Below the pieces are notes generated by a model, which did not search any database, was not told the DNA's origin, and was given only the letters and a program-made list of their open reading frames with translations. Below, one piece after another: positions 1-64,000 of a stretch of 64,000 nt of DNA. The number at the start of each line of letters is the position of its first letter. The stretch's first letter is position 1. Made by a program: the position numbers and the translations under genes. Source of the stretch: an uncultured virus (IMG/VR IMGVR_UViG_2675903231_000002) (lineage: Duplodnaviria > Heunggongvirae > Uroviricota > Caudoviricetes); the IMG/VR virus record IMGVR_UViG_2675903231_000002, one strand, 5' to 3'.

Positions 1-426
1 TGTGTGGTAATGCTTGAGCTTCTGGACGAAGTGTGCGAACGGGCTCGCCGCGCAGGCCAAGTTGGTCGGCGAGTGGGTCTTGGTTTGACATACGAAGGAT
101 TGAGCGGCGGATTCTATCGGGCAAAGACGATTTCGCAGCCCTCAAACAGGCCGGAGGAACTGTATCCCACATTGTCGGCGTTGCTCGACCGGCATTGGGA
201 TGGGAGTGGTGTGCGTGCGGTATCCGTATCTCTCGACCTGCTGATATGGGATACAGCGGTGCAGTTGTCCCTGTTTGATGATGTGCCGCGGCGAAAGAGG
301 TTTTGGCAGGCCGTTGACGGGATTCGCGCGCGTTTTGGTGAAACGGCTGTTATGCGTGCCAGCAGCTTGATGCCTGCCGGGCAGCTTCGTGAACGCGCGC
401 AGAAGATTGGGGGTCACTGGGCGTGA
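1..426 (+). CDS. Y-family DNA polymerase (DinB/UmuC-like), C-terminal part, 5'-truncated by the window edge
   Basis: Little-finger-like region followed by QLSLF clamp motif and 'AVDGIRARFGETAVMRASSL...IGGH' tail typical of Bacillota PolY2/UvrX; followed by a YolD-like gene. Confidence 0.85.
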   Translation, partial: CVVMLELLDEVCERARRAGQVGRRVGLGLTYEGLSGGFYRAKTISQPSNRPEELYPTLSALLDRHWDGSGVRAVSVSLDLLIWDTAVQLSLFDDVPRRKRFWQAVDGIRARFGETAVMRASSLMPAGQLRERAQKIGGHWA

Positions 427-752
427 CGTCGATCCGGGACGGTAACATCTTTGAGGCCATGCGGATTCTGCTTCCAGAACACAGAGCAACAACGCAACGG
501 TATCGTGAATGGAGGTCGCGCAGGCGGCCACCGGAGCTGTCTGCGGACGAACTGTCGGAGATGCAGTACAAACTGTCGGAGGCGATTGAGCTGCGCCGGC
601 CGGTGAGACTTGTGCTGTTTCATCCGGACGAGGATGTGGTGATTATGGGCGTTCCTGAGTTGAAAGGAGGACGTTTGTGGTTATGGCGGGATGATGGAAA
701 CCGCGTGCTGGTGGATTGTCGTCGGTTGATGCGAGTTGAAACTCGCTGTTGA
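423..752 (+). CDS. YolD-like protein
   Basis: 'MRILLPEHR' and 'PELSADEL' motifs; overlaps the Y-polymerase stop codon (GTGA). Confidence 0.75.
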   Translation: MTSIRDGNIFEAMRILLPEHRATTQRYREWRSRRRPPELSADELSEMQYKLSEAIELRRPVRLVLFHPDEDVVIMGVPELKGGRLWLWRDDGNRVLVDCRRLMRVETRC

Positions 753-790
753 TTTTGGGCAAAAAAAATCCCGCAGCAGCGGGTGTGTTC

Positions 791-1060
791 TCAGGCATCG
801 ACATCATGCATCAACCCATCCTGGCCAGACAGCCATTCCCGCGACACCTTGGATTCAATGGACGATAGAACTTCGGCTGCAAATTCGCGTTGCCCATTGA
901 AATTGTTATATTTTCCAATTGCGATGTCCTCCAACGCCCCAACCGCCTCCCGCAGCGCGTCGGCTAAGGTGTGGATGGTTTCTGCATATGCTTGCGGTGT
1001 ACGTGGACCGTTTTTCACTTGTTCAGGCGTCAACATCCGCTGTCGCTCCTTTCTCCCCAC
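791..1060 (-). CDS. hypothetical protein
   Basis: 89-aa ORF in a coupled run of phage-like genes; similar in composition to the C-terminus of 1023..1565. Confidence 0.45.
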   Translation of the reverse strand: MGRKERQRMLTPEQVKNGPRTPQAYAETIHTLADALREAVGALEDIAIGKYNNFNGQREFAAEVLSSIESKVSREWLSGQDGLMHDVDA

Positions 1061-1565
1061 GAACCTTGGCGAGTGTGTCGCGGGCGATTCGCTTCATTTC
1101 ATTCCCGAATTCAGTAACACTCGCGAATCCCATAGACATCGTTGCGTTTGCGATCCGTTCCAACGCCTCCAGCATGAGGGCGTTTTGTGTGTTTGCCTCA
1201 TCGGCACGTTGTTTCCATGTCTCCATCAGCCCAAAGGACTGTTTTAGATGTCCAATAATGCGTTTTGCTGCACTCGGTGCTGTCTCTTTGGTGATCATTC
1301 CATGTGCATCAATTGTTGAACGCAGCGCACCTACGATCTGCCGCTCAAATAAAGGGCGATTTATCACTTCTTTACTCAACTCCGCATTCCGCCGTTGCAG
1401 GTCCCGTATCGTTGCCACCAGATCCCGCAGGCGCTGCGCTACAATCTCCGTGATCTGATCTGCTTCAGACCCGTCGCCGGGAATCGCCATAATCATGTCG
1501 GCTACCGTCTCCGTGCGCTGGATCTCGTCGTCAGTCAACACGTTTCCGCTCATCGACTTCACCAC
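1023..1565 (-). CDS. hypothetical phage-like coiled-coil protein
   Basis: 180-aa ORF overlapping its neighbours. Confidence 0.5.
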   Translation of the reverse strand: MVKSMSGNVLTDDEIQRTETVADMIMAIPGDGSEADQITEIVAQRLRDLVATIRDLQRRNAELSKEVINRPLFERQIVGALRSTIDAHGMITKETAPSAAKRIIGHLKQSFGLMETWKQRADEANTQNALMLEALERIANATMSMGFASVTEFGNEMKRIARDTLAKVRGEKGATADVDA

Positions 1566-1836
1566 CTTCTAGGAATTGGCGCGCCCGGTGGCCGCCGTCA
1601 GTCTGACGATAGGCATAGAATTCGATCACACGTATTGCCTCCAACAGCTTCTGCGCCAGCCACGGGCCTTCGGTGCGAGATGTGGCAATGAATTTGGCGT
1701 CGCTTGAACGCCAAATGTCACCTGTGATACCGCGCACAATCGGATTCAAACCATTAGTACCAGCCGACCATGGCCCCTTCGTCGCCTTCTCAGCCAACTC
1801 CAGATACTTCTCAGCACGTTCGCGGATACTCTCCAT
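1531..1836 (-). CDS. Ead/Ea22-like phage protein
   Basis: 'LAEKATKGPW...DAKFIA' motif. Confidence 0.55.
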   Translation of the reverse strand: MESIRERAEKYLELAEKATKGPWSAGTNGLNPIVRGITGDIWRSSDAKFIATSRTEGPWLAQKLLEAIRVIEFYAYRQTDGGHRARQFLEGGEVDERKRVD

Positions 1837-2003
1837 TACGCCATCATCCCCCTGTACCGCTCCCGACTCCGCAGTCCCTGCGAATAGTGATACCGCACCG
1901 CATCCCTCGACATCCCGGCCAACTCTGCGATCTCCGGCCAGTCCAGCAACTCCACCGCCCTCATCATCAGCACCGCCACCTGCGCTGGCTTCAGCGTCCG
2001 ATC
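1836..2003 (-). pseudogene. C-terminal sigma-70 region 4 (HTH) fragment
   Basis: Hand translation RTLKPAQVAVLMMRAVELLDWPEIAELAGMSRDAVRYHYSQGLRS...; in-frame stop immediately upstream at the edge of the duplicated unit. Confidence 0.5.
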
Positions 2004-2163
2004 TAATTATCCAACAGTTCTATAGATATTTGGCGCTATTTAGGCGCCAATATATCTCCGGAACAATGTAGACAACTCCCGCTTCGGTGCAAGTGAGCAT
2101 ACACATCAATCCTCCAGCGCAAAATACCGATTGCACTTAACTCCCCTAGGAGGATGATGGACA

Positions 2164-2361
2164 GTGCCGAGTCGCAACCAATACGTTTCTCCGCAAGTGA
2201 GGAACACCATCGAGCAGATGAAATGGGAGATTGCAGCGGAGTTCGGCGTCAATTTGGGGCCCGACACCTCTGCTCGGGAGAACGGCTCCGTGGGCGGCGA
2301 AATCACGAAGCGGCTCGTGGCGTTCGCGGAGGAGCACATGTTCGGGCAGATGAGGAGATAG
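2164..2361 (+). CDS. alpha/beta-type small acid-soluble spore protein (SASP)
   Basis: 'KWEIAAEFGVNLGPDTSARENGSVGGEITKRLV' SASP signature; AGGAGG RBS. Confidence 0.95.
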   Translation: MPSRNQYVSPQVRNTIEQMKWEIAAEFGVNLGPDTSARENGSVGGEITKRLVAFAEEHMFGQMRR

Positions 2362-2570
2362 GTGGTGGTTGCGGAGGCCCTGGCGGCTGGGCGTTTCGCC
2401 GGCGCGTCGGCGGATGTGAGCAACATAGGCTGGATCGGTGGGCCAGGATGCGCATGGGATACAGTCTCTCCTCCTGGACCCACCCTATCTTAAGGCCGGG
2501 GTTCCCATATGCGAATACAAACGCCCCCACGCCCCCTACACAGTAGTGAACATACCCCTGTTAATGTGTT

Positions 2571-2756
2571 TCAGTTAGGTTTCAGGTATTCGTTTTTCTG
2601 GTCGATGACGACTTCCTTGCCGTTGAATCTGAATTCAGCCAAAGCACGTAATACAGACGCTTTCACCACGAACCCCATCCCGGTGCCTGGTTGGGTATTG
2701 AGAGAAAGGGATTCCTTAATGTCTTCGATGGCATTGTTGAATTGTTTGATATCCAT
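2571..2756 (-). CDS. small hypothetical protein
   Basis: 61 aa with strong AAGGAGG RBS. Confidence 0.5.
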   Translation of the reverse strand: MDIKQFNNAIEDIKESLSLNTQPGTGMGFVVKASVLRALAEFRFNGKEVVIDQKNEYLKPN

Positions 2757-3479
2757 GTGATTTCCTCCTTATCGTCTCTCTATTCCAAGGAAATTCGATA
2801 ACACTCGATAGCGCCCGGGCCCTTTGGGCCAAACCTATAAAACCCCTGTTCGCCTTCCCACACCTCATATCCCCTGGAACATTGAGTGGGCCAAATACCG
2901 AATTTCCCCTCGCCTAATTATTCAACAGTTCGCTAGATGTTTTGCGCCATCTGTGCGCCAATATTTCCACGGAACGAAACCGCCCATTCAGGCGGCCTCA
3001 AGCCTGCACAAACCGGGACAACTTCCGTTCCTTGTCGACGTATTCGCAGAAAGCTCAGGCTCGCCGAAGTTCTCCTTCCCGAATGTGTGGAAGGGGCATA
3101 CAAAAAAGTCCTCCTGCGCAAAATACGATTGCACTTAACTCCAACAGGAGCAGGAGGGATCGGCGGGCCAGGGTGCGCATGGGATACAGTCTCTCCTCCT
3201 GGCCTCACCCTAATCATAAGGCCGGGGTTCCCATTTGGGAATACAAACGCCCCCACCCGCCGCTATGGGATGGGGGCGCGATCATGGGAATGTACCTAAC
3301 CCGGTGTCGGTGTAGCCCGAGCGAACCAACACATCCATGGATGATTCTCCACCGCCAGCCCCTCCGTCGCTGGCGGCATTGACAGCCACGGTTGCTGTCC
3401 TACCCACCTGATATTATGGGCGCATAGCCTTGAAACTAAATCGAAAGCCCCAAAGCCACGCTCAAAACGTCCTGGCCTC

Positions 3480-4136
3480 TTATTCAACTGCCTGAATGCA
3501 CTCCGGCACGTCGTTCCGAGGATTCCCGACGAGTTTAGGCACGCGGTACCAAACCATATCATCGGCAGGGTAGGGCTCCAGGATCGGCAGCAGTTCGTCC
3601 AGACTGTGTGCGGCACGGTCAAGGTACAGGTCGTAGTCCTGCTTTCGAAGTATTACCGGCATCCGGTTGTGTAACACCGACATGGCAAGATTGGACTCGC
3701 ACGTGAGTATGCTGCACGTGGACAGAGGACCATTTGGCGAGTCCCACGTATCGTAAATACCGGCAAGCCCGAAGAAGTCGCTGCTCTTGACTCGGATTCG
3801 ATACGGCTCCTTGGTGTTTCGATGCCACTCGTAGTACCCGTCGCACGGCACAATGCACCGTTTGCGCTCCACCAACCGCCGCAAGACAGGATTGACTTTC
3901 AGTGTCTCCACCCGCGTGTTAATGGGCTTCGGACCGCCTCCGTCCCACGCCGCCGGCTGAAGCCCCCATTTGAGCGCCCCGAACCGGCGCTCGGTTCCGT
4001 CGGAGAGGATGGCCGGGATCTGCTGGCTGGGGGCGATGTTGTAGCGCAGCGGATAGTTAGCCGTGACTCGACCCAGGCGGAAAAACTTGATAACCTCCGA
4101 CCAGTCTTCGTACGCGAAGGAAAAGCGGCCGCACAT
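3480..4136 (-). CDS. SOS response-associated peptidase (SRAP/HMCES, YoqW-like)
   Basis: N-terminal MCGRF, YNIAPSQ, RCIVP.DGYYEW and HNRMPVIL motifs. Confidence 0.95.
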   Translation of the reverse strand: MCGRFSFAYEDWSEVIKFFRLGRVTANYPLRYNIAPSQQIPAILSDGTERRFGALKWGLQPAAWDGGGPKPINTRVETLKVNPVLRRLVERKRCIVPCDGYYEWHRNTKEPYRIRVKSSDFFGLAGIYDTWDSPNGPLSTCSILTCESNLAMSVLHNRMPVILRKQDYDLYLDRAAHSLDELLPILEPYPADDMVWYRVPKLVGNPRNDVPECIQAVE

Positions 4137-4148
4137 CCTCAGTCACCC

Positions 4149-5066
4149 CTAGCTTATCCAACGGCACTCGGCCGGATCTTTGCCTGGTACAAACCCGCGG
4201 AACGCAACCGTACGAAGGTGGTGCCGTTCCGTCCGTTCAAGGTACTGTATCTTGCAGCACAGGACGGGCGCAATCCATTGCACATCGCGGTCCTTCGCCG
4301 TATGGATCTCCTTTGCTACCTCAAGAAACGCCGTTTTCTCTTCAGCTTTGAACCCGTATTCCACCACCGCCACTGGCTTGTTCCGAACGGTCGGAAAGTG
4401 TAGGCCAACGACAAGGCCAAACTGTGGTTCGCGACGATACCCGAGGATTACGGCGTCGATCTCCTTCCAGTTCTTGATCTTCAGCCAGTTTGTCGTCCTC
4501 GTATCGGGAATATACAGGGAATCCTTACGCTTGGCGACGATGCCTTCCCAGTTCCTTTGCTCAGTCAGCCTCTTCATTTTGATACCGGCTCCGTCAACAA
4601 ACATCGTCGGTGTGAGAATGTGGGACGATTGGACCAGGTCAAAGAGTCGCTGCTTGCGGTACAGGAGCGGTTCGTTCATGTGGCTCCTGTCGGTGTACAG
4701 TACGTCGAACGCAACAAACGTCACGGGGTGCGTTTGCATGGCCCGATGAATGCGGCGAGGATCCTGGATCCGGCCGCGGTATTGGAAGTCGTCGAACACA
4801 CTCCGGCCGTCACGGAGGCAGATGCCTTCACAGTCGAGAACGGCAGAATAGGCACGGATGGCACTCGCAACCTCACGGAGTTCCGGGAAGCGGTCTGTGA
4901 CAATCCTGCCGTTGCGTGTGAAACCCTCCACACGGTCTCCCTGCTTGTGCAACAGGATCCGCCAGCCGTCCCATTTGGGCTCGAAGATGTAATTGGGATC
5001 GTCGAATGCTTCCATGTGCATGTTCGGAAGCATGGGATTGATCGGAGTAAACAGCATAGGCCTCAC
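4149..5066 (-). CDS. ATP-dependent DNA ligase (LigD ligase-domain / LigB-like)
   Basis: EPKWDGWR adenylation motif, AFDVL, EGIVAKRKDS.Y, WLKIK. Confidence 0.92.
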   Translation of the reverse strand: MRPMLFTPINPMLPNMHMEAFDDPNYIFEPKWDGWRILLHKQGDRVEGFTRNGRIVTDRFPELREVASAIRAYSAVLDCEGICLRDGRSVFDDFQYRGRIQDPRRIHRAMQTHPVTFVAFDVLYTDRSHMNEPLLYRKQRLFDLVQSSHILTPTMFVDGAGIKMKRLTEQRNWEGIVAKRKDSLYIPDTRTTNWLKIKNWKEIDAVILGYRREPQFGLVVGLHFPTVRNKPVAVVEYGFKAEEKTAFLEVAKEIHTAKDRDVQWIAPVLCCKIQYLERTERHHLRTVAFRGFVPGKDPAECRWIS

Positions 5067-5204
5067 CTATGTCGATCGTGGCAGTGCTGCAGGGATTTGG
5101 CCATAGGGGAATAGTGGTAACAGGCAGCTAAAAATGTGCGGAATCTGTTTCCATCCGACAAAGGACCGCCTAAGTATCGCAAAAATCTGTCCTTTTTGGG
5201 GCGG

Positions 5205-5747
5205 TCATCGTCTTCCCTGCCGCCACAGATCGGCCAGGAATCGCTTCTCCATCTGACGCATGGCGGCTAGGTGTGCGTGAGCCTTGACCCACCCCCGCCC
5301 ATCGTACACGTCGCGGTAGCGATCGTACACCTCTCGATAGCTCGACCGGTGCATGATCATCCGCGTGCCGACGAGGTACATGGTGGTTTTGAGACGCGGG
5401 TTGTAGGCCGTCGCGACGCCCCTCTGCCTGCGCTCAGCCTTTCCCTCTTTCACAGCAAGACCAGCATACCTCCACAGCGCCGGGATCGAGCGGAAACGCG
5501 TGACGTCTCCGATTTCGGCCATCATGAGAGCAGCTAGGACAGGCCCGACACCGCGCACGCTCTCAAGCCACGGCCATTGAGGATGCTTCTGCACTGCATC
5601 CGCCATTCGGCGAGAAACCTCTTTTTCGAGATCAGCCAGGGCTGCTTGAGAGTTTTTGGCGTCGTCATCCTTCGAAGCTATACGGCTCAGACTCATACGT
5701 GCCCGTTGGATCGCCCTGTAGCTTCGAGCTAAACCGGTCAATGACAC
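5205..5747 (-). CDS. Stand-alone IS110 C-terminal / Nop-like RNA-binding domain protein (TasA-like), no RuvC domain
   Basis: 'WLESVRGVGPVLAA..MAEIGDVTRF', 'LWRYAGL', 'YNPRLK', 'HAHLAAMR..EKRFLADLW'; only 180 aa with its own GGAGG RBS. Confidence 0.7.
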   Translation of the reverse strand: MSLTGLARSYRAIQRARMSLSRIASKDDDAKNSQAALADLEKEVSRRMADAVQKHPQWPWLESVRGVGPVLAALMMAEIGDVTRFRSIPALWRYAGLAVKEGKAERRQRGVATAYNPRLKTTMYLVGTRMIMHRSSYREVYDRYRDVYDGRGWVKAHAHLAAMRQMEKRFLADLWRQGRR

Positions 5748-5769
5748 GATTCACGCCTCCAATAAAGAT

Positions 5770-5856
5770 GCCAGGCGCAGAATGAGTAGGTGCCTCGCGG
5801 CACAATAACATCAGGCGCCTGGCCTCTATCAGTATACGACACTGCGCATCTGGCTA
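5770..5856 (-). ncRNA. Candidate guide RNA hairpin (tigRNA / bridge-RNA-like)
   Basis: Minus strand GCCAGGCGC-ctgatgttatt-GTGCC-GCGA-GGCAC-ctactcattct-GCGCCTGGC: 9-bp outer stem, symmetric 11x11 internal loop, GNRA-capped inner stem. Confidence 0.5.
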
Positions 5857-6279
5857 TCACTCGAACGCGATTCGCAGCGCCTCCTCTGTTGGCTCCTCCG
5901 CGTGCGCCCAAAAACGGCGAATAGCCTCCTCCAGGCCGTAGAGATCCACATCCGACAGCTCACGGATCTTGTTGACCAGGACCTGCCCATCTATCTCCCA
6001 TTTGCTGTCCAGGTGGTTGAACCGGATTGCGTCCGCCACCTCAGCCCATATCAGGTGCGGCCGGTCGAGCATCATCCCGTTGCACGCGTCCATCACCGCG
6101 CAAATCTCAGACGCAGAAAAGCGCTCCCGGAGACTCCGCCTGGCGTCGTCTACCAGGCGGAAGTAGCGGTACAGAGCCCGCTCGATGGCGTCGTTGCGGC
6201 CCTCGTAGACCTCCGCAGACTGCTCCAGACGAGCGATCAAGTCTTCCGGGAGACGAACGGAAAGTGGTTGCTTTGGCAT
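5857..6279 (-). CDS. Ribbon-helix-helix (CopG/Arc-like) domain protein
   Basis: N-terminal 'PLSVRLPEDLIARLE...RNDAIERAL'. Confidence 0.65.
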   Translation of the reverse strand: MPKQPLSVRLPEDLIARLEQSAEVYEGRNDAIERALYRYFRLVDDARRSLRERFSASEICAVMDACNGMMLDRPHLIWAEVADAIRFNHLDSKWEIDGQVLVNKIRELSDVDLYGLEEAIRRFWAHAEEPTEEALRIAFE

Positions 6280-6296
6280 CTTCGCCCTCCTATCCC

Positions 6297-6500
6297 TCAG
6301 CAGATGGTGCGCCCGTCTGGACCGCAGCCAGGCCCGTAGATGATGGCCGGGTGCGCTGCCCTCGCAAGCCCCCGCTCCTCCAGCTTCCCGAAGACCCGGT
6401 ATGCCGTTTCCATTGCGTCCTCATATGTCCTGTGCATCCGCCGATACCGAGGGAAGCGTTGCACCCGCGCACTTCCCCAAAAAGTTAACTCGTACTTCAT
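6297..6500 (-). CDS. small hypothetical protein
   Basis: 67 aa, GGAGG RBS, co-oriented with its neighbours. Confidence 0.55.
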   Translation of the reverse strand: MKYELTFWGSARVQRFPRYRRMHRTYEDAMETAYRVFGKLEERGLARAAHPAIIYGPGCGPDGRTIC

Positions 6501-6573
6501 CGTCTTCCTCCCTCTGCCCGATGTGCGGGCATGTCATGTATTTCGTGGGCCGCCGAAGCGGCCCGGGAATGCC

Positions 6574-7050
6574 TCAGTCGTGGAACGTCTGCCAAAATTC
6601 TTCCCACCCGGCGCCATCCGGGAGCAACCGCAGCCTCCGCAGCGCTTGGTCCGCGCTTCCGTTCCACTCGGCGGCATCATCGTACAGGCGAACTGTCCGC
6701 CCATCCTCCGCCGTGGCTACTACCACGCTATCCGAGGGGCCGAGGTTAGAGACCCCGACTCGGTCCAGCTCGGACTGGATGACAGCCTCCACGCCCGCCA
6801 TCTGGAACGCCTCGGCTTCATCCCGGGTGTCGAAGAACTCGACCCGCTCCAGCGAAACCTCTGAGTCGTCCCAAGCGACCCATCGTCCGTCTGGCAATCG
6901 CGTGATGTACCACGTCACATCCCCGTTCTGCAAAACCGCCTGGGACGCCTCGAACAGCTGCGTCTCAGATCCGAAGCCGAGCGCCTGCGCAAAATCAAAC
7001 ACGGTCATACTCCTCGTCTCCTTCTCCCGTCTCGAGCGGGTTTGATTCAC
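6574..7050 (-). CDS. acidic hypothetical protein
   Basis: ORF in operon; likely start at MTVFDF. Confidence 0.6.
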   Translation of the reverse strand: MNQTRSRREKETRSMTVFDFAQALGFGSETQLFEASQAVLQNGDVTWYITRLPDGRWVAWDDSEVSLERVEFFDTRDEAEAFQMAGVEAVIQSELDRVGVSNLGPSDSVVVATAEDGRTVRLYDDAAEWNGSADQALRRLRLLPDGAGWEEFWQTFHD

Positions 7051-7559
7051 TCGGCCCAGCCCATCACTTCGTCGACCTGGCCGATCACGTCTTCCCAGTC
7101 GACCGGCCCGTAGTTGTACTCGATGAGCGGCTGAGTCAGGCCGTACCGGATGCGAAGCTCATCCTTCACTGACGCCTCTCCGTAGCCCAGCCACGCCTCC
7201 TTGCCAATGTCCTGCGCGATCTCCGCCAACATCTCGGCGAGCGGTCGCCCAGCAAACGTCAGTATGCCGACCTCTTGCGGCCGTCGCACCCACACGATCT
7301 CGGTCGGCAGAACCAGCACGGCGCCCTCGTCCGCGTCGAAATCCTCGTCCTCTGACTCCTCACCTTCCAGAGCGACGACCACCACATCGTTCATGTCGGC
7401 ACCGCGGGACTGGAAGTACCTCTCCAGGCCCCGGAGCGTGCGGCAGCAGGATACCCCGCGCCTCTCGTCGAAGCCGTCCCACACTGTGGACCGCCAGTTG
7501 CTCGGGTCGAGCAGTTCCTGCGGATTCCGGCTTGCCTCCTGGATGCGGTAGTACGTCAC
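7047..7559 (-). CDS. acidic hypothetical protein, possible ADP-ribosyltransferase-like fold
   Basis: GTG start at 7559 with GGAGG; YYR...GVS...EG pattern; shares a PTxIVWVR motif with 8246..8767. Confidence 0.55.
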   Translation of the reverse strand: MTYYRIQEASRNPQELLDPSNWRSTVWDGFDERRGVSCCRTLRGLERYFQSRGADMNDVVVVALEGEESEDEDFDADEGAVLVLPTEIVWVRRPQEVGILTFAGRPLAEMLAEIAQDIGKEAWLGYGEASVKDELRIRYGLTQPLIEYNYGPVDWEDVIGQVDEVMGWAE

Positions 7560-7592
7560 CGTTTTCGCCTCCGTTTCCGTCTTTCTGATGTC

Positions 7593-7622
7593 TAGTATAT
7601 CCAAACTGTATGACGCATGCAA
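7593..7622 (-). promoter_or_regulatory. sigma-A type promoter
   Basis: TTGCAT-17 bp-TATACT on the minus strand upstream of the GTG at 7559. Confidence 0.55.
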
Positions 7623-7734
7623 TACGAACAGCATACGAACATATTGTGAATTAATTGTGTCTACCGTAGCCAACAAATATCCCCGCTTGCGCGTGGCTAT
7701 CGACAAAGCCCCCGCCGACGGGCGAGGGCCGAGT

Positions 7735-7905
7735 TCAGTGCCTGCGCAAGTAATCGATGATCTGCTCCTTGGTCCATATCGGGCCGCTTGCCAAGCGGAT
7801 GACCGGCTCCGGAAACGCGCCGCGGCGAATATACGTCACCAGCTTGCGCTTATCCCAACCCAGGAGTTCCGACGCCTCCGCAACGCCGACAAGCGGCGGA
7901 ATCAG
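7735..7905 (-). CDS. small HTH DNA-binding domain (AlpA/excisionase-like); start uncertain, possibly the frameshifted C-terminus of the upstream ORF
   Basis: 'PPLVGVAEASELLGWDKRKLVTYIRRGAFPEPVIRLASGPIWT'. Confidence 0.65.
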   Translation of the reverse strand: MIPPLVGVAEASELLGWDKRKLVTYIRRGAFPEPVIRLASGPIWTKEQIIDYLRRH

Positions 7906-8210
7906 TTTCCCAGGTGCATCTCCCGGAAAGCGGACTCGGAGATGACTTGGCGCGCCGACGAGTGCTTGTCGTATGTCTCGCCGTCCGGCATGACCTCGAT
8001 CACAGTGGCGTCCAGTGTGGTAGTGACCGCCATGTCGCTTTCGGTCACCAAATACACGGACTCGTTCCCGCGCCGAATCCAGAGCAGGTGACCGCCCTGC
8101 TCCTCCCAAGTCTGCAGCGCCTCCCGGGCGTCCTCCGAGTACGCTCCGGCCGGAGCGTTTTCTGCCGCGATGGCGGCGTGCAGTTGTTCCACGAGCGTCA
8201 CCATATACAT
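7902..8210 (-). CDS. acidic hypothetical protein
   Basis: ATG at 8210 with AAGGAGG RBS. Confidence 0.6.
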   Translation of the reverse strand: MYMVTLVEQLHAAIAAENAPAGAYSEDAREALQTWEEQGGHLLWIRRGNESVYLVTESDMAVTTTLDATVIEVMPDGETYDKHSSARQVISESAFREMHLGN

Positions 8211-8245
8211 CGTCCTCCTTTGGTTAGTCCCATCGGATCCCGACT

Positions 8246-8767
8246 TCAATCCAGCAGGAATTCTCGTCGCACGTCGGATCCGGTCTCACGCACCCACACG
8301 ATCCGAGTAGGCCGGAAGAGTTCCCAGTCCTCATCCGGGTCGTATCCCACGAATTCGCCTTCGTAGCAGACCAGAAGCGGCAGGTGGATGCCGTTCAGCG
8401 TCCGAAATTCGCCGTCCATGGGCGGCTCTTCTTCGAATGATTCGAGCGCGCACAAGCCATCCAGGTACTGCGCCCAGCCGTCGCCGCATGGTTCGAGGCC
8501 CAACACTCGGATGATGGCATCCTGCGACAGGTCGGCTCCGTCGCGGTCAAAGAGGAGATACTCGACATCCTGTTCTGTCTCGACCTCGATACCTACCTCG
8601 GCCGCCACTTCGCGGACCGCCTCGAACCGTTCACGGGGCGGCAGGGCGTACTGCAGGAACGTGATCGGGTCCGCTCCCGCATATGCCCACCGCCGCACCG
8701 ACCGGCCGCGTTCTAGTGCTGCCTGGGCCTGCTCCATTGATTCCTCCGTGCGGACGAAGTACATCAT
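8246..8767 (-). CDS. acidic hypothetical protein
   Basis: 173-aa first gene of operon; distant paralogue of 7047..7559. Confidence 0.6.
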   Translation of the reverse strand: MMYFVRTEESMEQAQAALERGRSVRRWAYAGADPITFLQYALPPRERFEAVREVAAEVGIEVETEQDVEYLLFDRDGADLSQDAIIRVLGLEPCGDGWAQYLDGLCALESFEEEPPMDGEFRTLNGIHLPLLVCYEGEFVGYDPDEDWELFRPTRIVWVRETGSDVRREFLLD

Positions 8768-8791
8768 CTCTCATCATCCTTCGTCGCCCTT

Positions 8792-8830
8792 GTTGACTTT
8801 ATCATACGCCAAATGTATGATAAAGTCAAC
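8792..8830. promoter_or_regulatory. Perfect 16-bp inverted repeat overlapping a sigma-A promoter (operator)
   Basis: gttgactttatcatac-gccaaat-gtatgataaagtcaac; reads TTGACT-17-TATGAT on both strands. Confidence 0.75.
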
Positions 8831-9244
8831 ACCACAAGTGAAAAATCTATAGACTTAGAAAAATAGACTTAGAAAAATGCCGATTCCAGCAGCTAAGATG
8901 CTGACTTCATTACGCACCTTTGGCGGAGCCCAGAAGAGCACCAATTGCGCCGCCAGATCGAACCCCAAGCCAAAGATGAGCGCGATTAGTACCATCTTTA
9001 CTATCTGCATACATCAACATCCTCCCGCACTCAGTTTCGAGTCGTTCGTCATCTCGTCTTATCCTCGATGTCATTGTATCGTGTAATACGAACATAATAC
9101 GAGCGTAATACACACGTTATATCTGATTGTTCTGGCGAAATTTCCGTTTAAGATAATCTCCGTTTCTGCATTTGCATCTCTCCCGATTCTCCCCGCTTGG
9201 CCGCCGGGGAGACTGATTTTTCCCCGCGGCTGGGGATCGGGAAA

Positions 9245-9690
9245 ATAAAAAGGCAAGCGCTAAAAGGCATCTCGACACTTGGATTGATCCAAGAATCCAG
9301 ACGCTTGAAGCGCTTGCCCTTTAACTGCCTTCGGCTTACGCCGTCCAGCGGATTCCCTACTACATCTTTGCGACTTCCTTCACCCCGTCACCGGTCGCAT
9401 TCGGATGATCAACGGGGGATCCAACATCTGTCCCCGGATACCGTCTCGTTCAGTGAGACTGGCTGCTTCGTATTCGGGTAATCCCATCGACCTGATTGCC
9501 AAGGTGGTGATGGGAAGATGATAATGCGTCACAGACTAAAGCGACCTCGCAGAGCGCCCCGACTCGACAGTTGCTGGACCTTTCCAGGAAAGTGGCGCGC
9601 CTTTCCATCGCTCACTTAGTGAGGATCCAGAACTCCGGCACTCACCCTCTTAGGGGCTACAACGTGCCTTCAAACATCTTCTGAGTACAA
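9245..9690 (-). ncRNA. Candidate large structured ncRNA (about 440 nt)
   Basis: No credible ORF; TTGCGC-17-TATGAT promoter at 9723-9695; many short hairpins; closing stem followed by a U-tract. Confidence 0.4.
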
Positions 9691-9847
9691 GGCTATCATA
9701 CTTCAGAATTATCTCAAGCGCAAAACATCTGAGGAAAAATTGACGCTTTGATAACAAAAGTAGGGTGAGATACCCACGAATCTTTGATGGCGAGGGCATT
9801 TCTTCTGAGAAAGATATATCATGATAGTTGATCCTACACGGTCCTGG

Positions 9848-10046
9848 GTTGCATCAGAACAACCATCTCACGGAAAGCCCAATCGAGGATTTGTTGTCAT
9901 ATTGCGGGGCCGCTTGTCAAGAAATCCGTATCAAGCATTCGAGCGAAAAAACATTTATAGCATTTGTTTTCATATGTACGGGACTCATTGGTCATCGGGA
10001 GGCAGTAACCACTGCATCAGAAAACCCAGTTAGGACTTGTATCTTG
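9848..10046 (+). CRISPR. Degenerate 3-repeat mini-array in opposite orientation to array 1
   Basis: GTTGCATCAGAA...GAGGATTTGTTGTCAT (9848-9900), ...TTTGTTTTCAT (9937-9973), ACTGCATCAGAAAACCCAGTTAGGACTTGT (10011-); 36- and 37-bp gaps. Confidence 0.55.
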
Positions 10047-10075
10047 GCTCGGGAAACCGAATGGCTGAACATCAT

Positions 10076-10235
10076 CAGTCTATCCCGGCGTGGAGACCCC
10101 TGCCTTTAGGTATGAGGAGGAAGCGCCGCCATCAGCAGTGGCATGGCTGCTACCGGCGGGCTGCTGTCAGCCAGCCTATCGTGCCAGCTGTAAGGCTAGG
10201 TGCAAGCCCCGCCCTTAAGGACTGGGGTAGCTTAC
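10076..10235 (+). mobile_element. Non-autonomous miniature IS200/IS605 derivative (PATE-like): left end fused to the tnpB 3' end and right end
   Basis: Near-identical to the reverse complement of 18790-18847 (left end) joined to 17577-17679 (tnpB 3' end and right end). Confidence 0.9.
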
Positions 10236-10288
10236 GTCGTTTTCTGGTGCAACAAGCAGGGCAATGAAATCCTTCACAACGGCCAAAG

Positions 10289-10757
10289 ATGACAACAAAT
10301 CCTCACGTAAGTTTTCTGATGCAACCCGGCGAAGGGTGGGAAAACCGGTGAGAGTAGCGAAATGGAAACAAGTTGTAACACAGGTTTTCTGATGCAACAT
10401 CGCATGATGCAACACCTTGGCCGCCCGTACATCGCATGGAAACAAGTTCTCACATAGATTTTCTGATGAAACAATCCGGGCGGTCAGTGGCTCTGGGAAG
10501 GCGATGGAAACAAGTTCTCAAGGTAGATTTTCTGATGCAATGTTGGCTGAAGACATCACCCATGTTCAAGCCGAGCTATGTAAACAAGTCCTCAAGTAGA
10601 TTTTCTGATGCAACGAGCGTCAGCCTATCGCACAGTATGAGCTCACTTTTATGTAAACAAGTCCTCGTGTAGATTTTCTGATGCAACAAGGTCATCGGTC
10701 CCGGATAGGCAGGTCTCAAGCATGTAAACAAGTCCTCATGTAGATTTTCTGTGCAAC
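10289..10757 (-). CRISPR. CRISPR array 1: 7 repeats of about 37 bp, 6 spacers of 31-37 bp, plus one older interrupted repeat ending at 10253
   Basis: Plus-strand consensus ATG(G/T)AAACAAGT(T/C)CTCAnnTAGATTTTCTGATGCAAC at 10289, 10362, 10436, 10504, 10578, 10651, 10722; directly downstream of cas6; strand inferred from cas orientation and the decay gradient. Confidence 0.92.
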
Positions 10758-10777
10758 CCTTCGTTTACGATTACGTA

Positions 10778-11605
10778 TTAGACCTCATATTCCCAGAGTT
10801 GCGTCGTATCGGATTGACACCATGCCTCCGTGTGGACAGCCCCGCCAGCGCTGAGTTGGATGCAACGCTCCCACAGTGTGCCCCATCCCCAAGTGGTTCC
10901 GGAAGCTATCCCCCATAGTGTAGCCATCTGAAGCCACACGTGACCATCTGCCACTACATCCGGCCGACCGTGATACATGACTTGGCCCACGAATCCATGA
11001 CATTCGAGTTTGTACCCCTGACGATTTGTATGTGACGTCTGCATTACAGACCCATACTGCATGCCAGGAACCAGTGAAGACTCGTCATACCAGATGAAGC
11101 TGTTGGGTGCCAGCTTCAGCGAGAACCACTCTCGTGCCATGGTGGAGAACTTCTGTCGCGTTAGTGGGATGAGCACATCCATGCGCGGCGGTTGGCGAAA
11201 GCTGAAACGGATATTCTTGCGCGCCAGGTACTTCAGTGTGTTCTCGGCGTAATAGACGGGCGTGATGAACTGCACGTACAGTGTGTCTCCTTCCGCCTCC
11301 TCGTAACGGACAGAGACGTGTTCCGCCTCCGGGTATGCGAATCGCACAACGCTTTGCATCTCTTCATCTACCGCAGGCACCCATGCGATTCGCACGTGTT
11401 GCCCATCCAGGTCAGGAAAGACACGATATGGGCTGGTCTTTCGCACGCGATTGTCCCACCAAGCGGGCATTCCTGCCGGCCGGCGGGCCAACAGGTCACC
11501 TATCTTGGATCTAACCAGACCCGCATCTGTTCCAGGAATTCGAACCACCTTTGTTTCGACCATCATTTTCTGAACAGCCTCTTTTGGGCTGAGCGTGTCA
11601 AGCAT
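10778..11605 (-). CDS. cas6: Cas6-like crRNA processing endoribonuclease
   Basis: 'VQFITPV', 'GFVGQVMY' and C-terminal G-rich loop 'WGIASGTTWGWG'; ATG overlaps the recD stop; adjacent to array. Confidence 0.75.
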   Translation of the reverse strand: MLDTLSPKEAVQKMMVETKVVRIPGTDAGLVRSKIGDLLARRPAGMPAWWDNRVRKTSPYRVFPDLDGQHVRIAWVPAVDEEMQSVVRFAYPEAEHVSVRYEEAEGDTLYVQFITPVYYAENTLKYLARKNIRFSFRQPPRMDVLIPLTRQKFSTMAREWFSLKLAPNSFIWYDESSLVPGMQYGSVMQTSHTNRQGYKLECHGFVGQVMYHGRPDVVADGHVWLQMATLWGIASGTTWGWGTLWERCIQLSAGGAVHTEAWCQSDTTQLWEYEV

Positions 11606-13637
11606 TCTGCGCTTCCTCCTCCCACACGACGGCCGCCGGTGCAAGGACTGCACCTGCCTGTTGAATCGTTCGCTCAAGTGCGGCGTTGAGGCGACGTGTA
11701 AGACGATTGTCGATTGGCGGAACCTTGGCTTCTCGCACCTGGCGTACCATTTCATCCGGGTTTTTTGCCATCACCGTCAGACTCGTCTTGGCCCGGGTTA
11801 AAGCCGTGTACAAAAGCCGCGGATCCTCATATGCCTCTGGCATCACGACAAGAACGTGGGCTCGTTCAGCGCCTTGCGCCTTGTGGATGGTGAGTGCATA
11901 TGCTAGAGACCATTCATCAATGGCTTCCATCTCGTCCAATGTGGTTTCGGTGTCATCGTCAAATCGGGCCGTGATGACGCCATCATCGACGCTTACAATG
12001 ACACCCATCTCACCGTTTTTTCGACCAGTGGTGTAGTTGGGAGCGTTCTGCACGATGCGCAAGCCCGGGCGCCATTTGACGTCGCCGCCGAGAAACCAGC
12101 TATTGATCTGCTGTTGACCAATGGTCCGCGTCTCCGTCGCATCCCGGAACGGCGTCAGAATCAGCCAATCAGTCGCATCAAGACCGCCATGTTCCTCCAC
12201 CCACTGCATGATCTTCTGCCGCCAATGCTCTTCGGAGTCTGTCTCAATGGCAATCGCATTTATTACCGGCGGATGCCATGTCCATGGCTGGTCGATGTCC
12301 CAAAACCGGTGCGCCACTTCAGCTAATGAGCCAGCTGAACGATGAGGAACCGACAGCGTTCTGGAGGCTCTTGATACGATTGGATGAGTCAGACAGGTCC
12401 GGAATGGCTGACCGAATCCGACAGGTGGCAGTTGATTCGCGTCCCCGATGAAGACCACACGCAGATTGTGGTGTGTGAGTGTGGACCACACAATCGCGTG
12501 GAAGGTTTGCAGGTCGCACATGCTGGCCTCGTCAACCACTATCCATTGGTCCTGTCCGGAGGCCGGGAACGACCCTTTCTCCACACGTGACGAATGGTTA
12601 AATAGAGCATACGCGGAGTGAATGGTGAACGCCTGAATATCTGCCACGTCACGCAAGCGCTTGGCGGCAAGGCCCGTTGGTGCAAGACCGGTAACGGCAT
12701 CGTTCATACCGAGCTTGCGGGTCGTGTCTGCCAAGGCCTTCACTAATGTGGTTTTGCCCGTCCCGGGCCCGCCTGTGACCATGGTCAAGGGCTGTGTCCA
12801 CATGGCTGCCAGGGCTTCCTCTTGTGAGGTGTCTAGCGCCAATTCACTGACCAGCGAGGACCAATTTTGCGGCAACGAAAACGAGGGCCTGCGTATGTGC
12901 TCCGCCAAGGCCTCCGCGATCTGAATTTCTGACCAGTAGGCCCACTGTGGGTACAGGCGCAGTTTTCCGCCAACTTCCTGGTGAACTGCGGGAAACGGCG
13001 TGTCGAGTCGTTTGTCAGACGGATAAATCGCCCTCCAGTTCTCAACGAGTCGGCGCGCGTATTCTTCTGCTTTGCCGTTGTGCCGGCCGAGGTACCGGGC
13101 GGCCAATTGCACGGCGGCGCTGGATTTGGCGATGCGGATCACGGAATTCCCCGATTGCCACACGTGCCCGCATGCAGCAACGAAAAATCCTCGAATCCGC
13201 TTCTCTTCCAAGCGTGTCTCGTGAGCGTACTTGGCGTCGATGATCGCCAACTCAGGCAGAGACAAGGCTTGGCCGAGTACATATGGGTTCGTCTGAATTT
13301 CCTCCACACAATGCTGTATTGACGTAGCGTGATTGTGTGCAATCTCCTCGACGGCGTTGAGCAGAGTCCCGTATGGAATGCCCGTTGATAATACCTCGTT
13401 CAAGTGTTCGTGGATGAGCCCGTGGATTTGGTTGCGGCACCACCGCGCGGTCCACTTTCGAACGGAATCAGGGATGTCCAACGGTGCATTGAGCACCCAC
13501 TGAGGAGTGGGAAACGACATGTCTTGTGTCAATGCACCTTCTTCTCTCGCTTTCATGACCGCGGCCAAAAAAATGCGTCCGTAAGGGTGCTTGTCCAGTT
13601 CCGACATCCAGTTCGACGAACCGGAGGACTTTTTCAC
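11598..13637 (-). CDS. recD: RecD/RecD2-like SF1B helicase associated with type IV Cas genes
   Basis: GGPGTGKT, LAPTGLAA, VVDEASM, IGDANQLPPV, AYALTIHKAQG, LLYTALTRA; GTG overlaps the csf3 stop. Confidence 0.92.
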   Translation of the reverse strand: MKKSSGSSNWMSELDKHPYGRIFLAAVMKAREEGALTQDMSFPTPQWVLNAPLDIPDSVRKWTARWCRNQIHGLIHEHLNEVLSTGIPYGTLLNAVEEIAHNHATSIQHCVEEIQTNPYVLGQALSLPELAIIDAKYAHETRLEEKRIRGFFVAACGHVWQSGNSVIRIAKSSAAVQLAARYLGRHNGKAEEYARRLVENWRAIYPSDKRLDTPFPAVHQEVGGKLRLYPQWAYWSEIQIAEALAEHIRRPSFSLPQNWSSLVSELALDTSQEEALAAMWTQPLTMVTGGPGTGKTTLVKALADTTRKLGMNDAVTGLAPTGLAAKRLRDVADIQAFTIHSAYALFNHSSRVEKGSFPASGQDQWIVVDEASMCDLQTFHAIVWSTLTHHNLRVVFIGDANQLPPVGFGQPFRTCLTHPIVSRASRTLSVPHRSAGSLAEVAHRFWDIDQPWTWHPPVINAIAIETDSEEHWRQKIMQWVEEHGGLDATDWLILTPFRDATETRTIGQQQINSWFLGGDVKWRPGLRIVQNAPNYTTGRKNGEMGVIVSVDDGVITARFDDDTETTLDEMEAIDEWSLAYALTIHKAQGAERAHVLVVMPEAYEDPRLLYTALTRAKTSLTVMAKNPDEMVRQVREAKVPPIDNRLTRRLNAALERTIQQAGAVLAPAAVVWEEEAQNA

Positions 13638-14305
13638 TCTGATTCCCTCCATACAGCGTCGTAACTGCGTACTCGGCACAGTACGGGCTCGTGATGGAAA
13701 TACGGTGGCTCGATGGCGTGGGCGTCAAGGATTCCTCGGAACCCGTTCTCTCTTGCATAAGATTCTGGAACGGGTCGGAGAACAAGACTGTCAACGCCAG
13801 CGATTGCGGAGTTGAGATCCGGCCGGCGTCGCAAGATTGCTCTGGCGATCCGGCCCATCCCACGCTGTCCCTTTTGCCCCACGTACATACCAGGAAGTCT
13901 CTGCGCTAGGCGAGCGAACTCGTCCACTTGCTCAGCGTCCACATCGACGAAGAAGTACAGGAGCGGGACAGACAGGTACGTGTATCGTACCATGGCACCG
14001 CGGAGAATCCCTGAGCTGGTCTCAATGGGTTTGAAAAACCACGGGGTGCCCTTGAAAACCGCTTCTTCCCCAGTTTCCATGGTTGGTGCAAAGAGTGCTG
14101 ACACCGCCCAGAACTGGCCATCTTGAGACTCGAAACGTCTCACTGGCAAGGAGATTGGTTCCCATTGGTCCGGATCGCGCCGGTTTGCCGCGTCCGGATA
14201 CAGTTCCCGCGCACGTGCTGCGAATAAGAGTGCGTCTCCCATCAAAACGCCCCTGCGCGGCAGGAAGACTGGTGCCTCCAAAAAGAGGCGGACCTCGAGG
14301 ATCAC
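13634..14305 (-). CDS. csf3: Type IV Cas5-like RAMP
   Basis: RAMP N-terminal strand, 'GQKGQRGMGRI' G-loop, 'LRPVP', 'PPYF'; position after csf2. Confidence 0.8.
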   Translation of the reverse strand: MILEVRLFLEAPVFLPRRGVLMGDALLFAARARELYPDAANRRDPDQWEPISLPVRRFESQDGQFWAVSALFAPTMETGEEAVFKGTPWFFKPIETSSGILRGAMVRYTYLSVPLLYFFVDVDAEQVDEFARLAQRLPGMYVGQKGQRGMGRIARAILRRRPDLNSAIAGVDSLVLRPVPESYARENGFRGILDAHAIEPPYFHHEPVLCRVRSYDAVWRESE

Positions 14306-15234
14306 GACACGGACACTTCCTTCATGGCGACGTAGAACGGCTCCTTATGGGTCAGGAGGAAGTGCAGCATGTCCCTGTTTTGTCTGACATACTCTGTGAA
14401 CATTGACGGATCCAGACGTTCATCTTCCGGAATTCGTTCCCAGGACACGAGGCCAAATCCGCTCTTGGATTTGCCGCCGAAAAACGGCCGGTTGCGAAGC
14501 CGCTCAATTGCCAAACCCATCATGCTCCAATCCATGGGCGTTGCATTGTCGTGGAGCGTGAAACGCACGACAAACGGATAACCAGGCAGCACATATCCGT
14601 GAGTTACCGGCATGTTGCGGAATGGGTTCTTTTTGCCCTCTTGGTCATCAGACACCACTTCAGGCAGTCCGATGAGGGAAGGCATTTCCGGCATGCGATA
14701 GGTTGTCCAAGCACCGTTGTTGGTGAAGCTGTCCTTCAGTGCAAAGTCCTCAAACCAATCGTCCGGGAGCGTGGGAAAGAGAACTCGTAGCTCGTTTGAA
14801 GCCGGATATGCGTGTCCCAGGGCGCACCGACTGGTAATAAATTGACCTCCAACGACACCACCTAGCAGACCAAACATCGGCAGCAGCTGCTTAACCTTCT
14901 CCACATCATCCAACGACAGACGCACCTCGTTTGTGATGAGCACCCCGCCACTGGTAAGCGTGTGGTACGTGATCTTCTGGCCGCGCGTTCCATGTCCGTA
15001 GAAGGACACAGGATCGATCCCCAGTTCCTCAAAGAGATACCCGGCCAACTCCCGGCGAATACGGCCGCCGAAGCTGTTGCCGGAGAGCACCGGAGCCTCC
15101 ACGGGCGCTTCCTCACCCGTGTACACTTTGAGGGTTCTCAGTATTCCGCGGGACTCACCTTCCTCTCGCCGCGATTCAATCGATTGGAACAAGGGGGTGA
15201 GAGTGCGAAAACGCAGGTACAGATCACTCGGCAT
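14302..15234 (-). CDS. csf2: Type IV Cas7-like backbone RAMP
   Basis: 'TLTPLFQ', 'PVLSGNSFGGRIRR', 'LTSGG', 'FGLLGG', 'GGKSKSGFG'. Confidence 0.85.
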   Translation of the reverse strand: MPSDLYLRFRTLTPLFQSIESRREEGESRGILRTLKVYTGEEAPVEAPVLSGNSFGGRIRRELAGYLFEELGIDPVSFYGHGTRGQKITYHTLTSGGVLITNEVRLSLDDVEKVKQLLPMFGLLGGVVGGQFITSRCALGHAYPASNELRVLFPTLPDDWFEDFALKDSFTNNGAWTTYRMPEMPSLIGLPEVVSDDQEGKKNPFRNMPVTHGYVLPGYPFVVRFTLHDNATPMDWSMMGLAIERLRNRPFFGGKSKSGFGLVSWERIPEDERLDPSMFTEYVRQNRDMLHFLLTHKEPFYVAMKEVSVS

Positions 15235-15937
15235 GGGATTCCATCTCCTTTTTCCGGTGTGTCATGATAATGGCCCGAGTCCAATCTCTTAGTGCTTCCT
15301 CTAACGGTTCGAGAATGGGATCGAGCGTACTGCGGATCTCCTTTGGCTTGGGGTACCCATTGATGCGCCAGTCATTTTCGAGCGCCGCAACGCGCTCCGC
15401 GATATCTGCTGGCGCGTACATTGGCTTGGAACGCCAAACAATGATCCAATTCGGATCGTAACAAACTTTCCCACGGAAGATGGTGTGCTTTTGCTTGTAC
15501 GATCCTTCGACCGCGACAGCCAAGAGCGGGCGAATGCGAGGAATCCTGTACCACGGAAGCTCATATGTGTCCCACGGGAAGAACGAGGTGAAATCCTCAC
15601 CTTTTGTGCCATATGCGAGGAAGCTCCACGCATTTGGTGCATTCTGCAGTCCAAATGTGAACATGAGTGCGCATGACTCACACAACCAGGGCGACATGAC
15701 TGGGAAGTAGTCATGGTCAGTAAATGTGGTCAGCAATATGTCACTTCGTGCATACGCTTGTCGTACGCGACGAGTGCAAAAGGAACACCGGGCGTCCACA
15801 TCGTGAGGGGGATGGTCGATCTTCCAGTCGGTACGAGTTTTAACGTGTTCGGCAAACAGGTCGGAAAGAAAAATCAATTTTCCACCTTCTCTGCATGTTC
15901 TATCGCAAGTTTGGGGAAGCGCTGTTCCCTGCGTCAT
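15224..15937 (-). CDS. csf1: Type IV Cas8-like large subunit
   Basis: Zn-binding CSFC...CESC pairs and 'KQKHTIF' motif; first gene of the csf operon. Confidence 0.75.
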   Translation of the reverse strand: MTQGTALPQTCDRTCREGGKLIFLSDLFAEHVKTRTDWKIDHPPHDVDARCSFCTRRVRQAYARSDILLTTFTDHDYFPVMSPWLCESCALMFTFGLQNAPNAWSFLAYGTKGEDFTSFFPWDTYELPWYRIPRIRPLLAVAVEGSYKQKHTIFRGKVCYDPNWIIVWRSKPMYAPADIAERVAALENDWRINGYPKPKEIRSTLDPILEPLEEALRDWTRAIIMTHRKKEMESHAE

Positions 15938-16133
15938 TTCGTTTCCTGCTGTAATTGGTGGAGTCTAAGTTTGCGGTACATTTGTGTTGCGGTAGCTACA
16001 ATTATCCAAGCCCGACTACTTAGTAGGTGGCCTTTGGTATCCATTGAAAATCCCTCCCGCTTGGTTTGAACATAGCACAATTCTATATGGCTCACTGTTC
16101 GACTTCTTGTCGAAGTGCTTTTCTTTCGGGCAA

Positions 16134-16457
16134 TTAACGTTTATAGTCCTTTTCGGTCACATCAGTGCATCGTTTCGGGCACCGGTTGGACGTTATGTCG
16201 GGCATCGGTGGGATGTCAAGTTCGTATTCTGCGTGTTCAATTAACCATCGCCCATAAAACACCTTGGCAAGTCCAATGACCGCAAGAGCGACGATCAGGT
16301 AGAATAACCATTCGCGCAGAGACAGAAGGCTATGAAACGTAAGCATACCCAACCACAGGATAGCAATCAGTGTGGCGCCGAAAATACGGAGAATTCCACC
16401 TTTAATTTGGCGTTTTCCATCTTTGACTTGGTCTTCGTCGAGGACTCGCTTAATCAC
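16134..16457 (-). CDS. small membrane protein
   Basis: Two hydrophobic segments; GGAGG RBS. Confidence 0.55.
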   Translation of the reverse strand: MIKRVLDEDQVKDGKRQIKGGILRIFGATLIAILWLGMLTFHSLLSLREWLFYLIVALAVIGLAKVFYGRWLIEHAEYELDIPPMPDITSNRCPKRCTDVTEKDYKR

Positions 16458-16528
16458 CGTGGTACCTCCCCACTGTTCACGAGTGACTCGTAGTGACTAA
16501 CTGGGTATACTGAAAGTATACCAGTTCC

Positions 16529-17224
16529 GTGGGGGCGTCGAGTATGTTTCTCTACCGGTCGAGGGTGAAAGGTAGGGACTATGTTCAAATCTGTCGCTCT
16601 GAACGTTTGGAGGGGCGTACAAAGCGCCGGTACGTGGCTGCATTGGGATCAGTCCCGACGGCGTTAGAGGAAGTCACTCGGGCCCTGAACGGCGAAGAGC
16701 CGGTCAAAGACATTCTGCGTCAGGTCGAACGCACCCGGCTGCTGGAGTGGAAAACACGTTTGGAGAACTGGCTGGCGCCGGGAGTGACCAATTCGGCCGG
16801 CTTTCCGGTCCAATCCAATACGAACATCTCTCACCTGCTCGAGCGAGAAGGAAGCGGTAAGCACGTATCACCAGACATCCTGATGTACTGGCTTCAGGTA
16901 TCCCAATCCTCCTTGGGAAGGGCATCTAAGAGAGCGCCAGTCAGAATCCGCATGTTTGAACACGATTACCCTATCGGCCGGTGGATAGAGACTGCAAATA
17001 GGGTGCGCGTGGAGTACACGTGCAATAAACCGTACTTGGACATCGACGGACACGAGTATCCGATACACGTTGTCCTGGTAGTGACTAATCTGCGTGAGAA
17101 GCCCTATTTTGTCCGTTTCAGCGTGGTCTGCGCTGATGGAACAAGGATTGAAATCATCCGGAGGTCGAAGTTCAAGAAAGACCTTGCACCAGAAGTGAAG
17201 CGGTGGAAGCTCGATAACGCATAA
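16529..17224 (+). CDS. hypothetical protein (basic N-terminus, possible DNA binding)
   Basis: 231-aa ORF; palindrome ctgggtatac-tgaaa-gtataccag just upstream. Confidence 0.5.
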   Translation: MGASSMFLYRSRVKGRDYVQICRSERLEGRTKRRYVAALGSVPTALEEVTRALNGEEPVKDILRQVERTRLLEWKTRLENWLAPGVTNSAGFPVQSNTNISHLLEREGSGKHVSPDILMYWLQVSQSSLGRASKRAPVRIRMFEHDYPIGRWIETANRVRVEYTCNKPYLDIDGHEYPIHVVLVVTNLREKPYFVRFSVVCADGTRIEIIRRSKFKKDLAPEVKRWKLDNA

Positions 17225-17273
17225 TACGGGCTGATTCCACTCGGGTACATACCCACACTTGATATCGTTCGTG

Positions 17274-17543
17274 TCATCGTAATCGTTCCGCTTCGACCTT
17301 TCGAAGGTATTTCAACAGCACCGTGCCATGCCATCCTCCCTGGTCCCAATTGATATAGGCACTCTTCCCTGTTAGGGACAGTCCGTCTATGGTGCCGCGC
17401 CCCCATTCCGGGTGCAGTCTGTGGACCACACGGTCGCCTTCTTTGAATGGCGGCGTCTCAAAGTACGCTGCAATCCTTGCTCGCAGCTCCTCGGTAAGGC
17501 CTTCTTCATGAACCCGACGCAATAGTTTCTCTGCTTCAGTCAT
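17274..17543 (-). CDS. small SH3-like (DUF3553-type) protein
   Basis: 'FKEGDRVVHRLHPEWGRGTI'; AAGGAGG RBS. Confidence 0.55.
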   Translation of the reverse strand: MTEAEKLLRRVHEEGLTEELRARIAAYFETPPFKEGDRVVHRLHPEWGRGTIDGLSLTGKSAYINWDQGGWHGTVLLKYLRKVEAERLR

Positions 17544-17576
17544 GTCTCATGATCCTCCTTTATCCTGCGAAATTAC

Positions 17577-18847
17577 GTCAGCTACCCCAGCCCTAAAGGG
17601 CGGGGCTTGCACCTAGCCTTACGGCTGGCACGATAGGCTGGCTGACAGCAGCCCGCCAGTAGCAGCCATGCCACTGCTGGCAAGGTACTTCCGGGCAATG
17701 TTGCGAGCCGCGTTCAAATCAGCATTCAGTTCAAATCCGCAGTTCCGGCACAAGAAGCGTGATTGCGTCCGTCGGTTAGAACGGTGGACGTATCCGCAAC
17801 ATGAGCACATCTGCGACGTATGGCGAGGGTCAATGCCAACGACAACGCAACCCTTCTCCACCGCCTTGTATTTCAGGAACGAACGTAATTGTGCAAACGT
17901 CCACGAATGCAAGCGGCGGCGGGACTCTCGTCCGCGTTGCTTGACGCGCGTGCGGATGTGATTCAAGTTCTCGACGACAATCACAGTGCCGGGTTCAACG
18001 GAATCGACGATACGCCGACTGAGAACGTGGTCGCAATCGCGGCGGAAGCGGTGAACCTTCCCGGACAGGCGGCGCAAATGCCGCTTGGCCGAGCGAGTGC
18101 CTTTCGCCTGAAGCGCACGCTTCAATCGGAAATACCTGCGGTCAATCTCTTTCCAACGCTTCTCACCGAGGAAGTTGGCGGTGGATGTGACAGCGGGATG
18201 GTTCAATCCCATGTCCACGCCGACGACATTCCCGGTTGGGGAGAAGGAGGCATCTGGAATGGTCACCACGAGATGCAGCCAAAACCGGCCCTTTCGATAG
18301 ACCAGATCGGCGCTATCGAAGCCAGTAGCTTGAGCGAGGAGACGATCCGCATGTGGATTGCGAGCGAATTCAACCGACTGACGGCTTGCAACCGTAGAAA
18401 GGCTGACAACACTCGCGTTCGGGTGAAATGTGTATGTCCGCGCATCGTACCGGATCGGGACCAAGTTCCCGTGGGGGCAAGACGTCTTGCTGCCTTTCTT
18501 CAACCGGTTCAAAGCGGACTTGACGGCCTCCGTCGCACGCACCCGCGCGGCAATCAAAAGTTGCGCAGGCAAGTCCGGATGTTCCACACGGAGAGTGCGG
18601 TACGTCTCGTGGTGCAGCGTCACACCGTTCTTACAACGCTTCTGCCAGCCAACAGCACAGACAGCGTTAAAACAAGCGGTGTGCTCCACGAGGGTCCGCA
18701 ACAGAATTTCCTCCTGTTTGGTTGTGGGTTTCAACAACAATCGGATCGTTCTCCTCATATTTCATACCCTAGCACATTTCGCAGAAAGAGGATGGCGACG
18801 CTCCTCCCCATGCCTAAAGACAGGGGTCTCCGCGCCGGTATAGACTG
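17577..18847 (-). mobile_element. IS200/IS605 family, IS1341-type (tnpB only) element 1
   Basis: Subterminal hairpins (ggagacccctgtctttaggcatgggg at left end; gccccgccctttagggctgggg at right end); ends in TGAC and is preceded by TTAT. Confidence 0.85.
17619..18758 (-). CDS. tnpB: RNA-guided endonuclease TnpB
   Basis: RuvC D-E-D (VGVDMG, VVENL, NADLNAARNI) and zinc finger CSCCG...CRNCG. Confidence 0.95.
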   Translation of the reverse strand: MRRTIRLLLKPTTKQEEILLRTLVEHTACFNAVCAVGWQKRCKNGVTLHHETYRTLRVEHPDLPAQLLIAARVRATEAVKSALNRLKKGSKTSCPHGNLVPIRYDARTYTFHPNASVVSLSTVASRQSVEFARNPHADRLLAQATGFDSADLVYRKGRFWLHLVVTIPDASFSPTGNVVGVDMGLNHPAVTSTANFLGEKRWKEIDRRYFRLKRALQAKGTRSAKRHLRRLSGKVHRFRRDCDHVLSRRIVDSVEPGTVIVVENLNHIRTRVKQRGRESRRRLHSWTFAQLRSFLKYKAVEKGCVVVGIDPRHTSQMCSCCGYVHRSNRRTQSRFLCRNCGFELNADLNAARNIARKYLASSGMAATGGLLSASLSCQP

Positions 18848-18937
18848 ATAAGATATCCGCTTACGCCGCTTTTTATGTACATCTCGTTCGCGCCCGACAG
18901 AAACATACACTTCGTGTGCGTTGGGTTCATGTGTATG

Positions 18938-20141
18938 GTCATGAACCCCAGCCCTAAAGGGCGGGGCTTGCAGTTGTAGCCTGCGCTATACCGCGTACGG
19001 CTGCATGACTTCAGCCCTACGGCGAATGTTCACCGCAGCGATGGTGTCGGCTGGGCCAGCGAACCCACATTCGACACACTCAAAATTATCCCTTGTGGGG
19101 CGATTGCGTTTGTCCGCATGACCGCAGCTTGGACATGTTCGAGATGTATTGCGCGGATCGACGAACACCACGGGCACACCCGCCAAACGTGCCTTGTACT
19201 CGATGAAGAAGCGAAGCTGATGGAATGCCCAGGAATGCTGGGTGCGACGCTGAGCCTTGCGAACCGTTATCCGGTCACGAATGCCCTTGAGATCTTCAAG
19301 TGCAATCCCGCGCCCGGTGTCTTTGGCTTTCGCAACCAGCACTTTCGCAATGCGATGGTTTACGTTGGTGGCGAAACGGGCTTCCTTGCGGCGACGCTTC
19401 TTCAGCAGACGCTTGGCAGACTTTGTGCCTTTCGATTGCAGGCGTTGGCGAAGGCGTGCGTGGCGATGGCGCAGTCCGTTCACGTGCCCTCCAGAAAACA
19501 CCTCGCCGTCGCTGTCTGTCGCGATGTTCTTAATGCCCAAGTCCACGCCAAGAAATCCATTTGGAGCACCTTGTGGTGGATCTGGGACATCCACAACGAC
19601 AGCGAGGTAGAAGGTGCCATCGCGGTAAATCAGGTCGGCTTGTCCACGAATCCGCTGGAGGCGTGCAGCCTGGTACTCGCCAAACAAAATGGGGACCAAG
19701 ATGCGGCCGCCAAGCGTTAGGATGGACACGCGATCAAGACCTTTCCAAGAAAGGAGGCGTTGGTCATATACGATGGCGCCATGCGGCTTGAATGTCGGCT
19801 TTATCGACTTGTCTCGCTTGTACGCTTCGCACGCCTTAGCGATAGCACGGACGGTCATTTGGGCTGAAAGCCCAAATTCCTTGCGGATACTGTCGTACAC
19901 GAGCTTTTGCAACCGGATCTTGTTTGCAGTGCGATGTTCGAAAGCCACTTCCGCAATCGCATTGCAAGCCGCATTGAACCGTTCCATCGTCTCAAGCAAC
20001 GCTTGGTGCTGTTCAGTTGTGGGTAGCAGCTTGACCATCAACGTCAGGTTCATGCCGTTATTATAGCACAAATCGTTCAATACAATAAGAGCGCGTTTCC
20101 TCCCCATGCCTAAAGACAGGGGCTTCCGCGCAAATCATATG
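18938..20141 (-). mobile_element. IS200/IS605 family, IS1341-type element 2
   Basis: Same terminal hairpins as element 1; right end in TGAC; left boundary approximate. Confidence 0.8.
18986..20053 (-). CDS. tnpB: RNA-guided endonuclease TnpB
   Basis: LGVDLG, IALEDL, ADTIAAVNI; CPSCG...CVECG. Confidence 0.95.
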   Translation of the reverse strand: MNLTLMVKLLPTTEQHQALLETMERFNAACNAIAEVAFEHRTANKIRLQKLVYDSIRKEFGLSAQMTVRAIAKACEAYKRDKSIKPTFKPHGAIVYDQRLLSWKGLDRVSILTLGGRILVPILFGEYQAARLQRIRGQADLIYRDGTFYLAVVVDVPDPPQGAPNGFLGVDLGIKNIATDSDGEVFSGGHVNGLRHRHARLRQRLQSKGTKSAKRLLKKRRRKEARFATNVNHRIAKVLVAKAKDTGRGIALEDLKGIRDRITVRKAQRRTQHSWAFHQLRFFIEYKARLAGVPVVFVDPRNTSRTCPSCGHADKRNRPTRDNFECVECGFAGPADTIAAVNIRRRAEVMQPYAV

Positions 20142-20240
20142 GTGAGTTCAACACACTATTCCGATTTTAAATCCTTTGTAGAACCCTTGTCCCCCGAACG
20201 TGACCTTTCGCAGCATTGAACCAAGCGGAGGTGATGATGC

Positions 20241-20444
20241 ATGCTGCCGCTCGTTTCAGCTGCGTTAACCATCGCCCGGGCCATGCGGGGACTAACCATT
20301 CCGGAGGTTGCGATCATGGCCGGGGTGACCCCGGACGATGTGTTTGACGCTGAGAACTTTCTCGAAGACGTACACCCCGCTACCGTCCAGATCATCGCAG
20401 GGGCACTCGGGATTGACCTGCGTTTGGTGGAGAAGTCTTTCTAA
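20241..20444 (+). CDS. XRE-family HTH regulator
   Basis: 'ARAMRGLTIPEVAIMAGVT...IAGALG'; GGAGGTGA RBS. Confidence 0.75.
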   Translation: MLPLVSAALTIARAMRGLTIPEVAIMAGVTPDDVFDAENFLEDVHPATVQIIAGALGIDLRLVEKSF

Positions 20445-20467
20445 CTCAGTTCGGCGCAGGGCCTGTT

Positions 20468-20671
20468 TCAAACCAGGTCCCTGCGGCCGCCCGGGATGAG
20501 TTGGAGCTGGGGACGTGTGGGTTCCACCTGCACGTCCTTTTCGTCGTCATCGAACAATCCGAGCGTCATCTGCTCGATCTCGAAACGGCGCATGGGGGTT
20601 CGACAGAATTTGCAGTACGAGTCTGAGCTGGTTCTGCCGCACTTGGGACATTGATTCGTGATTATCACCAT
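20468..20671 (-). CDS. small Zn-ribbon protein
   Basis: CPKC...CKFC and QMTLGLF clamp-like motif. Confidence 0.55.
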   Translation of the reverse strand: MVIITNQCPKCGRTSSDSYCKFCRTPMRRFEIEQMTLGLFDDDEKDVQVEPTRPQLQLIPGGRRDLV

Positions 20672-20725
20672 TGGCTATCCCTCGTTGCCTCGCTGTAGCT
20701 GTACATGAACGGATGTTTGTTGTGG

Positions 20726-21229
20726 TCAATGGGTGCGAAAAGTCCGATTGGCCCAGGTTACGAAATCGTCCAAGGACATGACGCGGATGTTCTTCCCGGC
20801 TACATCAGCGCCATACAGTCGTTCCTGTGCCGCACGTTTGAGCCAATCCATGGCCCCTTTCTTTGCTCCCGAACCGCCAAGAACGATAAAAATATCCTTT
20901 TCTGGCATGGCCTCGATGGCATTGAGGTAGACGTACGGGTACTTCTCGTCTACGCTTCCCGAGGATTGTTGCCATTTGCATTCGATCCGAATGCGCAGGT
21001 TGTAATCTGCTGAGACGAGCAAGAATTCGGTCTTGCCCTCGTGGCCATAGATCGACGTGTACGGTGCGTGTTGGAGTAGCAGCTCGGTGCCGTATCGTTC
21101 CGGGCGCTTGATGTACTTGGAGAACGGGACGACCGTGAAGCCCTTACTGGTCATGACTTCGCGTATCATCCGTTCCAAGACGGTGCCGGAACTGTTTGCG
21201 AATCCACCCTGGGTGCTCGGACGGTTCAT
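20726..21229 (-). CDS. PD-(D/E)XK nuclease, putative restriction endonuclease
   Basis: 'TEF...RIECKWQQSSGSVDEK' motif; coupled to dam. Confidence 0.75.
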   Translation of the reverse strand: MNRPSTQGGFANSSGTVLERMIREVMTSKGFTVVPFSKYIKRPERYGTELLLQHAPYTSIYGHEGKTEFLLVSADYNLRIRIECKWQQSSGSVDEKYPYVYLNAIEAMPEKDIFIVLGGSGAKKGAMDWLKRAAQERLYGADVAGKNIRVMSLDDFVTWANRTFRTH

Positions 21230-22038
21230 TGGTGCGTACCTCCAAAGAGTGCGAGAACTTCAGTTGCTGTTCCCCGGTTTTCTCCGTCGCAGCTGATGAA
21301 ACGACGCACCTCGAGGTGCTCCACATCTGCCGCGGCGTACGCGTTTTCCGTGAAATCCGTCGCGTGATTGGAGATGAGGACCGGGATGCCCCGCTCTCCA
21401 AGCGTCGTAGCCAGGCGTGCCAAGTCCCGTTGGTCGTCCGGTCCGAATCCTCCGGCCGCGTAGTCAGTAAAATTCGCGGTGTCCGAGAGTGGGACGTATG
21501 GCGGGTCGCAGTAGATCACGTCACCAGATTGGGCCTGGCGCATGACCACGCGAAAGTCTTGGCACACGAATATGGCATGTTGAGCTTTCTGCGCGAAGTA
21601 CCGCATTTCCTCTTTTGGAAAGTACGGGCGCTTGTACCTTCCAAATGGGACGTTAAATTGGCCACTCGTGTTGTACCGGCACAGGCCGTTGTATCCGTGA
21701 CGGTTGAGATACACGAACAGGGCGGATTTGCGCCATGGATCCGTTGTCTCGTTGAACTCTGCACGGAGCGCGTAGTACCGCTCAGACGTGTTGTTCTCGG
21801 GTACGAACAACGTCTCGCAGTACGTGATGAACGAATCTCCATGTTGTTTGAGTGTCTCGTAGACCTGGATGAGGTCTTGGTTGATGTCGGACAACACGTA
21901 CTCTGGGTAGTCCGTGTTCAAGAAAACTGCACCTGAACCTACGAATGGCTCTATGAGCCGGCGTCCAGGTGGCAATCGACGTTTGATATGCTCAACGATG
22001 CGGTACTTCCCGCCGGCCCATTTGAGGAATGGTCGCAT
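21226..22038 (-). CDS. dam: Dam-family N6-adenine DNA methyltransferase
   Basis: LKWAGGK, EPFVGSGAV, FNVPFG, YCDPPY. Confidence 0.95.
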   Translation of the reverse strand: MRPFLKWAGGKYRIVEHIKRRLPPGRRLIEPFVGSGAVFLNTDYPEYVLSDINQDLIQVYETLKQHGDSFITYCETLFVPENNTSERYYALRAEFNETTDPWRKSALFVYLNRHGYNGLCRYNTSGQFNVPFGRYKRPYFPKEEMRYFAQKAQHAIFVCQDFRVVMRQAQSGDVIYCDPPYVPLSDTANFTDYAAGGFGPDDQRDLARLATTLGERGIPVLISNHATDFTENAYAAADVEHLEVRRFISCDGENRGTATEVLALFGGTHQ

Positions 22039-22151
22039 ATACCTCTCCTTACGTCGTTGACGTCGTTGGCGGAGGTTTGAGCTCCGACCTGTACTTCATT
22101 CTACAGGACAAGCCATGGCTGCGCTGGAACAGCCGGGTTAGATTCGGTTGG

Positions 22152-24299
22152 CTATTCCTGCAGCACACGGAGATATCTGGAGAGTTCTACGGGCTCTCCG
22201 CCGTATTGCTGGGCAGCCATGAGATACAGGTTCTCCTTGGCGCGGGTGATGGCAACATAGCACAGCCTGGTTTCTTCTCTGAGGCTGGGGCCGGATAGGG
22301 ACTTGCGATGAGGAAGTATTCCCTCAACCAGGTCCACCACGAAGACCGTCCACCATTCGAGACCCTTGCTCTTGTGGATGGTCATGAGTTGAACCGCATC
22401 ATCCTTGGGTTGCCTGGACTTCTCAATTACCCAGTCCACATACCACAGGAACTCCGGCACCGTTTTGTATCTCGACGCTGATCGAATGAGCGCGTCCACC
22501 CATGTGACTGGTTCGTCATCGTCTTGTTGGCGCACTACTGTCGGGTGCGTTTGGACCAGCCATCGCAATGCTTCTGCGGGGTTCTCGTAGCGACTTAGCT
22601 CCTCCACGGTTTCGCGAAATGATCGGCACTTGGGGTGCGCCATGACCGCTTCCCACCCGCCGGCCTTTACCTCGTCCACGACCTGCTTTGGGATGAATCG
22701 TCTTGGGCGGTTGAGCAGTGGTATCCAGGTTGCAGGATCCGAATGGTCGATGGTGACACGGAGATAGTCCAGAAGCGTCTTCACATCTCGGTTCTCGTAA
22801 AAATGCTTGTCCCCCACGACCTGGTATGGTATGTCCTGCTCAGCCAGGGCTTCTTCGTACGCGCGAGACTGAACGTTTGTGCGGTACAAGATGGCGTATT
22901 CGCTCCACGGAATCCGGGGGTACCGCTCATGCAACCGTGCGATTTCTTCGGCCACGAATTTGGCCTCTCCCCAGTCCGATTTGGTTGTGATGATTTCCGC
23001 GGTGGATGTGTCCTCCGATACTTCGCGCGCCGCATGCACGCGTTTTTCGATTTGGTGACCGCGGTTTAGGGCTATCACTCGGCCGGCAAGTTCAAGTATC
23101 AGGTCGTGCGACCGATAATTGATGTCGAGTACGATCTTCCTGGCATCCGGAAATTCCTTCTGGAACTGAAACATCAGATCCGGCCGGGAGCCTCGAAAAC
23201 CGTAAATGGCCTGAAAGTCGTCGCCAATCACAAAGAGATTTCGTGTGTTGCGTACGAGCTCCAACAAGAACAGCCACTGCGAGTAGTTTGTGTCCTGAAA
23301 TTCGTCGACAAGCACGTATCTCCAGCGGCGTCTCCAACGGTCTCGAAAGTCCGAGTTGGTCTTGAAGAACCTGAGTACGTGCAACAGCATGTCGTCGAAA
23401 TCAAGGATGTGCCGTTCGGCCTTGAGCGCCTCGTATGCAGCATACACCTTTGCCAGTGTATTGTCCTGAACTTGCTCCGGCATAAGGGCCTCTGCTTTGG
23501 CCCGGGATACGTTCGTCAGGGCCTCCTGTGAGCTGGCGTATAGTGGCCCCACGCCGTGGGGATTTAGGTTGCTCGGTTCAGACAGTACAGTATCCATGAG
23601 CCAGGTTGGGTCTGCGGCAACTTTCCAGTCGTCCTTCAGGAACGATTTGAGCATGCGATAGGCTACAGCGTGCATTGTGCCAATGGTGACTTGTTTGGCT
23701 GCATCCCTTCCCACCACGTCTACGAGTCGGGTTCGCATTTCATCGGTCGCCTTGCGAGTGAACGTGCAGGCGAGAATTGAACGCGGGTCGACACCGCTTT
23801 CAATCAGGTACTGTATCCTTGCGATGAGTACGGCCGTTTTACCGGATCCTGCGGCGGCTATCACCATACATGGTCCATCTGTGTGTCGGGCTGCCTCCTG
23901 CTGAGCGGGATTGAGTTCTTGAAGTGACGGCACGTAGAACGTACTCCTTTCCCAGTTGGCGTATACCGCCTCTGCAGGGTCGGGCGTCGCCGAGGTTGTT
24001 GAAGTTTGTACAGACTCCGGGATTGACGGAAACCTGAAAATGTGGGTAAAGAATCGCGGGCAGTCTGGGGCGTGCTTGCCGCGAGGGTTCGTTACGAGGC
24101 AATAAGCCGGAGGACGCGTCTGATAACGGCGAATGTGCATGCGTACGGGTCGTTCGGGTTTGCACATGCACAAGAGTGTCGCGTTTTCGCGGTACAGGTC
24201 CTGGAGGAGTTCCTGCATGTGTCCCGGACCGGTTACCAACTCGGCATAGTTGAGCCGGATCGTTCCTCGACTTGTTGACGCCTCAATCCACCCCGCCAT
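22152..24299 (-). CDS. UvrD/PcrA-like SF1A helicase with extra Cys/His-rich N-terminal domain
   Basis: AAAGSGKT, LVDEFQD, GDDFQAIYGFRG, NYRS, TIHKSKGLEW, YVAITRAK. Confidence 0.92.
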   Translation of the reverse strand: MAGWIEASTSRGTIRLNYAELVTGPGHMQELLQDLYRENATLLCMCKPERPVRMHIRRYQTRPPAYCLVTNPRGKHAPDCPRFFTHIFRFPSIPESVQTSTTSATPDPAEAVYANWERSTFYVPSLQELNPAQQEAARHTDGPCMVIAAAGSGKTAVLIARIQYLIESGVDPRSILACTFTRKATDEMRTRLVDVVGRDAAKQVTIGTMHAVAYRMLKSFLKDDWKVAADPTWLMDTVLSEPSNLNPHGVGPLYASSQEALTNVSRAKAEALMPEQVQDNTLAKVYAAYEALKAERHILDFDDMLLHVLRFFKTNSDFRDRWRRRWRYVLVDEFQDTNYSQWLFLLELVRNTRNLFVIGDDFQAIYGFRGSRPDLMFQFQKEFPDARKIVLDINYRSHDLILELAGRVIALNRGHQIEKRVHAAREVSEDTSTAEIITTKSDWGEAKFVAEEIARLHERYPRIPWSEYAILYRTNVQSRAYEEALAEQDIPYQVVGDKHFYENRDVKTLLDYLRVTIDHSDPATWIPLLNRPRRFIPKQVVDEVKAGGWEAVMAHPKCRSFRETVEELSRYENPAEALRWLVQTHPTVVRQQDDDEPVTWVDALIRSASRYKTVPEFLWYVDWVIEKSRQPKDDAVQLMTIHKSKGLEWWTVFVVDLVEGILPHRKSLSGPSLREETRLCYVAITRAKENLYLMAAQQYGGEPVELSRYLRVLQE

Positions 24300-24429
24300 G
24301 GCGTTCGCCCCCTCGATCCCATTGTGGTATGAGGCACTTCGAGGAAGGACGCAAAATCTGTGCAATCCCCATGTAAGGGTGGTTTCAAGTTCTTTCCCCC
24401 ATTGACTATGGCCATTCACCTGAACCATT

Positions 24430-25050
24430 CACCTTGGCAATTGACCATGGGAAGGTACTTTTGACATGAACCAACACCATCGACTGTTATCATTCAAAAA
24501 CACTTTTCACATAAGGAATGAATTAGTTACATCGACAATCACATGTGACCTGTACAAGGTGTAGGGTCCATATAAAAGTTCAATGAAAATGTGAAAGTAA
24601 CGTGTGCTATGGAAAAGTACAGGTAACGTGGTTCATGCAAAAGTACAATCAACAATACACATTCAACATATTAAGTGACATTAGGAAGATAGAAATAGAA
24701 GCTAATGGTGCTTGTAGAAATGGTATGTGAATTGTGCCCAAAACAAATAGAAGTCAAACGTGAATGGTAAAAGTAGAAGGGCCACGGTATTAACAAAAGC
24801 CACAGGCAAAATAACAAGTGAAAGTAGACTCTTACAATAGATTGTGTAACGATAAGGGAACTTCAGGTTTAAGAATGGTATTGATAAAGGTGCCTGGATA
24901 AATAAGAAGGCACAAGTGAAATTGACAAGTCAAATAAACAATGACAATATAAAAGTGAACGTAACATGCGCCTTGGTAAGGCATAAGAGTATTCTGTTTG
25001 ATCCTTGGCTAAAGAACCAGTAGTAGAATATGAGGAAAACCGGCGTTTGG
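24430..25050. promoter_or_regulatory. AT-rich non-coding region with recurring AAA(G/A)TA(G/C)A-like motifs; candidate parS or origin
   Basis: About 620 bp without ORFs, much lower GC than the flanks, directly upstream of parA. Confidence 0.5.
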
Positions 25051-25060
25051 AGGTGTAACC

Positions 25061-25879
25061 GTGGCAACTGTATTCACGTTCGGGATTCAGAAGGGCGGTG
25101 TTGGGAAGACCACGACCACTGGCATAACCGCGTGGCTCTTGTCACAGAAGTACCGGGTGTTGGCGGTCGACTTTGACTCTCAGGGGAACTTGACACAACT
25201 CCTGACGGGCTATGATGACCTTCAAATCTTTCGTGAGAAAACCGTGTTGGAGGCAATTAAAACTCGGAATCCCCGAGAGTACATCTACAAAGTCAGCGAC
25301 AACCTGCACATCCTGCCGGCTGACGATTTCCTCTCCCAGTTTGCGCGTTGGCTGTACACTGAGTACCGCGGCCGGCAGAAGGCGACCGTCCTGAAGGAAA
25401 CGTTGGCTGTGGTATCAGATGACTACGACTACATCCTCATCGATTTGCCGCCGAATTTGGGCGAACAAACGATCAACGGCATCACGGCGGCCGACCACAA
25501 CATCGTTGTGCTTCAGGCGGAGCCGTTCTGCTACAACGCCCTCGGGAACTACTTGGAGATCCTGGTGGCGACTCAGGAGCAGGTTAACCCGGCTATGAAC
25601 GTGCTCGGTATCCTGACATCAGTGATCGATCCAAGAACCGGAGTGGGTCAAGGCATCTTGGCGAGAACCCGCGATGAATATAAAGATCTGGTGTTCGACA
25701 CCATCATCCACCGTCGCGCGCGGGTAGCGGAGTTTGCGATCACTGGAATCGAACAGCGGACGAAGAACGACCGCGAAGCTCTGCAGATGTACGAAAGCTT
25801 CATCGAGGAGTTGATGACACGTGTCAGCGAGTACGAAAGCCGAACAGTTGCTGCAACGAATGAACCGGCGGACAACTAA
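25061..25879 (+). CDS. parA: ParA/Soj partition ATPase
   Basis: QKGGVGKTT, VDFDSQGNLT, YDYILIDLPP. Confidence 0.95.
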   Translation: MATVFTFGIQKGGVGKTTTTGITAWLLSQKYRVLAVDFDSQGNLTQLLTGYDDLQIFREKTVLEAIKTRNPREYIYKVSDNLHILPADDFLSQFARWLYTEYRGRQKATVLKETLAVVSDDYDYILIDLPPNLGEQTINGITAADHNIVVLQAEPFCYNALGNYLEILVATQEQVNPAMNVLGILTSVIDPRTGVGQGILARTRDEYKDLVFDTIIHRRARVAEFAITGIEQRTKNDREALQMYESFIEELMTRVSEYESRTVAATNEPADN

Positions 25880-26405
25880 TACCGCCTCGTCCGTGGACGA
25901 GGGCATTGACCAGAAGAAAGACATTCTTGAGACCATCGTTGGTGCGGTTGGGGTTCCCGATGAATCGGTGCAGGGGCCTGCGGTAGTAGACCAAGTGCAG
26001 CCTCCCATTGAAACTACTACCGACCGTGCGGAATCACTGGCATCAGTCGCCTTAACAGGTTCCGATGACAAGACACAAGTGGAAGTTAACAGCACCTTTG
26101 AAAATGGCATGGGACATCAGGAAGTAAAAGAGACAAGTGATATTGACTTGTCAAAGGGACTTGCATCCATTGCAGACCAGGTTGTCAGAGAGATCAAGTC
26201 GAAGAAAACAAAGAAGGATACACACAGGAAGGCAACGTACGAACTACCGATTGAACTCTTGGAGCGGTTCGACCGTATCGCCAGTCTTATGAAGGAACCA
26301 CGGGGATTTAAAGAAAGGACCATACAGCATTTGCTCGAACGGTTCTGCGACGAGATGGAAGTTCAACTTCAGGCACGACAGAAACAGCATAGAAGGAAAC
26401 CGTAA
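25821..26405 (+). CDS. putative type Ib centromere-binding protein
   Basis: Overlaps parA; flexible N-terminus and C-terminal RHH-like 'RKATYELPIELLERFD'. Confidence 0.6.
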   Translation: MSASTKAEQLLQRMNRRTTNTASSVDEGIDQKKDILETIVGAVGVPDESVQGPAVVDQVQPPIETTTDRAESLASVALTGSDDKTQVEVNSTFENGMGHQEVKETSDIDLSKGLASIADQVVREIKSKKTKKDTHRKATYELPIELLERFDRIASLMKEPRGFKERTIQHLLERFCDEMEVQLQARQKQHRRKP

Positions 26406-26439
26406 CCGCGGTGGCCGGGAACCCGGCGCCGCGGTTCTA

Positions 26440-27645
26440 TCATGGTCGTGAATCGAGCGCAGGGGTGAGCAGGGCGTCCATCCACACTTGTCCGGTCTCC
26501 TCCAGTCCATCCAACGCGCGTCCCTCAATGACAGCAAGGCTTTGATCAGGTAGGAACGGACAAGTACACACGACGGTCTTGCTCCAAGCGCCAGCGTACT
26601 CTCCCGGATGTACAGGGAGCCGGTTCGGCGCCATGTTGACCACCAGCAGTTTAGGTGAGAGATGGGAAACGAGTGAGACTTTCTCCGGGTCTGGTGGTAC
26701 AACGAGTACGTCAACGGAATCCTCGAGGTCTGACAAACGCGCGTCGATGACAACTGTCACCTGGTCTGGAATGCCGCGTAAGGCTTTACGCACCGAAGCC
26801 AGTGACGGACCGCAACCTTGGGCGGGCAACACCATCAACCCGTCGGACAGGCGCCACGTCTCGTTCAGGCTCAATCCACCGTGAACCCAGGTATTAGCGC
26901 CGTCCCAGTCTGTTGGGCCGTGAAGCCAGCGCGTGAGAATCGGCCGGTCGCTGGCCTCGATAAGCACCGTAATGTCTCGATTCACCAGGGCACGTGCCAG
27001 GTGCAAAGCTACAAAAGAGACACCTGACCCGGGCAGGCCGCTCACGGTGACCACGCGGGGCCCGCGCGCACGTGGCTCCGCTGACTTGGTGATGGGACCG
27101 CGTGCGCGCCAGTCTGATAAGCGTAAACCGGGTCGTACGGCCGGACGCTTGGCAGTCTGCGGTTCCGTTGATTGCTCGACAGATTCCGGCGCGTCTTTTC
27201 TCCACGTGAGTGGTTTTCGAGAGCGCTGTCCCTTGTACAGGTCATCCTCCATCTGTACGAAGGCCTGCACGTCTCCATAGGTGCCAGGGTGGTCAATACG
27301 CTCGAACACAGCCTCCAGAACGATCTCGTCCGCGAGCAAGAGATCGTATACGCCCCGGTGGACGAGAGCGGTTACCAGCGGGTCGCCCGCGGGGCGGCTT
27401 TGGTCCAGGAACACAATACGAACTCCGCGCCGACGGAGATGTTCGACGACAGCTACGAATCCCGCGTCGCCCGCGCCGGAGTCGGGGAGGACGCGGGTCA
27501 GGATGACGACGTCGCCCTGGTCCAAAGGAAGGACGGTGAGGCCTTGCAGGTACGATACAGTCTGTACGGTGTAGAGGTCCTTGTATCTGTTCCGTAAGGC
27601 CTCATCGAGGTCGTCTAGACCTGTTGCGATTACCAACTTCGCCAT
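26440..27645 (-). CDS. Receiver-like plus P-loop protein (CpaE/TadZ-like)
   Basis: 'LVHRGVYDLL' receiver-like N-terminus; 'SGLPGSGVSFVALHLA'. Confidence 0.55.
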   Translation of the reverse strand: MAKLVIATGLDDLDEALRNRYKDLYTVQTVSYLQGLTVLPLDQGDVVILTRVLPDSGAGDAGFVAVVEHLRRRGVRIVFLDQSRPAGDPLVTALVHRGVYDLLLADEIVLEAVFERIDHPGTYGDVQAFVQMEDDLYKGQRSRKPLTWRKDAPESVEQSTEPQTAKRPAVRPGLRLSDWRARGPITKSAEPRARGPRVVTVSGLPGSGVSFVALHLARALVNRDITVLIEASDRPILTRWLHGPTDWDGANTWVHGGLSLNETWRLSDGLMVLPAQGCGPSLASVRKALRGIPDQVTVVIDARLSDLEDSVDVLVVPPDPEKVSLVSHLSPKLLVVNMAPNRLPVHPGEYAGAWSKTVVCTCPFLPDQSLAVIEGRALDGLEETGQVWMDALLTPALDSRP

Positions 27646-27647
27646 TC

Positions 27648-28928
27648 CTAGTACCCCCTGTATGGCAAACTGTTGCCGATTCCGTTGATAGCCCAGGGCA
27701 CCTTGTACCTGACTTCGATGTAGCGCAGGGCAGCCATCAGATTGTCGACGGGGTTCCATATGTCCTCGTGCCCGGGCACAGCGAACTCTTGGAACGTAGA
27801 CGGAAGGGTCTGCATGATACCTTCCGCATGCTCATTGCCCGGCCCGCCCGTCATGGGGTCGATGCCCTGTGGATTGTATGCGTATGGATCCCCTCCACTC
27901 TCGTGGGCAACAATGTCCAGGATGTACGGTTCCCACGACATCGGCAGGTCGTCTGCTTGCAAAGCCTGGTCAACCCACGATTTCACCTGCTCTTGATTGG
28001 GAAGATACCCAGATTTGTGAGGTGGGCCCGATGGAGCAATCGGTCCCGTTACCCCAAACATGGGACCCCACTGAGCCACCTTAGGATCGCGTAACCAGGC
28101 GAACATATCTCCTTTTTCGTATTGGCTGTATTGCATAGCGAAAATGGCATCGAACCAGAGCGGATCGACATCGGACTTTTGGAACCCGTACTTTGCGGCC
28201 GCCTGGTAAAGCCGGGTCCAGTCATACTGCATGTTGCCGTCCACCATTTGTGGCGTGATTGTCTCGGTACCTACTCCATCGGTAAAACCTCCAATGGTCA
28301 CGGTCTGCCACTCACTGGTGAAGGTGCCGTCCCAGACCTCGGCCTTTCGCAATTCCCAAACCGTGAAATAAGTGATCTCCGTTGCGATGTAAGACTCCGT
28401 GGTACAACCGTTCTCGTCGCAGACGGTACGTGTTGTCCAAAACTTGTGTATCGTTTCGCCCTGGGCCTTCACCCACGTGTACTGTGGTTTGACGAGTTGA
28501 TAGTAGTCCATCGCGCGCTGTGCTTGGTTTGGGCTCTGATAGCCGTCGATGAACTTGCCCAATGTCAGCAGAACGCTTGCCGGCAGATCCAATTGGTACG
28601 AGCGAACGATCTCTTTTTGACTCTCATCCAAGCCGTCTTGCCAGTGATCGGCCGCAGCCTGATATTCCTGCTGGATGGTGCTATCCACCTGTGACCATTG
28701 TGCTTGATCTCCGTCCAGGTGTACCCCCGTAAACGCGCCAAGATAAAAGGTGCCCGCGGTATTGGACACGACGCTGATGAGGACGTATCCAATTAGGAGC
28801 GGGCCGAGAACGACCATTCCAGCTGCAAGACTGAGCAAAAGGAGTTTCCATGGAGGCAGGTTGGTGATTCTCTTCCACAGGCCGGGCCTTTTGTGCTGAG
28901 AGGTCACCGGGCCCGCCTCCCACCCCAC
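27648..28928 (-). CDS. Membrane-anchored lytic transglycosylase (VirB1-like)
   Basis: N-terminal TM; SLT motifs HESGG, GIMQT, NPVDNLMAALRYI..RY. Confidence 0.85.
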   Translation of the reverse strand: MGWEAGPVTSQHKRPGLWKRITNLPPWKLLLLSLAAGMVVLGPLLIGYVLISVVSNTAGTFYLGAFTGVHLDGDQAQWSQVDSTIQQEYQAAADHWQDGLDESQKEIVRSYQLDLPASVLLTLGKFIDGYQSPNQAQRAMDYYQLVKPQYTWVKAQGETIHKFWTTRTVCDENGCTTESYIATEITYFTVWELRKAEVWDGTFTSEWQTVTIGGFTDGVGTETITPQMVDGNMQYDWTRLYQAAAKYGFQKSDVDPLWFDAIFAMQYSQYEKGDMFAWLRDPKVAQWGPMFGVTGPIAPSGPPHKSGYLPNQEQVKSWVDQALQADDLPMSWEPYILDIVAHESGGDPYAYNPQGIDPMTGGPGNEHAEGIMQTLPSTFQEFAVPGHEDIWNPVDNLMAALRYIEVRYKVPWAINGIGNSLPYRGY

Positions 28929-30331
28929 GGGGAACTGAGATCACTCAGGCCAACCCGGTTGGCCCGTACCCGGGCCTGCTGCATCATGGACTGGGACGGA
29001 TTCTTATAATACTTCCAGTTGATCCTGCTGATCGAGTTTTGCGCGTCGACGACGCGTTTTTCGCCCCGTTGTGAAAGGTTTCTCGCACGCTCCATTTGGG
29101 CTTTGAGCGGTAGGTAGCGATCCTTGGCTTCGTCTCGGCGCCGTATTGCATGCTCATACTCTGCCTGCAGCTGGGCGAACATGGGTGTCCCTTCGTGTTT
29201 TGCCTGTCGTGCTTCATCCAAGCGTGCCGCGGCCACGTTCACCTCGTCCTCAGCGAACTCATAGGCGGCTTTCGCTGATTCGTAAGACGGAGACAAACGC
29301 TGTTGTTGCTCGTCTCCCTCCATCATCCATCTCATGCCCTGTTCCAGTTCGGACTGGTACTGCCCGATACGTGTGAGGTCTTCGGCCGCGTCAGAGTTCG
29401 GGCCGCCTTCAGCAGCTGCACGAAGCAGTTCCACACTCGGAAGGGTGCTGTCGTGATACAGCTTGCTCTCGGCGGAGCGGTCGCCAAATTCCTGCATGGC
29501 CACACCGAGAATATTGTGGGCCCCTGCGTAGCCGCTCGACCTATGCCCAAGGTGAAAGCTCGTAGCTTTGTGGTGAAGGTCCTGTTTCAGTCGCCGACGT
29601 GCTTCTCCAAGAAACGCGTTGGCCGCATTCCGATAGGTCGGACGTTGCTCCAACGCCGCCAGCTTTTCCATGGAGGATGGCATCAGGCGGGTGTGAGCCC
29701 CGTGAACCCGTGAGGCATGGTCGAACAAAGGCGCGTCGGAAGAACCAAACCCCGTGGTGTTCCGGCCCTTTCTCGGTTCGGAACCCGCAGCTCCAGCCTC
29801 AGTAGTGGAGGCGCCAGTCGTACCGGCGGTGCCGGTGGTGTTCAAAACCCGGGCTATCCCAGGGCCACGATGCGTCTGGGAAGTGAACGGATCGAACATT
29901 GTCCAGGCCTCGGCCTCCGGTGACGGCAGCCCCAGCGCCGCGTCATTTCCCCCAGTGAGCGATTCAAAAACGTTACCCGGACTGCTTGATTTAACTGCGG
30001 AGTCATCTCGTCCGGTGATCTTCGGCAAGTGCTTTTTCAAAGACGCTTGCTTGAGAAATGCCCTAGCTCCTGCGAGACCGGCGATTCCCGCCGATGCAGC
30101 CAAGCCTGCAGTGGCTTTCATGGCGTTTACCCCGGCGCCAAGAAATTTCTCTCCCATTCCAATCCCGATCCCTTCCATAAGCCCAGACAAAAGGGCCCCT
30201 GGACCGCTCCGGCCTCCGCCTCCATAAGGGATGAGATGGTCGAGAAAACTGCGGATGAGTCTATGTGATTGCAGCATGAGCACAAGGGCAACTACAGCGA
30301 CGAGAAAATCCAGGAATGGCCCGGTGGTCAT
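28904..30331 (-). CDS. conjugation-region protein (N-terminal TM, C-terminal coiled coil)
   Basis: 475 aa, follows the VirB6-like gene. Confidence 0.6.
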   Translation of the reverse strand: MTTGPFLDFLVAVVALVLMLQSHRLIRSFLDHLIPYGGGGRSGPGALLSGLMEGIGIGMGEKFLGAGVNAMKATAGLAASAGIAGLAGARAFLKQASLKKHLPKITGRDDSAVKSSSPGNVFESLTGGNDAALGLPSPEAEAWTMFDPFTSQTHRGPGIARVLNTTGTAGTTGASTTEAGAAGSEPRKGRNTTGFGSSDAPLFDHASRVHGAHTRLMPSSMEKLAALEQRPTYRNAANAFLGEARRRLKQDLHHKATSFHLGHRSSGYAGAHNILGVAMQEFGDRSAESKLYHDSTLPSVELLRAAAEGGPNSDAAEDLTRIGQYQSELEQGMRWMMEGDEQQQRLSPSYESAKAAYEFAEDEVNVAAARLDEARQAKHEGTPMFAQLQAEYEHAIRRRDEAKDRYLPLKAQMERARNLSQRGEKRVVDAQNSISRINWKYYKNPSQSMMQQARVRANRVGLSDLSSPWGGRRAR

Positions 30332-30346
30332 GCTTATCCGCCTCCT

Positions 30347-31465
30347 TTAGATCCCAATGAACACTCGTGCTATCAGCAGAAACAGCGCCGCGACGAATGG
30401 TAGCAGCATGTAAGCTGTGACTTCTTTCCACCAATGGACGATGAGGTCTACGCGCTTTCCGGTCACGAGACCGATGGCAAACAGGGGCATCAGGGTGATG
30501 AGGATGGCCAGCACGACCCGGCGCCACTGGTACGTCACCCACATGCAAAGATTCACGACGCTCATCAGGAGGTTGAACAAGGAATTCCCGATAAGACTTC
30601 CGGATGAGGTTCCTGCGAACAGTTTCAAATTGGCGATGAAATCGGCGCTAGACTGCGTGCCATCATAGAACAAGAACCCCCAGAAGCTGTTTGGGGCTAA
30701 CTGTTGATCATGAGACGCACTCAAATTCAACACCCACTGGGTCAAGTCAGATACCCCGGCGTTGAGCAAACCAAGTGCGTAAGGAGTCAGACCCAGCACG
30801 AGGCCTGCCACCACAACGTTCTTGGCCAGTGTTGCCGCTCTCTCTTTGGCAATGGCGGACGATGGCGCGTTCTCGATTTGAATGCCTTGAATCACGAATG
30901 AGATGAGCGCGGCGATGGCGACCAGGGCGTACAACGAGTGCTGAACGTACATCATCGCCGACCATGTTTGCGTCGAGAAAATCCCCATCACCCATGAGTC
31001 GTTCTTATCTGGCGTCCAAATGTTGGCCGTGATCATCGCAGCGGGGCCGGTAAATCCAGTGAGTGCCCAAAAGATGGCTGCAAGGGCGTCCAAGAGACCT
31101 GCGAGCACAGCGAATGTCGCGTCCATGAGCCAGCCCTTGATGCCCTCTCCCGAGTCCGTCATGCCTGGCAACTGGATCAGCTGCGAATCAGAGGGCGGAG
31201 AAGTCGTCAGACTGCCACCGGTTTGTCCACCGGAGACCTGAGTCATCTCCCACGACACGAGCGCTGTGAGAGTATAGGCGGAGAGGGCGAGGATCGCCCC
31301 GATGACGATCCATTTCACCCTCCCCAGTGCTTCTGCTTTCTTCTGCGGAGACGTGGAGATTATGGCGATTCCTGCGAGCCCTGTTTGGACGAGGGCGAAA
31401 CCGGCGGCCCCGGCCATAAGAATGGCCAGCACGAAGTGCGTCAAAGATAAAAGATCGTTGCTCAT
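30347..31465 (-). CDS. VirB6/TrbL-like polytopic membrane protein
   Basis: Many TM segments; 'RRVVLAILITLMPL...WWKE' pattern; downstream of virB4. Confidence 0.7.
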   Translation of the reverse strand: MSNDLLSLTHFVLAILMAGAAGFALVQTGLAGIAIISTSPQKKAEALGRVKWIVIGAILALSAYTLTALVSWEMTQVSGGQTGGSLTTSPPSDSQLIQLPGMTDSGEGIKGWLMDATFAVLAGLLDALAAIFWALTGFTGPAAMITANIWTPDKNDSWVMGIFSTQTWSAMMYVQHSLYALVAIAALISFVIQGIQIENAPSSAIAKERAATLAKNVVVAGLVLGLTPYALGLLNAGVSDLTQWVLNLSASHDQQLAPNSFWGFLFYDGTQSSADFIANLKLFAGTSSGSLIGNSLFNLLMSVVNLCMWVTYQWRRVVLAILITLMPLFAIGLVTGKRVDLIVHWWKEVTAYMLLPFVAALFLLIARVFIGI

Positions 31466-31466
31466 G

Positions 31467-33431
31467 TCAATCTGCCACTCCTTCCGTCTCCGCCGCTACG
31501 ACCTTGGTAGACCACAGCCTGTCCTCGGCAGGGGTGGCTTGGTAGTAGGAATAGACGATCTCGCCTCCGACATCCCACCGTACCTGGCCGCGTTCGAACT
31601 CAAAGAGCTGTTCGAGTTCGTGATCTGCCAATGAGAACAGCTCACGCAGCGCGGCCGCATCTTGTCTGTCTTGCCGCAACAGGCACTTAGTGGCTGAGTT
31701 ACGGATAATGCTGGCACCGTATTCACTGGCCGCAAACACTCGGAATTGCTGGCTGGCTGCCACTGCGGAACCGCCACGTTTGCGAATCCGCGTGAAACTT
31801 GTGTCCAGGAACAAGGCCGCCTGGTTCCCCGCTGGTGTTCCCTCGCGGTTTTTCAGCGCTTCTTGCGCTTCGTCCACGAGCACCCGCTTTTTCTGCCCGG
31901 GATTTTTCTTGATAAACCGTTCAATGATCCACTCCAACGCCACGTACATGCCGAGCTTTCGCAAATCGCTGTTTTCGCTTAAACGAGAGAGATCGAACAC
32001 CACAATCGGCGCTTGTGCCAGTCGGAGAGTGCTCTGACAGTCGAACAGGCCCAATGTCTTGCCTGCTGTAACCCGTTCGAGACGGTCGGCCAGGTTCTGA
32101 TACCGCGGATCAGCGGTGGCGACTTTGCGCAGTTTCTGGTAGAAATCCGAGAACTGAGGTTGTTTACGGCGACGGCGCATCTGCAAGGACTGGCCTTGCA
32201 GTTGGTGGGGGAGATCATACAGGGAATTAGGGTCCTCCGTGAATCTGAAGTCCTTGCGGTAAATCTCCTCCCACAGGCGATTGATAAGCGCAATCTCCGC
32301 GCCAGTCAGGTCGTCCGAACCCGTCAGACTGGCGGCGTAGCGGGTGAAGTTGGTCATTTCGTCGATTTTCTCTGCGATGTCCACCCGCGCCTTTTTCTGA
32401 CCGGTGACCGGATCGATGTACTCTTCTTCCTCCAGTTCGCAGGGGTTGATTTTGTCCGGTGCGTCATAGTCGATGGTGACCACCGCTCCGCCCAGGGCCT
32501 TGGCGAGAGGCGGATACTCCCCTTCCCAGTCAATCACGACGGTTTGGATGTCGTGCAGAACGCTGTGGGAGATGAGCATCTTCAGAAAGTACGATTTGCC
32601 GGCGCCCGACACACCACAGACAAACATGTTTGCGTTCGTCAGTCCGTCATGCCACGCGTCGTAGAACATCGGTGCTCCGGAGACCAAGTCGAATCCGACC
32701 AACGGACCGCGGCGATGTGAAAACTGGCTGGAGGTAAACGGAAACATGTTGGCAACATAACTGCCGAACACCTCCATGGGGAACCGCAACTTGTTTATCC
32801 CCAATGGAGACACCGTTAACAGACCTTCCTGCTGAAGATAAGCCGCGTCCAAGAGTTGAAATCCGCGCCCGGGGCCCTCACGCTCCAACGTGGCGCAGGC
32901 TCGTTCCAGAGCCGGCAGACTTTCCGCGCTGACGGTGAGAACGACCGTCAGGTAATACATCTTTTCTTCTCCTGCCTGCAATGCAGCGCGGAGACTGTCG
33001 AGTTCCTCAATACGGCGGCGATTGAAAGTGACGTTTTCGGTTCGGTCAGCCTTGATGTCCATCGCGATCTGCGCTTCAAGGCCTGAGATGACCTGGGTGA
33101 TCTTTCGGATCTGGCGGGCCGAATCCGCAGGTTCGATATGCACCGAAACGTCGACGTCCGCGCCGAATCTGAAAAACTGGTTTAGGAACCCAAAGTGCAC
33201 GCGGTTGGGCATGCGGGTTACCACGTACGTCCGACGGTAACTGTTGGGGGCGATCTCCACGTACGTCGGGCGAAACTGCGCTTGACTGGCCGTTGCTATA
33301 ACGTCCTGGAGAGTCGGGGCGTGCTCTCCCCAGACTTCCTCCAAGGCTTGTTGTTCGCGTTGGCTGTCACGTTTACGCTTGGACGGCTTTTCCTGCTGCT
33401 GTGCGGCTTGTCCTTTGCGAAACCAACGCAT
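31467..33431 (-). CDS. virB4: VirB4-family conjugative ATPase
   Basis: GVSGAGKS, VIDWEGEY, INP, VLVDEAQ, RIRKRGG..ASQ. Confidence 0.92.
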   Translation of the reverse strand: MRWFRKGQAAQQQEKPSKRKRDSQREQQALEEVWGEHAPTLQDVIATASQAQFRPTYVEIAPNSYRRTYVVTRMPNRVHFGFLNQFFRFGADVDVSVHIEPADSARQIRKITQVISGLEAQIAMDIKADRTENVTFNRRRIEELDSLRAALQAGEEKMYYLTVVLTVSAESLPALERACATLEREGPGRGFQLLDAAYLQQEGLLTVSPLGINKLRFPMEVFGSYVANMFPFTSSQFSHRRGPLVGFDLVSGAPMFYDAWHDGLTNANMFVCGVSGAGKSYFLKMLISHSVLHDIQTVVIDWEGEYPPLAKALGGAVVTIDYDAPDKINPCELEEEEYIDPVTGQKKARVDIAEKIDEMTNFTRYAASLTGSDDLTGAEIALINRLWEEIYRKDFRFTEDPNSLYDLPHQLQGQSLQMRRRRKQPQFSDFYQKLRKVATADPRYQNLADRLERVTAGKTLGLFDCQSTLRLAQAPIVVFDLSRLSENSDLRKLGMYVALEWIIERFIKKNPGQKKRVLVDEAQEALKNREGTPAGNQAALFLDTSFTRIRKRGGSAVAASQQFRVFAASEYGASIIRNSATKCLLRQDRQDAAALRELFSLADHELEQLFEFERGQVRWDVGGEIVYSYYQATPAEDRLWSTKVVAAETEGVAD

Positions 33432-34194
33432 CGAGTTTCACCTCCTCTTCGCCCGTCAGGTATTCCTTGAGGCCTCCGTAACGGACGGCATCCCGGGCAC
33501 GGGCATGCACTCGGTCCCGGTTCCAGAAGAACTGGAGCGCTTCAATGGATTCCTCCAGGCTCATGATCTGGGGGGAAACCCGGCATCGGGTCAGTCCGGA
33601 GAGAGCAGTCTCAGTTTCCTGATTGAGCACCCGCAACAAATCATCGGGATCCTTTGTTCCAATCAACCCGGCATCCACCTGGGTAATGAACAGATTTTCA
33701 CGAACTGTACGTTGTTTGTTCCCTTGATCGACCAGGTGAGCTTCTACATGCCGGCCGTATTCCAAGAGCAGGTCCGAACCCCATTTTTCCGCCGTACGTG
33801 TGTAAGTGCGTTGGAAGTCCTGGCGGTAGTCAGTCAAATCCATCCGGCGGCCCTGAACGATAAATTGGACCGGGTTATGGAACATGCCAAACATGGTCTG
33901 GAAGTGATCCCGGATTGAGCGAATTTCTGCTTCCGACAGGGCATACGGATTGATGTTGCCGACTCGAATAAGGCGGCGATAGCCGCCGCCTACAAGCTGG
34001 ATTTCTCCCGTTGGCTCAGCCCGCTCGACGGGCAAGAACTCCTGAAGAGGTCGGACCTTTTTTGGCTTGACCGATACTGACGTCTCATTCTTCTCGCTTC
34101 CGCGCTTTGACTTGCGCAGTTCCGAGATGAGAGTGGCGGCGACAACCGCGGTGAACACGCCGCCGCCCCCTAACCACATCAGCATGTGGTTCAC
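33373..34194 (-). CDS. T4SS accessory membrane protein
   Basis: N-terminal TM; lies between the PrgI-like gene and virB4. Confidence 0.6.
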   Translation of the reverse strand: MNHMLMWLGGGGVFTAVVAATLISELRKSKRGSEKNETSVSVKPKKVRPLQEFLPVERAEPTGEIQLVGGGYRRLIRVGNINPYALSEAEIRSIRDHFQTMFGMFHNPVQFIVQGRRMDLTDYRQDFQRTYTRTAEKWGSDLLLEYGRHVEAHLVDQGNKQRTVRENLFITQVDAGLIGTKDPDDLLRVLNQETETALSGLTRCRVSPQIMSLEESIEALQFFWNRDRVHARARDAVRYGGLKEYLTGEEEVKLDALVSQRTSRTAAGKAVQA

Positions 34195-34586
34195 AGTTCC
34201 ACCCCCTCACGCTTGGCAGCGTCCGCGATGTCGGCAAGCCAGTCATGCATCTCCCGGCGGTGGCGCAACTCGCGGTACGATAAGTCATACCGGTAGATTT
34301 GCGGCTTGAATTTAAACCGAGCTTTCCGCCATACCCAGGTCAGAGCGTTGATTCGCTGTTTCGGTAAGGGGATGACGGCGAGAACCAATCCTGGCAAAAC
34401 CCCCAGTCCTCCTCCCACAATGACGCGGGAGGAGGGGCCAGGGAGAAGGTAAGCCACCAGAGCGCAGAGTGCACCAAGGGGCGCAAACACGGCCAGGCCG
34501 ATCCCAAGAAACAACAGGTGTTTCGTGGTTATAGGACCGATCAGCCTCAGCCCGGTTGAGGAGACTTCGATATATCCCTCTTCCAC
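34191..34586 (-). CDS. PrgI/VirB3-like membrane protein
   Basis: 'IGPITTKHLL' followed by two TM helices. Confidence 0.6.
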   Translation of the reverse strand: MEEGYIEVSSTGLRLIGPITTKHLLFLGIGLAVFAPLGALCALVAYLLPGPSSRVIVGGGLGVLPGLVLAVIPLPKQRINALTWVWRKARFKFKPQIYRYDLSYRELRHRREMHDWLADIADAAKREGVEL

Positions 34587-34611
34587 TGTTCACTCCCCCT
34601 GTTGTTGGTCC

Positions 34612-35016
34612 TTACGCACCAAAGAAGCTCGCGATCCAGGCAGCCAACGCGACGAGAGTTGAGGATGCCAGGCACACCACGATGCCGATAGCACCGTTTC
34701 GGATTTTTTCCATCCCCTCTTGCTTTCTCGTCGCACCACCGTGGATCAAGGAAATTCCGCCGAGAGCAATGAACACCAGACCAAAGCCCGCAGCGGCCGC
34801 GGCGATAATGCCGAATATTCCCATCGCAGCGTCCTTGATGTAGCCAACGATGACGGACTGCGTCACGGTCTTGCCCACCACTTGGTTAAAGGCGTCCGTG
34901 GTGCTGTCTGCAAAGACTGCCTGGGTAGAAAGAGACGTAATGGTCATCATTGTCAGCCAGGTGATGGCTACCCGAATGCCTGGCAGGCGCTTTAGGATCC
35001 TTACGAGGTGCTTCAA
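34612..35016 (-). CDS. VirB2/TrbC pilin-like protein
   Basis: Signal peptide (AVFA) plus two hydrophobic helices separated by a basic loop. Confidence 0.6.
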   Translation of the reverse strand: MKHLVRILKRLPGIRVAITWLTMMTITSLSTQAVFADSTTDAFNQVVGKTVTQSVIVGYIKDAAMGIFGIIAAAAAGFGLVFIALGGISLIHGGATRKQEGMEKIRNGAIGIVVCLASSTLVALAAWIASFFGA

Positions 35017-35044
35017 TGCAACCTCCCTCCCATGTCCTTTCTGG

Positions 35045-35380
35045 TTACATGTGACTGAGGAAAGCCAGAAAACTGAAGTAGACCTGGGGCAGAAGCACAA
35101 TGATGATCTCGGCGACGAACACCCCCGTCACCACTCGTTTGGCCCAACCCGCCAGCGTGGGTGAGTGAAATTTCCACCCGATTAGCCATGCCAACCCGGC
35201 GATCACGAGGAACATTCCGCCGTACGTCAGAGCAAACGACGAAACGCCCTGATACACCGTTGCAATTGCGGTGTTGATTTTGCCCATCATCCCCCCCATA
35301 CTGACTGGGTGAATTCCCATGCTAGACAGGGTATTTAGGCCGATTTGGGACGGGTCCGTGCTGTTGGTTTGCGCCCCCAA
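35045..35380 (-). CDS. second pilin-like membrane protein
   Basis: Two hydrophobic helices; GGAGGTGA RBS before TTG. Confidence 0.5.
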   Translation of the reverse strand: MGAQTNSTDPSQIGLNTLSSMGIHPVSMGGMMGKINTAIATVYQGVSSFALTYGGMFLVIAGLAWLIGWKFHSPTLAGWAKRVVTGVFVAEIIIVLLPQVYFSFLAFLSHM

Positions 35381-35537
35381 GGATGTTTCACCTCCTTCAT
35401 CCAGCATTCCAGAAGTTGACGTTGAAAAAATGCAGAATCGATGCAGGTTCATCCTCGGCTGGAACGTTGAATTATTGGGCTCCATTTCAGCGTTTTGGAG
35501 CACGGATAAAAAAGAGCCCCCGTGTCGGGGGCCTGTT

Positions 35538-35762
35538 TCAACGTTTCATACGAACCATTTCGCTCAACCATGATTGGAAGTCTTTCAATGTTGTTTTGGA
35601 TACCGCTTCTCCGTTGAGCCCGCCGAGTCCAAGCAGGGCAGCTGAGACATCCACTGGGCGTTTGGATAACCACAGGACCACGGAGCGAACCGACTGTTCC
35701 GTTTCACGCGCGTATTCCTCCACCACGCGAGTGAATTTCCGCTGCGAATCCAAAGAAATCAC
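35538..35762 (-). CDS. hypothetical protein
   Basis: Coupled to upstream gene; followed by a terminator-like hairpin. Confidence 0.45.
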   Translation of the reverse strand: MISLDSQRKFTRVVEEYARETEQSVRSVVLWLSKRPVDVSAALLGLGGLNGEAVSKTTLKDFQSWLSEMVRMKR

Positions 35763-36373
35763 CGTTGCTCACCCTCCGTCAAAACACGAACCTGCACGGT
35801 CTGCACGCCGTTTTTCATGCACCGTACCCGGTCTGGGTCGTATATGTCCAAGCGATTTCCGACGATGGCTCCGCCGGTGTCTTGCGCGACGTAGATGTGC
35901 TCGGTCCCGTCGGCGAACCGTACTTGAACCCGAGAGCCCAAAGGAATCACATTCGGGTCCACCGCGACGGTCACGCCTGCTTTCACCGGTGTACCCGTGG
36001 CCGTAATGCCGTTTCCGTTGATTCCACCGGCAGCGTCGTACCATGTGGCAACCATGGGCATCCAACGAAACTGTGGCCGGCCGGCAACATCCACCTCTGA
36101 TTCATTGTCACGTCTCATTTCGAGGTCTGTCATTCCGGTAGCTCGGGAAGACAACTCCGGAAGTGATGTCGTCCACGGTTTGAACTGTGTGGTTTTGGTC
36201 GCCCTGGTATCGTCGGTTGCTTGGCTACACTCAATCCAGTGCGCTTGGACCGGAGGCGGCGCATGTGCTGGTACGGGAGACGGTGTTTGAGCGCTTGGGA
36301 TAGGCGGAAGCAGTCCGACGGCCGAAAGCACTGACGTGGACAGCACGCGCACGCTGGTTCGTAGACGGATCAT
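35759..36373 (-). CDS. 3D-domain cell wall hydrolase
   Basis: 'ITATG...VAVDPNVIPLGS...AQDTGGAIVGNRLDIY'. Confidence 0.9.
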   Translation of the reverse strand: MIRLRTSVRVLSTSVLSAVGLLPPIPSAQTPSPVPAHAPPPVQAHWIECSQATDDTRATKTTQFKPWTTSLPELSSRATGMTDLEMRRDNESEVDVAGRPQFRWMPMVATWYDAAGGINGNGITATGTPVKAGVTVAVDPNVIPLGSRVQVRFADGTEHIYVAQDTGGAIVGNRLDIYDPDRVRCMKNGVQTVQVRVLTEGEQR

Positions 36374-36711
36374 CGAGCATCACCGACGCGGCCAATGCGG
36401 TCGGCGTCAAGCGGTAACCCCCTGATGTCCTTCCACGTGTACAAAGGGATGTCTACAGTCGTGGCTAGGAAGGTTTTAATTCTTGCGCCGCGAGAAAATT
36501 CCCAGCCCGGGAGAAGTGCAACCGCTTGGCAGGACATCAGTTCACGGATGTTTTGTCGCATATACAAGGCCCATGGATCTTCGGGTGCGCGTTGTTCGGC
36601 GGGATTGTAGACGTCCAAGCCAAGATCACGAAGATCGTTGGCGGCCGCGAGAAATTGTTCTCGATTGAGGTTAGGAAGCCCTGACATGGGCCCACAGAGG
36701 TAGACTCGCAC
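36370..36711 (-). CDS. DUF4406 / nucleoside 2-deoxyribosyltransferase-like protein
   Basis: 'VYLCGPMSGLP...YNPA...LLPGWEFSRGA'. Confidence 0.8.
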   Translation of the reverse strand: MRVYLCGPMSGLPNLNREQFLAAANDLRDLGLDVYNPAEQRAPEDPWALYMRQNIRELMSCQAVALLPGWEFSRGARIKTFLATTVDIPLYTWKDIRGLPLDADRIGRVGDAR

Positions 36712-36848
36712 AGATCATCACACTCCTCGGTGTGATCGTCTCACACTGCCGGGGAGCGTACCGTGCATAATTGGCGCAATTCAAAATAGTCCGCTCCTCC
36801 TCGGTATTTGACGAAGAGAAGCGGACTTAATGAGGGGTGGCCGGATGT

Positions 36849-37328
36849 TTAGGACAATGTCAAACTGATTCCCTTCCCGATTATTTTGGCGAGACCGAGT
36901 TGCTGCTCCGTACGTGTGTGTTCAAGAAACGTTTTGGCTGCAGATACGACCCTTCTGCGCAAGTCGGGGTTCATCTGCGCGAGAGCTGCTGCAATGTAAA
37001 GTCGTTTCGATTCGTTACTGTTGTTCTCGAATCGTAGGCTATTGTCAACGTTGAATTCTGGATGAATGCAGTTCACAACACTTACACAGATTCCGCGAAA
37101 TTCCCTTGGTTCGGCAACCAGGTTCGCAAATTGGGCTAATCCTGTTTCCGGCCAGAGAGGAACTTGTACCTCGAGGACAGTGCGTACAAGATTGTCTTGC
37201 TCCATCGTCAAAAACTCATCCTGTGCACCAGTCTTTTCGTGCAATAGAGCTTGCACCTGCGTGATGATATCGTCTAGCCTTCCGCTTGCGAATGGATTGA
37301 TCCTCACCGCATCATGGACATTGGGCAT
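36849..37328 (-). CDS. hypothetical protein, possibly a fragment of a coupling-protein all-alpha domain
   Basis: 'RINPF...DEFL' pattern; no Walker motifs. Confidence 0.35.
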   Translation of the reverse strand: MPNVHDAVRINPFASGRLDDIITQVQALLHEKTGAQDEFLTMEQDNLVRTVLEVQVPLWPETGLAQFANLVAEPREFRGICVSVVNCIHPEFNVDNSLRFENNSNESKRLYIAAALAQMNPDLRRRVVSAAKTFLEHTRTEQQLGLAKIIGKGISLTLS

Positions 37329-37718
37329 CTTTGTCTTCACCTCACGCGAATGTGTAGTCTTTCGGACAGTGTTAAAGTTCTGATTCTCCATTTCGATAGA
37401 CGTTTTCGATGGTCTGCGGTATGCCATTGTTCATTTTGAGAACGATTGCAAACTTTTCATTAATCGACAGACGTTTCGCCGCCTCTCTTGCCTCTTTGTG
37501 TGTCGGAGCACTGTAACAGTGTAATCCGTCAGTATCCCATGCAAGAATAGAAAAGGGAAGTGACGTTTCCTTATCCCCGGGGCAAAAGCCCTGGCCTTGT
37601 GGCGGTTGAGTTCTGGTCAAGTTCGTTTTCATTAGGCTCACCTCCAATCCCCGTTGTGATCGTTCCATAGGTGTGTTGACTCTTCCCGTCTTGGGAATTC
37701 GGCAGATTTGTCTTCACC

Positions 37719-38234
37719 TCATGCGAATGTGTAGTCTCTCGGACGATGAGCCTTCGGATTCGCCACAACTTTGAATTCCCCCGTTGGAAGATGGGGCAAT
37801 TCATTAACGACATACGCGTGTAACGGACATATCTCTCGGATAGCAGGGTCAGTAAACACCTTTGAAGCCTGATTGATCCGAAAGAACATCCACCATTCTG
37901 CCAGGAGCATCAGTCTTGACATCCGTCCCGTATCCGCTTGGGTTACCAGAAGAACGTGCACCCCTTTGTCTTTCATTCGGGGGATCTCGGCAAGCAGCGT
38001 ACTCCAATGCTCTTCGGTGTACGGGTGGTCAACCACAATTGTCGTTGAGGAACGATAATCCTCGGTCAGTATTGACGATAAGTCGAACCCGTTTAACGCG
38101 TAGCCATCCCAAGATCGGATGTTCTCTGTCCCAAACCACTGATTTTTCACCTCCTCCAGGTGCGTGTTGACCCAAACACTTTTTCCAGACTGCGTGTCAC
38201 CGAATGCAATAATGCACGTTCCTCGTTCCGGCAT
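37719..38234 (-). CDS. small P-loop NTPase
   Basis: GDTQSGKS, IVVD, LLVTQ. Confidence 0.6.
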   Translation of the reverse strand: MPERGTCIIAFGDTQSGKSVWVNTHLEEVKNQWFGTENIRSWDGYALNGFDLSSILTEDYRSSTTIVVDHPYTEEHWSTLLAEIPRMKDKGVHVLLVTQADTGRMSRLMLLAEWWMFFRINQASKVFTDPAIREICPLHAYVVNELPHLPTGEFKVVANPKAHRPRDYTFA

Positions 38235-38609
38235 GGTCGATGCCTCCTTCATACCTGCAATCCCCATTGTGGTACATTTGGAGGTCTGAAACATGCACTT
38301 TTGAGGCAAGTATTGATTTGCCACTGTTGTCGACCGATGTGCTGTGTGCGGAGACTGGCTAACCGGAGAGGGGATCAGATGGGTGTTCTTTGTCGTCACC
38401 GAAGACTTATGATGTCGAGCGTGTCGAAGCCGGAGGGGTATGTCGTGAGGCGTAATCTGTACCTGGTGTGGGAGTGGCGGGGACGAGGTTTCCTCGGTAA
38501 ACGTGTCCTTAAGATAGCGGCGCAGGAACCGTCCTGGCATGCTGCAGTTCCTGCGCCATCCTGCTCGTGGGTAACGGGGGATCCGACACTCATGCGCTTA
38601 AGCATGAGG

Positions 38610-39053
38610 TCAATCCCGTACATACAGGCGATACACTGTGCTGCATTTGTGCGGCTGTTCGCTGCGCGCGTGCTCGGGGAGACGTGATTCCTCCAAAGCA
38701 GCGAAGAAATCTTCCCGGTTCAGACAGTAGAAATAGAACTTGTGCCCCTTTTGAGGCAGTGGGCTCTCGGTAATCAAGACCACATCCGGGAACGAAATCA
38801 CGATGTGACTTCCGTCTTCGGCACGAAGCGCGAGGAAGACGACGGCGCCGTGGACAGCGCTTTCGACTTTGACGAACTCGACCGTATAAGTTTTCTCGTC
38901 GGTTAAACCGGGGTCAATTGCAACGTCGACACGTGATCCCTTGCGTACAACAGACAGGAAATAGTCCACAGACACCGCAGGTTCAAGCTCCGGATTCACA
39001 GCGATGAATTTTTCGACGTCTGGAATACGTTGAGCGTCATGTAAATAGCTCAT
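38610..39053 (-). CDS. hypothetical protein
   Basis: 147-aa ORF with RBS. Confidence 0.5.
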   Translation of the reverse strand: MSYLHDAQRIPDVEKFIAVNPELEPAVSVDYFLSVVRKGSRVDVAIDPGLTDEKTYTVEFVKVESAVHGAVVFLALRAEDGSHIVISFPDVVLITESPLPQKGHKFYFYCLNREDFFAALEESRLPEHARSEQPHKCSTVYRLYVRD

Positions 39054-39190
39054 CGAGGATCCCCTTTCGTGCCGTTATTCACGTGCAATCCTTTCCGGTT
39101 ATTTGTTATTTTCTCGTTTTTCCTGCAATCACCTGTTTCTCGAAGACGTACGGGGGTGTCTCAAACGTGTGTAACCTCTGGCATCAGAGT

Positions 39191-40339
39191 TCAGCTCGTT
39201 GATTCAGACCAGTTGATAACCCGGAATTCAATGGGTGCGTAGTTCCCGCGCATACTCCTCCACTTTTCAAGAGTCTGTTTTTCCTCTTCGCTGACCACGA
39301 ATACGACCCGTCGTACGACGCCACGAGCCGCGTTCGCCGGCATGGTGATGAGAGACGCCATGTGACCCAAAGTGGTGCCGTACGTGGTGTCCACGTGCAG
39401 CGTTGTGCTGTCGTTGAACATCACCCATCGAAAAGGAATCTGGTGGTGGTGCAGCTCCTGTACGTTCCACCCTTTCGCTTGGAGGCGCTGAAACATGGGC
39501 TGCATCACCGCTGTGTTGTCTCCGTGGAGCGCGGCGTTCATCCATGTCGGGTGGTCCAGGCTGTATTCGTAGGGCAGGATCATGAGGTTCTGGTACGCCC
39601 CGTACAGGGTCTGCATGGCCATCGGGAAAAACCGTTCGTAGCTGTCGAGCCCAAGGAACAACACCGGTTCAAAGTGATCGAGCAGCTTTTCAGGGAAGGC
39701 TCTGCGCACGTAGTTGGCGTATCCTCGCGCCGACTTGAGATACAGACCGACGCAGAGATCCTTTCCGCTGCACCGACGGATGAATCCGGACGCAGCCGGC
39801 CTGTGCCGCCAAGCCCCTTTGAGTTCCCTCGCTTGGGATGTGTCAGCATCCTGTGCGGGTTCCCAGGCTCGATGTCGGCCCAGCCAATACAAGACACTCT
39901 CCCATTGGAGATCCGTTCCGCCGACCCGATGTGCGGCTGCCATTACGTCCGCCATTTGAAGTGCCCTCAGTAAGTTGTTTGGTGCCATGTGGTTGGGTCT
40001 ATCCGCGTAGCCCCATCCGTTCACACCGAGGACTTCTTCTATCTCGGCTACCCCATGGGGATTGAGGTGCAGCACATCAACATGGTGAGTTTCTCTCCAA
40101 CGGCCTCCTCGGTACAGGCGTATGCCGGAATGATGGCGCCGCCCCGTGTATCCCGTGCGATCCAGAATGCGCGTGACTGTATTCAAGCTGCCCACACCGG
40201 TCAAGTCCCGCAACTGATCCACCGTCAGCCTCTGGTGCATGTATAAAGCTCGCATCATCTCCTGAGCCTTCGCCAGTGTTTGCGGTCGCATGGCGGCCGG
40301 CCTCAATTGCAACGTTCGTGCCGTCACGTCTCTTCTCAT
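39191..40339 (-). CDS. Replication-relaxation-family-like protein (wHTH N-terminus)
   Basis: 'LYMHQRLTVDQLRDL...LNPHG' pattern; position near T4SS genes. Confidence 0.45.
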   Translation of the reverse strand: MRRDVTARTLQLRPAAMRPQTLAKAQEMMRALYMHQRLTVDQLRDLTGVGSLNTVTRILDRTGYTGRRHHSGIRLYRGGRWRETHHVDVLHLNPHGVAEIEEVLGVNGWGYADRPNHMAPNNLLRALQMADVMAAAHRVGGTDLQWESVLYWLGRHRAWEPAQDADTSQARELKGAWRHRPAASGFIRRCSGKDLCVGLYLKSARGYANYVRRAFPEKLLDHFEPVLFLGLDSYERFFPMAMQTLYGAYQNLMILPYEYSLDHPTWMNAALHGDNTAVMQPMFQRLQAKGWNVQELHHHQIPFRWVMFNDSTTLHVDTTYGTTLGHMASLITMPANAARGVVRRVVFVVSEEEKQTLEKWRSMRGNYAPIEFRVINWSESTS

Positions 40340-40565
40340 CCTCCTGTTTCAATGTGCCTCCTACGGTTGTAGCGGGGTCCAACAAATTGTTGCACCCCGC
40401 TACCTCGGGCTTCTGTTTTGGAGAGTTCAAGCCAATAGTAGATGGGGTTTTCGCTGTCATTACGCGGATTATCCCTGTATTTTTGCCATCGAAATTTCAT
40501 GGAAAGTTACCACCATGTGGACTCTCCATATTTTTTATGGCCCATAAACCATGTTCCGTTGGAGT

Positions 40566-41405
40566 TCATGGCAACGTCTCATCTCGTTCAACACCATCCA
40601 TCGCTCGGACTGTGATGGACACACGCGGGGCTTCCTGACGCATGTGATAGTGCAGCATAAATATAATGTGTTCTGCATCATCATCCACCAGGAAACGCCG
40701 GTTCACCAAAGCGTCGAGGATGGGGCGAATCCAAAAATGATCCGGGTCGAGAGGTTCAGGGTGCTCCACAAAAATGTCCACCCGAACAGCCACCCGCCAA
40801 AACGGGGACTTCATGTGCGCAGGTCTCTCACGCTCCAGTGAGCGTATCAGGGAACCCCACGCGTCTCGCACGGTATTCAAACTTTGCAGGCCGGAAATCC
40901 TTTTGCTCCGAACGAGGAACCAATCACTCATGCTGACCATGGAATAAGGCATGTGAATGGTGAACCCGTTTTCCAGCCAGTCCACCGTGATTCCGAAATC
41001 CAGAGGTGTCTTTGCGTTTTCCTCAATCCCTCGGACGATGGAAGTCGCGATTATTCGGTTCAGGGCGTCCCTCAAACCACGCAATCGGAATGCCAAGTTG
41101 TCGACGAGAACATCAGGGAACCCCGCTTTGGAGGCGTCTCCAGAACTCTTTGTCTCGGATTCCATCAGTTTGGCCGACATGTTCAGAAGTCTTTTAGTCT
41201 GCTCGGGATCAAAAGCACGTCGCTCTCGGATCCAGTCTCTCAGTTGCTCTATCGCATCCTGCACTTCATTCAGTTGTTCATTAACCAATCGGACATTCTC
41301 AGGCCCTCGTGACACGTCCTTATCACCCCTGAACGACGCTCTTCCAACGTTTGAGCCAGGCGCGTCTGACACTGTCGAACTTTGTCGGACATCTTGGTCA
41401 GACAT
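40566..41405 (-). CDS. protein with RusA-like C-terminal domain
   Basis: 'LDPDHFWIRPILDALV...LVDDD'. Confidence 0.55.
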   Translation of the reverse strand: MSDQDVRQSSTVSDAPGSNVGRASFRGDKDVSRGPENVRLVNEQLNEVQDAIEQLRDWIRERRAFDPEQTKRLLNMSAKLMESETKSSGDASKAGFPDVLVDNLAFRLRGLRDALNRIIATSIVRGIEENAKTPLDFGITVDWLENGFTIHMPYSMVSMSDWFLVRSKRISGLQSLNTVRDAWGSLIRSLERERPAHMKSPFWRVAVRVDIFVEHPEPLDPDHFWIRPILDALVNRRFLVDDDAEHIIFMLHYHMRQEAPRVSITVRAMDGVERDETLP

Positions 41406-41433
41406 TGTCGGACGTTGTCAGACATTGCTGGGC

Positions 41434-41805
41434 TCATGGATCATCAAACATTTCAAACACGTTACCCCAGACTTCCTCCTCGTTGCTCTCGGGACTCTGA
41501 CGTGGCATAGCGATCTCCGTAGGAGCCGGCTGAATCTGGTGAATCGGAGTTGACGATTCGGTCGCAGTCACAGCACTCCCCACGCTTGGGGCCGCTTGGA
41601 CCATGGGCTTCACAATCAAAGACCGATTCCAATGACAGTCGGCCCCTTGCAGGTCCCTGTACAGACGTTCCAACGCCACCAACACAATCCGCTGAAACCC
41701 GTATCCTTGGTACTGCCGGTTCAGCCAGCTCAAGAAATCAGGATCTATGTCTGCCGGAATTCGAACCGCGAACCGGCTCTGATACGTCAGCTCACGCTTG
41801 TGCAT
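41434..41805 (-). CDS. putative ParR-like adaptor
   Basis: Small gene coupled to parM; RHH-like N-terminus and acidic tail. Confidence 0.55.
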   Translation of the reverse strand: MHKRELTYQSRFAVRIPADIDPDFLSWLNRQYQGYGFQRIVLVALERLYRDLQGADCHWNRSLIVKPMVQAAPSVGSAVTATESSTPIHQIQPAPTEIAMPRQSPESNEEEVWGNVFEMFDDP

Positions 41806-42925
41806 GCTGCATCAACTCGGGGAACTCTCTCTTCATGGCTTGCTCGGCGATCAGGTACATCCCCTCCGCGTTGAGCCAACGGGATTCGCTTAGGTCATTA
41901 AGGAAGTTCAGCATCACGTGATCCCGTTGTGCCTTCTGTTGCAGATAGGAATGGAACAGAGCGGCCCCGCCGCCGATGACCCAGAACTGCTCGATGTTCG
42001 GCACGCGCTGCCATTTCTCGCGGATCAAGGCATAGAGGCTGTGCGCCGCTGCCGCCAGGTGTTCCTCGATCAATGGACGCAGACTGTACGTGCGACCCAT
42101 GAGTGATACCGTGTCTCGTCCTTGTTCCAGGAAGCGTTCCAGCTCCATGCGTCCACCCACAAACGCCGTCGGAACCTGGGTGAACTCTCGAATCCGCAGT
42201 AACAATTCATCCATCACGCTCGCGGTACCGAACTGGGCTCCGCTGGACAGCGCGGGGTCAATATTCACCCCACGGAAGACAGGAAACTCAGTGCTTAACT
42301 CGCCAACTTCCGCCAACCCAATCAGAGGCTTGGTCGATAGCGTGGTCGCAATGCTGGGGATGTTTCGCATCAACCACACATACGCCGTGTGGCCCTCGAG
42401 GTGCACCCTCGGATAAACGCGCAGGTGCACGGATACACCGGCCCACGGCGATGGATCCTGAAACGTCACCCAATGCTCCCCACGCAACTTGTCCTCAAAT
42501 CGCCGGCGAGACCCCTTCTGAAAGGACTCCACCAGACTGGCCCCCGAGACGGCGTACAAATCAGCCTCCAACTCCCGTCGTGGCGAACCATTTGCCTCTA
42601 CTTCATGCTGTACAACCGCCGCAGCCAGGCCCACGAGGTACACAATCGCAGATTGTTGGCTGAGTGTCTTGTGATCCGTTGGCAGCATGTACCGGGCCAT
42701 TGTGCCCTGTGTAGCAGCCAATCGGCCGACGTACCAGTGCCTTGCATCCCCTACAAGCGAGGAATCCACGATCACATTGAGAGCATCCAGTGGATCTGCA
42801 ATCTCTCCGTACTCAGGCTGCATGCCACCAATCGCTATGACGTTGGGGATCATCAGCCTCGTACTACCAAAACGTACCTTGACGGCTCCGTTGCCCAGAT
42901 CAATTCCGATTGGTTTCATCTTCAT
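41792..42925 (-). CDS. ParM/StbA-family actin-like partition ATPase
   Basis: IGIDLGNGAVK and VIGGGA actin-fold motifs. Confidence 0.88.
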   Translation of the reverse strand: MKMKPIGIDLGNGAVKVRFGSTRLMIPNVIAIGGMQPEYGEIADPLDALNVIVDSSLVGDARHWYVGRLAATQGTMARYMLPTDHKTLSQQSAIVYLVGLAAAVVQHEVEANGSPRRELEADLYAVSGASLVESFQKGSRRRFEDKLRGEHWVTFQDPSPWAGVSVHLRVYPRVHLEGHTAYVWLMRNIPSIATTLSTKPLIGLAEVGELSTEFPVFRGVNIDPALSSGAQFGTASVMDELLLRIREFTQVPTAFVGGRMELERFLEQGRDTVSLMGRTYSLRPLIEEHLAAAAHSLYALIREKWQRVPNIEQFWVIGGGAALFHSYLQQKAQRDHVMLNFLNDLSESRWLNAEGMYLIAEQAMKREFPELMQHAQA

Positions 42926-43099
42926 GTGCTCCTTTCTCTTCGGCCGAAGTACCTTATAACGCAACACGGACGGCTATCCGCCTGACGATCAATTGCTGGT
43001 AAAGCCTAAAAAGAATCCGACCGCAAAGGCCACCGCCCCGACAATAAGCAACGAAACGAGGCTGCCCAGTAACTGACGTCCCATGGTGAAGCACTCCCC

Positions 43100-43756
43100 T
43101 CATAAAACTCCCAGTCGTACCGGACTTGCCTCTCGTCTGAGGTTATCTGCCGGCATCGGTCGACCGAGATAAAACCCCTGTACGTAACGCACGGGTAAGC
43201 GCCGAACAAATTCAAGATCCTCAGCAGTCTCAACGCCTTCAGCCAGCAAACAAAAATCAGGTCGTTTCACGGTCTGAGTAAGTGCCTTTACTTCTCCACA
43301 CTGAGTCCAGAATTGACGATCGAGTTTAACAAACTGCGGGCGTATCCAACTCAGGGCCTCCACATTACTATGGCCAGTCCCAAAGTCATCCAGCGCCAGA
43401 CGAACACCTTGGGCTTTCAATGGACTGATATCAAGACCCACTAAAACGTCTCGCTCGGTCAACTCAATCACAACCCGCTCCGGTGGCAACGCAAGTGGCC
43501 ACGGCTCCCATGTACTCGGATCGGTAACGGTCACTGGCTCCGCATTTAGAAACAGCAGTTGGTCTCGTTCCAACCATGTGGCCGCTTGGACAGAAGCCTG
43601 GAACATGATCCAGCGGTCCAGAGCCACGATTCGTTTCTCTCGACGGGCCGTCTCGATTGCCTCTAACGGTGAGCCATGTGCTGGACGCAACAGGGCTTCA
43701 TATCCGAAGATGCAACCATTGTGTAGATCGAAAATGGGTTGATAGACAATGTCCAA
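43100..43756 (-). CDS. EAL-domain c-di-GMP phosphodiesterase
   Basis: YQPI, YEALLR, IELTE, ALDDFGTG, VKLD, AEGVET, QGFY. Confidence 0.93.
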   Translation of the reverse strand: MDIVYQPIFDLHNGCIFGYEALLRPAHGSPLEAIETARREKRIVALDRWIMFQASVQAATWLERDQLLFLNAEPVTVTDPSTWEPWPLALPPERVVIELTERDVLVGLDISPLKAQGVRLALDDFGTGHSNVEALSWIRPQFVKLDRQFWTQCGEVKALTQTVKRPDFCLLAEGVETAEDLEFVRRLPVRYVQGFYLGRPMPADNLRREASPVRLGVL

Positions 43757-43891
43757 CGGGGCACCCCCTCTGCCTCTTCATTGTCGAGGATGTGAAGAGA
43801 CCAGAGGGCGCAAAAACGGTGCAATTTCAGTAGTGTCGCGGACGTAAAAAAGCCCCGCGTTTGAAGCGGGGCCCCCACGAATATGCAGGTG

Positions 43892-46800
43892 TTACGGCTG
43901 CGAAGGTTGGACGAAATACCACTGAGGTCGATCTGCTGTCACGAGAAAGTCGTTGTTAACGAGGTCATTCTCGCCACAATCGTCATAGGCTTTGATGGTG
44001 ACACTGATGTGTACCCCGTCAGGGAGTTTCGGCATGATGGTCTCTCCCTGCCAGAACTGCGGCAGATTGGACGCCGGGTGCATTTCCACCGTCCATGAGG
44101 TATCGCCCTGCGCGTCTACTGTGCCTACACTGGCTCCGCCGTTGACCGAAAACACCGCCTCCACCTTGGTGGGTTGTGCGTCCGGGAACTTCACCGCAAA
44201 GGCGAATGGTGCTTGCACTCGAAGCGGGATAGGTGCGTACCCGAGCATCTCATTGGTCACAGGTAGGTGCACCTGGTTTCCTGGATACTGCTGCGTCAGT
44301 TGATCTGTCGGGTTGAAAATCCCGTCCACTTCGAGATTAGTGATGGTAAGTGGCACCCTTTTTGTATCGGTCAGTTCACCGTTCGTATAGGTCTCGTAAA
44401 TCTCCGTGCCATCTCCACTTGGATCACAGCTGATCGTGGAGTACGAATCCCCTACCCTGCCTTGTCCGGTATCCGTCACCGTCACTTGATTGCTTGCTGC
44501 CAATACCACGCCTTGTTTGTCTACCAGTAGAGCAATGTACTGAAGCGATGTCCCGGGTACCGGACTGTATGGGACCGAAATGCTTAGGCCGTCCGAGTTC
44601 GGCTTCCATGTCGTGGAGACGGCCTTTTGCCACGTCTGGACAATCCGGATGTCCACTGTAGCAGAACCGCCAAGACTCTGATTCACGAAGTCAGCATCCG
44701 TTTGGACGAAGGTCACCTTGAACTGCGTCTGAGCAGGATATGTGACATTCTCCGGTAAAGCTTGCAGTGTGAAATTGTCGGGTGGCGTGACGTTGTTGAA
44801 CCACGTTACGGACACTGGCGACGATGTAGCAGAGACGTTCTGCGCCGGCGTAGTCACCGTATACGACTGTTGTTGGTAGATCGGCTGACTTGGGTTTTCC
44901 TGCAACACGTATTCCGTCCAGTTCCAGGTGCCGACCGCACCGGAAAACCAGCCGTTTGGAAGCTGCAACACATATCCAGTAGTTGTCCATCCCGACGGGT
45001 TAGACGTGGATAGTATGGTTTGTCCACCGGATGTAACAGTCAAGCTCACTCCGGCAGAATTGTTGCTTGTACTGGCAAATCCGTTATTGTTCATGGCCTC
45101 AATAATGACCTGGTGCCGTCCGGCGGGCAGAGTGATCGTGGCACTGGATGTGTTGGGTATACTGCCCCCGACACCCCCAGAGTTACCACTTTGCATGACC
45201 GGCTGACCGTCCACGTAAACCTGAGCATAGTCATTAACGTAGGGCACAGAAAGCGTGATCGACTGTGTTTGCGACAAGCTAAACGTTGATTGGAAAAAGA
45301 CTGTTCCGTTCGGCTGTGACGTCGAATTTGATACCCAAATTGAACCACCGTAGCTACCGGCTTGCGCTTGTTGAGTGAACACCGATGTCGGGACGTAACT
45401 CGGTGCATTCTGGAATGTCCAGAAGGCAAAGTCGTTTGACACCGTCCGCGTCACTGTTAGAGGTATAAACCCGCTTCCGGGCGTCAAGTTTCCCGGAAAA
45501 GGAGTAACCGTGCCCGACGAAAGAGAATACTCCGAGAGAACTATAGGAGGATTTGACTGATTCCACGGACTATAGTTCGGTGGCACATAGTACCCAATTA
45601 ACCCATTGGAATATGGATCATACGCAATATCTAACATGTCCACCGGCAATGACCATAGTTGACCGGATGGTGTGAACTCTAATGAATTAAAGTTGGAATA
45701 GAAACCTGAAGCCTGAATTCCGTTGACATATAGATTCCCAGATACAGTATCCACAACAGAGGGCGACTGATACTCATACCAAGCCTGATTGGTACTGATA
45801 TCATTGTAAGGGGACGACGGAGATTGTCTTGGATCCCACAATATCCAATAAGGGTTGTATAAATTGACACCGCCCTCAAATAGAACATCCTGATTTGCAG
45901 GGTCATAGATCAACCAACCAATATCCCCGTGACCACCAGCATTGCCAATAGGCGTCCAAGTCTTCGTGGTGAATGAATACACATAGAGATCATTGTCCAC
46001 GGAGTCTCCTTGATGACTAGCGTGAACTGATTCATAAACCAAATTCAAAGGCGGGTAATAAGTGAAACCTGCCATATGACCATCACCAAATGGTGGATGA
46101 TCAACTGGACTGGACCAAAGACCCGTTGATAAATTCAATACCGCAAATTGGCCGCTGGAGTTGTACGCGATAATGCTGTTTGTTAAGGAATTGTATCCAT
46201 TCGGTACCGCGCTCCCAACGGGAGAAGGATAGTCGGTCCAAGCCCCTGTAGCAATCTTATATGATGCAATTCCATCCGATGATTGAACCCAAACAACGCC
46301 GTTATTTGGAATACCGACTGTGTTTGGATACCCCTGGACATATGACGGTGTTGCAATAGGCGTTAGTGTCCCAGTTGAAGTATTGAATACTTCAAGTTGA
46401 CGACTTGTGGAATTGTATCCATAGACAAGCTCAGTGTAAAAAGCGGCCCCACTCAATCCTGGTATTTGCGGATTCCCAGGTTGGACCACCCGGGCGACAT
46501 ACGTATCTGTCTCCACCTGATTCTTGGTTTGCAATGCGTTAAGCACAGTCTGCCCTGGCTGGCCGGTGGCGATGGTCTGCCCCGTCGTCTGATCCACAAT
46601 GTCGATCACATACCCGGAAGGCAGATTCGCTGCTGTAGCCGTCAGCACCGATGTGTTGTTGATTGGCAGCTGCGTGGGATTCGCAGTCAATGTGATCCCA
46701 TACCAATCCACAGAGACCGTGTTGCTGCTGATCAAAGCACCCGACGTACCGGAATTCGACGAGATATAAGCCACAAACGTGTCCGTCCGCGGTATTGACT

Positions 46801-49759
46801 CCGAAACCTGCACGCTGTACGGGGTTGATAAGCTGTATCCTACTTCCTGCCCGGTGGTTTGGTTATAAATCACCAGATAATCCCCATTGGGTACGTTCTG
46901 CCCGGTGACTGTCAATGTCGTGGCCTGCCCCGCAGGAAGTTGCAACGGATCGGCTCCAAGCGAAAGTTGACTCCAAACGACAGTCTGTGTGTTCGACGGG
47001 TTCCCGACCTGCTCAAAGCCATCATTCAGGAACGCGATGAACGTGTCCGTTTCTGGTGTAAACGAAGCGTATTGAGTTGTTTCGGGTGCAGAACCCGACG
47101 AAGATACTATTTGCCCCGTCGTTTGGTCCATGATCACGAGGTTCCATCCAAACGGAATGGCCTGCGTTGTGGTTGCTGTCAGCGTCGTACTGTCGCCCGT
47201 GGCAAGGTATTTGGGATTTGCTGAAAGACTGATCGCTCCTGTCCAAGGGTTTGCCCATGACACGGACGTACCACCTGTAGCCATGGGATTGCCCGACGGA
47301 TCAAGAATGGTGGCAGTATAGTTAACTGTGATCGTTTGGCCAGCGGCAGGATGCTCAGTCTCCGGATACGTACCTGTTTGCGACGTGAGTCCGGACGCAC
47401 TCCACATGTCCGCCCCGTTTCCGTTCGGTGTGATCTCCACTGTATAGTCGGGCGGAAGAGCCACATTAACCGAGTATGAAATGGTCGATGTCTGGCCTGG
47501 CACGTTATTCACCGGATTTGCGCTCATCGTAATTGTGGGCGCAAGCCACTTCACCGTGACGGAGGATGTAGACAGCAACGTCCCCGAACTGTTGTACAGG
47601 TTGGCGGTATATTGCACGGTCGTCGTACCGCCATCTACCGGATTCTCTATCTCCGTGAACGAGTCAGACGCATTGGTATCCTTGAGCTCAGTCCACATGT
47701 GCTGCCCGCCGGAACCCATGATGGTCACGTAGTCCCCGCTCGCAAAACCCACGGTGCTATAACTGATCTGCGAGGGCTGACCTGTGAACACACTTGTCGG
47801 ATTGGCACTCAGCGTGATCGTTGGTTTAACCCACGTGACGGTCACCGGTTGCGATTTCGCTGTTGGAGGCCCAACAGTCGAGACCCCTGCATCCCATTCA
47901 TAGGCAACAAACGTCTGTGATCCTGCCGTGTTGCTCGCATAGGAAGTTGAGTACGTCCCCGAGTAAGTCACTACGCCATTGTCCACACCCGTCATCGTTA
48001 CGGTCCAATATGGCGGTAAGGAGTAATTCTTTTCATATGCCCCAATGCCTACATATTGGCCAGTTGTCTGATTGTAAATAGTTACAAAAGCGCCCGGTTT
48101 AACCTTGTCCACGGTCGCTGTAAGCGCGGTTGAGCCACCAATCTCCAAGGTCGTAGGATCCGCAGAAAGTGTTATTTCAGAGGAGGTTGGCGGCGTATAG
48201 TTCGAATCGTAAATCGGGTATGTCTGTGTGCAATTAGTGGTAGCGTCTGTAATGATGAGCGTGGCAGAATCTACTCCGCCACTGAATGTCGCTGTAATTA
48301 TGGCACTCATGCCTGCGTCGGCCGACGTTTGGGACAACTTCACAGATGGATTATCCGTCGAAAAGTTCAGTGGATCGGACGTTCTGTTGATGATCGTTAT
48401 CGTGTCCGAAGTGCTATTGATTGTCCCTTGGTTCACATCTACAAACTGGGACGGGCACGAACCCTGCGGTGCGTTCCAGGTGACAGATACGACATTGGAC
48501 GTGGCAAGAACAGAGCCACTTGGGGAGAGCAGCTCCGCCACATAATTCACAGTCTCCGCATTATTGTCCGTTGCCGTTGTCGTGGCCGACGTGGAACTGT
48601 TGGCGGTGTAGGTATTCTGTCCTCCGAGGGTAGACTTCCCCGATTGGTCGATGATTTTGATCGTGTCTGATCCAGACGGCGCATTGACGGCTGTGGCTGT
48701 CAGCGTAGATGAGTCGCCGGTATCTAAGTTGGTAGGATTCGCCGTCAACGTGATGTAGGGGCCCGGCGCTCCTGGTGTAACTGTGAGCGTCGTCGTGACC
48801 GCATTGCTCACCCGATCCACGCCGTCAGCAACCCAAGCTCGGATCGTGTAGGTCCCGGGCTGCAGCGACGAAGACGAGATCGACGAAATCTTGTCTGGAA
48901 AAGACCCCTGCGAACCATCCTCGGGTTGCATCTGTTCCTTGTCCGTCCCGCTCCCCACCAGCCACACGGATTGCCCGTTCGACTGATTCACCGCCTGGAT
49001 CGAGACATAGTGGTGAGTCGCCAGACTGTTCCACAACGGCACATTGGACGACACCGTGAAGTTCATCTGATCGCCCTGCTTCACCGTGCCGCTCTGGTTC
49101 GTGTTGGCATCGACCACGGTGACGGAGTAGGCCGTCGGAGGCGCGGACGGTTTGATGTGATAGGTGTACAGGTACTCCGGGTACGTCTGGCCGGTCGACT
49201 GGTCCGTATATGTTCCGATTGGCCCACTGACCGTCTGCGGGTCAAAAACGGCTCCGCTCTGATTGACGACGTTCGAAAACGGAACGTAGGTGTAGGAGGT
49301 GTGGTTGTAATCGTCCTTGGTTTGAATCTGCTGATTTTGGGTTTGAAGATAATTGAGAACGTAGTCCAAGTTCCCGCCAAGCCGGTTTACCCAATCCCGC
49401 ACATTGGGCGATTCGGACGGATCGGCGATAAGCAGGTAACCGTTGTTCGCGTTCGCCCCTTGCATGTCACCGAGCATGACGCCCCAGCTGCCTTGTCCGT
49501 CTCCGGCGTCCGCTTGTTCTTGGGCGATGTGGATGATTTGCCCTCTAAGTGCCGGAAATGGTCCAAACAAATTTGTATCCACTTCGACATCATCGCCGCC
49601 CATGAGGGCATACCCGCCGGATGTTTGCACCACGTATCCGTATGCGGACAGGTTATTGTTGACCGTGTAGGCGTAGGCTCCCGAATAATACAGACTGCCT
49701 ATCAAGGCGGTGAGGCCGATTCCAGCCAGCGTCCACGCACCCCGCTTGTTCATTCGCAT
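43892..49759 (-). CDS. Very large secreted/surface protein with tandem Ig-like repeats (adhesin-like)
   Basis: N-terminal signal peptide; repeated 'ITLTANPT.L..G..TLTAT...V.VTW' units; propeller-like and jelly-roll-like regions. Confidence 0.8.
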   Translation of the reverse strand: MRMNKRGAWTLAGIGLTALIGSLYYSGAYAYTVNNNLSAYGYVVQTSGGYALMGGDDVEVDTNLFGPFPALRGQIIHIAQEQADAGDGQGSWGVMLGDMQGANANNGYLLIADPSESPNVRDWVNRLGGNLDYVLNYLQTQNQQIQTKDDYNHTSYTYVPFSNVVNQSGAVFDPQTVSGPIGTYTDQSTGQTYPEYLYTYHIKPSAPPTAYSVTVVDANTNQSGTVKQGDQMNFTVSSNVPLWNSLATHHYVSIQAVNQSNGQSVWLVGSGTDKEQMQPEDGSQGSFPDKISSISSSSLQPGTYTIRAWVADGVDRVSNAVTTTLTVTPGAPGPYITLTANPTNLDTGDSSTLTATAVNAPSGSDTIKIIDQSGKSTLGGQNTYTANSSTSATTTATDNNAETVNYVAELLSPSGSVLATSNVVSVTWNAPQGSCPSQFVDVNQGTINSTSDTITIINRTSDPLNFSTDNPSVKLSQTSADAGMSAIITATFSGGVDSATLIITDATTNCTQTYPIYDSNYTPPTSSEITLSADPTTLEIGGSTALTATVDKVKPGAFVTIYNQTTGQYVGIGAYEKNYSLPPYWTVTMTGVDNGVVTYSGTYSTSYASNTAGSQTFVAYEWDAGVSTVGPPTAKSQPVTVTWVKPTITLSANPTSVFTGQPSQISYSTVGFASGDYVTIMGSGGQHMWTELKDTNASDSFTEIENPVDGGTTTVQYTANLYNSSGTLLSTSSVTVKWLAPTITMSANPVNNVPGQTSTISYSVNVALPPDYTVEITPNGNGADMWSASGLTSQTGTYPETEHPAAGQTITVNYTATILDPSGNPMATGGTSVSWANPWTGAISLSANPKYLATGDSTTLTATTTQAIPFGWNLVIMDQTTGQIVSSSGSAPETTQYASFTPETDTFIAFLNDGFEQVGNPSNTQTVVWSQLSLGADPLQLPAGQATTLTVTGQNVPNGDYLVIYNQTTGQEVGYSLSTPYSVQVSESIPRTDTFVAYISSNSGTSGALISSNTVSVDWYGITLTANPTQLPINNTSVLTATAANLPSGYVIDIVDQTTGQTIATGQPGQTVLNALQTKNQVETDTYVARVVQPGNPQIPGLSGAAFYTELVYGYNSTSRQLEVFNTSTGTLTPIATPSYVQGYPNTVGIPNNGVVWVQSSDGIASYKIATGAWTDYPSPVGSAVPNGYNSLTNSIIAYNSSGQFAVLNLSTGLWSSPVDHPPFGDGHMAGFTYYPPLNLVYESVHASHQGDSVDNDLYVYSFTTKTWTPIGNAGGHGDIGWLIYDPANQDVLFEGGVNLYNPYWILWDPRQSPSSPYNDISTNQAWYEYQSPSVVDTVSGNLYVNGIQASGFYSNFNSLEFTPSGQLWSLPVDMLDIAYDPYSNGLIGYYVPPNYSPWNQSNPPIVLSEYSLSSGTVTPFPGNLTPGSGFIPLTVTRTVSNDFAFWTFQNAPSYVPTSVFTQQAQAGSYGGSIWVSNSTSQPNGTVFFQSTFSLSQTQSITLSVPYVNDYAQVYVDGQPVMQSGNSGGVGGSIPNTSSATITLPAGRHQVIIEAMNNNGFASTSNNSAGVSLTVTSGGQTILSTSNPSGWTTTGYVLQLPNGWFSGAVGTWNWTEYVLQENPSQPIYQQQSYTVTTPAQNVSATSSPVSVTWFNNVTPPDNFTLQALPENVTYPAQTQFKVTFVQTDADFVNQSLGGSATVDIRIVQTWQKAVSTTWKPNSDGLSISVPYSPVPGTSLQYIALLVDKQGVVLAASNQVTVTDTGQGRVGDSYSTISCDPSGDGTEIYETYTNGELTDTKRVPLTITNLEVDGIFNPTDQLTQQYPGNQVHLPVTNEMLGYAPIPLRVQAPFAFAVKFPDAQPTKVEAVFSVNGGASVGTVDAQGDTSWTVEMHPASNLPQFWQGETIMPKLPDGVHISVTIKAYDDCGENDLVNNDFLVTADRPQWYFVQPSQP

Positions 49760-49890
49760 GCCAATTCCCCCGTTGAAAGGCCAAGTTAACAGCTCGACCG
49801 TAACACGCAACAAACGCAAAAACGCGCAACTTTTGTGCCAACTTTCTGCTTGCTGAAAGCGCTTGGAAAAGGGGGGGCGTACGAGCAACC

Positions 49891-50055
49891 TTGACGTATA
49901 TTTCGGCTGTGCTACACTAAACATGAAAAGAGAGCCGAAGGCGGCGACCTTCGACTCTCGGGCACCGACGCCTTGAGCGTTATCCCTGCCCGTAAAATCG
50001 ATCGGGCAAGTAACCGCCCCACCGGCGCTAACCTATGGGGGCGGTTACTTGCGTC
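49891..50055 (+). ncRNA. Putative type I antitoxin RNA with promoter
   Basis: TTGACG-16-TACACT promoter, hairpins, terminator caagtaaccgcccc...ggggcggttacttg overlapping the toxin 3' end convergently. Confidence 0.6.
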
Positions 50056-50149
50056 TCAAAGCAAGAACCAGAGCCAAAACGAGCGACAGCAACGCGACGA
50101 TGAATGACCCAAACTGGATCATTAACGACAGCGCACTGGCTACACTCAT
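50045..50149 (-). CDS. Putative holin-like type I toxin (34 aa; not in the ORF track)
   Basis: Hand translation MSVASALSLMIQFGSFIVALLSLVLALVLALRRK; GGGGTGAGG RBS. Confidence 0.8.
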   Translation of the reverse strand: MSVASALSLMIQFGSFIVALLSLVLALVLALRRK

Positions 50150-50277
50150 GGCCTCACCCCCCTCCCGTACACGGGCAGGGGGTCCCCCAAGGTGGTGCTG
50201 ATTGAAATTCTATCACAAGTTAGACAATCGAAAAGCAGTCACCAGTGAGTGACTGCTTTTTCAAAAGCCTCCGTTGT

Positions 50278-51630
50278 TCACTTGCTGGGTGGATTCTGGT
50301 CTTCGCCCCAATCATAAGGCTGATTAAATACAGGAACGCCATTAACATTGGCGTATACAATTTGAAAACCTTCAAGATACATACTCGGATTTAATGTTCC
50401 TGTACTGATTGTCGGTCCAGCTGTGCCCGCGTTTGGTATTTCAAGTGTCTTTCCGCCTCTATTGTCCTTCGCTTGCCATCCTCCATACACCCAGTGCCCG
50501 TCCACGATATGCCACGCCATGTTGCTAAAACTCTTTGAGGTATCAGGTAACGTGAGATAGATGGTGTTTCCCTTCACTGTCGCGGTTACCTGATCGTAAT
50601 ACTTTGTCTCATCTGCCAAGTATGCCTGATAATCGCTTTCAGAGATCCCCAAACCACCGCTTTGTCCAGGACTTTGAGGTTTGGGAGCGGTCGACGTCAA
50701 CCACAGTCCATAATTGCTGTAGAACGGTACATGCAGGTGATGTACCCCATTCACCACGCGGTCTCCCGTCAACCACCACTGCAAATTGCTCAACACCGTA
50801 CTCTCATCAGCTGAATTAATGACGCTTGACGGGCTTGTCACGCTGGTGTCCTGAAAGAGTCCATTGATGCTCGCCCATGTATAGGGATCACTGGACACCT
50901 CGTACTTCAAATCATAGGGAATCCACTGCCCTTTCTGCGGGCCGGATGTTGCAATCAATCCTTTCGACTTACTAGCCCACTTCGCCAACCAGGTTGCCAC
51001 GTCTCCCGCAGTCACTGGAGCGCTCGTCGGGCTCACGCCCGCGTCCGCCATGCTTGGATGGGATTGGATGTCCCAAGTGACGCCCGCAAACGTCTGCCAC
51101 ATCGCGTTGGCCATGTCCTGCTGTGTCACGGGTTTGCTCTGCGTCAAGCGCCAGTTCGTCCCGTCCCAGGTGGACGTGATACCCAATCGGTTGAGTACCT
51201 GCGACAGATACCAGATCGGAATAAACGTCGTATCCTGACCACTTGCAGGGTCCTTGGCCACCAGCTTCGGCGCGGTCTGCACAACCGTCCCATTGATGGA
51301 GATGCTCATTTGGTTCGGACTGGCGGCGGGATTGCCCAGGTTCGGCGTGATGGAGGACGGGACCGTCAGGTTCCAGTGCGTTCCGTCCCAACTACTTTGG
51401 ATACCGAGCTTGTTGAGCACCTGCATCGCATAATAGATAGGCATGAACGTGGTGGGTTGCTTAGACGATGGATCAACCGCCGCTGTGTGTACCGGGTCGG
51501 TTATGTCCTTCCCATTCAACCAGATGTGTGTGGGCGAGAACTGCGTGGCAGCCTGTGCACCAGGTGCCATTGTTGTGAGCACGGCCAAGGCAGTCATGCT
51601 TGCGCTGAGGGGAGCTATCAGTTTACGCAT
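50278..51630 (-). CDS. Secreted protein with duplicated N-terminal cell-surface domain
   Basis: Signal peptide (AQA); two copies of 'DP.S...TTF.PI.Y..QVLN.LGI.S.WDGT.W'. Confidence 0.75.
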   Translation of the reverse strand: MRKLIAPLSASMTALAVLTTMAPGAQAATQFSPTHIWLNGKDITDPVHTAAVDPSSKQPTTFMPIYYAMQVLNKLGIQSSWDGTHWNLTVPSSITPNLGNPAASPNQMSISINGTVVQTAPKLVAKDPASGQDTTFIPIWYLSQVLNRLGITSTWDGTNWRLTQSKPVTQQDMANAMWQTFAGVTWDIQSHPSMADAGVSPTSAPVTAGDVATWLAKWASKSKGLIATSGPQKGQWIPYDLKYEVSSDPYTWASINGLFQDTSVTSPSSVINSADESTVLSNLQWWLTGDRVVNGVHHLHVPFYSNYGLWLTSTAPKPQSPGQSGGLGISESDYQAYLADETKYYDQVTATVKGNTIYLTLPDTSKSFSNMAWHIVDGHWVYGGWQAKDNRGGKTLEIPNAGTAGPTISTGTLNPSMYLEGFQIVYANVNGVPVFNQPYDWGEDQNPPSK

Positions 51631-51715
51631 TTCGAGTGCCTCCTTCGGCAGAATGTTCAACTACATCATCGCATGTCGCAACGACCGATACCTCATGTTT
51701 TGGACCCATTTTGGC

Positions 51716-52291
51716 CTACTTCTTAACATCGGCTTGAAAGAACTTCACCCAATCACTCACTTCTTCATCCTTGAGTACGCCAGGCAGTTCCCTCCATTGA
51801 TTACCCTCCGCGTGGTAGGCGTCCGGCACAGGTATCGACGTAGTAGTAAAAAGGTCCATCGCACCTGGCAGAGGATCTTCATGATATCCCTGATAAGTCC
51901 ATTCCTTTTGAGCCGCTTCAGGTGTCGAGTTCGTCCACACGACAACCGGCTTATTCTTGAGGTCTGGCCAAACCGCGGCTAATTGTTTGATCGCATACCC
52001 CTGTACAGGATCAATAAACAGCACGTTGTCTCCGTGAATTTGAACTGTCTTCCCGCTGGCCTCCGTGGCTTCCCGTATTGGCAAAGCAGGTGCGGTTCTT
52101 AAACGAGTTTGATACGACGACAAATGAGCCGACAAATCCTTTGGAAGTTCTGATTGCGGAGGTCGAAATTCTGGAATTGCATGTTGGGCAGCTTTATACT
52201 TATTCCAACTCACACCAATTGCCATAACAGCGCCTGCACACAGAATTACGATCCCCGCCACTGCAAAATGCTTGCGTGAAATAGTAAGCAC
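51716..52291 (-). CDS. membrane-anchored hypothetical protein
   Basis: N-terminal TM; AAGGAGG RBS. Confidence 0.6.
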   Translation of the reverse strand: MLTISRKHFAVAGIVILCAGAVMAIGVSWNKYKAAQHAIPEFRPPQSELPKDLSAHLSSYQTRLRTAPALPIREATEASGKTVQIHGDNVLFIDPVQGYAIKQLAAVWPDLKNKPVVVWTNSTPEAAQKEWTYQGYHEDPLPGAMDLFTTTSIPVPDAYHAEGNQWRELPGVLKDEEVSDWVKFFQADVKK

Positions 52292-52790
52292 GATGAATGC
52301 CTCCTTCTACAGGACTTTACTAGGCGACTTCGACGATTGACACTCCTGGCTTTACCCGTAAAGTGGGTACCCCTCCCCTGGAACCTACAACCTTCCCCGA
52401 CCTTACTTCGGGCTTGGCACAACAATTCAAGTTGAGTATCTCGCTAACGTCGGACAAACGAGTGCAAGATCGATGCAAATTACGATTGGCCTTTGCGACT
52501 ACGTTCGTGTAGACCGTTCTGCACCCGGGCACGGTCCAACGATGTCGGCGGAAGTACCAGAATAGCCCTTGGCAGGTGACCCTCACCAATCGATGCGACC
52601 GCAACATAGGTTGTCCCAGACGTCATGCACCGACTGCCCAACGCAAGGATCATCGGAACAATTTCTGCGCACATTTCTCTTTACGGAGTCAGTCCTTCAT
52701 TGTATCCTTGAATCAAGGAAACAAGGAGGGCGTATAGCCGTGACTACTTTGGCGTATCCTGTCAGTGTGCGGGGAAGGAGGCACACTGAA

Positions 52791-53138
52791 GTGGAAAAGT
52801 ATGTGCGGATAACTGGCAAGCGACAAGTAACGATCCCGAAGGACTTTTTTGATCAGCTAAGAATGGGAAGCGTTCTGCGTGCTTACGTTGAGGACGGCAG
52901 ATTGGTGATGGAACCGGTTCGAGTTGAAGATCCTATGGACTTTACACAGGAAATCATTAATGATTTGGCCGACGAAGGTTTGACCGGAGAGGAACTCAAA
53001 AAGGAGTTTGCACGACGCCGCGAGGGAATGCTTGCTGCAATGAAGAAACTCGTTGAAGAATCCCGTAAGGAAGCACTGGAAAGCTCGGAGCCGGACGGAG
53101 ACGCCTTCATGGAAGAGTTGATTAACGGCGATGCCTGA
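52791..53138 (+). CDS. AbrB/MazE-type antitoxin
   Basis: 'VRITGKRQVTIPK'; overlaps the toxin gene. Confidence 0.8.
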   Translation: MEKYVRITGKRQVTIPKDFFDQLRMGSVLRAYVEDGRLVMEPVRVEDPMDFTQEIINDLADEGLTGEELKKEFARRREGMLAAMKKLVEESRKEALESSEPDGDAFMEELINGDA

Positions 53139-53439
53139 ATATCAGTACAAGTTGTCGTCCAGAGCCAAGCGAGTGTTAAAGAAAATCAAAGACAAGGCGC
53201 TTCTTTGCAAGTACCGGGACGCGATGCGGGACATCTGTGAGAGCCCATACGAGGGCGACCCAAAAGTCGGTGATTTGAGTGGCCTTTTTACCGTCACGTT
53301 TCGATATGTGGATGGAGCACACCGCATCGCGTATACGGTCGTTGAAGAGGAAGACACCGAACCTTTTGTTCTAGTTTTGCTCGTTGGAACGCGGGAAAAT
53401 TTCTATGAGGAATTGAAGCGTATTTGGAAAGAACAGTAG
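53131..53439 (+). CDS. RelE/ParE-family toxin
   Basis: 'PYEGDPKVGDLSG...HRIAY...VGTRENFYEELKR'. Confidence 0.85.
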   Translation: MPEYQYKLSSRAKRVLKKIKDKALLCKYRDAMRDICESPYEGDPKVGDLSGLFTVTFRYVDGAHRIAYTVVEEEDTEPFVLVLLVGTRENFYEELKRIWKEQ

Positions 53440-53485
53440 TTGCAGCCGGTTACAGTGAAATCCCCCGGCAACAGCCGGGGGACAG

Positions 53486-54949
53486 TCAACTGGACTTCCG
53501 GAATAAATCAATCACTTCCTGCGGCACTGGCCGACCGCGTACCTTCTCCACTTCATGCACCACGTCCTGAAGCGTTGCCACAAACTCTTGACCGCTTTGG
53601 CGGGCCAACACAGCCCTGCGACGCAGGTTTTCGGCGACTTGGTTCACTTCAGCTCCGCTCGCACCTTGGAACAACACAGGTATATGGACCAAATAATCAT
53701 CACCGAATTCGGCCGAGAACTTGACGGGTTTGGTCCATCGCCACCACATCACGCGGATGTCCACATCGCTTGGGTTTGGCACATAAATCTTCGTTCCCAA
53801 GCGCCCCGGCCGAACCAACGCCTCATCGAGAGCCTCGATCCGGTTGGTGGCGGCAATCACAAATACCTGATCTCGTTGTTCGAATCCATCCAGTTCCGCC
53901 AGTAACTGATTCAGTTGGCTGTCGTGGTACGGGTTCATGCCGCCCCGTTTGCCCCCGATGGCGTCGATCTCGTCGATGAAGATGATCGCCGGAGCATGTC
54001 GTTTTGCTTCTTCAAATAAGGAAGTGATGTTCTGCTCCGTGGCCCCGACAAGGGTGCCCTGCAGGTCACTGCCTCGCGCATAGATGAAATACAGCCCGAG
54101 ACTTTCAGCGACCGCCCGGGCGAGGGCAGTCTTGCCGTTTCCGGGCGGCCCGTACAATAGAATCCCTGCCCTGACCGGAACGTCGTATTGCTCCATGAGT
54201 TCGCGGCTCTTCAGAGGCAAGAGTATAGACTCCCGGATCTCCTGAACCACGTCTTGCATGCCGATGATCTTTCGAAGCGCGTCGGGATTCGCCTGATATT
54301 GCTTACCCTTCTCCCTCCAACGGACGCGACCGTTGGCTGTTTCATTCTCCGGCTGCTCCATTTGCGAAGAAGTAGGATCAGGCCGGTACTGTTCACGCCA
54401 ACGCATGCTCTCTTGGAATTGCCGGGTCATCCCACTTCGGTCGTGACCAGATCCAAGCCTACCCTTTGTAGAAGCCCTAGCCGCAGGAAGATGTAAAGCC
54501 CGAGCAAGTAGGGCCCGGCGACGCCTCGCGCGCGAGAACTCCTTATCGATCCAGGCACCGAGATCCGGATCCCGGTCGGCGCGCCAGGACAGCAGGGTGT
54601 ACATCTCGAACTTGGTGATGAGCGCGAAGAGCTGGGTCGGGCCAATCGAGAGATAGTTCAGTACCCCCCAAACGAGGAAGGCCAGGCCGTACGCCTCCAA
54701 CGTTCCACCAATCCCCAATGACGGCGGGAGATGCAGTGGATGCCACCCCGTGAAGACGGCAAAGAAAATGTTGTAGAAAATGAGGAAAGCCAGCCAAATG
54801 GGGCACACGAAGCGCCACCAGAACTGCAGGTAGCGACCAAAATCGAAGTACCAGAATCCAAGGCTATAGATAGCACTTGGAAATATAGACAAGAGAAACA
54901 AGATGCCGAGAGACACCTCGACCTGCATTTTCAGCAACGTCACGTTCAT
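53486..54949 (-). CDS. Membrane-anchored AAA+ ATPase
   Basis: N-terminal TMs; GPPGNGKT, IFIDEID, AATNR...LDEALVRPGR. Confidence 0.88.
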   Translation of the reverse strand: MNVTLLKMQVEVSLGILFLLSIFPSAIYSLGFWYFDFGRYLQFWWRFVCPIWLAFLIFYNIFFAVFTGWHPLHLPPSLGIGGTLEAYGLAFLVWGVLNYLSIGPTQLFALITKFEMYTLLSWRADRDPDLGAWIDKEFSRARRRRALLARALHLPAARASTKGRLGSGHDRSGMTRQFQESMRWREQYRPDPTSSQMEQPENETANGRVRWREKGKQYQANPDALRKIIGMQDVVQEIRESILLPLKSRELMEQYDVPVRAGILLYGPPGNGKTALARAVAESLGLYFIYARGSDLQGTLVGATEQNITSLFEEAKRHAPAIIFIDEIDAIGGKRGGMNPYHDSQLNQLLAELDGFEQRDQVFVIAATNRIEALDEALVRPGRLGTKIYVPNPSDVDIRVMWWRWTKPVKFSAEFGDDYLVHIPVLFQGASGAEVNQVAENLRRRAVLARQSGQEFVATLQDVVHEVEKVRGRPVPQEVIDLFRKSS

Positions 54950-55038
54950 CGGCCTGACCTTCCTTCCGTGGTTATTTCTACATGCTAGAGTACCAGAGTT
55001 GTACATCACCTACCCGTCAGTGCAGTTCCAATTTTCGC

Positions 55039-55689
55039 TTATGACGAAACTCGCGGCGAAGTCTCATTAACCAAGGTCCAACCCTGGTCGTATGCGGTAT
55101 AACCCGTGTCGATGTATCCGTTTCTAAGGCGTCGGTTAATGGACGACGGGTCGTAGTGACGTAGTTCGTTAGGGAGTTCCGAGCCTCTATTCTTATTCAC
55201 AGCCTGCTCCACATGTTTCCACATGCACAAAGCATAACTTTGAGGATGCAGTCGCACCTCTAATGCTTGCAGGTAACTGTCCAACTCGTTTTGCATTGCC
55301 TTCAAGGCCTTCAACTGTCCATCCGTAAGCGAAAGCTTGCTACGAAGTATCGCGATCTGTTGAGCCTGTTGTCCCAGGTGACGCCACCACAGTTTCCCCA
55401 AACTAGCGGCAAAGTTCTGATCCATTTCCATATGATCGTCGATCAAGGTTGTCTGTATGGACACGAATTCCCGTCCGTCTTGCACGATTTTCACCAACCT
55501 TCCGGCCGGCATTTCCCAGATTTGCAACTGAAGTCCGCGGGCATGTCTTGACACTTCCACAGCAACGCGTGTGGCTTCGCTCAACCGGCCATGACGAATT
55601 AACCCCTGATTGTCCAGCGGACTCGTGATGACATAGTACCGTATTGATTCCGCCTTGCCCGGCAATTCAAGTCCCCTCCTTGGAATCAA
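55039..55689 (-). CDS. hypothetical protein
   Basis: 216 aa; likely TTG start after AGGAGG. Confidence 0.55.
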   Translation of the reverse strand: MIPRRGLELPGKAESIRYYVITSPLDNQGLIRHGRLSEATRVAVEVSRHARGLQLQIWEMPAGRLVKIVQDGREFVSIQTTLIDDHMEMDQNFAASLGKLWWRHLGQQAQQIAILRSKLSLTDGQLKALKAMQNELDSYLQALEVRLHPQSYALCMWKHVEQAVNKNRGSELPNELRHYDPSSINRRLRNGYIDTGYTAYDQGWTLVNETSPRVSS

Positions 55690-55803
55690 TGCAGAATGTC
55701 ACTTCCACTCGACCGTAAATGTCTCAAGCCAAAGATACGCGCCATTTTTACGCCAACTTTTGATGTCGACGGCGCCGCGTATACACCTGAGCCGCGGACA
55801 GTA

Positions 55804-56478
55804 TCAGCTAATGTTCCCGAGCCATTCGTCCGGCACGCGCATCAATTGTTGCAATCTACGCGGTTTCAGAGTTGCGTGCAATATGCGGCCGATGTACACC
55901 GCCATGGCGTGGAGCTTACGGTTCAACGTCCGTGGCGACATATGTAACTTCGCGGCACATACATACTGCTTTTGTCCTTGCTTGTACTTGTAGTCGAACA
56001 ACCGTTGCATTTCAGTGCCTTCAACGACCATTTCGATGGTGCGCAAATTCGCCTCGAGATCAGCCAGTGCCCGAGTCGTTTCCTCCAGAGCCGAATTCGC
56101 ACGCAGCCGCTCAGCCCACTCACGCATGACCACGTAGTTCTGCAGAATTTTGCGGCCGATGTTGTAATAGTCACTGTCTTTCATTTTCACATTGCCCTTG
56201 GAGGGCAACGGAAATAAGACCGAGTCGGTCACGTCGGTCCCGTGTATCGGTTGCCAGGCCTCCCCCTCTCGAGCTCGTGTATAGATCGCGATTGACAACT
56301 CATCCCACCGGAATCCGAGAAATTCAGCGACAACGCCCATAACCCGCAACAATTCTTCCGGTGGTGTCACGGAACGGATCTCGACCTGTCGATCCGTGTC
56401 CATGAATACGTACATATACCCGTCCGACATGTCCCTGACTGTTGTTTCAGCACCCTCTACTCGTTTGTGTTCATCCAT
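55804..56478 (-). CDS. Putative transcriptional activator with ArpU/RinA-like C-terminal HTH
   Basis: 'LFDYKY...YVCAAKLHMSPRTLNRK'. Confidence 0.55.
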   Translation of the reverse strand: MDEHKRVEGAETTVRDMSDGYMYVFMDTDRQVEIRSVTPPEELLRVMGVVAEFLGFRWDELSIAIYTRAREGEAWQPIHGTDVTDSVLFPLPSKGNVKMKDSDYYNIGRKILQNYVVMREWAERLRANSALEETTRALADLEANLRTIEMVVEGTEMQRLFDYKYKQGQKQYVCAAKLHMSPRTLNRKLHAMAVYIGRILHATLKPRRLQQLMRVPDEWLGNIS

Positions 56479-56972
56479 CGATCCCACCCCGATGCCAATG
56501 TCAGCGCGGCACCTAACCCTTGGATGGCACCTTCGGCACCATTTGAAAAACTCTCTATCTCTTTGAATCCAACATAACCGACTCCACTCGTAATTTCGCG
56601 CCATTTTTGTGCCAATTTTTTCGGTATGCTTCCTTGGGCACAGATCGTTCTGGTATAATGTCTTTTCTTGCTTCAACTGCCTTGGCCACAAGAATTCACA
56701 TCGCAGCGACACAAAAACGGCTCCCTTGGTCAAAAGAGGCCAAGGAAGCCGTTTATTTCCGACGCCAACATGCCAGATCCTTGCAGGAAGATCCGTGGTG
56801 TTCGTCGAATCTGACGCATTGACCTTGGAAGCCGCTACTTCCTTGGTCACGCGGCAACAGTTGGTCCGAACTGTGTGCCGCAGGACACCTCGTGCCAACC
56901 GGCATGAGGTGTTGCTTTTTATCGACATTTTTCGACCACGTTCGTAGTTTTCCTGCTTTTCCTTTCAATTTT

Positions 56973-57941
56973 TTATAGGCCGATGCGAGCTGCGGCATTG
57001 GCACGGAACAGGTTTCCGTCTCGTATGTACCGTCGTACCATCATGACACTCCTGTGACCTGTCTGAGCCATTATTTCTCTTTCAGACGCCCCAGCCATTG
57101 CGGCGGACGTGGCCAGCCCAGCCCGGAGGCTGTGTCCAGCGTATTTCCGGGCGTCCAAACCGATGACTGTCGTGTACTTCTTGACAATACGAGCCACCGT
57201 TTTGTCAGAGAGGCGATCTGTGCCAATCTGACGATCCTTGGTCACCCTGCGAAACAGGGGGCCCGACGAAATTCCCGACTCCTCCAACCAGGCCTGCAAC
57301 GTGCGCACGGGACAGGTCTCCAGGTAAGATCCGTACGGAATCCCCACCTTTCGGCCTTCACCTTCCTGGTCCGTCTTACTGCGGCGCAGCGTTATGATGA
57401 GTCCTTCACGAGCGAATTCGACGTCTTCGACATTCAAGGAGACCAGTTCGGATCGCCGAAACGCCCCGGCAAACCCAATCAGAAGTAGTGCTCGATCCCG
57501 CAGCCCCATCAGATCGTCTGGCGCGTGCCGCAGCATTCTTCGAAGGTCCTCCACGAGCACAGGGGATTTGCCGTTTGGGGCAACGCCAATCGTGTTCCGT
57601 ATGCCTCTCCAGACGGCTTTCACGTTTTCGTCGGACGCAGGTGACGGATATCCCTTGGCTTTGTGGGCCAGGCCGATGGAAATCATGCGCCGTCCAATCG
57701 TGCTGGCCTTGTACCCCTCGTCTGCCAGATACGAGAGATACAACGCCACGGTGGTTGGATGTGCGGGCAACGAACACACCCCCCGTTCATCGCACCAACG
57801 GGAAAAGGACTGCCAATCGGACTTGTACGCCTTGACGGTGTTCTTCGCCTTGGAGTGGCGCATGTAATCGTGTGCGCTCTCCACCAGTTTTGCCACCGAT
57901 GTTGTCGCTTGTTGAGTTGGCTGCGGAATTCGGTCAGGCAT
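56973..57941 (-). CDS. Tyrosine recombinase/integrase (Cre-like)
   Basis: RDRALLL..FRRSEL, RSKTDQ, GHSLRAG, TGHRS...RY catalytic residues. Confidence 0.95.
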   Translation of the reverse strand: MPDRIPQPTQQATTSVAKLVESAHDYMRHSKAKNTVKAYKSDWQSFSRWCDERGVCSLPAHPTTVALYLSYLADEGYKASTIGRRMISIGLAHKAKGYPSPASDENVKAVWRGIRNTIGVAPNGKSPVLVEDLRRMLRHAPDDLMGLRDRALLLIGFAGAFRRSELVSLNVEDVEFAREGLIITLRRSKTDQEGEGRKVGIPYGSYLETCPVRTLQAWLEESGISSGPLFRRVTKDRQIGTDRLSDKTVARIVKKYTTVIGLDARKYAGHSLRAGLATSAAMAGASEREIMAQTGHRSVMMVRRYIRDGNLFRANAAARIGL

Positions 57942-57955
57942 GCCTCAATCGCCCC

Positions 57956-58007
57956 CTGGCAAGGTACTTTCGAGCAATGTTGCGAGCCGCGTTCAAATGA
58001 TCATTCA
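57956..58007 (-). pseudogene. tnpB 3' fragment (LNAARNIARKYLA)
   Basis: 57956-57998 matches 17677-17719 at 41/43 bp; both differences are synonymous. Confidence 0.85.
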
Positions 58008-58055
58008 AGTGATCTGATGCACAGTAGATAGCGTGCAGCAGGCCGAAAAGAGCTC

Positions 58056-59059
58056 ATGGCAACAAATTCTCACTTCGATTTTCTGATGTACCCCGTATTG
58101 CGGCCACGCTTGACCATCTTGTAGATCTGATAACAAATGCCAATATATCTTTTCTGATGTACCGCTCTTTCGGGAGCATTGTGAGCGCCTACACCCCATG
58201 GCAACTAATTGCCACATAGATTTCTCTGATGAAACCAAGACGATGGCGACCGGACTTAAGCGTGTCGACCGTCCACAGCCGTATGGTCACGTTCAAATAG
58301 TAACAACTTCTTACTCGGCTTTTCTGACGCGACTAAACCGTGGAGATCACCGTCGACATGCACGCGCCTATGGCATAAAAATTCTCACGGAGATTTTCTG
58401 GTGCAACGCGTTACGGCGCCGGACCTTGAGACTGGTTCGCCGGCTATGGAAACAAGTTCACAAGAAAGTTTTCTGATGCAACAAGATGGAGTTCGCGGCG
58501 TTCGCGGAGGCCGTCATCTGGAGATAAATTCTGAAGTAATTTTCTGGTTGTCACCGACCTGGCTAGCGCCAACTGGTGCATGCGATGGAAACAAGTTCTA
58601 ACGTAGTTTTCTGATGCAAACCTATAGACGGTACCGATGTGCCGGTGGATCACGGAATGGAAACAAGTCCTCACGTAAGTTTTCTGATTCAACATGACGC
58701 ACGGTTCCTCGAACACTCACTGGGATCGGTATGGAAACAAGTTCTCAGGTAAGTTTTCTGATGCAACGAACTCTCCCGCGCGGTCAAGCAGGCGCAAGTC
58801 AAATGGAAACAATTGCTGACATAAGTTTTCTGATGTAACTCTGTCCGGCTTCACCACGATGCGGGTCTGGATCTCATGGAAACAAGTGTTCTAACATTGG
58901 TTTTCTGATACAACGGCGCAATCAATCGGTGGCTGGCCGAGGTGCTCCAGATGGAAACAAGTTCTAACATAAGTTATCTGATGCTACAGCCCACACCCGA
59001 TCCCGCGGTTGCCTCTTTGGTTATGGAAACAAGTTCTAGCATAAGTTTTCTGATGCAAC
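58056..59059 (-). CRISPR. CRISPR array 2: about 14 repeats of the same family as array 1, decaying toward low coordinates
   Basis: Repeats at about 58056, 58127, 58198, 58297, 58370, 58446, 58518, 58585, 58657, 58731, 58803, 58876, 58951, 59023; consensus ATGGAAACAAGTTCTnACnTAAGTTTTCTGATGCAAC. Confidence 0.92.
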
Positions 59060-59088
59060 CCTTCGTTTACGATTACGTATTAGACCTC

Positions 59089-59311
59089 CCGGATTAGCAC
59101 CATGTCCCCGTGCGGACAAGACGCTCTGCTGCCTTTCTTCACGTGCTCACGAGGGTCCGCAAGAGAATTGCAATCTGCTCGATTGTGGGTTGCAATAGCA
59201 ATCGAATCGTTCTCCTCACATTTCATATGCTATCACCTTTCGCAGAAGGAGGATGACGGCGCTCCTCACCATTCTTATAGGAAAGGGTCTCCACATCGGG
59301 TATATGAACAG
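59089..59311 (-). pseudogene. Decayed IS605-type left end plus tnpB 5' fragment with internal deletion
   Basis: Translates MRRTIRLLLQPTIEQIAILLRTLV then KKGSRASCPHGDMVLIR, matching TnpB at 17619..18758; upstream DNA aligns to 18759-18847. Confidence 0.88.
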
Positions 59312-59699
59312 ATGACCCCAGTCGAAGAAAGTCGCGGTCGAAAGAAACGATACCTGCCTCCGCGTCCCGACTCCGACACACCAGGTAAGCATCTGTGAAA
59401 TCGACGTTCTGCTCCGCGTACATTGTAAGGCTCTCCGTTAAACGGTCTTTGTCTTCGCACATGATTCCTTCGAGCAGCAAAACCTCCGCCAATGCACGAG
59501 CGACGTCCGAACGGTTTCTGACGTACACCGGGCCAGTCAGTACGTAAATGCACTCGGCGAGAACCATTGGCTCAATGTAGAGAACGAACTCACCATGTTC
59601 TGCCTGCTCAAACACATTCACCGCCGCATGATACATTCCTTCATGGTCACGCAAGAGATACCTGAGAATGATATTCGTATCAAGAAACAAAGTTTTCAC
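59223..59699 (-). CDS. vapC: PIN-domain (VapC-like) toxin
   Basis: FLDTNIILRYL, LAE, DFTDAYL, SFDRDF; C-terminal tail runs into the IS left end. Confidence 0.9.
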   Translation of the reverse strand: MKTLFLDTNIILRYLLRDHEGMYHAAVNVFEQAEHGEFVLYIEPMVLAECIYVLTGPVYVRNRSDVARALAEVLLLEGIMCEDKDRLTESLTMYAEQNVDFTDAYLVCRSRDAEAGIVSFDRDFLRLGSSVHIPDVETLSYKNGEERRHPPSAKGDSI

Positions 59700-59980
59700 T
59701 GTTGTCCTTCCTCCTTACCGGATAAACGAATACCCAATTCCTCTTGAGTTCTCTTGCGTGCCTCATCAATCGGAATGTAAGGTGTTCCTTCCTGATAAAG
59801 AGAACCGCCCAGCTCACGAGCAGACTTCTTCCGAAGTGGACGAATCAATATCTCCCCTTGGTCCGTATACTGAAACATCACCTTATCTCCTACTCTAAGC
59901 CCTTCCTTCTGACGAATCTCCAGCGGTATGGTGATTTGAAACTTAGAGGTTATTGTGCTGATGTGTATCATGTGAATCAC
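59696..59980 (-). CDS. AbrB-type antitoxin (VapB-like)
   Basis: 'STITSKFQITIPLEIR...GDKV'. Confidence 0.88.
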   Translation of the reverse strand: MIHMIHISTITSKFQITIPLEIRQKEGLRVGDKVMFQYTDQGEILIRPLRKKSARELGGSLYQEGTPYIPIDEARKRTQEELGIRLSGKEEGQQ

Positions 59981-60181
59981 TCCGTTCCCCTAACGATTTT
60001 TAGTACGACCATTATACACTTCGTCGTTTTACAACGAAACTGTCATACACAGGATGTCTTGTATTTTTATGTCCAATAAGATTAACTTATCGGACTCAAA
60101 ATGAAGTCACAAAGATGGCGTGTCCAACGTAATGGTTTGTCTGTAAACTAGACATATAATTACTGCTTAGGAGCATGATAC

Positions 60182-60898
60182 GTGAATCGATTTGATCCTG
60201 AATACATTTTAATGGAATCTGTAACCACTTATAATAATCGATTTCCTAGTAAACGTGATTACCATTCAGCGGCACGTGGTACGTCTTACCCAACCGTTGC
60301 CATGTTGATCGATAAGTATGGCAGTTTCAACAATTTCGTTGAATCATTTCTCAAAACGTATATCTCTGTACACGAATGTCCACTGCCGGATTATTTGCTT
60401 GGATGCCTTGCCTATCGCGCCAAGGTTGTTCGTGATCGACGGCGCTTTCATGTGCGCTTTATAACGAAAGACATCGAACAGATCCGAGTGCTTCAGTCCT
60501 TTGCCCAGCACATGCAAGTCTACCCGTCAAACAAGCACAAGCCCACATTGTACGTACGCCTGTATGACACATATCTCGTCACAGGTTTAGAACGATTTTA
60601 CAATGGTTATAAATATTTCATCCCCAGTATAGATTTTGTACGCGGTTACATTGAGACTCACGGGCATTTTCGTGTTGAAGCACCAGGGCGGTATCGCTTA
60701 ACACTCACAGGGCCACTTGTACCGCTGTGTCGTGACTTTCTGGTAGGTGTGGGTGCCCGCAACACCCGGCTGTATTCGGTTGGCAGTTCTTACCGATGGA
60801 ACATTCAAAGCGGCAGTTTGCGGAAACTTCGCGATACTTTGTATCCTGATGGTTGTGTGTGCAATGAACGTGTGCGGATGATGATGTACAAGGCCTGA
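60182..60898 (+). CDS. Degenerate LAGLIDADG-like protein
   Basis: 'YLLGCLAYRA' and 'FVRGYIETHG' resemble the two LAGLIDADG helices; low GC. Confidence 0.5.
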   Translation: MNRFDPEYILMESVTTYNNRFPSKRDYHSAARGTSYPTVAMLIDKYGSFNNFVESFLKTYISVHECPLPDYLLGCLAYRAKVVRDRRRFHVRFITKDIEQIRVLQSFAQHMQVYPSNKHKPTLYVRLYDTYLVTGLERFYNGYKYFIPSIDFVRGYIETHGHFRVEAPGRYRLTLTGPLVPLCRDFLVGVGARNTRLYSVGSSYRWNIQSGSLRKLRDTLYPDGCVCNERVRMMMYKA

Positions 60899-60944
60899 AA
60901 AGACGAGAGCCGGCCTGGGCCGCATCGACCCTGGCCGGCTCTGT

Positions 60945-61271
60945 TCACGCATCTTCTCCTGTTCCGCTGCCATCTGGTAGGTTTTGCGCCTCCCACTCGG
61001 AAATTGCTTCGAAGGCATTCCCGACGATGTCTTCATCATCCAGCCCCCGAACATCAAGAACTGCTATCCGAATATCTTGCTGTGGGTACGGCCGGCGGCG
61101 GAAGATGGTGAGATACAGATTTTCCTCCACATCTACGCTGTCATAATGAATTTCCTTCGGAGAATCGAAGAGCGAGCCTGAAATGCCTTGACCGTCATCG
61201 TGAACACGTAATTGTCGAGATTGACCGTGCTCGTATCGTTCTTCACACGGACACCTCCAGTAATTGTTCAA
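60945..61271 (-). CDS. acidic hypothetical protein
   Basis: Follows the ThiF gene in the operon. Confidence 0.5.
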   Translation of the reverse strand: MNNYWRCPCEERYEHGQSRQLRVHDDGQGISGSLFDSPKEIHYDSVDVEENLYLTIFRRRPYPQQDIRIAVLDVRGLDDEDIVGNAFEAISEWEAQNLPDGSGTGEDA

Positions 61272-62061
61272 TGGCAGCCTCCGACCGCATCCATCCGCGG
61301 CGCGCCTCGAAGAACGTCCGATGGTGCAACAAAGTGCCGTCCGCCAGTAGCGTGTGCAGATACATGAGCACCGTTGTCGCGGCCATGAGGTTGGTCATCA
61401 GGCGCTGCGGATTGGAAACGACCACTTCGCCGCACGAGACCTCCGTTGGCAATCGGTCCTCCTCGATCAGATCGGGGAACACCTCGCCCGGAAACGGCAG
61501 AACGTCTTCGCCACGAATGCGGACCCCGACAACCACCTGACCTTCCCAGCCAGAATCCTTGATCTTCGCCAGCTGGTATCGGTCCACATGCCCGGGATCA
61601 TCCGGCACGGTGACGGCGCTGTTGCCGCTGTCGATGTACACAACGTGGTTGAGACAATGCAGCTGCTCGTGCAGGATGCGGCGGGTGCTACCGTTGTCTA
61701 CTGCGCCCACCACAATCGTCCCATCTGCTACGCCGATTCTTTGAAGGTTTGTCTCCCGCGTCAGATACTCCGGATAGGCCGCGATGTCGAGGCCGTAGGC
61801 CCTGGAGTACCGCTCCGCCAACACACTGGCCTTCTTGCGGCCAATGTCCTGCGGGAGGAAGTATTGGCGGAGGAGATTTTTCTCTTCCACCACATCCCCG
61901 TCTATCAGCAGCACTCCCGGCACCTTGCAACCCTGCTCTTTGAGCGAGTAGAGCAGGCGGGCGACCTGCTGTAACACGTAGCCGCCCGTGCCGCCCACAC
62001 CAACGAGGATCAGCCGTGTGCGTTCCGGGTCCACGACGCGAACCGGTTTTACTGTGCTCAT
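61243..62061 (-). CDS. ThiF/E1-like adenylyltransferase
   Basis: LVGVGGTGG, IDGDVVEEKNLLRQ, KASVLAERY, GAVDN, SC. Confidence 0.9.
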   Translation of the reverse strand: MSTVKPVRVVDPERTRLILVGVGGTGGYVLQQVARLLYSLKEQGCKVPGVLLIDGDVVEEKNLLRQYFLPQDIGRKKASVLAERYSRAYGLDIAAYPEYLTRETNLQRIGVADGTIVVGAVDNGSTRRILHEQLHCLNHVVYIDSGNSAVTVPDDPGHVDRYQLAKIKDSGWEGQVVVGVRIRGEDVLPFPGEVFPDLIEEDRLPTEVSCGEVVVSNPQRLMTNLMAATTVLMYLHTLLADGTLLHHRTFFEARRGWMRSEAAIEQLLEVSV

Positions 62062-62987
62062 ACGGGGGTCACCACCGCAGTAATGGGACCGTCGAAGACG
62101 GCCGAGGCCTCCACCTTGACGAACTTGCCGCCGCATGAGTACCGGAAGGCAAGAGTGGGCCTCTCCCGATCCGCTTCTCCAACTACCCCGTACAGACCCG
62201 TTCGTACCTCGTCCTCGTCGTCTGTCGCTGACCAGTAGGCGGGTAGCCGGCCGTGCGAGTGGATGTGAGCGACCACGAAACGGTGTTCAGTTTCCATGAA
62301 GCCCTCGCCTTGTACGGTGACGGCCGAGGCCTTTTGCTCGGGCCACACCACATCGTAGCCAATGTCGGTGTCGTACACGATGTACGCCAGGTGCTCAATG
62401 TCCGGCTCGGACTGAAAGCGTTGCACAATCTCGCTCAGACACCAGACAGGAATTTTCGGTACGAACAGATGGAGCGGCGCACGCAGGCCCGTGCTTCCGT
62501 ACACGGGTGCGGCGAAGATGCCTACTTGTGTTTGCCGAACCTCATAAACACGGCCATCCCTGTCGAGCAAGTAGTACACCGGGGGCACCGGCGGGGCCGG
62601 CGGCTCCGTGTACACGGTGATCGCCGCCCCTTTCTTGTGGCCCTTGAGTACGGGTACGATGTGGCCCGTTTCCTTGTCATAGACCATCTCTGTGCGCTCT
62701 TTCGTGAGCTCCGGGAAGGTCTGCTCCAGCCAGGCCCGTACATCCTCCAGTTTCATCGTCCGGCTGGGTACTTCGAGCCGGTGACCCGCGTAGTAGACCA
62801 CACGATCAATTTCGTACTCGTCCGGTTCTGGTTCCTCAGCCGGTTTGGCTGTGGCCTTGGCAGACGTGGTACGCGTTGTCGGCTTCTTCACGGATTTCTC
62901 TGGCTCCAGCACCTGTGGAATCAGGCCCTTGCGCTCGTCCTCCGGCAGAAGGTCGAAAATCGTGGTTTGCTGGATGTTCGTGTTCAT
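62058..62987 (-). CDS. Ubiquitin-like domain fused to JAB/MPN metallopeptidase
   Basis: JAB motif E...HSH......S..D (HIHSHGRLPAYWSATDD); upstream 'FPELT...KKG' Ubl-like domain. Confidence 0.8.
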   Translation of the reverse strand: MNTNIQQTTIFDLLPEDERKGLIPQVLEPEKSVKKPTTRTTSAKATAKPAEEPEPDEYEIDRVVYYAGHRLEVPSRTMKLEDVRAWLEQTFPELTKERTEMVYDKETGHIVPVLKGHKKGAAITVYTEPPAPPVPPVYYLLDRDGRVYEVRQTQVGIFAAPVYGSTGLRAPLHLFVPKIPVWCLSEIVQRFQSEPDIEHLAYIVYDTDIGYDVVWPEQKASAVTVQGEGFMETEHRFVVAHIHSHGRLPAYWSATDDEDEVRTGLYGVVGEADRERPTLAFRYSCGGKFVKVEASAVFDGPITAVVTPV

Positions 62988-63016
62988 GTTCCATGTCTCC
63001 TTTTGGTTTAGATGAT

Positions 63017-63754
63017 TTAGTACCGTTCGGCCCGGTATGCGTTGTGAAATTCAGGGACGGTTCTCCCGAACGGGATGAGCCATTCGTGGGAGATGCCCCC
63101 GTTAGCTTGGACGGCTTCTAAAAATGTGGCGTACTCCCTGTAGGGCGAGTTCTGGCTGGTTCCCACGCCGAATAGGTCGCGATTGTTGGGCGTACTGATG
63201 AATCCGAACACACCCCTGTTCACGACTTCGTGCAGCTCGCACACAGTGTTGTGCGTCCAGCACACGCGGCCGTCATCAAACACGTTAGAGTACGGCCAGC
63301 GGTACAACGGAGAAATCTCCGTGACCACGGAATCTGTCGTGACGGCAATTGAAAGACCGATAAGCTGTTTTGTATGCAAGGTCCAGCGGGCCCGGTAGAC
63401 TATCGTCGGGATGTGCACCAGATACGAAGCGCCCTGATACACCATCGGATACTCGGTCGCCGGCACGTATCCCGTGAGGATGACATCTGTCCAACGGGAG
63501 CACTCCGCGATATCAACCATGAGTGTCCGATCCGGCAAACGTGGCAGTTTGGTGACTCGCAAGTCGGCCACCTTGAGTTGCTCAACCACCATGGACCGAT
63601 CCAACAGGGTAAGCAGCTGGTGCCACCCTACCGTTTTGTAGTGAGTGACGCCGTTTGCCCTAATCTCGAGTTCCGGAAGCTTGTCCGGTTCGAGTTTGAG
63701 AATCAGAGCGTCGGCGGCCTCCTTACCTTTCGTGTGGAGGCTTACGGTGTTCAT
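63017..63754 (-). CDS. Prokaryotic E2-family protein
   Basis: 'LYRWPYSNVFDDGRVCW' E2-like motif with catalytic Cys; adjacent to JAB and ThiF genes. Confidence 0.75.
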   Translation of the reverse strand: MNTVSLHTKGKEAADALILKLEPDKLPELEIRANGVTHYKTVGWHQLLTLLDRSMVVEQLKVADLRVTKLPRLPDRTLMVDIAECSRWTDVILTGYVPATEYPMVYQGASYLVHIPTIVYRARWTLHTKQLIGLSIAVTTDSVVTEISPLYRWPYSNVFDDGRVCWTHNTVCELHEVVNRGVFGFISTPNNRDLFGVGTSQNSPYREYATFLEAVQANGGISHEWLIPFGRTVPEFHNAYRAERY

Positions 63755-64000
63755 AAAATTGCTTCACCTCCCAGGCACTTAGGATCACGTCCCAAGCGGC
63801 CATGATGTCGTCTGTTAATGCTTCGGGCAGAACCCATATGAAGTGCGGCTCTTCGATGGTGTCGCTCAGGCCAATGCGCGATTGCACCGTACGTTGCGCG
63901 CACCACCAGATGAAATGCCGCCATTCGGCGACCTGTTGCGGATCTTGGCCCTTGATGATGATCACGCAACCGATGTCGTACACGACTTCCTCGTCGTGGA
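63723..64000 (-). CDS. hypothetical protein, 5'-truncated by the window edge
   Basis: Open frame running to the window end, overlapping the E2 gene. Confidence 0.45.
   Translation of the reverse strand, partial: HDEEVVYDIGCVIIIKGQDPQQVAEWRHFIWWCAQRTVQSRIGLSDTIEEPHFIWVLPEALTDDIMAAWDVILSAWEVKQFYEHRKPPHER

Follow-up and report, generated by a model that had tools for sequence, protein, structure and literature searches.

The question raised by this locus is how a CRISPR array came to lie between pieces of a tnpB gene, and whether it was carried there by an insertion sequence (IS) of the IS605 type. The locus looks like an isolated type IV-D array that has been reshaped by IS traffic into an unusual architecture, a recombination scar and not a new mobile CRISPR carrier. 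The window, i.e., the whole stretch of 64,000 nucleotides analyzed, is the first 64 kb of the 91-kb contig C49 of a draft genome of 3.79 Mb in 95 contigs. DNA matches to Alicyclobacillus plasmids suggest a host in or near Alicyclobacillaceae. By domain annotation, VirB4/TraG-like genes, a T4SS pilin, ParA and an actin-like segregation protein are present on C49, toxin-antitoxin pairs and a ubiquitin-like E1/E2/JAB cluster are also encoded, and from this gene content C49 looks like a conjugative plasmid or a similar element. A scan of the window with Rfam gave no family at gathering score.

The region 57800-59500 was compared by blastn with 17400-19000, both on the minus strand; the latter contains an intact copy of the IS (IS-A, 17575-18849). 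Three Plus/Plus HSPs (seg1, seg2, and seg3) were obtained in collinear order and all are co-oriented with IS-A. On the minus strand the order is left end, seg1, seg2, 29-bp leader, array 2 and seg3, and the features of the locus, all on that strand, are as follows.

59223..59980, vapBC-like pair (vapB 59696-59980, PIN/vapC 59223-59699), co-oriented with the shell of IS pieces and directly upstream of it
59312..59315, TCAT target motif, abutting the shell left end within the final vapC codons
59220..59311, decayed IS left end, part of the 123/151 HSP and of a three-way alignment
59292..59143, seg1, matching IS-A 18831..18681 at 123/151 (81%), E 1e-37; left end and tnpB codons 1-26
59139..59219, tnpB N-terminal remnant with a GTG start and 26 codons, then a frameshift and TGA
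59141..59089, seg2, matching IS-A 18502..18450 at 43/53 (81%), E 7e-10; tnpB mid fragment, about codons 86-103
59060..59088, leader core GAGGTCTAATACGTAATCGTAAACGAAGG of array 2, 29 bp, identical in arrays 1, 2, and 3
58024..59059, array 2, with 13 units of about 37 nt matching the repeat head and one decayed unit near 58548
58008..58023, terminal repeat of array 2, truncated to 16 nt, correctly spaced and matching the repeat head at 12/16
58007..57956, seg3, matching IS-A 17728..17677 at 48/52 (92%), E 2e-17; tnpB 3' fragment, about codons 343-361
56973..57941, tyrosine recombinase gene (Phage_integrase 1.2e-17)

The peptides derived from the three segments are VRRTIRLLLQPTIEQIAILLRTLVST (seg1, from the GTG start), KKGSRASCPHGDMVLIREV (seg2), and HLNDHLNAARNIARKYLARG (seg3, the RuvC-III motif region of tnpB). 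Relative to IS-A, a 178-bp internal deletion separates seg1 from seg2, and about 720 bp of tnpB sequence is missing between the flanks of array 2. The shell holds no intact tnpB, only a 26-codon stub and two out-of-frame fragments. An earlier note on this DNA had described array 2 as lying between collinear, co-oriented tnpB pieces, and this is borne out by the three HSPs; all the peptides that it cited are present, the similarity of the decayed left end does extend to 59311, and the 29-bp leader (59088..59060) and the approximately 14 repeats were found as it had stated, with 14 units matching the repeat head. Its count of 41/43 bp with synonymous changes only is right for the LNAARNIARKYLA core of seg3, where both of the two changes are synonymous; over the nine further bases to which the HSP extends outside this core, there are two further changes, both non-synonymous (A to D and D to H).

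The count of 14 units in array 2 includes the truncated terminal repeat. The decayed unit near 58548, which was read by eye, is within one of two intervals longer than the usual period of 69-75 nt, namely 138 nt after 58620; the other is 98 nt after 58333. Repeats proximal to the leader are well conserved (31-36 of 37, six of them good) and the distal ones are degenerate. The array belongs with the following features of the same genome.

10778..15934, minus strand, type IV-D cas operon with csf1, csf2, csf3, a recD-like helicase gene, and a cas6-like gene
10238..10786, minus strand, array 1, with eight repeats and a terminal repeat split by a miniature IS (mini-IS); its leader is at 10758-10786 and it adjoins the cas operon
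10801..10838, minus strand, tnpB-like piece of 38 nt upstream of the array 1 leader, in the 3' extension of the cas6-like ORF
contig C68, 647-1556, array 3, with the same 29-bp leader

PADLOC assigned typeIV_Cas8/Csf1 (2.6e-06), typeIV_Cas7/Csf2 (2.5e-36), typeIV_Cas5/Csf3 (3.5e-18), typeIV_RecD (RecD_0_IVD, 6.4e-55), and Cas6 (6.1e-06). The type IV assignment made earlier is upheld and is refined to subtype IV-D by the PADLOC RecD model. Leader and first repeat agree at 57/66 between arrays 1 and 2, which form one repeat family together with array 3. From this comparison, array 2 likely belongs to the type IV-D system of the plasmid as an isolated (cas-distant) array, the operon being 47 kb away. 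The host's other arrays were considered as a source of the repeats and rejected: among eight other candidate regions, four gave a TRF consensus, three of these being repeat-spacer arrays with different repeats, and four gave no consensus.

Upstream of the 29-bp leader, the similarity of arrays 1 and 3 continues over another 14 bases (9/14, anchored), and array 2 is without 22 nt there. The native leader is therefore likely to be at least 43 nt long. A breakpoint hot spot at the 5' edge of the leader had been considered, and it is unneeded because of this further similarity and the missing 22 nt in array 2. Beyond the extended leader, the sequence at array 3 is unrelated. The polarity of repeat decay and the position of array 1 directly after cas6 indicate minus-strand transcription, in the same direction as the tnpB pieces. 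No spacer is shared between array 2 and arrays 1 or 3, or between arrays 1 and 2. Spacer 7 of array 2 has 100% identity over 34-36 nt to C53:88651-88686, in a Mu Gam-like gene, and two spacers of array 1 are identical to contig C70; these identities indicate that the arrays have acquired spacers from co-resident elements.

IS200/IS605 elements with tnpB only have an ISDra2-type organization and a guide RNA encoded in the right end. Elements of this family in the window, besides the shell, are listed below.

17575..18849, minus strand, IS-A, intact tnpB-only IS605-family copy (tnpB 17619-18758, right-end module 17575-17680)
tnpB 18986-20107, IS-B, tnpB-only IS605-family element in tandem with IS-A, upstream of the cas operon
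10074..10237, plus strand, mini-IS, a left end of 60 nt (53/60 to IS-A) joined to a right end of 105 nt (100/105)

Both IS-A and IS-B have OrfB_IS605 and Cas12f1-like TNB domains. IS-A is the one full copy in the genome and all fragments of it are on C49 (8 HSPs). Counting IS-A, IS-B, mini-IS, and the shell, the family is represented on C49 by at least four elements or remnants. A search of 400 genomes of the class gave two relatives, L206 (73% amino-acid identity) and L207 (84%, partial). The comparison of mini-IS with IS-A has fixed the IS ends. Directly 5' of the left end, T[C/T]AT is found in 5/5 elements (TTAT in IS-A; TCAT in mini-IS, the shell, L206, and L207). The junction of the shell left end is TCAT|CTGTTCATATAC at 59315-59300, the last 29 codons of the vapC ORF are IS left-end sequence, and 41/67 alignment columns are invariant among the left ends of IS-A, mini-IS, and the shell. 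Since the shell left end reaches the terminus at 59311 and abuts TCAT as in the 5/5 elements, the junction is a genuine transposition junction, and a whole IS would once have been present at the vapC 3' end. The mini-IS is 3' of TCAT within the terminal repeat of array 1, in the orientation opposite to this array. As a side observation, arrays 1 and 2 each have a terminal repeat that is broken at repeat position 16/17; the interrupting IS parts are different and oppositely oriented.

The right end of IS-A comprises 105 nt with four hairpins, the first starting at 17678, and overlaps the tnpB 3' end. A genome-wide search gave right-end matches only at 17575-17679 (IS-A), 10133-10237 (mini-IS), and 18945-18972 (IS-B), and no right end was found near array 2. 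Seg3 stops at 17677, where the right-end hairpin module would start, and the tyrosine recombinase gene starts 15 nt past the tnpB 3' fragment with no IS right end in this gap. The seg3 end (17677) and the internal junction of the mini-IS (17679) are within 0-3 nt of each other, at the foot of the first right-end hairpin. Because the right end is absent, the present shell should not be excised or moved by a Y1 transposase (TnpA). Three partial matches to PF01797 (Y1 TnpA) were found genome-wide, all outside the shell; two run off contig ends and the third contains an internal TGA.

The tnpB-like piece upstream of the array 1 leader bears on the age of the tnpB-leader join. Within IS-A it matches best to 18479..18442 (27/38), where seg2 also aligns, and 0/500 shuffles reach this score. 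It agrees with seg2 of array 2 at 24/29 and extends 9 nt further into tnpB (7/9). The pieces of arrays 1 and 2 have five derived bases in common, and other pairings have three and one. A tnpB piece at the same position before the array 1 leader indicates that the leader had already been joined to tnpB codon ~105 when arrays 1 and 2 separated. Neither this piece nor the use of one leader by three arrays is mentioned in the earlier note. The piece is traversed in a different frame by the cas6-like ORF, which ends at a TAA inside the leader, and the Cas6 profile matches end at about residue 292 of 324 in this ORF. By this comparison, the link of array 1 to cas6 is a secondary join.

The assembly was checked against Logan contigs of the single DNA run containing the stretch, which probably holds the source reads, and so the check is not independent. 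These contigs cover 57700-58579 and 59059-59500 without differences, and confirm the distal junctions and the path from the left end through seg1 and seg2 to the leader. The Logan graph breaks at the leader node common to the three arrays (59046-59088) and at the spacer shared with C53 (58550-58585). Because of the former break, connecting the 5' part of the shell to array 2, over some 45 shared bases, depends on the assembly of the window itself; a mis-join is argued against by the coherent and collinear structure.

Relatives were sought in several collections. A strict repeat pattern had 0 matches in genome-contig and viral-contig collections; a looser pattern matched 69 and at least 117 loci, with a single match each and none array-like. 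The region searched by blastn against plasmids matched only to the integrase and one unrelated gene, and the array with the left-end part alone had no match in the searched collection. The integrase-bearing Alicyclobacillus plasmids are not syntenic with the locus. The Cas6-like protein had no match among plasmids; across 63 further genomes of the order it had one match, truncated at a contig end. In the collections searched, there was thus no relative with the array 2 repeat, the leader or the left end-array-tnpB 3' arrangement.

Histories of the locus can be compared on this evidence. Our preferred reading, a tentative one with a confidence somewhat short of even, is that array 2 now occupies what is left of a single tnpB-only IS605-family element with a replaced interior. 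First, a complete IS would have inserted 3' of TCAT at the vapC end, an event for which the junction is observed. Then the IS interior, approximately codons 105-343, would have been replaced by a leader-array segment already fused to a tnpB 5' piece; the likeliest route would be recombination anchored on the left by tnpB/left-end homology and closed on the right by a microhomology join in the terminal repeat (ACT/ACTT at the repeat-tnpB junction). Finally, loss of the 105-nt right-end hairpin module would have left an immobile scar. The collinear and co-oriented HSPs, the intact TCAT junction and the simplicity of the recombination mechanism favor this history, and the piece of array 1 at the same tnpB position supports an older, transplanted tnpB-leader fusion. 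Against it, there is without relatives no empty site, intact-IS site or right-end-bearing composite for comparison, a single draft assembly from short reads is the basis for the connection across the shared leader, and a consensus promoter scan is empty on the array strand. The near-coincidence of the seg3 end with the mini-IS junction is explained under this history only by the start of the first right-end hairpin.

The identities of the pieces require care, since a naive comparison of seg1 and seg2 (81%) with seg3 (92%) leans to different ages (Fisher p 0.089). Between IS-A and L206, identity is 54% in the coding part of seg1, 66% in seg2, and 77% in seg3; judged from these values, the 5' part of tnpB is evolving about two times as fast as the RuvC-III-bearing 3' part in the IS-A family. 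When mismatches are scaled by these regional rates, 5.2 are expected in seg3 and 4 were observed (P of 4 or fewer = 0.39). The difference of 81% and 92% fits the regional rate pattern, and the shell pieces are therefore compatible with one lineage, though not necessarily with one copy.

Two copies of one lineage would give the same picture, and a history with two IS copies is a possibility that we take seriously while thinking it rather doubtful. One copy would have inserted at the vapC end upstream of an existing array, with a deletion fusing tnpB codon ~105 to the leader, and a second co-oriented copy in or beyond the distal array end would have been reduced to seg3 by losing its right end and, through a deletion, the stretch between the terminal repeat and codon ~343. 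The number of family elements and remnants on C49 is in its favor, a single deletion can explain the tnpB-leader fusion, and seg3 is nominally the less diverged part, a difference which vanishes after the regional-rate scaling. The mini-IS is placed in the array 1 terminal repeat at position 16/17, where the array 2 terminal repeat breaks, and this shows that such insertions occur here. However, this history needs at least four deletions and two insertions that happen to agree in orientation (1 in 2), no trace of a left end or 5' tnpB is found between the terminal repeat and seg3, and the terminal-repeat junction of array 2 lacks TCAT/TTAT on the strand needed for a co-oriented IS. The proposal of the earlier note that the array replaced the middle of tnpB therefore stands in part: the collinear nesting and a true IS junction at the left end support it, and two cut-back IS copies fit equally. 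Two further models for the right side were rejected. An IS first inserted in inverted orientation in the terminal repeat, as in array 1, predicts a reverse right end beside the truncated repeat, which is absent, and an aberrant TnpA excision of a co-oriented IS from the terminal repeat is contradicted by the junction without TCAT/TTAT.

It is unlikely that IS605-family elements serve as vehicles or landing pads for whole arrays, either with arrays as shell cargo moved by TnpA in trans, or with dispersed IS copies giving one-sided homology for leader-array hops. If true, this would explain three arrays with one leader in three contexts in the strain. Its narrower form, in which a complete shell from left end to right end carried the array, was moved by TnpA in trans into the TCAT of vapC and lost its right end later, is improbable. 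A complete left end flanked by TCAT is the expected trace of transposition, although a plain IS inserting first accounts for it equally well. The tnpB-leader fusion is found at two loci (arrays 1 and 2), but array 1 is without a left end. Partial Y1 transposase matches in the genome, two of the three at contig ends, and the presence of a deletion derivative of the family (mini-IS) are also compatible with such movement. The idea that an IS shell carried the array is nevertheless unsupported for the present copy, which is without a right end; right-end matches are confined to IS-A, mini-IS, and IS-B, and neither a second copy nor a relative was found in the genome or the searched collections. 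We know of no precedent in the IS605-type family for cargo of about 1 kb of repeats.

Birth of the array in place within tnpB, by off-target spacer integration at a leader- or repeat-like site (proposed as an origin of isolated arrays; PMC13142298) or as a step from TnpB to a Cas12-type locus (TnpB lineages have repeatedly become linked to arrays; PMC10691335), is highly improbable and was rejected, because about 720 bp of tnpB is gone between the flanks, repeats and leader match the other type IV-D arrays of this genome and not tnpB or right-end sequence (no repeat-to-IS HSP), the 3' half of the terminal repeat is tnpB sequence with no match to the repeat consensus, and tnpB is broken to a 26-codon stub, whereas arrays of the TnpB/Cas12 loci described in PMC10691335 are downstream of an intact gene.

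The preferred history, a single IS with a replaced interior, can be set beside known systems. Cases have been described in which an isolated array has the leader of a cas-adjacent array and lies beside mobile elements, e.g., the type I-F CRISPR3 of Pseudomonas aeruginosa; transfer mediated by mobile genetic elements is one origin proposed in that report, in which recombination with the cas-adjacent array is also thought to be involved (PMC13142298). As in the case reported there, array 2 is far from the cas operon, belongs to the same repeat family, shares the leader and has mobile-element sequences nearby. Unlike CRISPR3 as described there, array 2 is of type IV-D and on a plasmid, its conserved leader of 29-43 nt is fused to a tnpB fragment, collinear IS pieces are present on both sides, and it is known here from sequence.

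Type IV-D is characterized in PMC7038947 as a rare subtype on Firmicutes plasmids with Csf1-3, a RecD-family helicase, Cas6 and an array, and type IV spacers from co-resident elements are reported in the same source. In agreement with that account, the gene set fits the PADLOC type IV and IV-D RecD models, the carrier is plasmid-like with T4SS and ParA, and spacers match co-resident elements. The present system differs from those described there in having one leader common to three arrays, of which two lie apart from the operon, and a cas6 ORF running through a tnpB piece into the leader. The IV-D repeats are stated in that source to resemble I-B repeats, and no similar repeat was found in this genome's other arrays.

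Several features are as in known tnpB-only IS200/IS605 elements and their miniature derivatives (cf. PMC10691335): the left end with a fixed 4-nt flank, the TnpB domains and hairpin right end of IS-A, and the two-end mini-IS. Unlike such elements, the shell has neither a right end nor an intact tnpB, and its interior is a foreign CRISPR array. For the TnpB-to-Cas12 transitions, that report describes type V-U and Cas12f-like loci in which the nuclease gene is intact and the array, thought to be derived from the guide RNA, is downstream, and it names transposon insertion near an existing array as a possible route to TnpB-array linkage (PMC10691335). Here, too, tnpB sequence adjoins a CRISPR array. 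Compared with the loci described there, however, tnpB is destroyed, the array is in the middle of the gene and belongs to class 1 type IV, and no HSP connects repeat and IS. A search of the full-text literature gave no title or abstract match for an array nested between two halves of an IS605-type element, which is not proof of absence in print. If the locus is a scar only, it is a documented case of IS traffic reshaping plasmid CRISPR loci, in which a 29-bp leader was kept while its surroundings were replaced. Its importance would rise if arrays, i.e., immune memories, prove to move between loci or replicons by means of IS605-type ends or copies.

Because only 29 conserved leader bases remain, the promoter of array 2 must lie in its local context. 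The array may be read on the minus strand from upstream signals, either by read-through from vapBC or from a tnpB promoter in the left end, and the Cas6-like protein would then process the transcript for use by the Csf/RecD complex, the genes of which are 47 kb away. A consensus promoter scan, which requires a -35 element, gave no site on the array strand and one site on the plus strand only; the same scan of IS-A gave no site. In the left-end alignment, a conserved TGnTAnnnT-like element, read by eye, is present about 10 nt before the tnpB start codon, with the versions TGATAGCAT in the shell (59235-59227), TGCTAGGGT in IS-A, TGCTACTAT in L206, and TGCGAATAT in L207. The shell version is a candidate extended -10 element, and the significance of the locus would be greater if this candidate promoter of the left end drives a type IV array. 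The locus offers constructs for such studies: the left end with the candidate promoter, the minimal leader of 29-43 nt, and the mini-IS, the flanking guide of which would consist of CRISPR-repeat sequence.

Spacers of arrays 1 and 2 were found to match, with 100% identity, other contigs (C70 and C53) of the same draft genome.

10615-10650 and 10542-10577: array 1 spacers, with targets at C70:54105-54140 and C70:13594-13629, respectively
58550-58585: array 2 spacer, with its target at C53:88651-88686

Judging from this identity, the spacers are predicted to target contigs that reside in the same genome, in which the targets have been retained. The ORFs of C70 (54.9 kb) targeted by the two array 1 spacers gave no Pfam matches, and the target of the array 2 spacer is a Mu Gam-like gene.

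The genome contains another array on a further contig.

C68:647-1556, plus strand: array 3, with the same 29-bp leader

No cas genes adjoin array 3 within its 14.5-kb contig. Its repeats are the most uniform among the three arrays, seven being identical; the newest (ending in TTTACAT) are the same as the newest of array 1, and the oldest (ending in TTTCCAT) are of the array 2 type.

Two features were located at the ends of array 1.

10778-10876, minus strand: 3' extension of the cas6-like ORF, about 30 codons past the end of Cas6 profiles
10074-10237, plus strand: mini-IS of the IS-A family, a 60-nt left end fused to a 105-nt right-end hairpin module

The extension traverses the tnpB-derived piece upstream of the leader, in a frame different from that of tnpB, and the ORF stops at a TAA within the 29-bp leader. 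The mini-IS interrupts the terminal repeat of array 1, inserted 3' of TCAT, and its right flank, where its putative guide would lie, is CRISPR-repeat sequence.

The type IV-D operon is immediately preceded by a pair of IS elements.

17575-20131, minus strand: IS-A and IS-B, two different tnpB-only elements, head to tail

Their amino-acid identity is 36%; a hairpin core of 28 nt at the right end and a block of 34 nt at the left end are common to both. Within the IS-A tnpB, a stretch of some 130 bp (about 18001-18133) is 94-100% identical to L206 and L207, IS-A relatives from different genera, the three tnpB genes being otherwise about 70% identical; this pattern suggests either recent exchange or very strong constraint.

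Other genes in the window include the following.

61243-63754, minus strand: ThiF (E1-like), JAB plus prokaryotic-ubiquitin, and Prok-E2 genes
43892-49924, minus strand: 2010-residue ORF, with a weak Kelch_4 hit as its sole Pfam match

The former cluster is a bacterial ubiquitin-like conjugation set, and sets of this kind are linked to phage defence. An EAL-domain gene adjoins the 2010-residue ORF.
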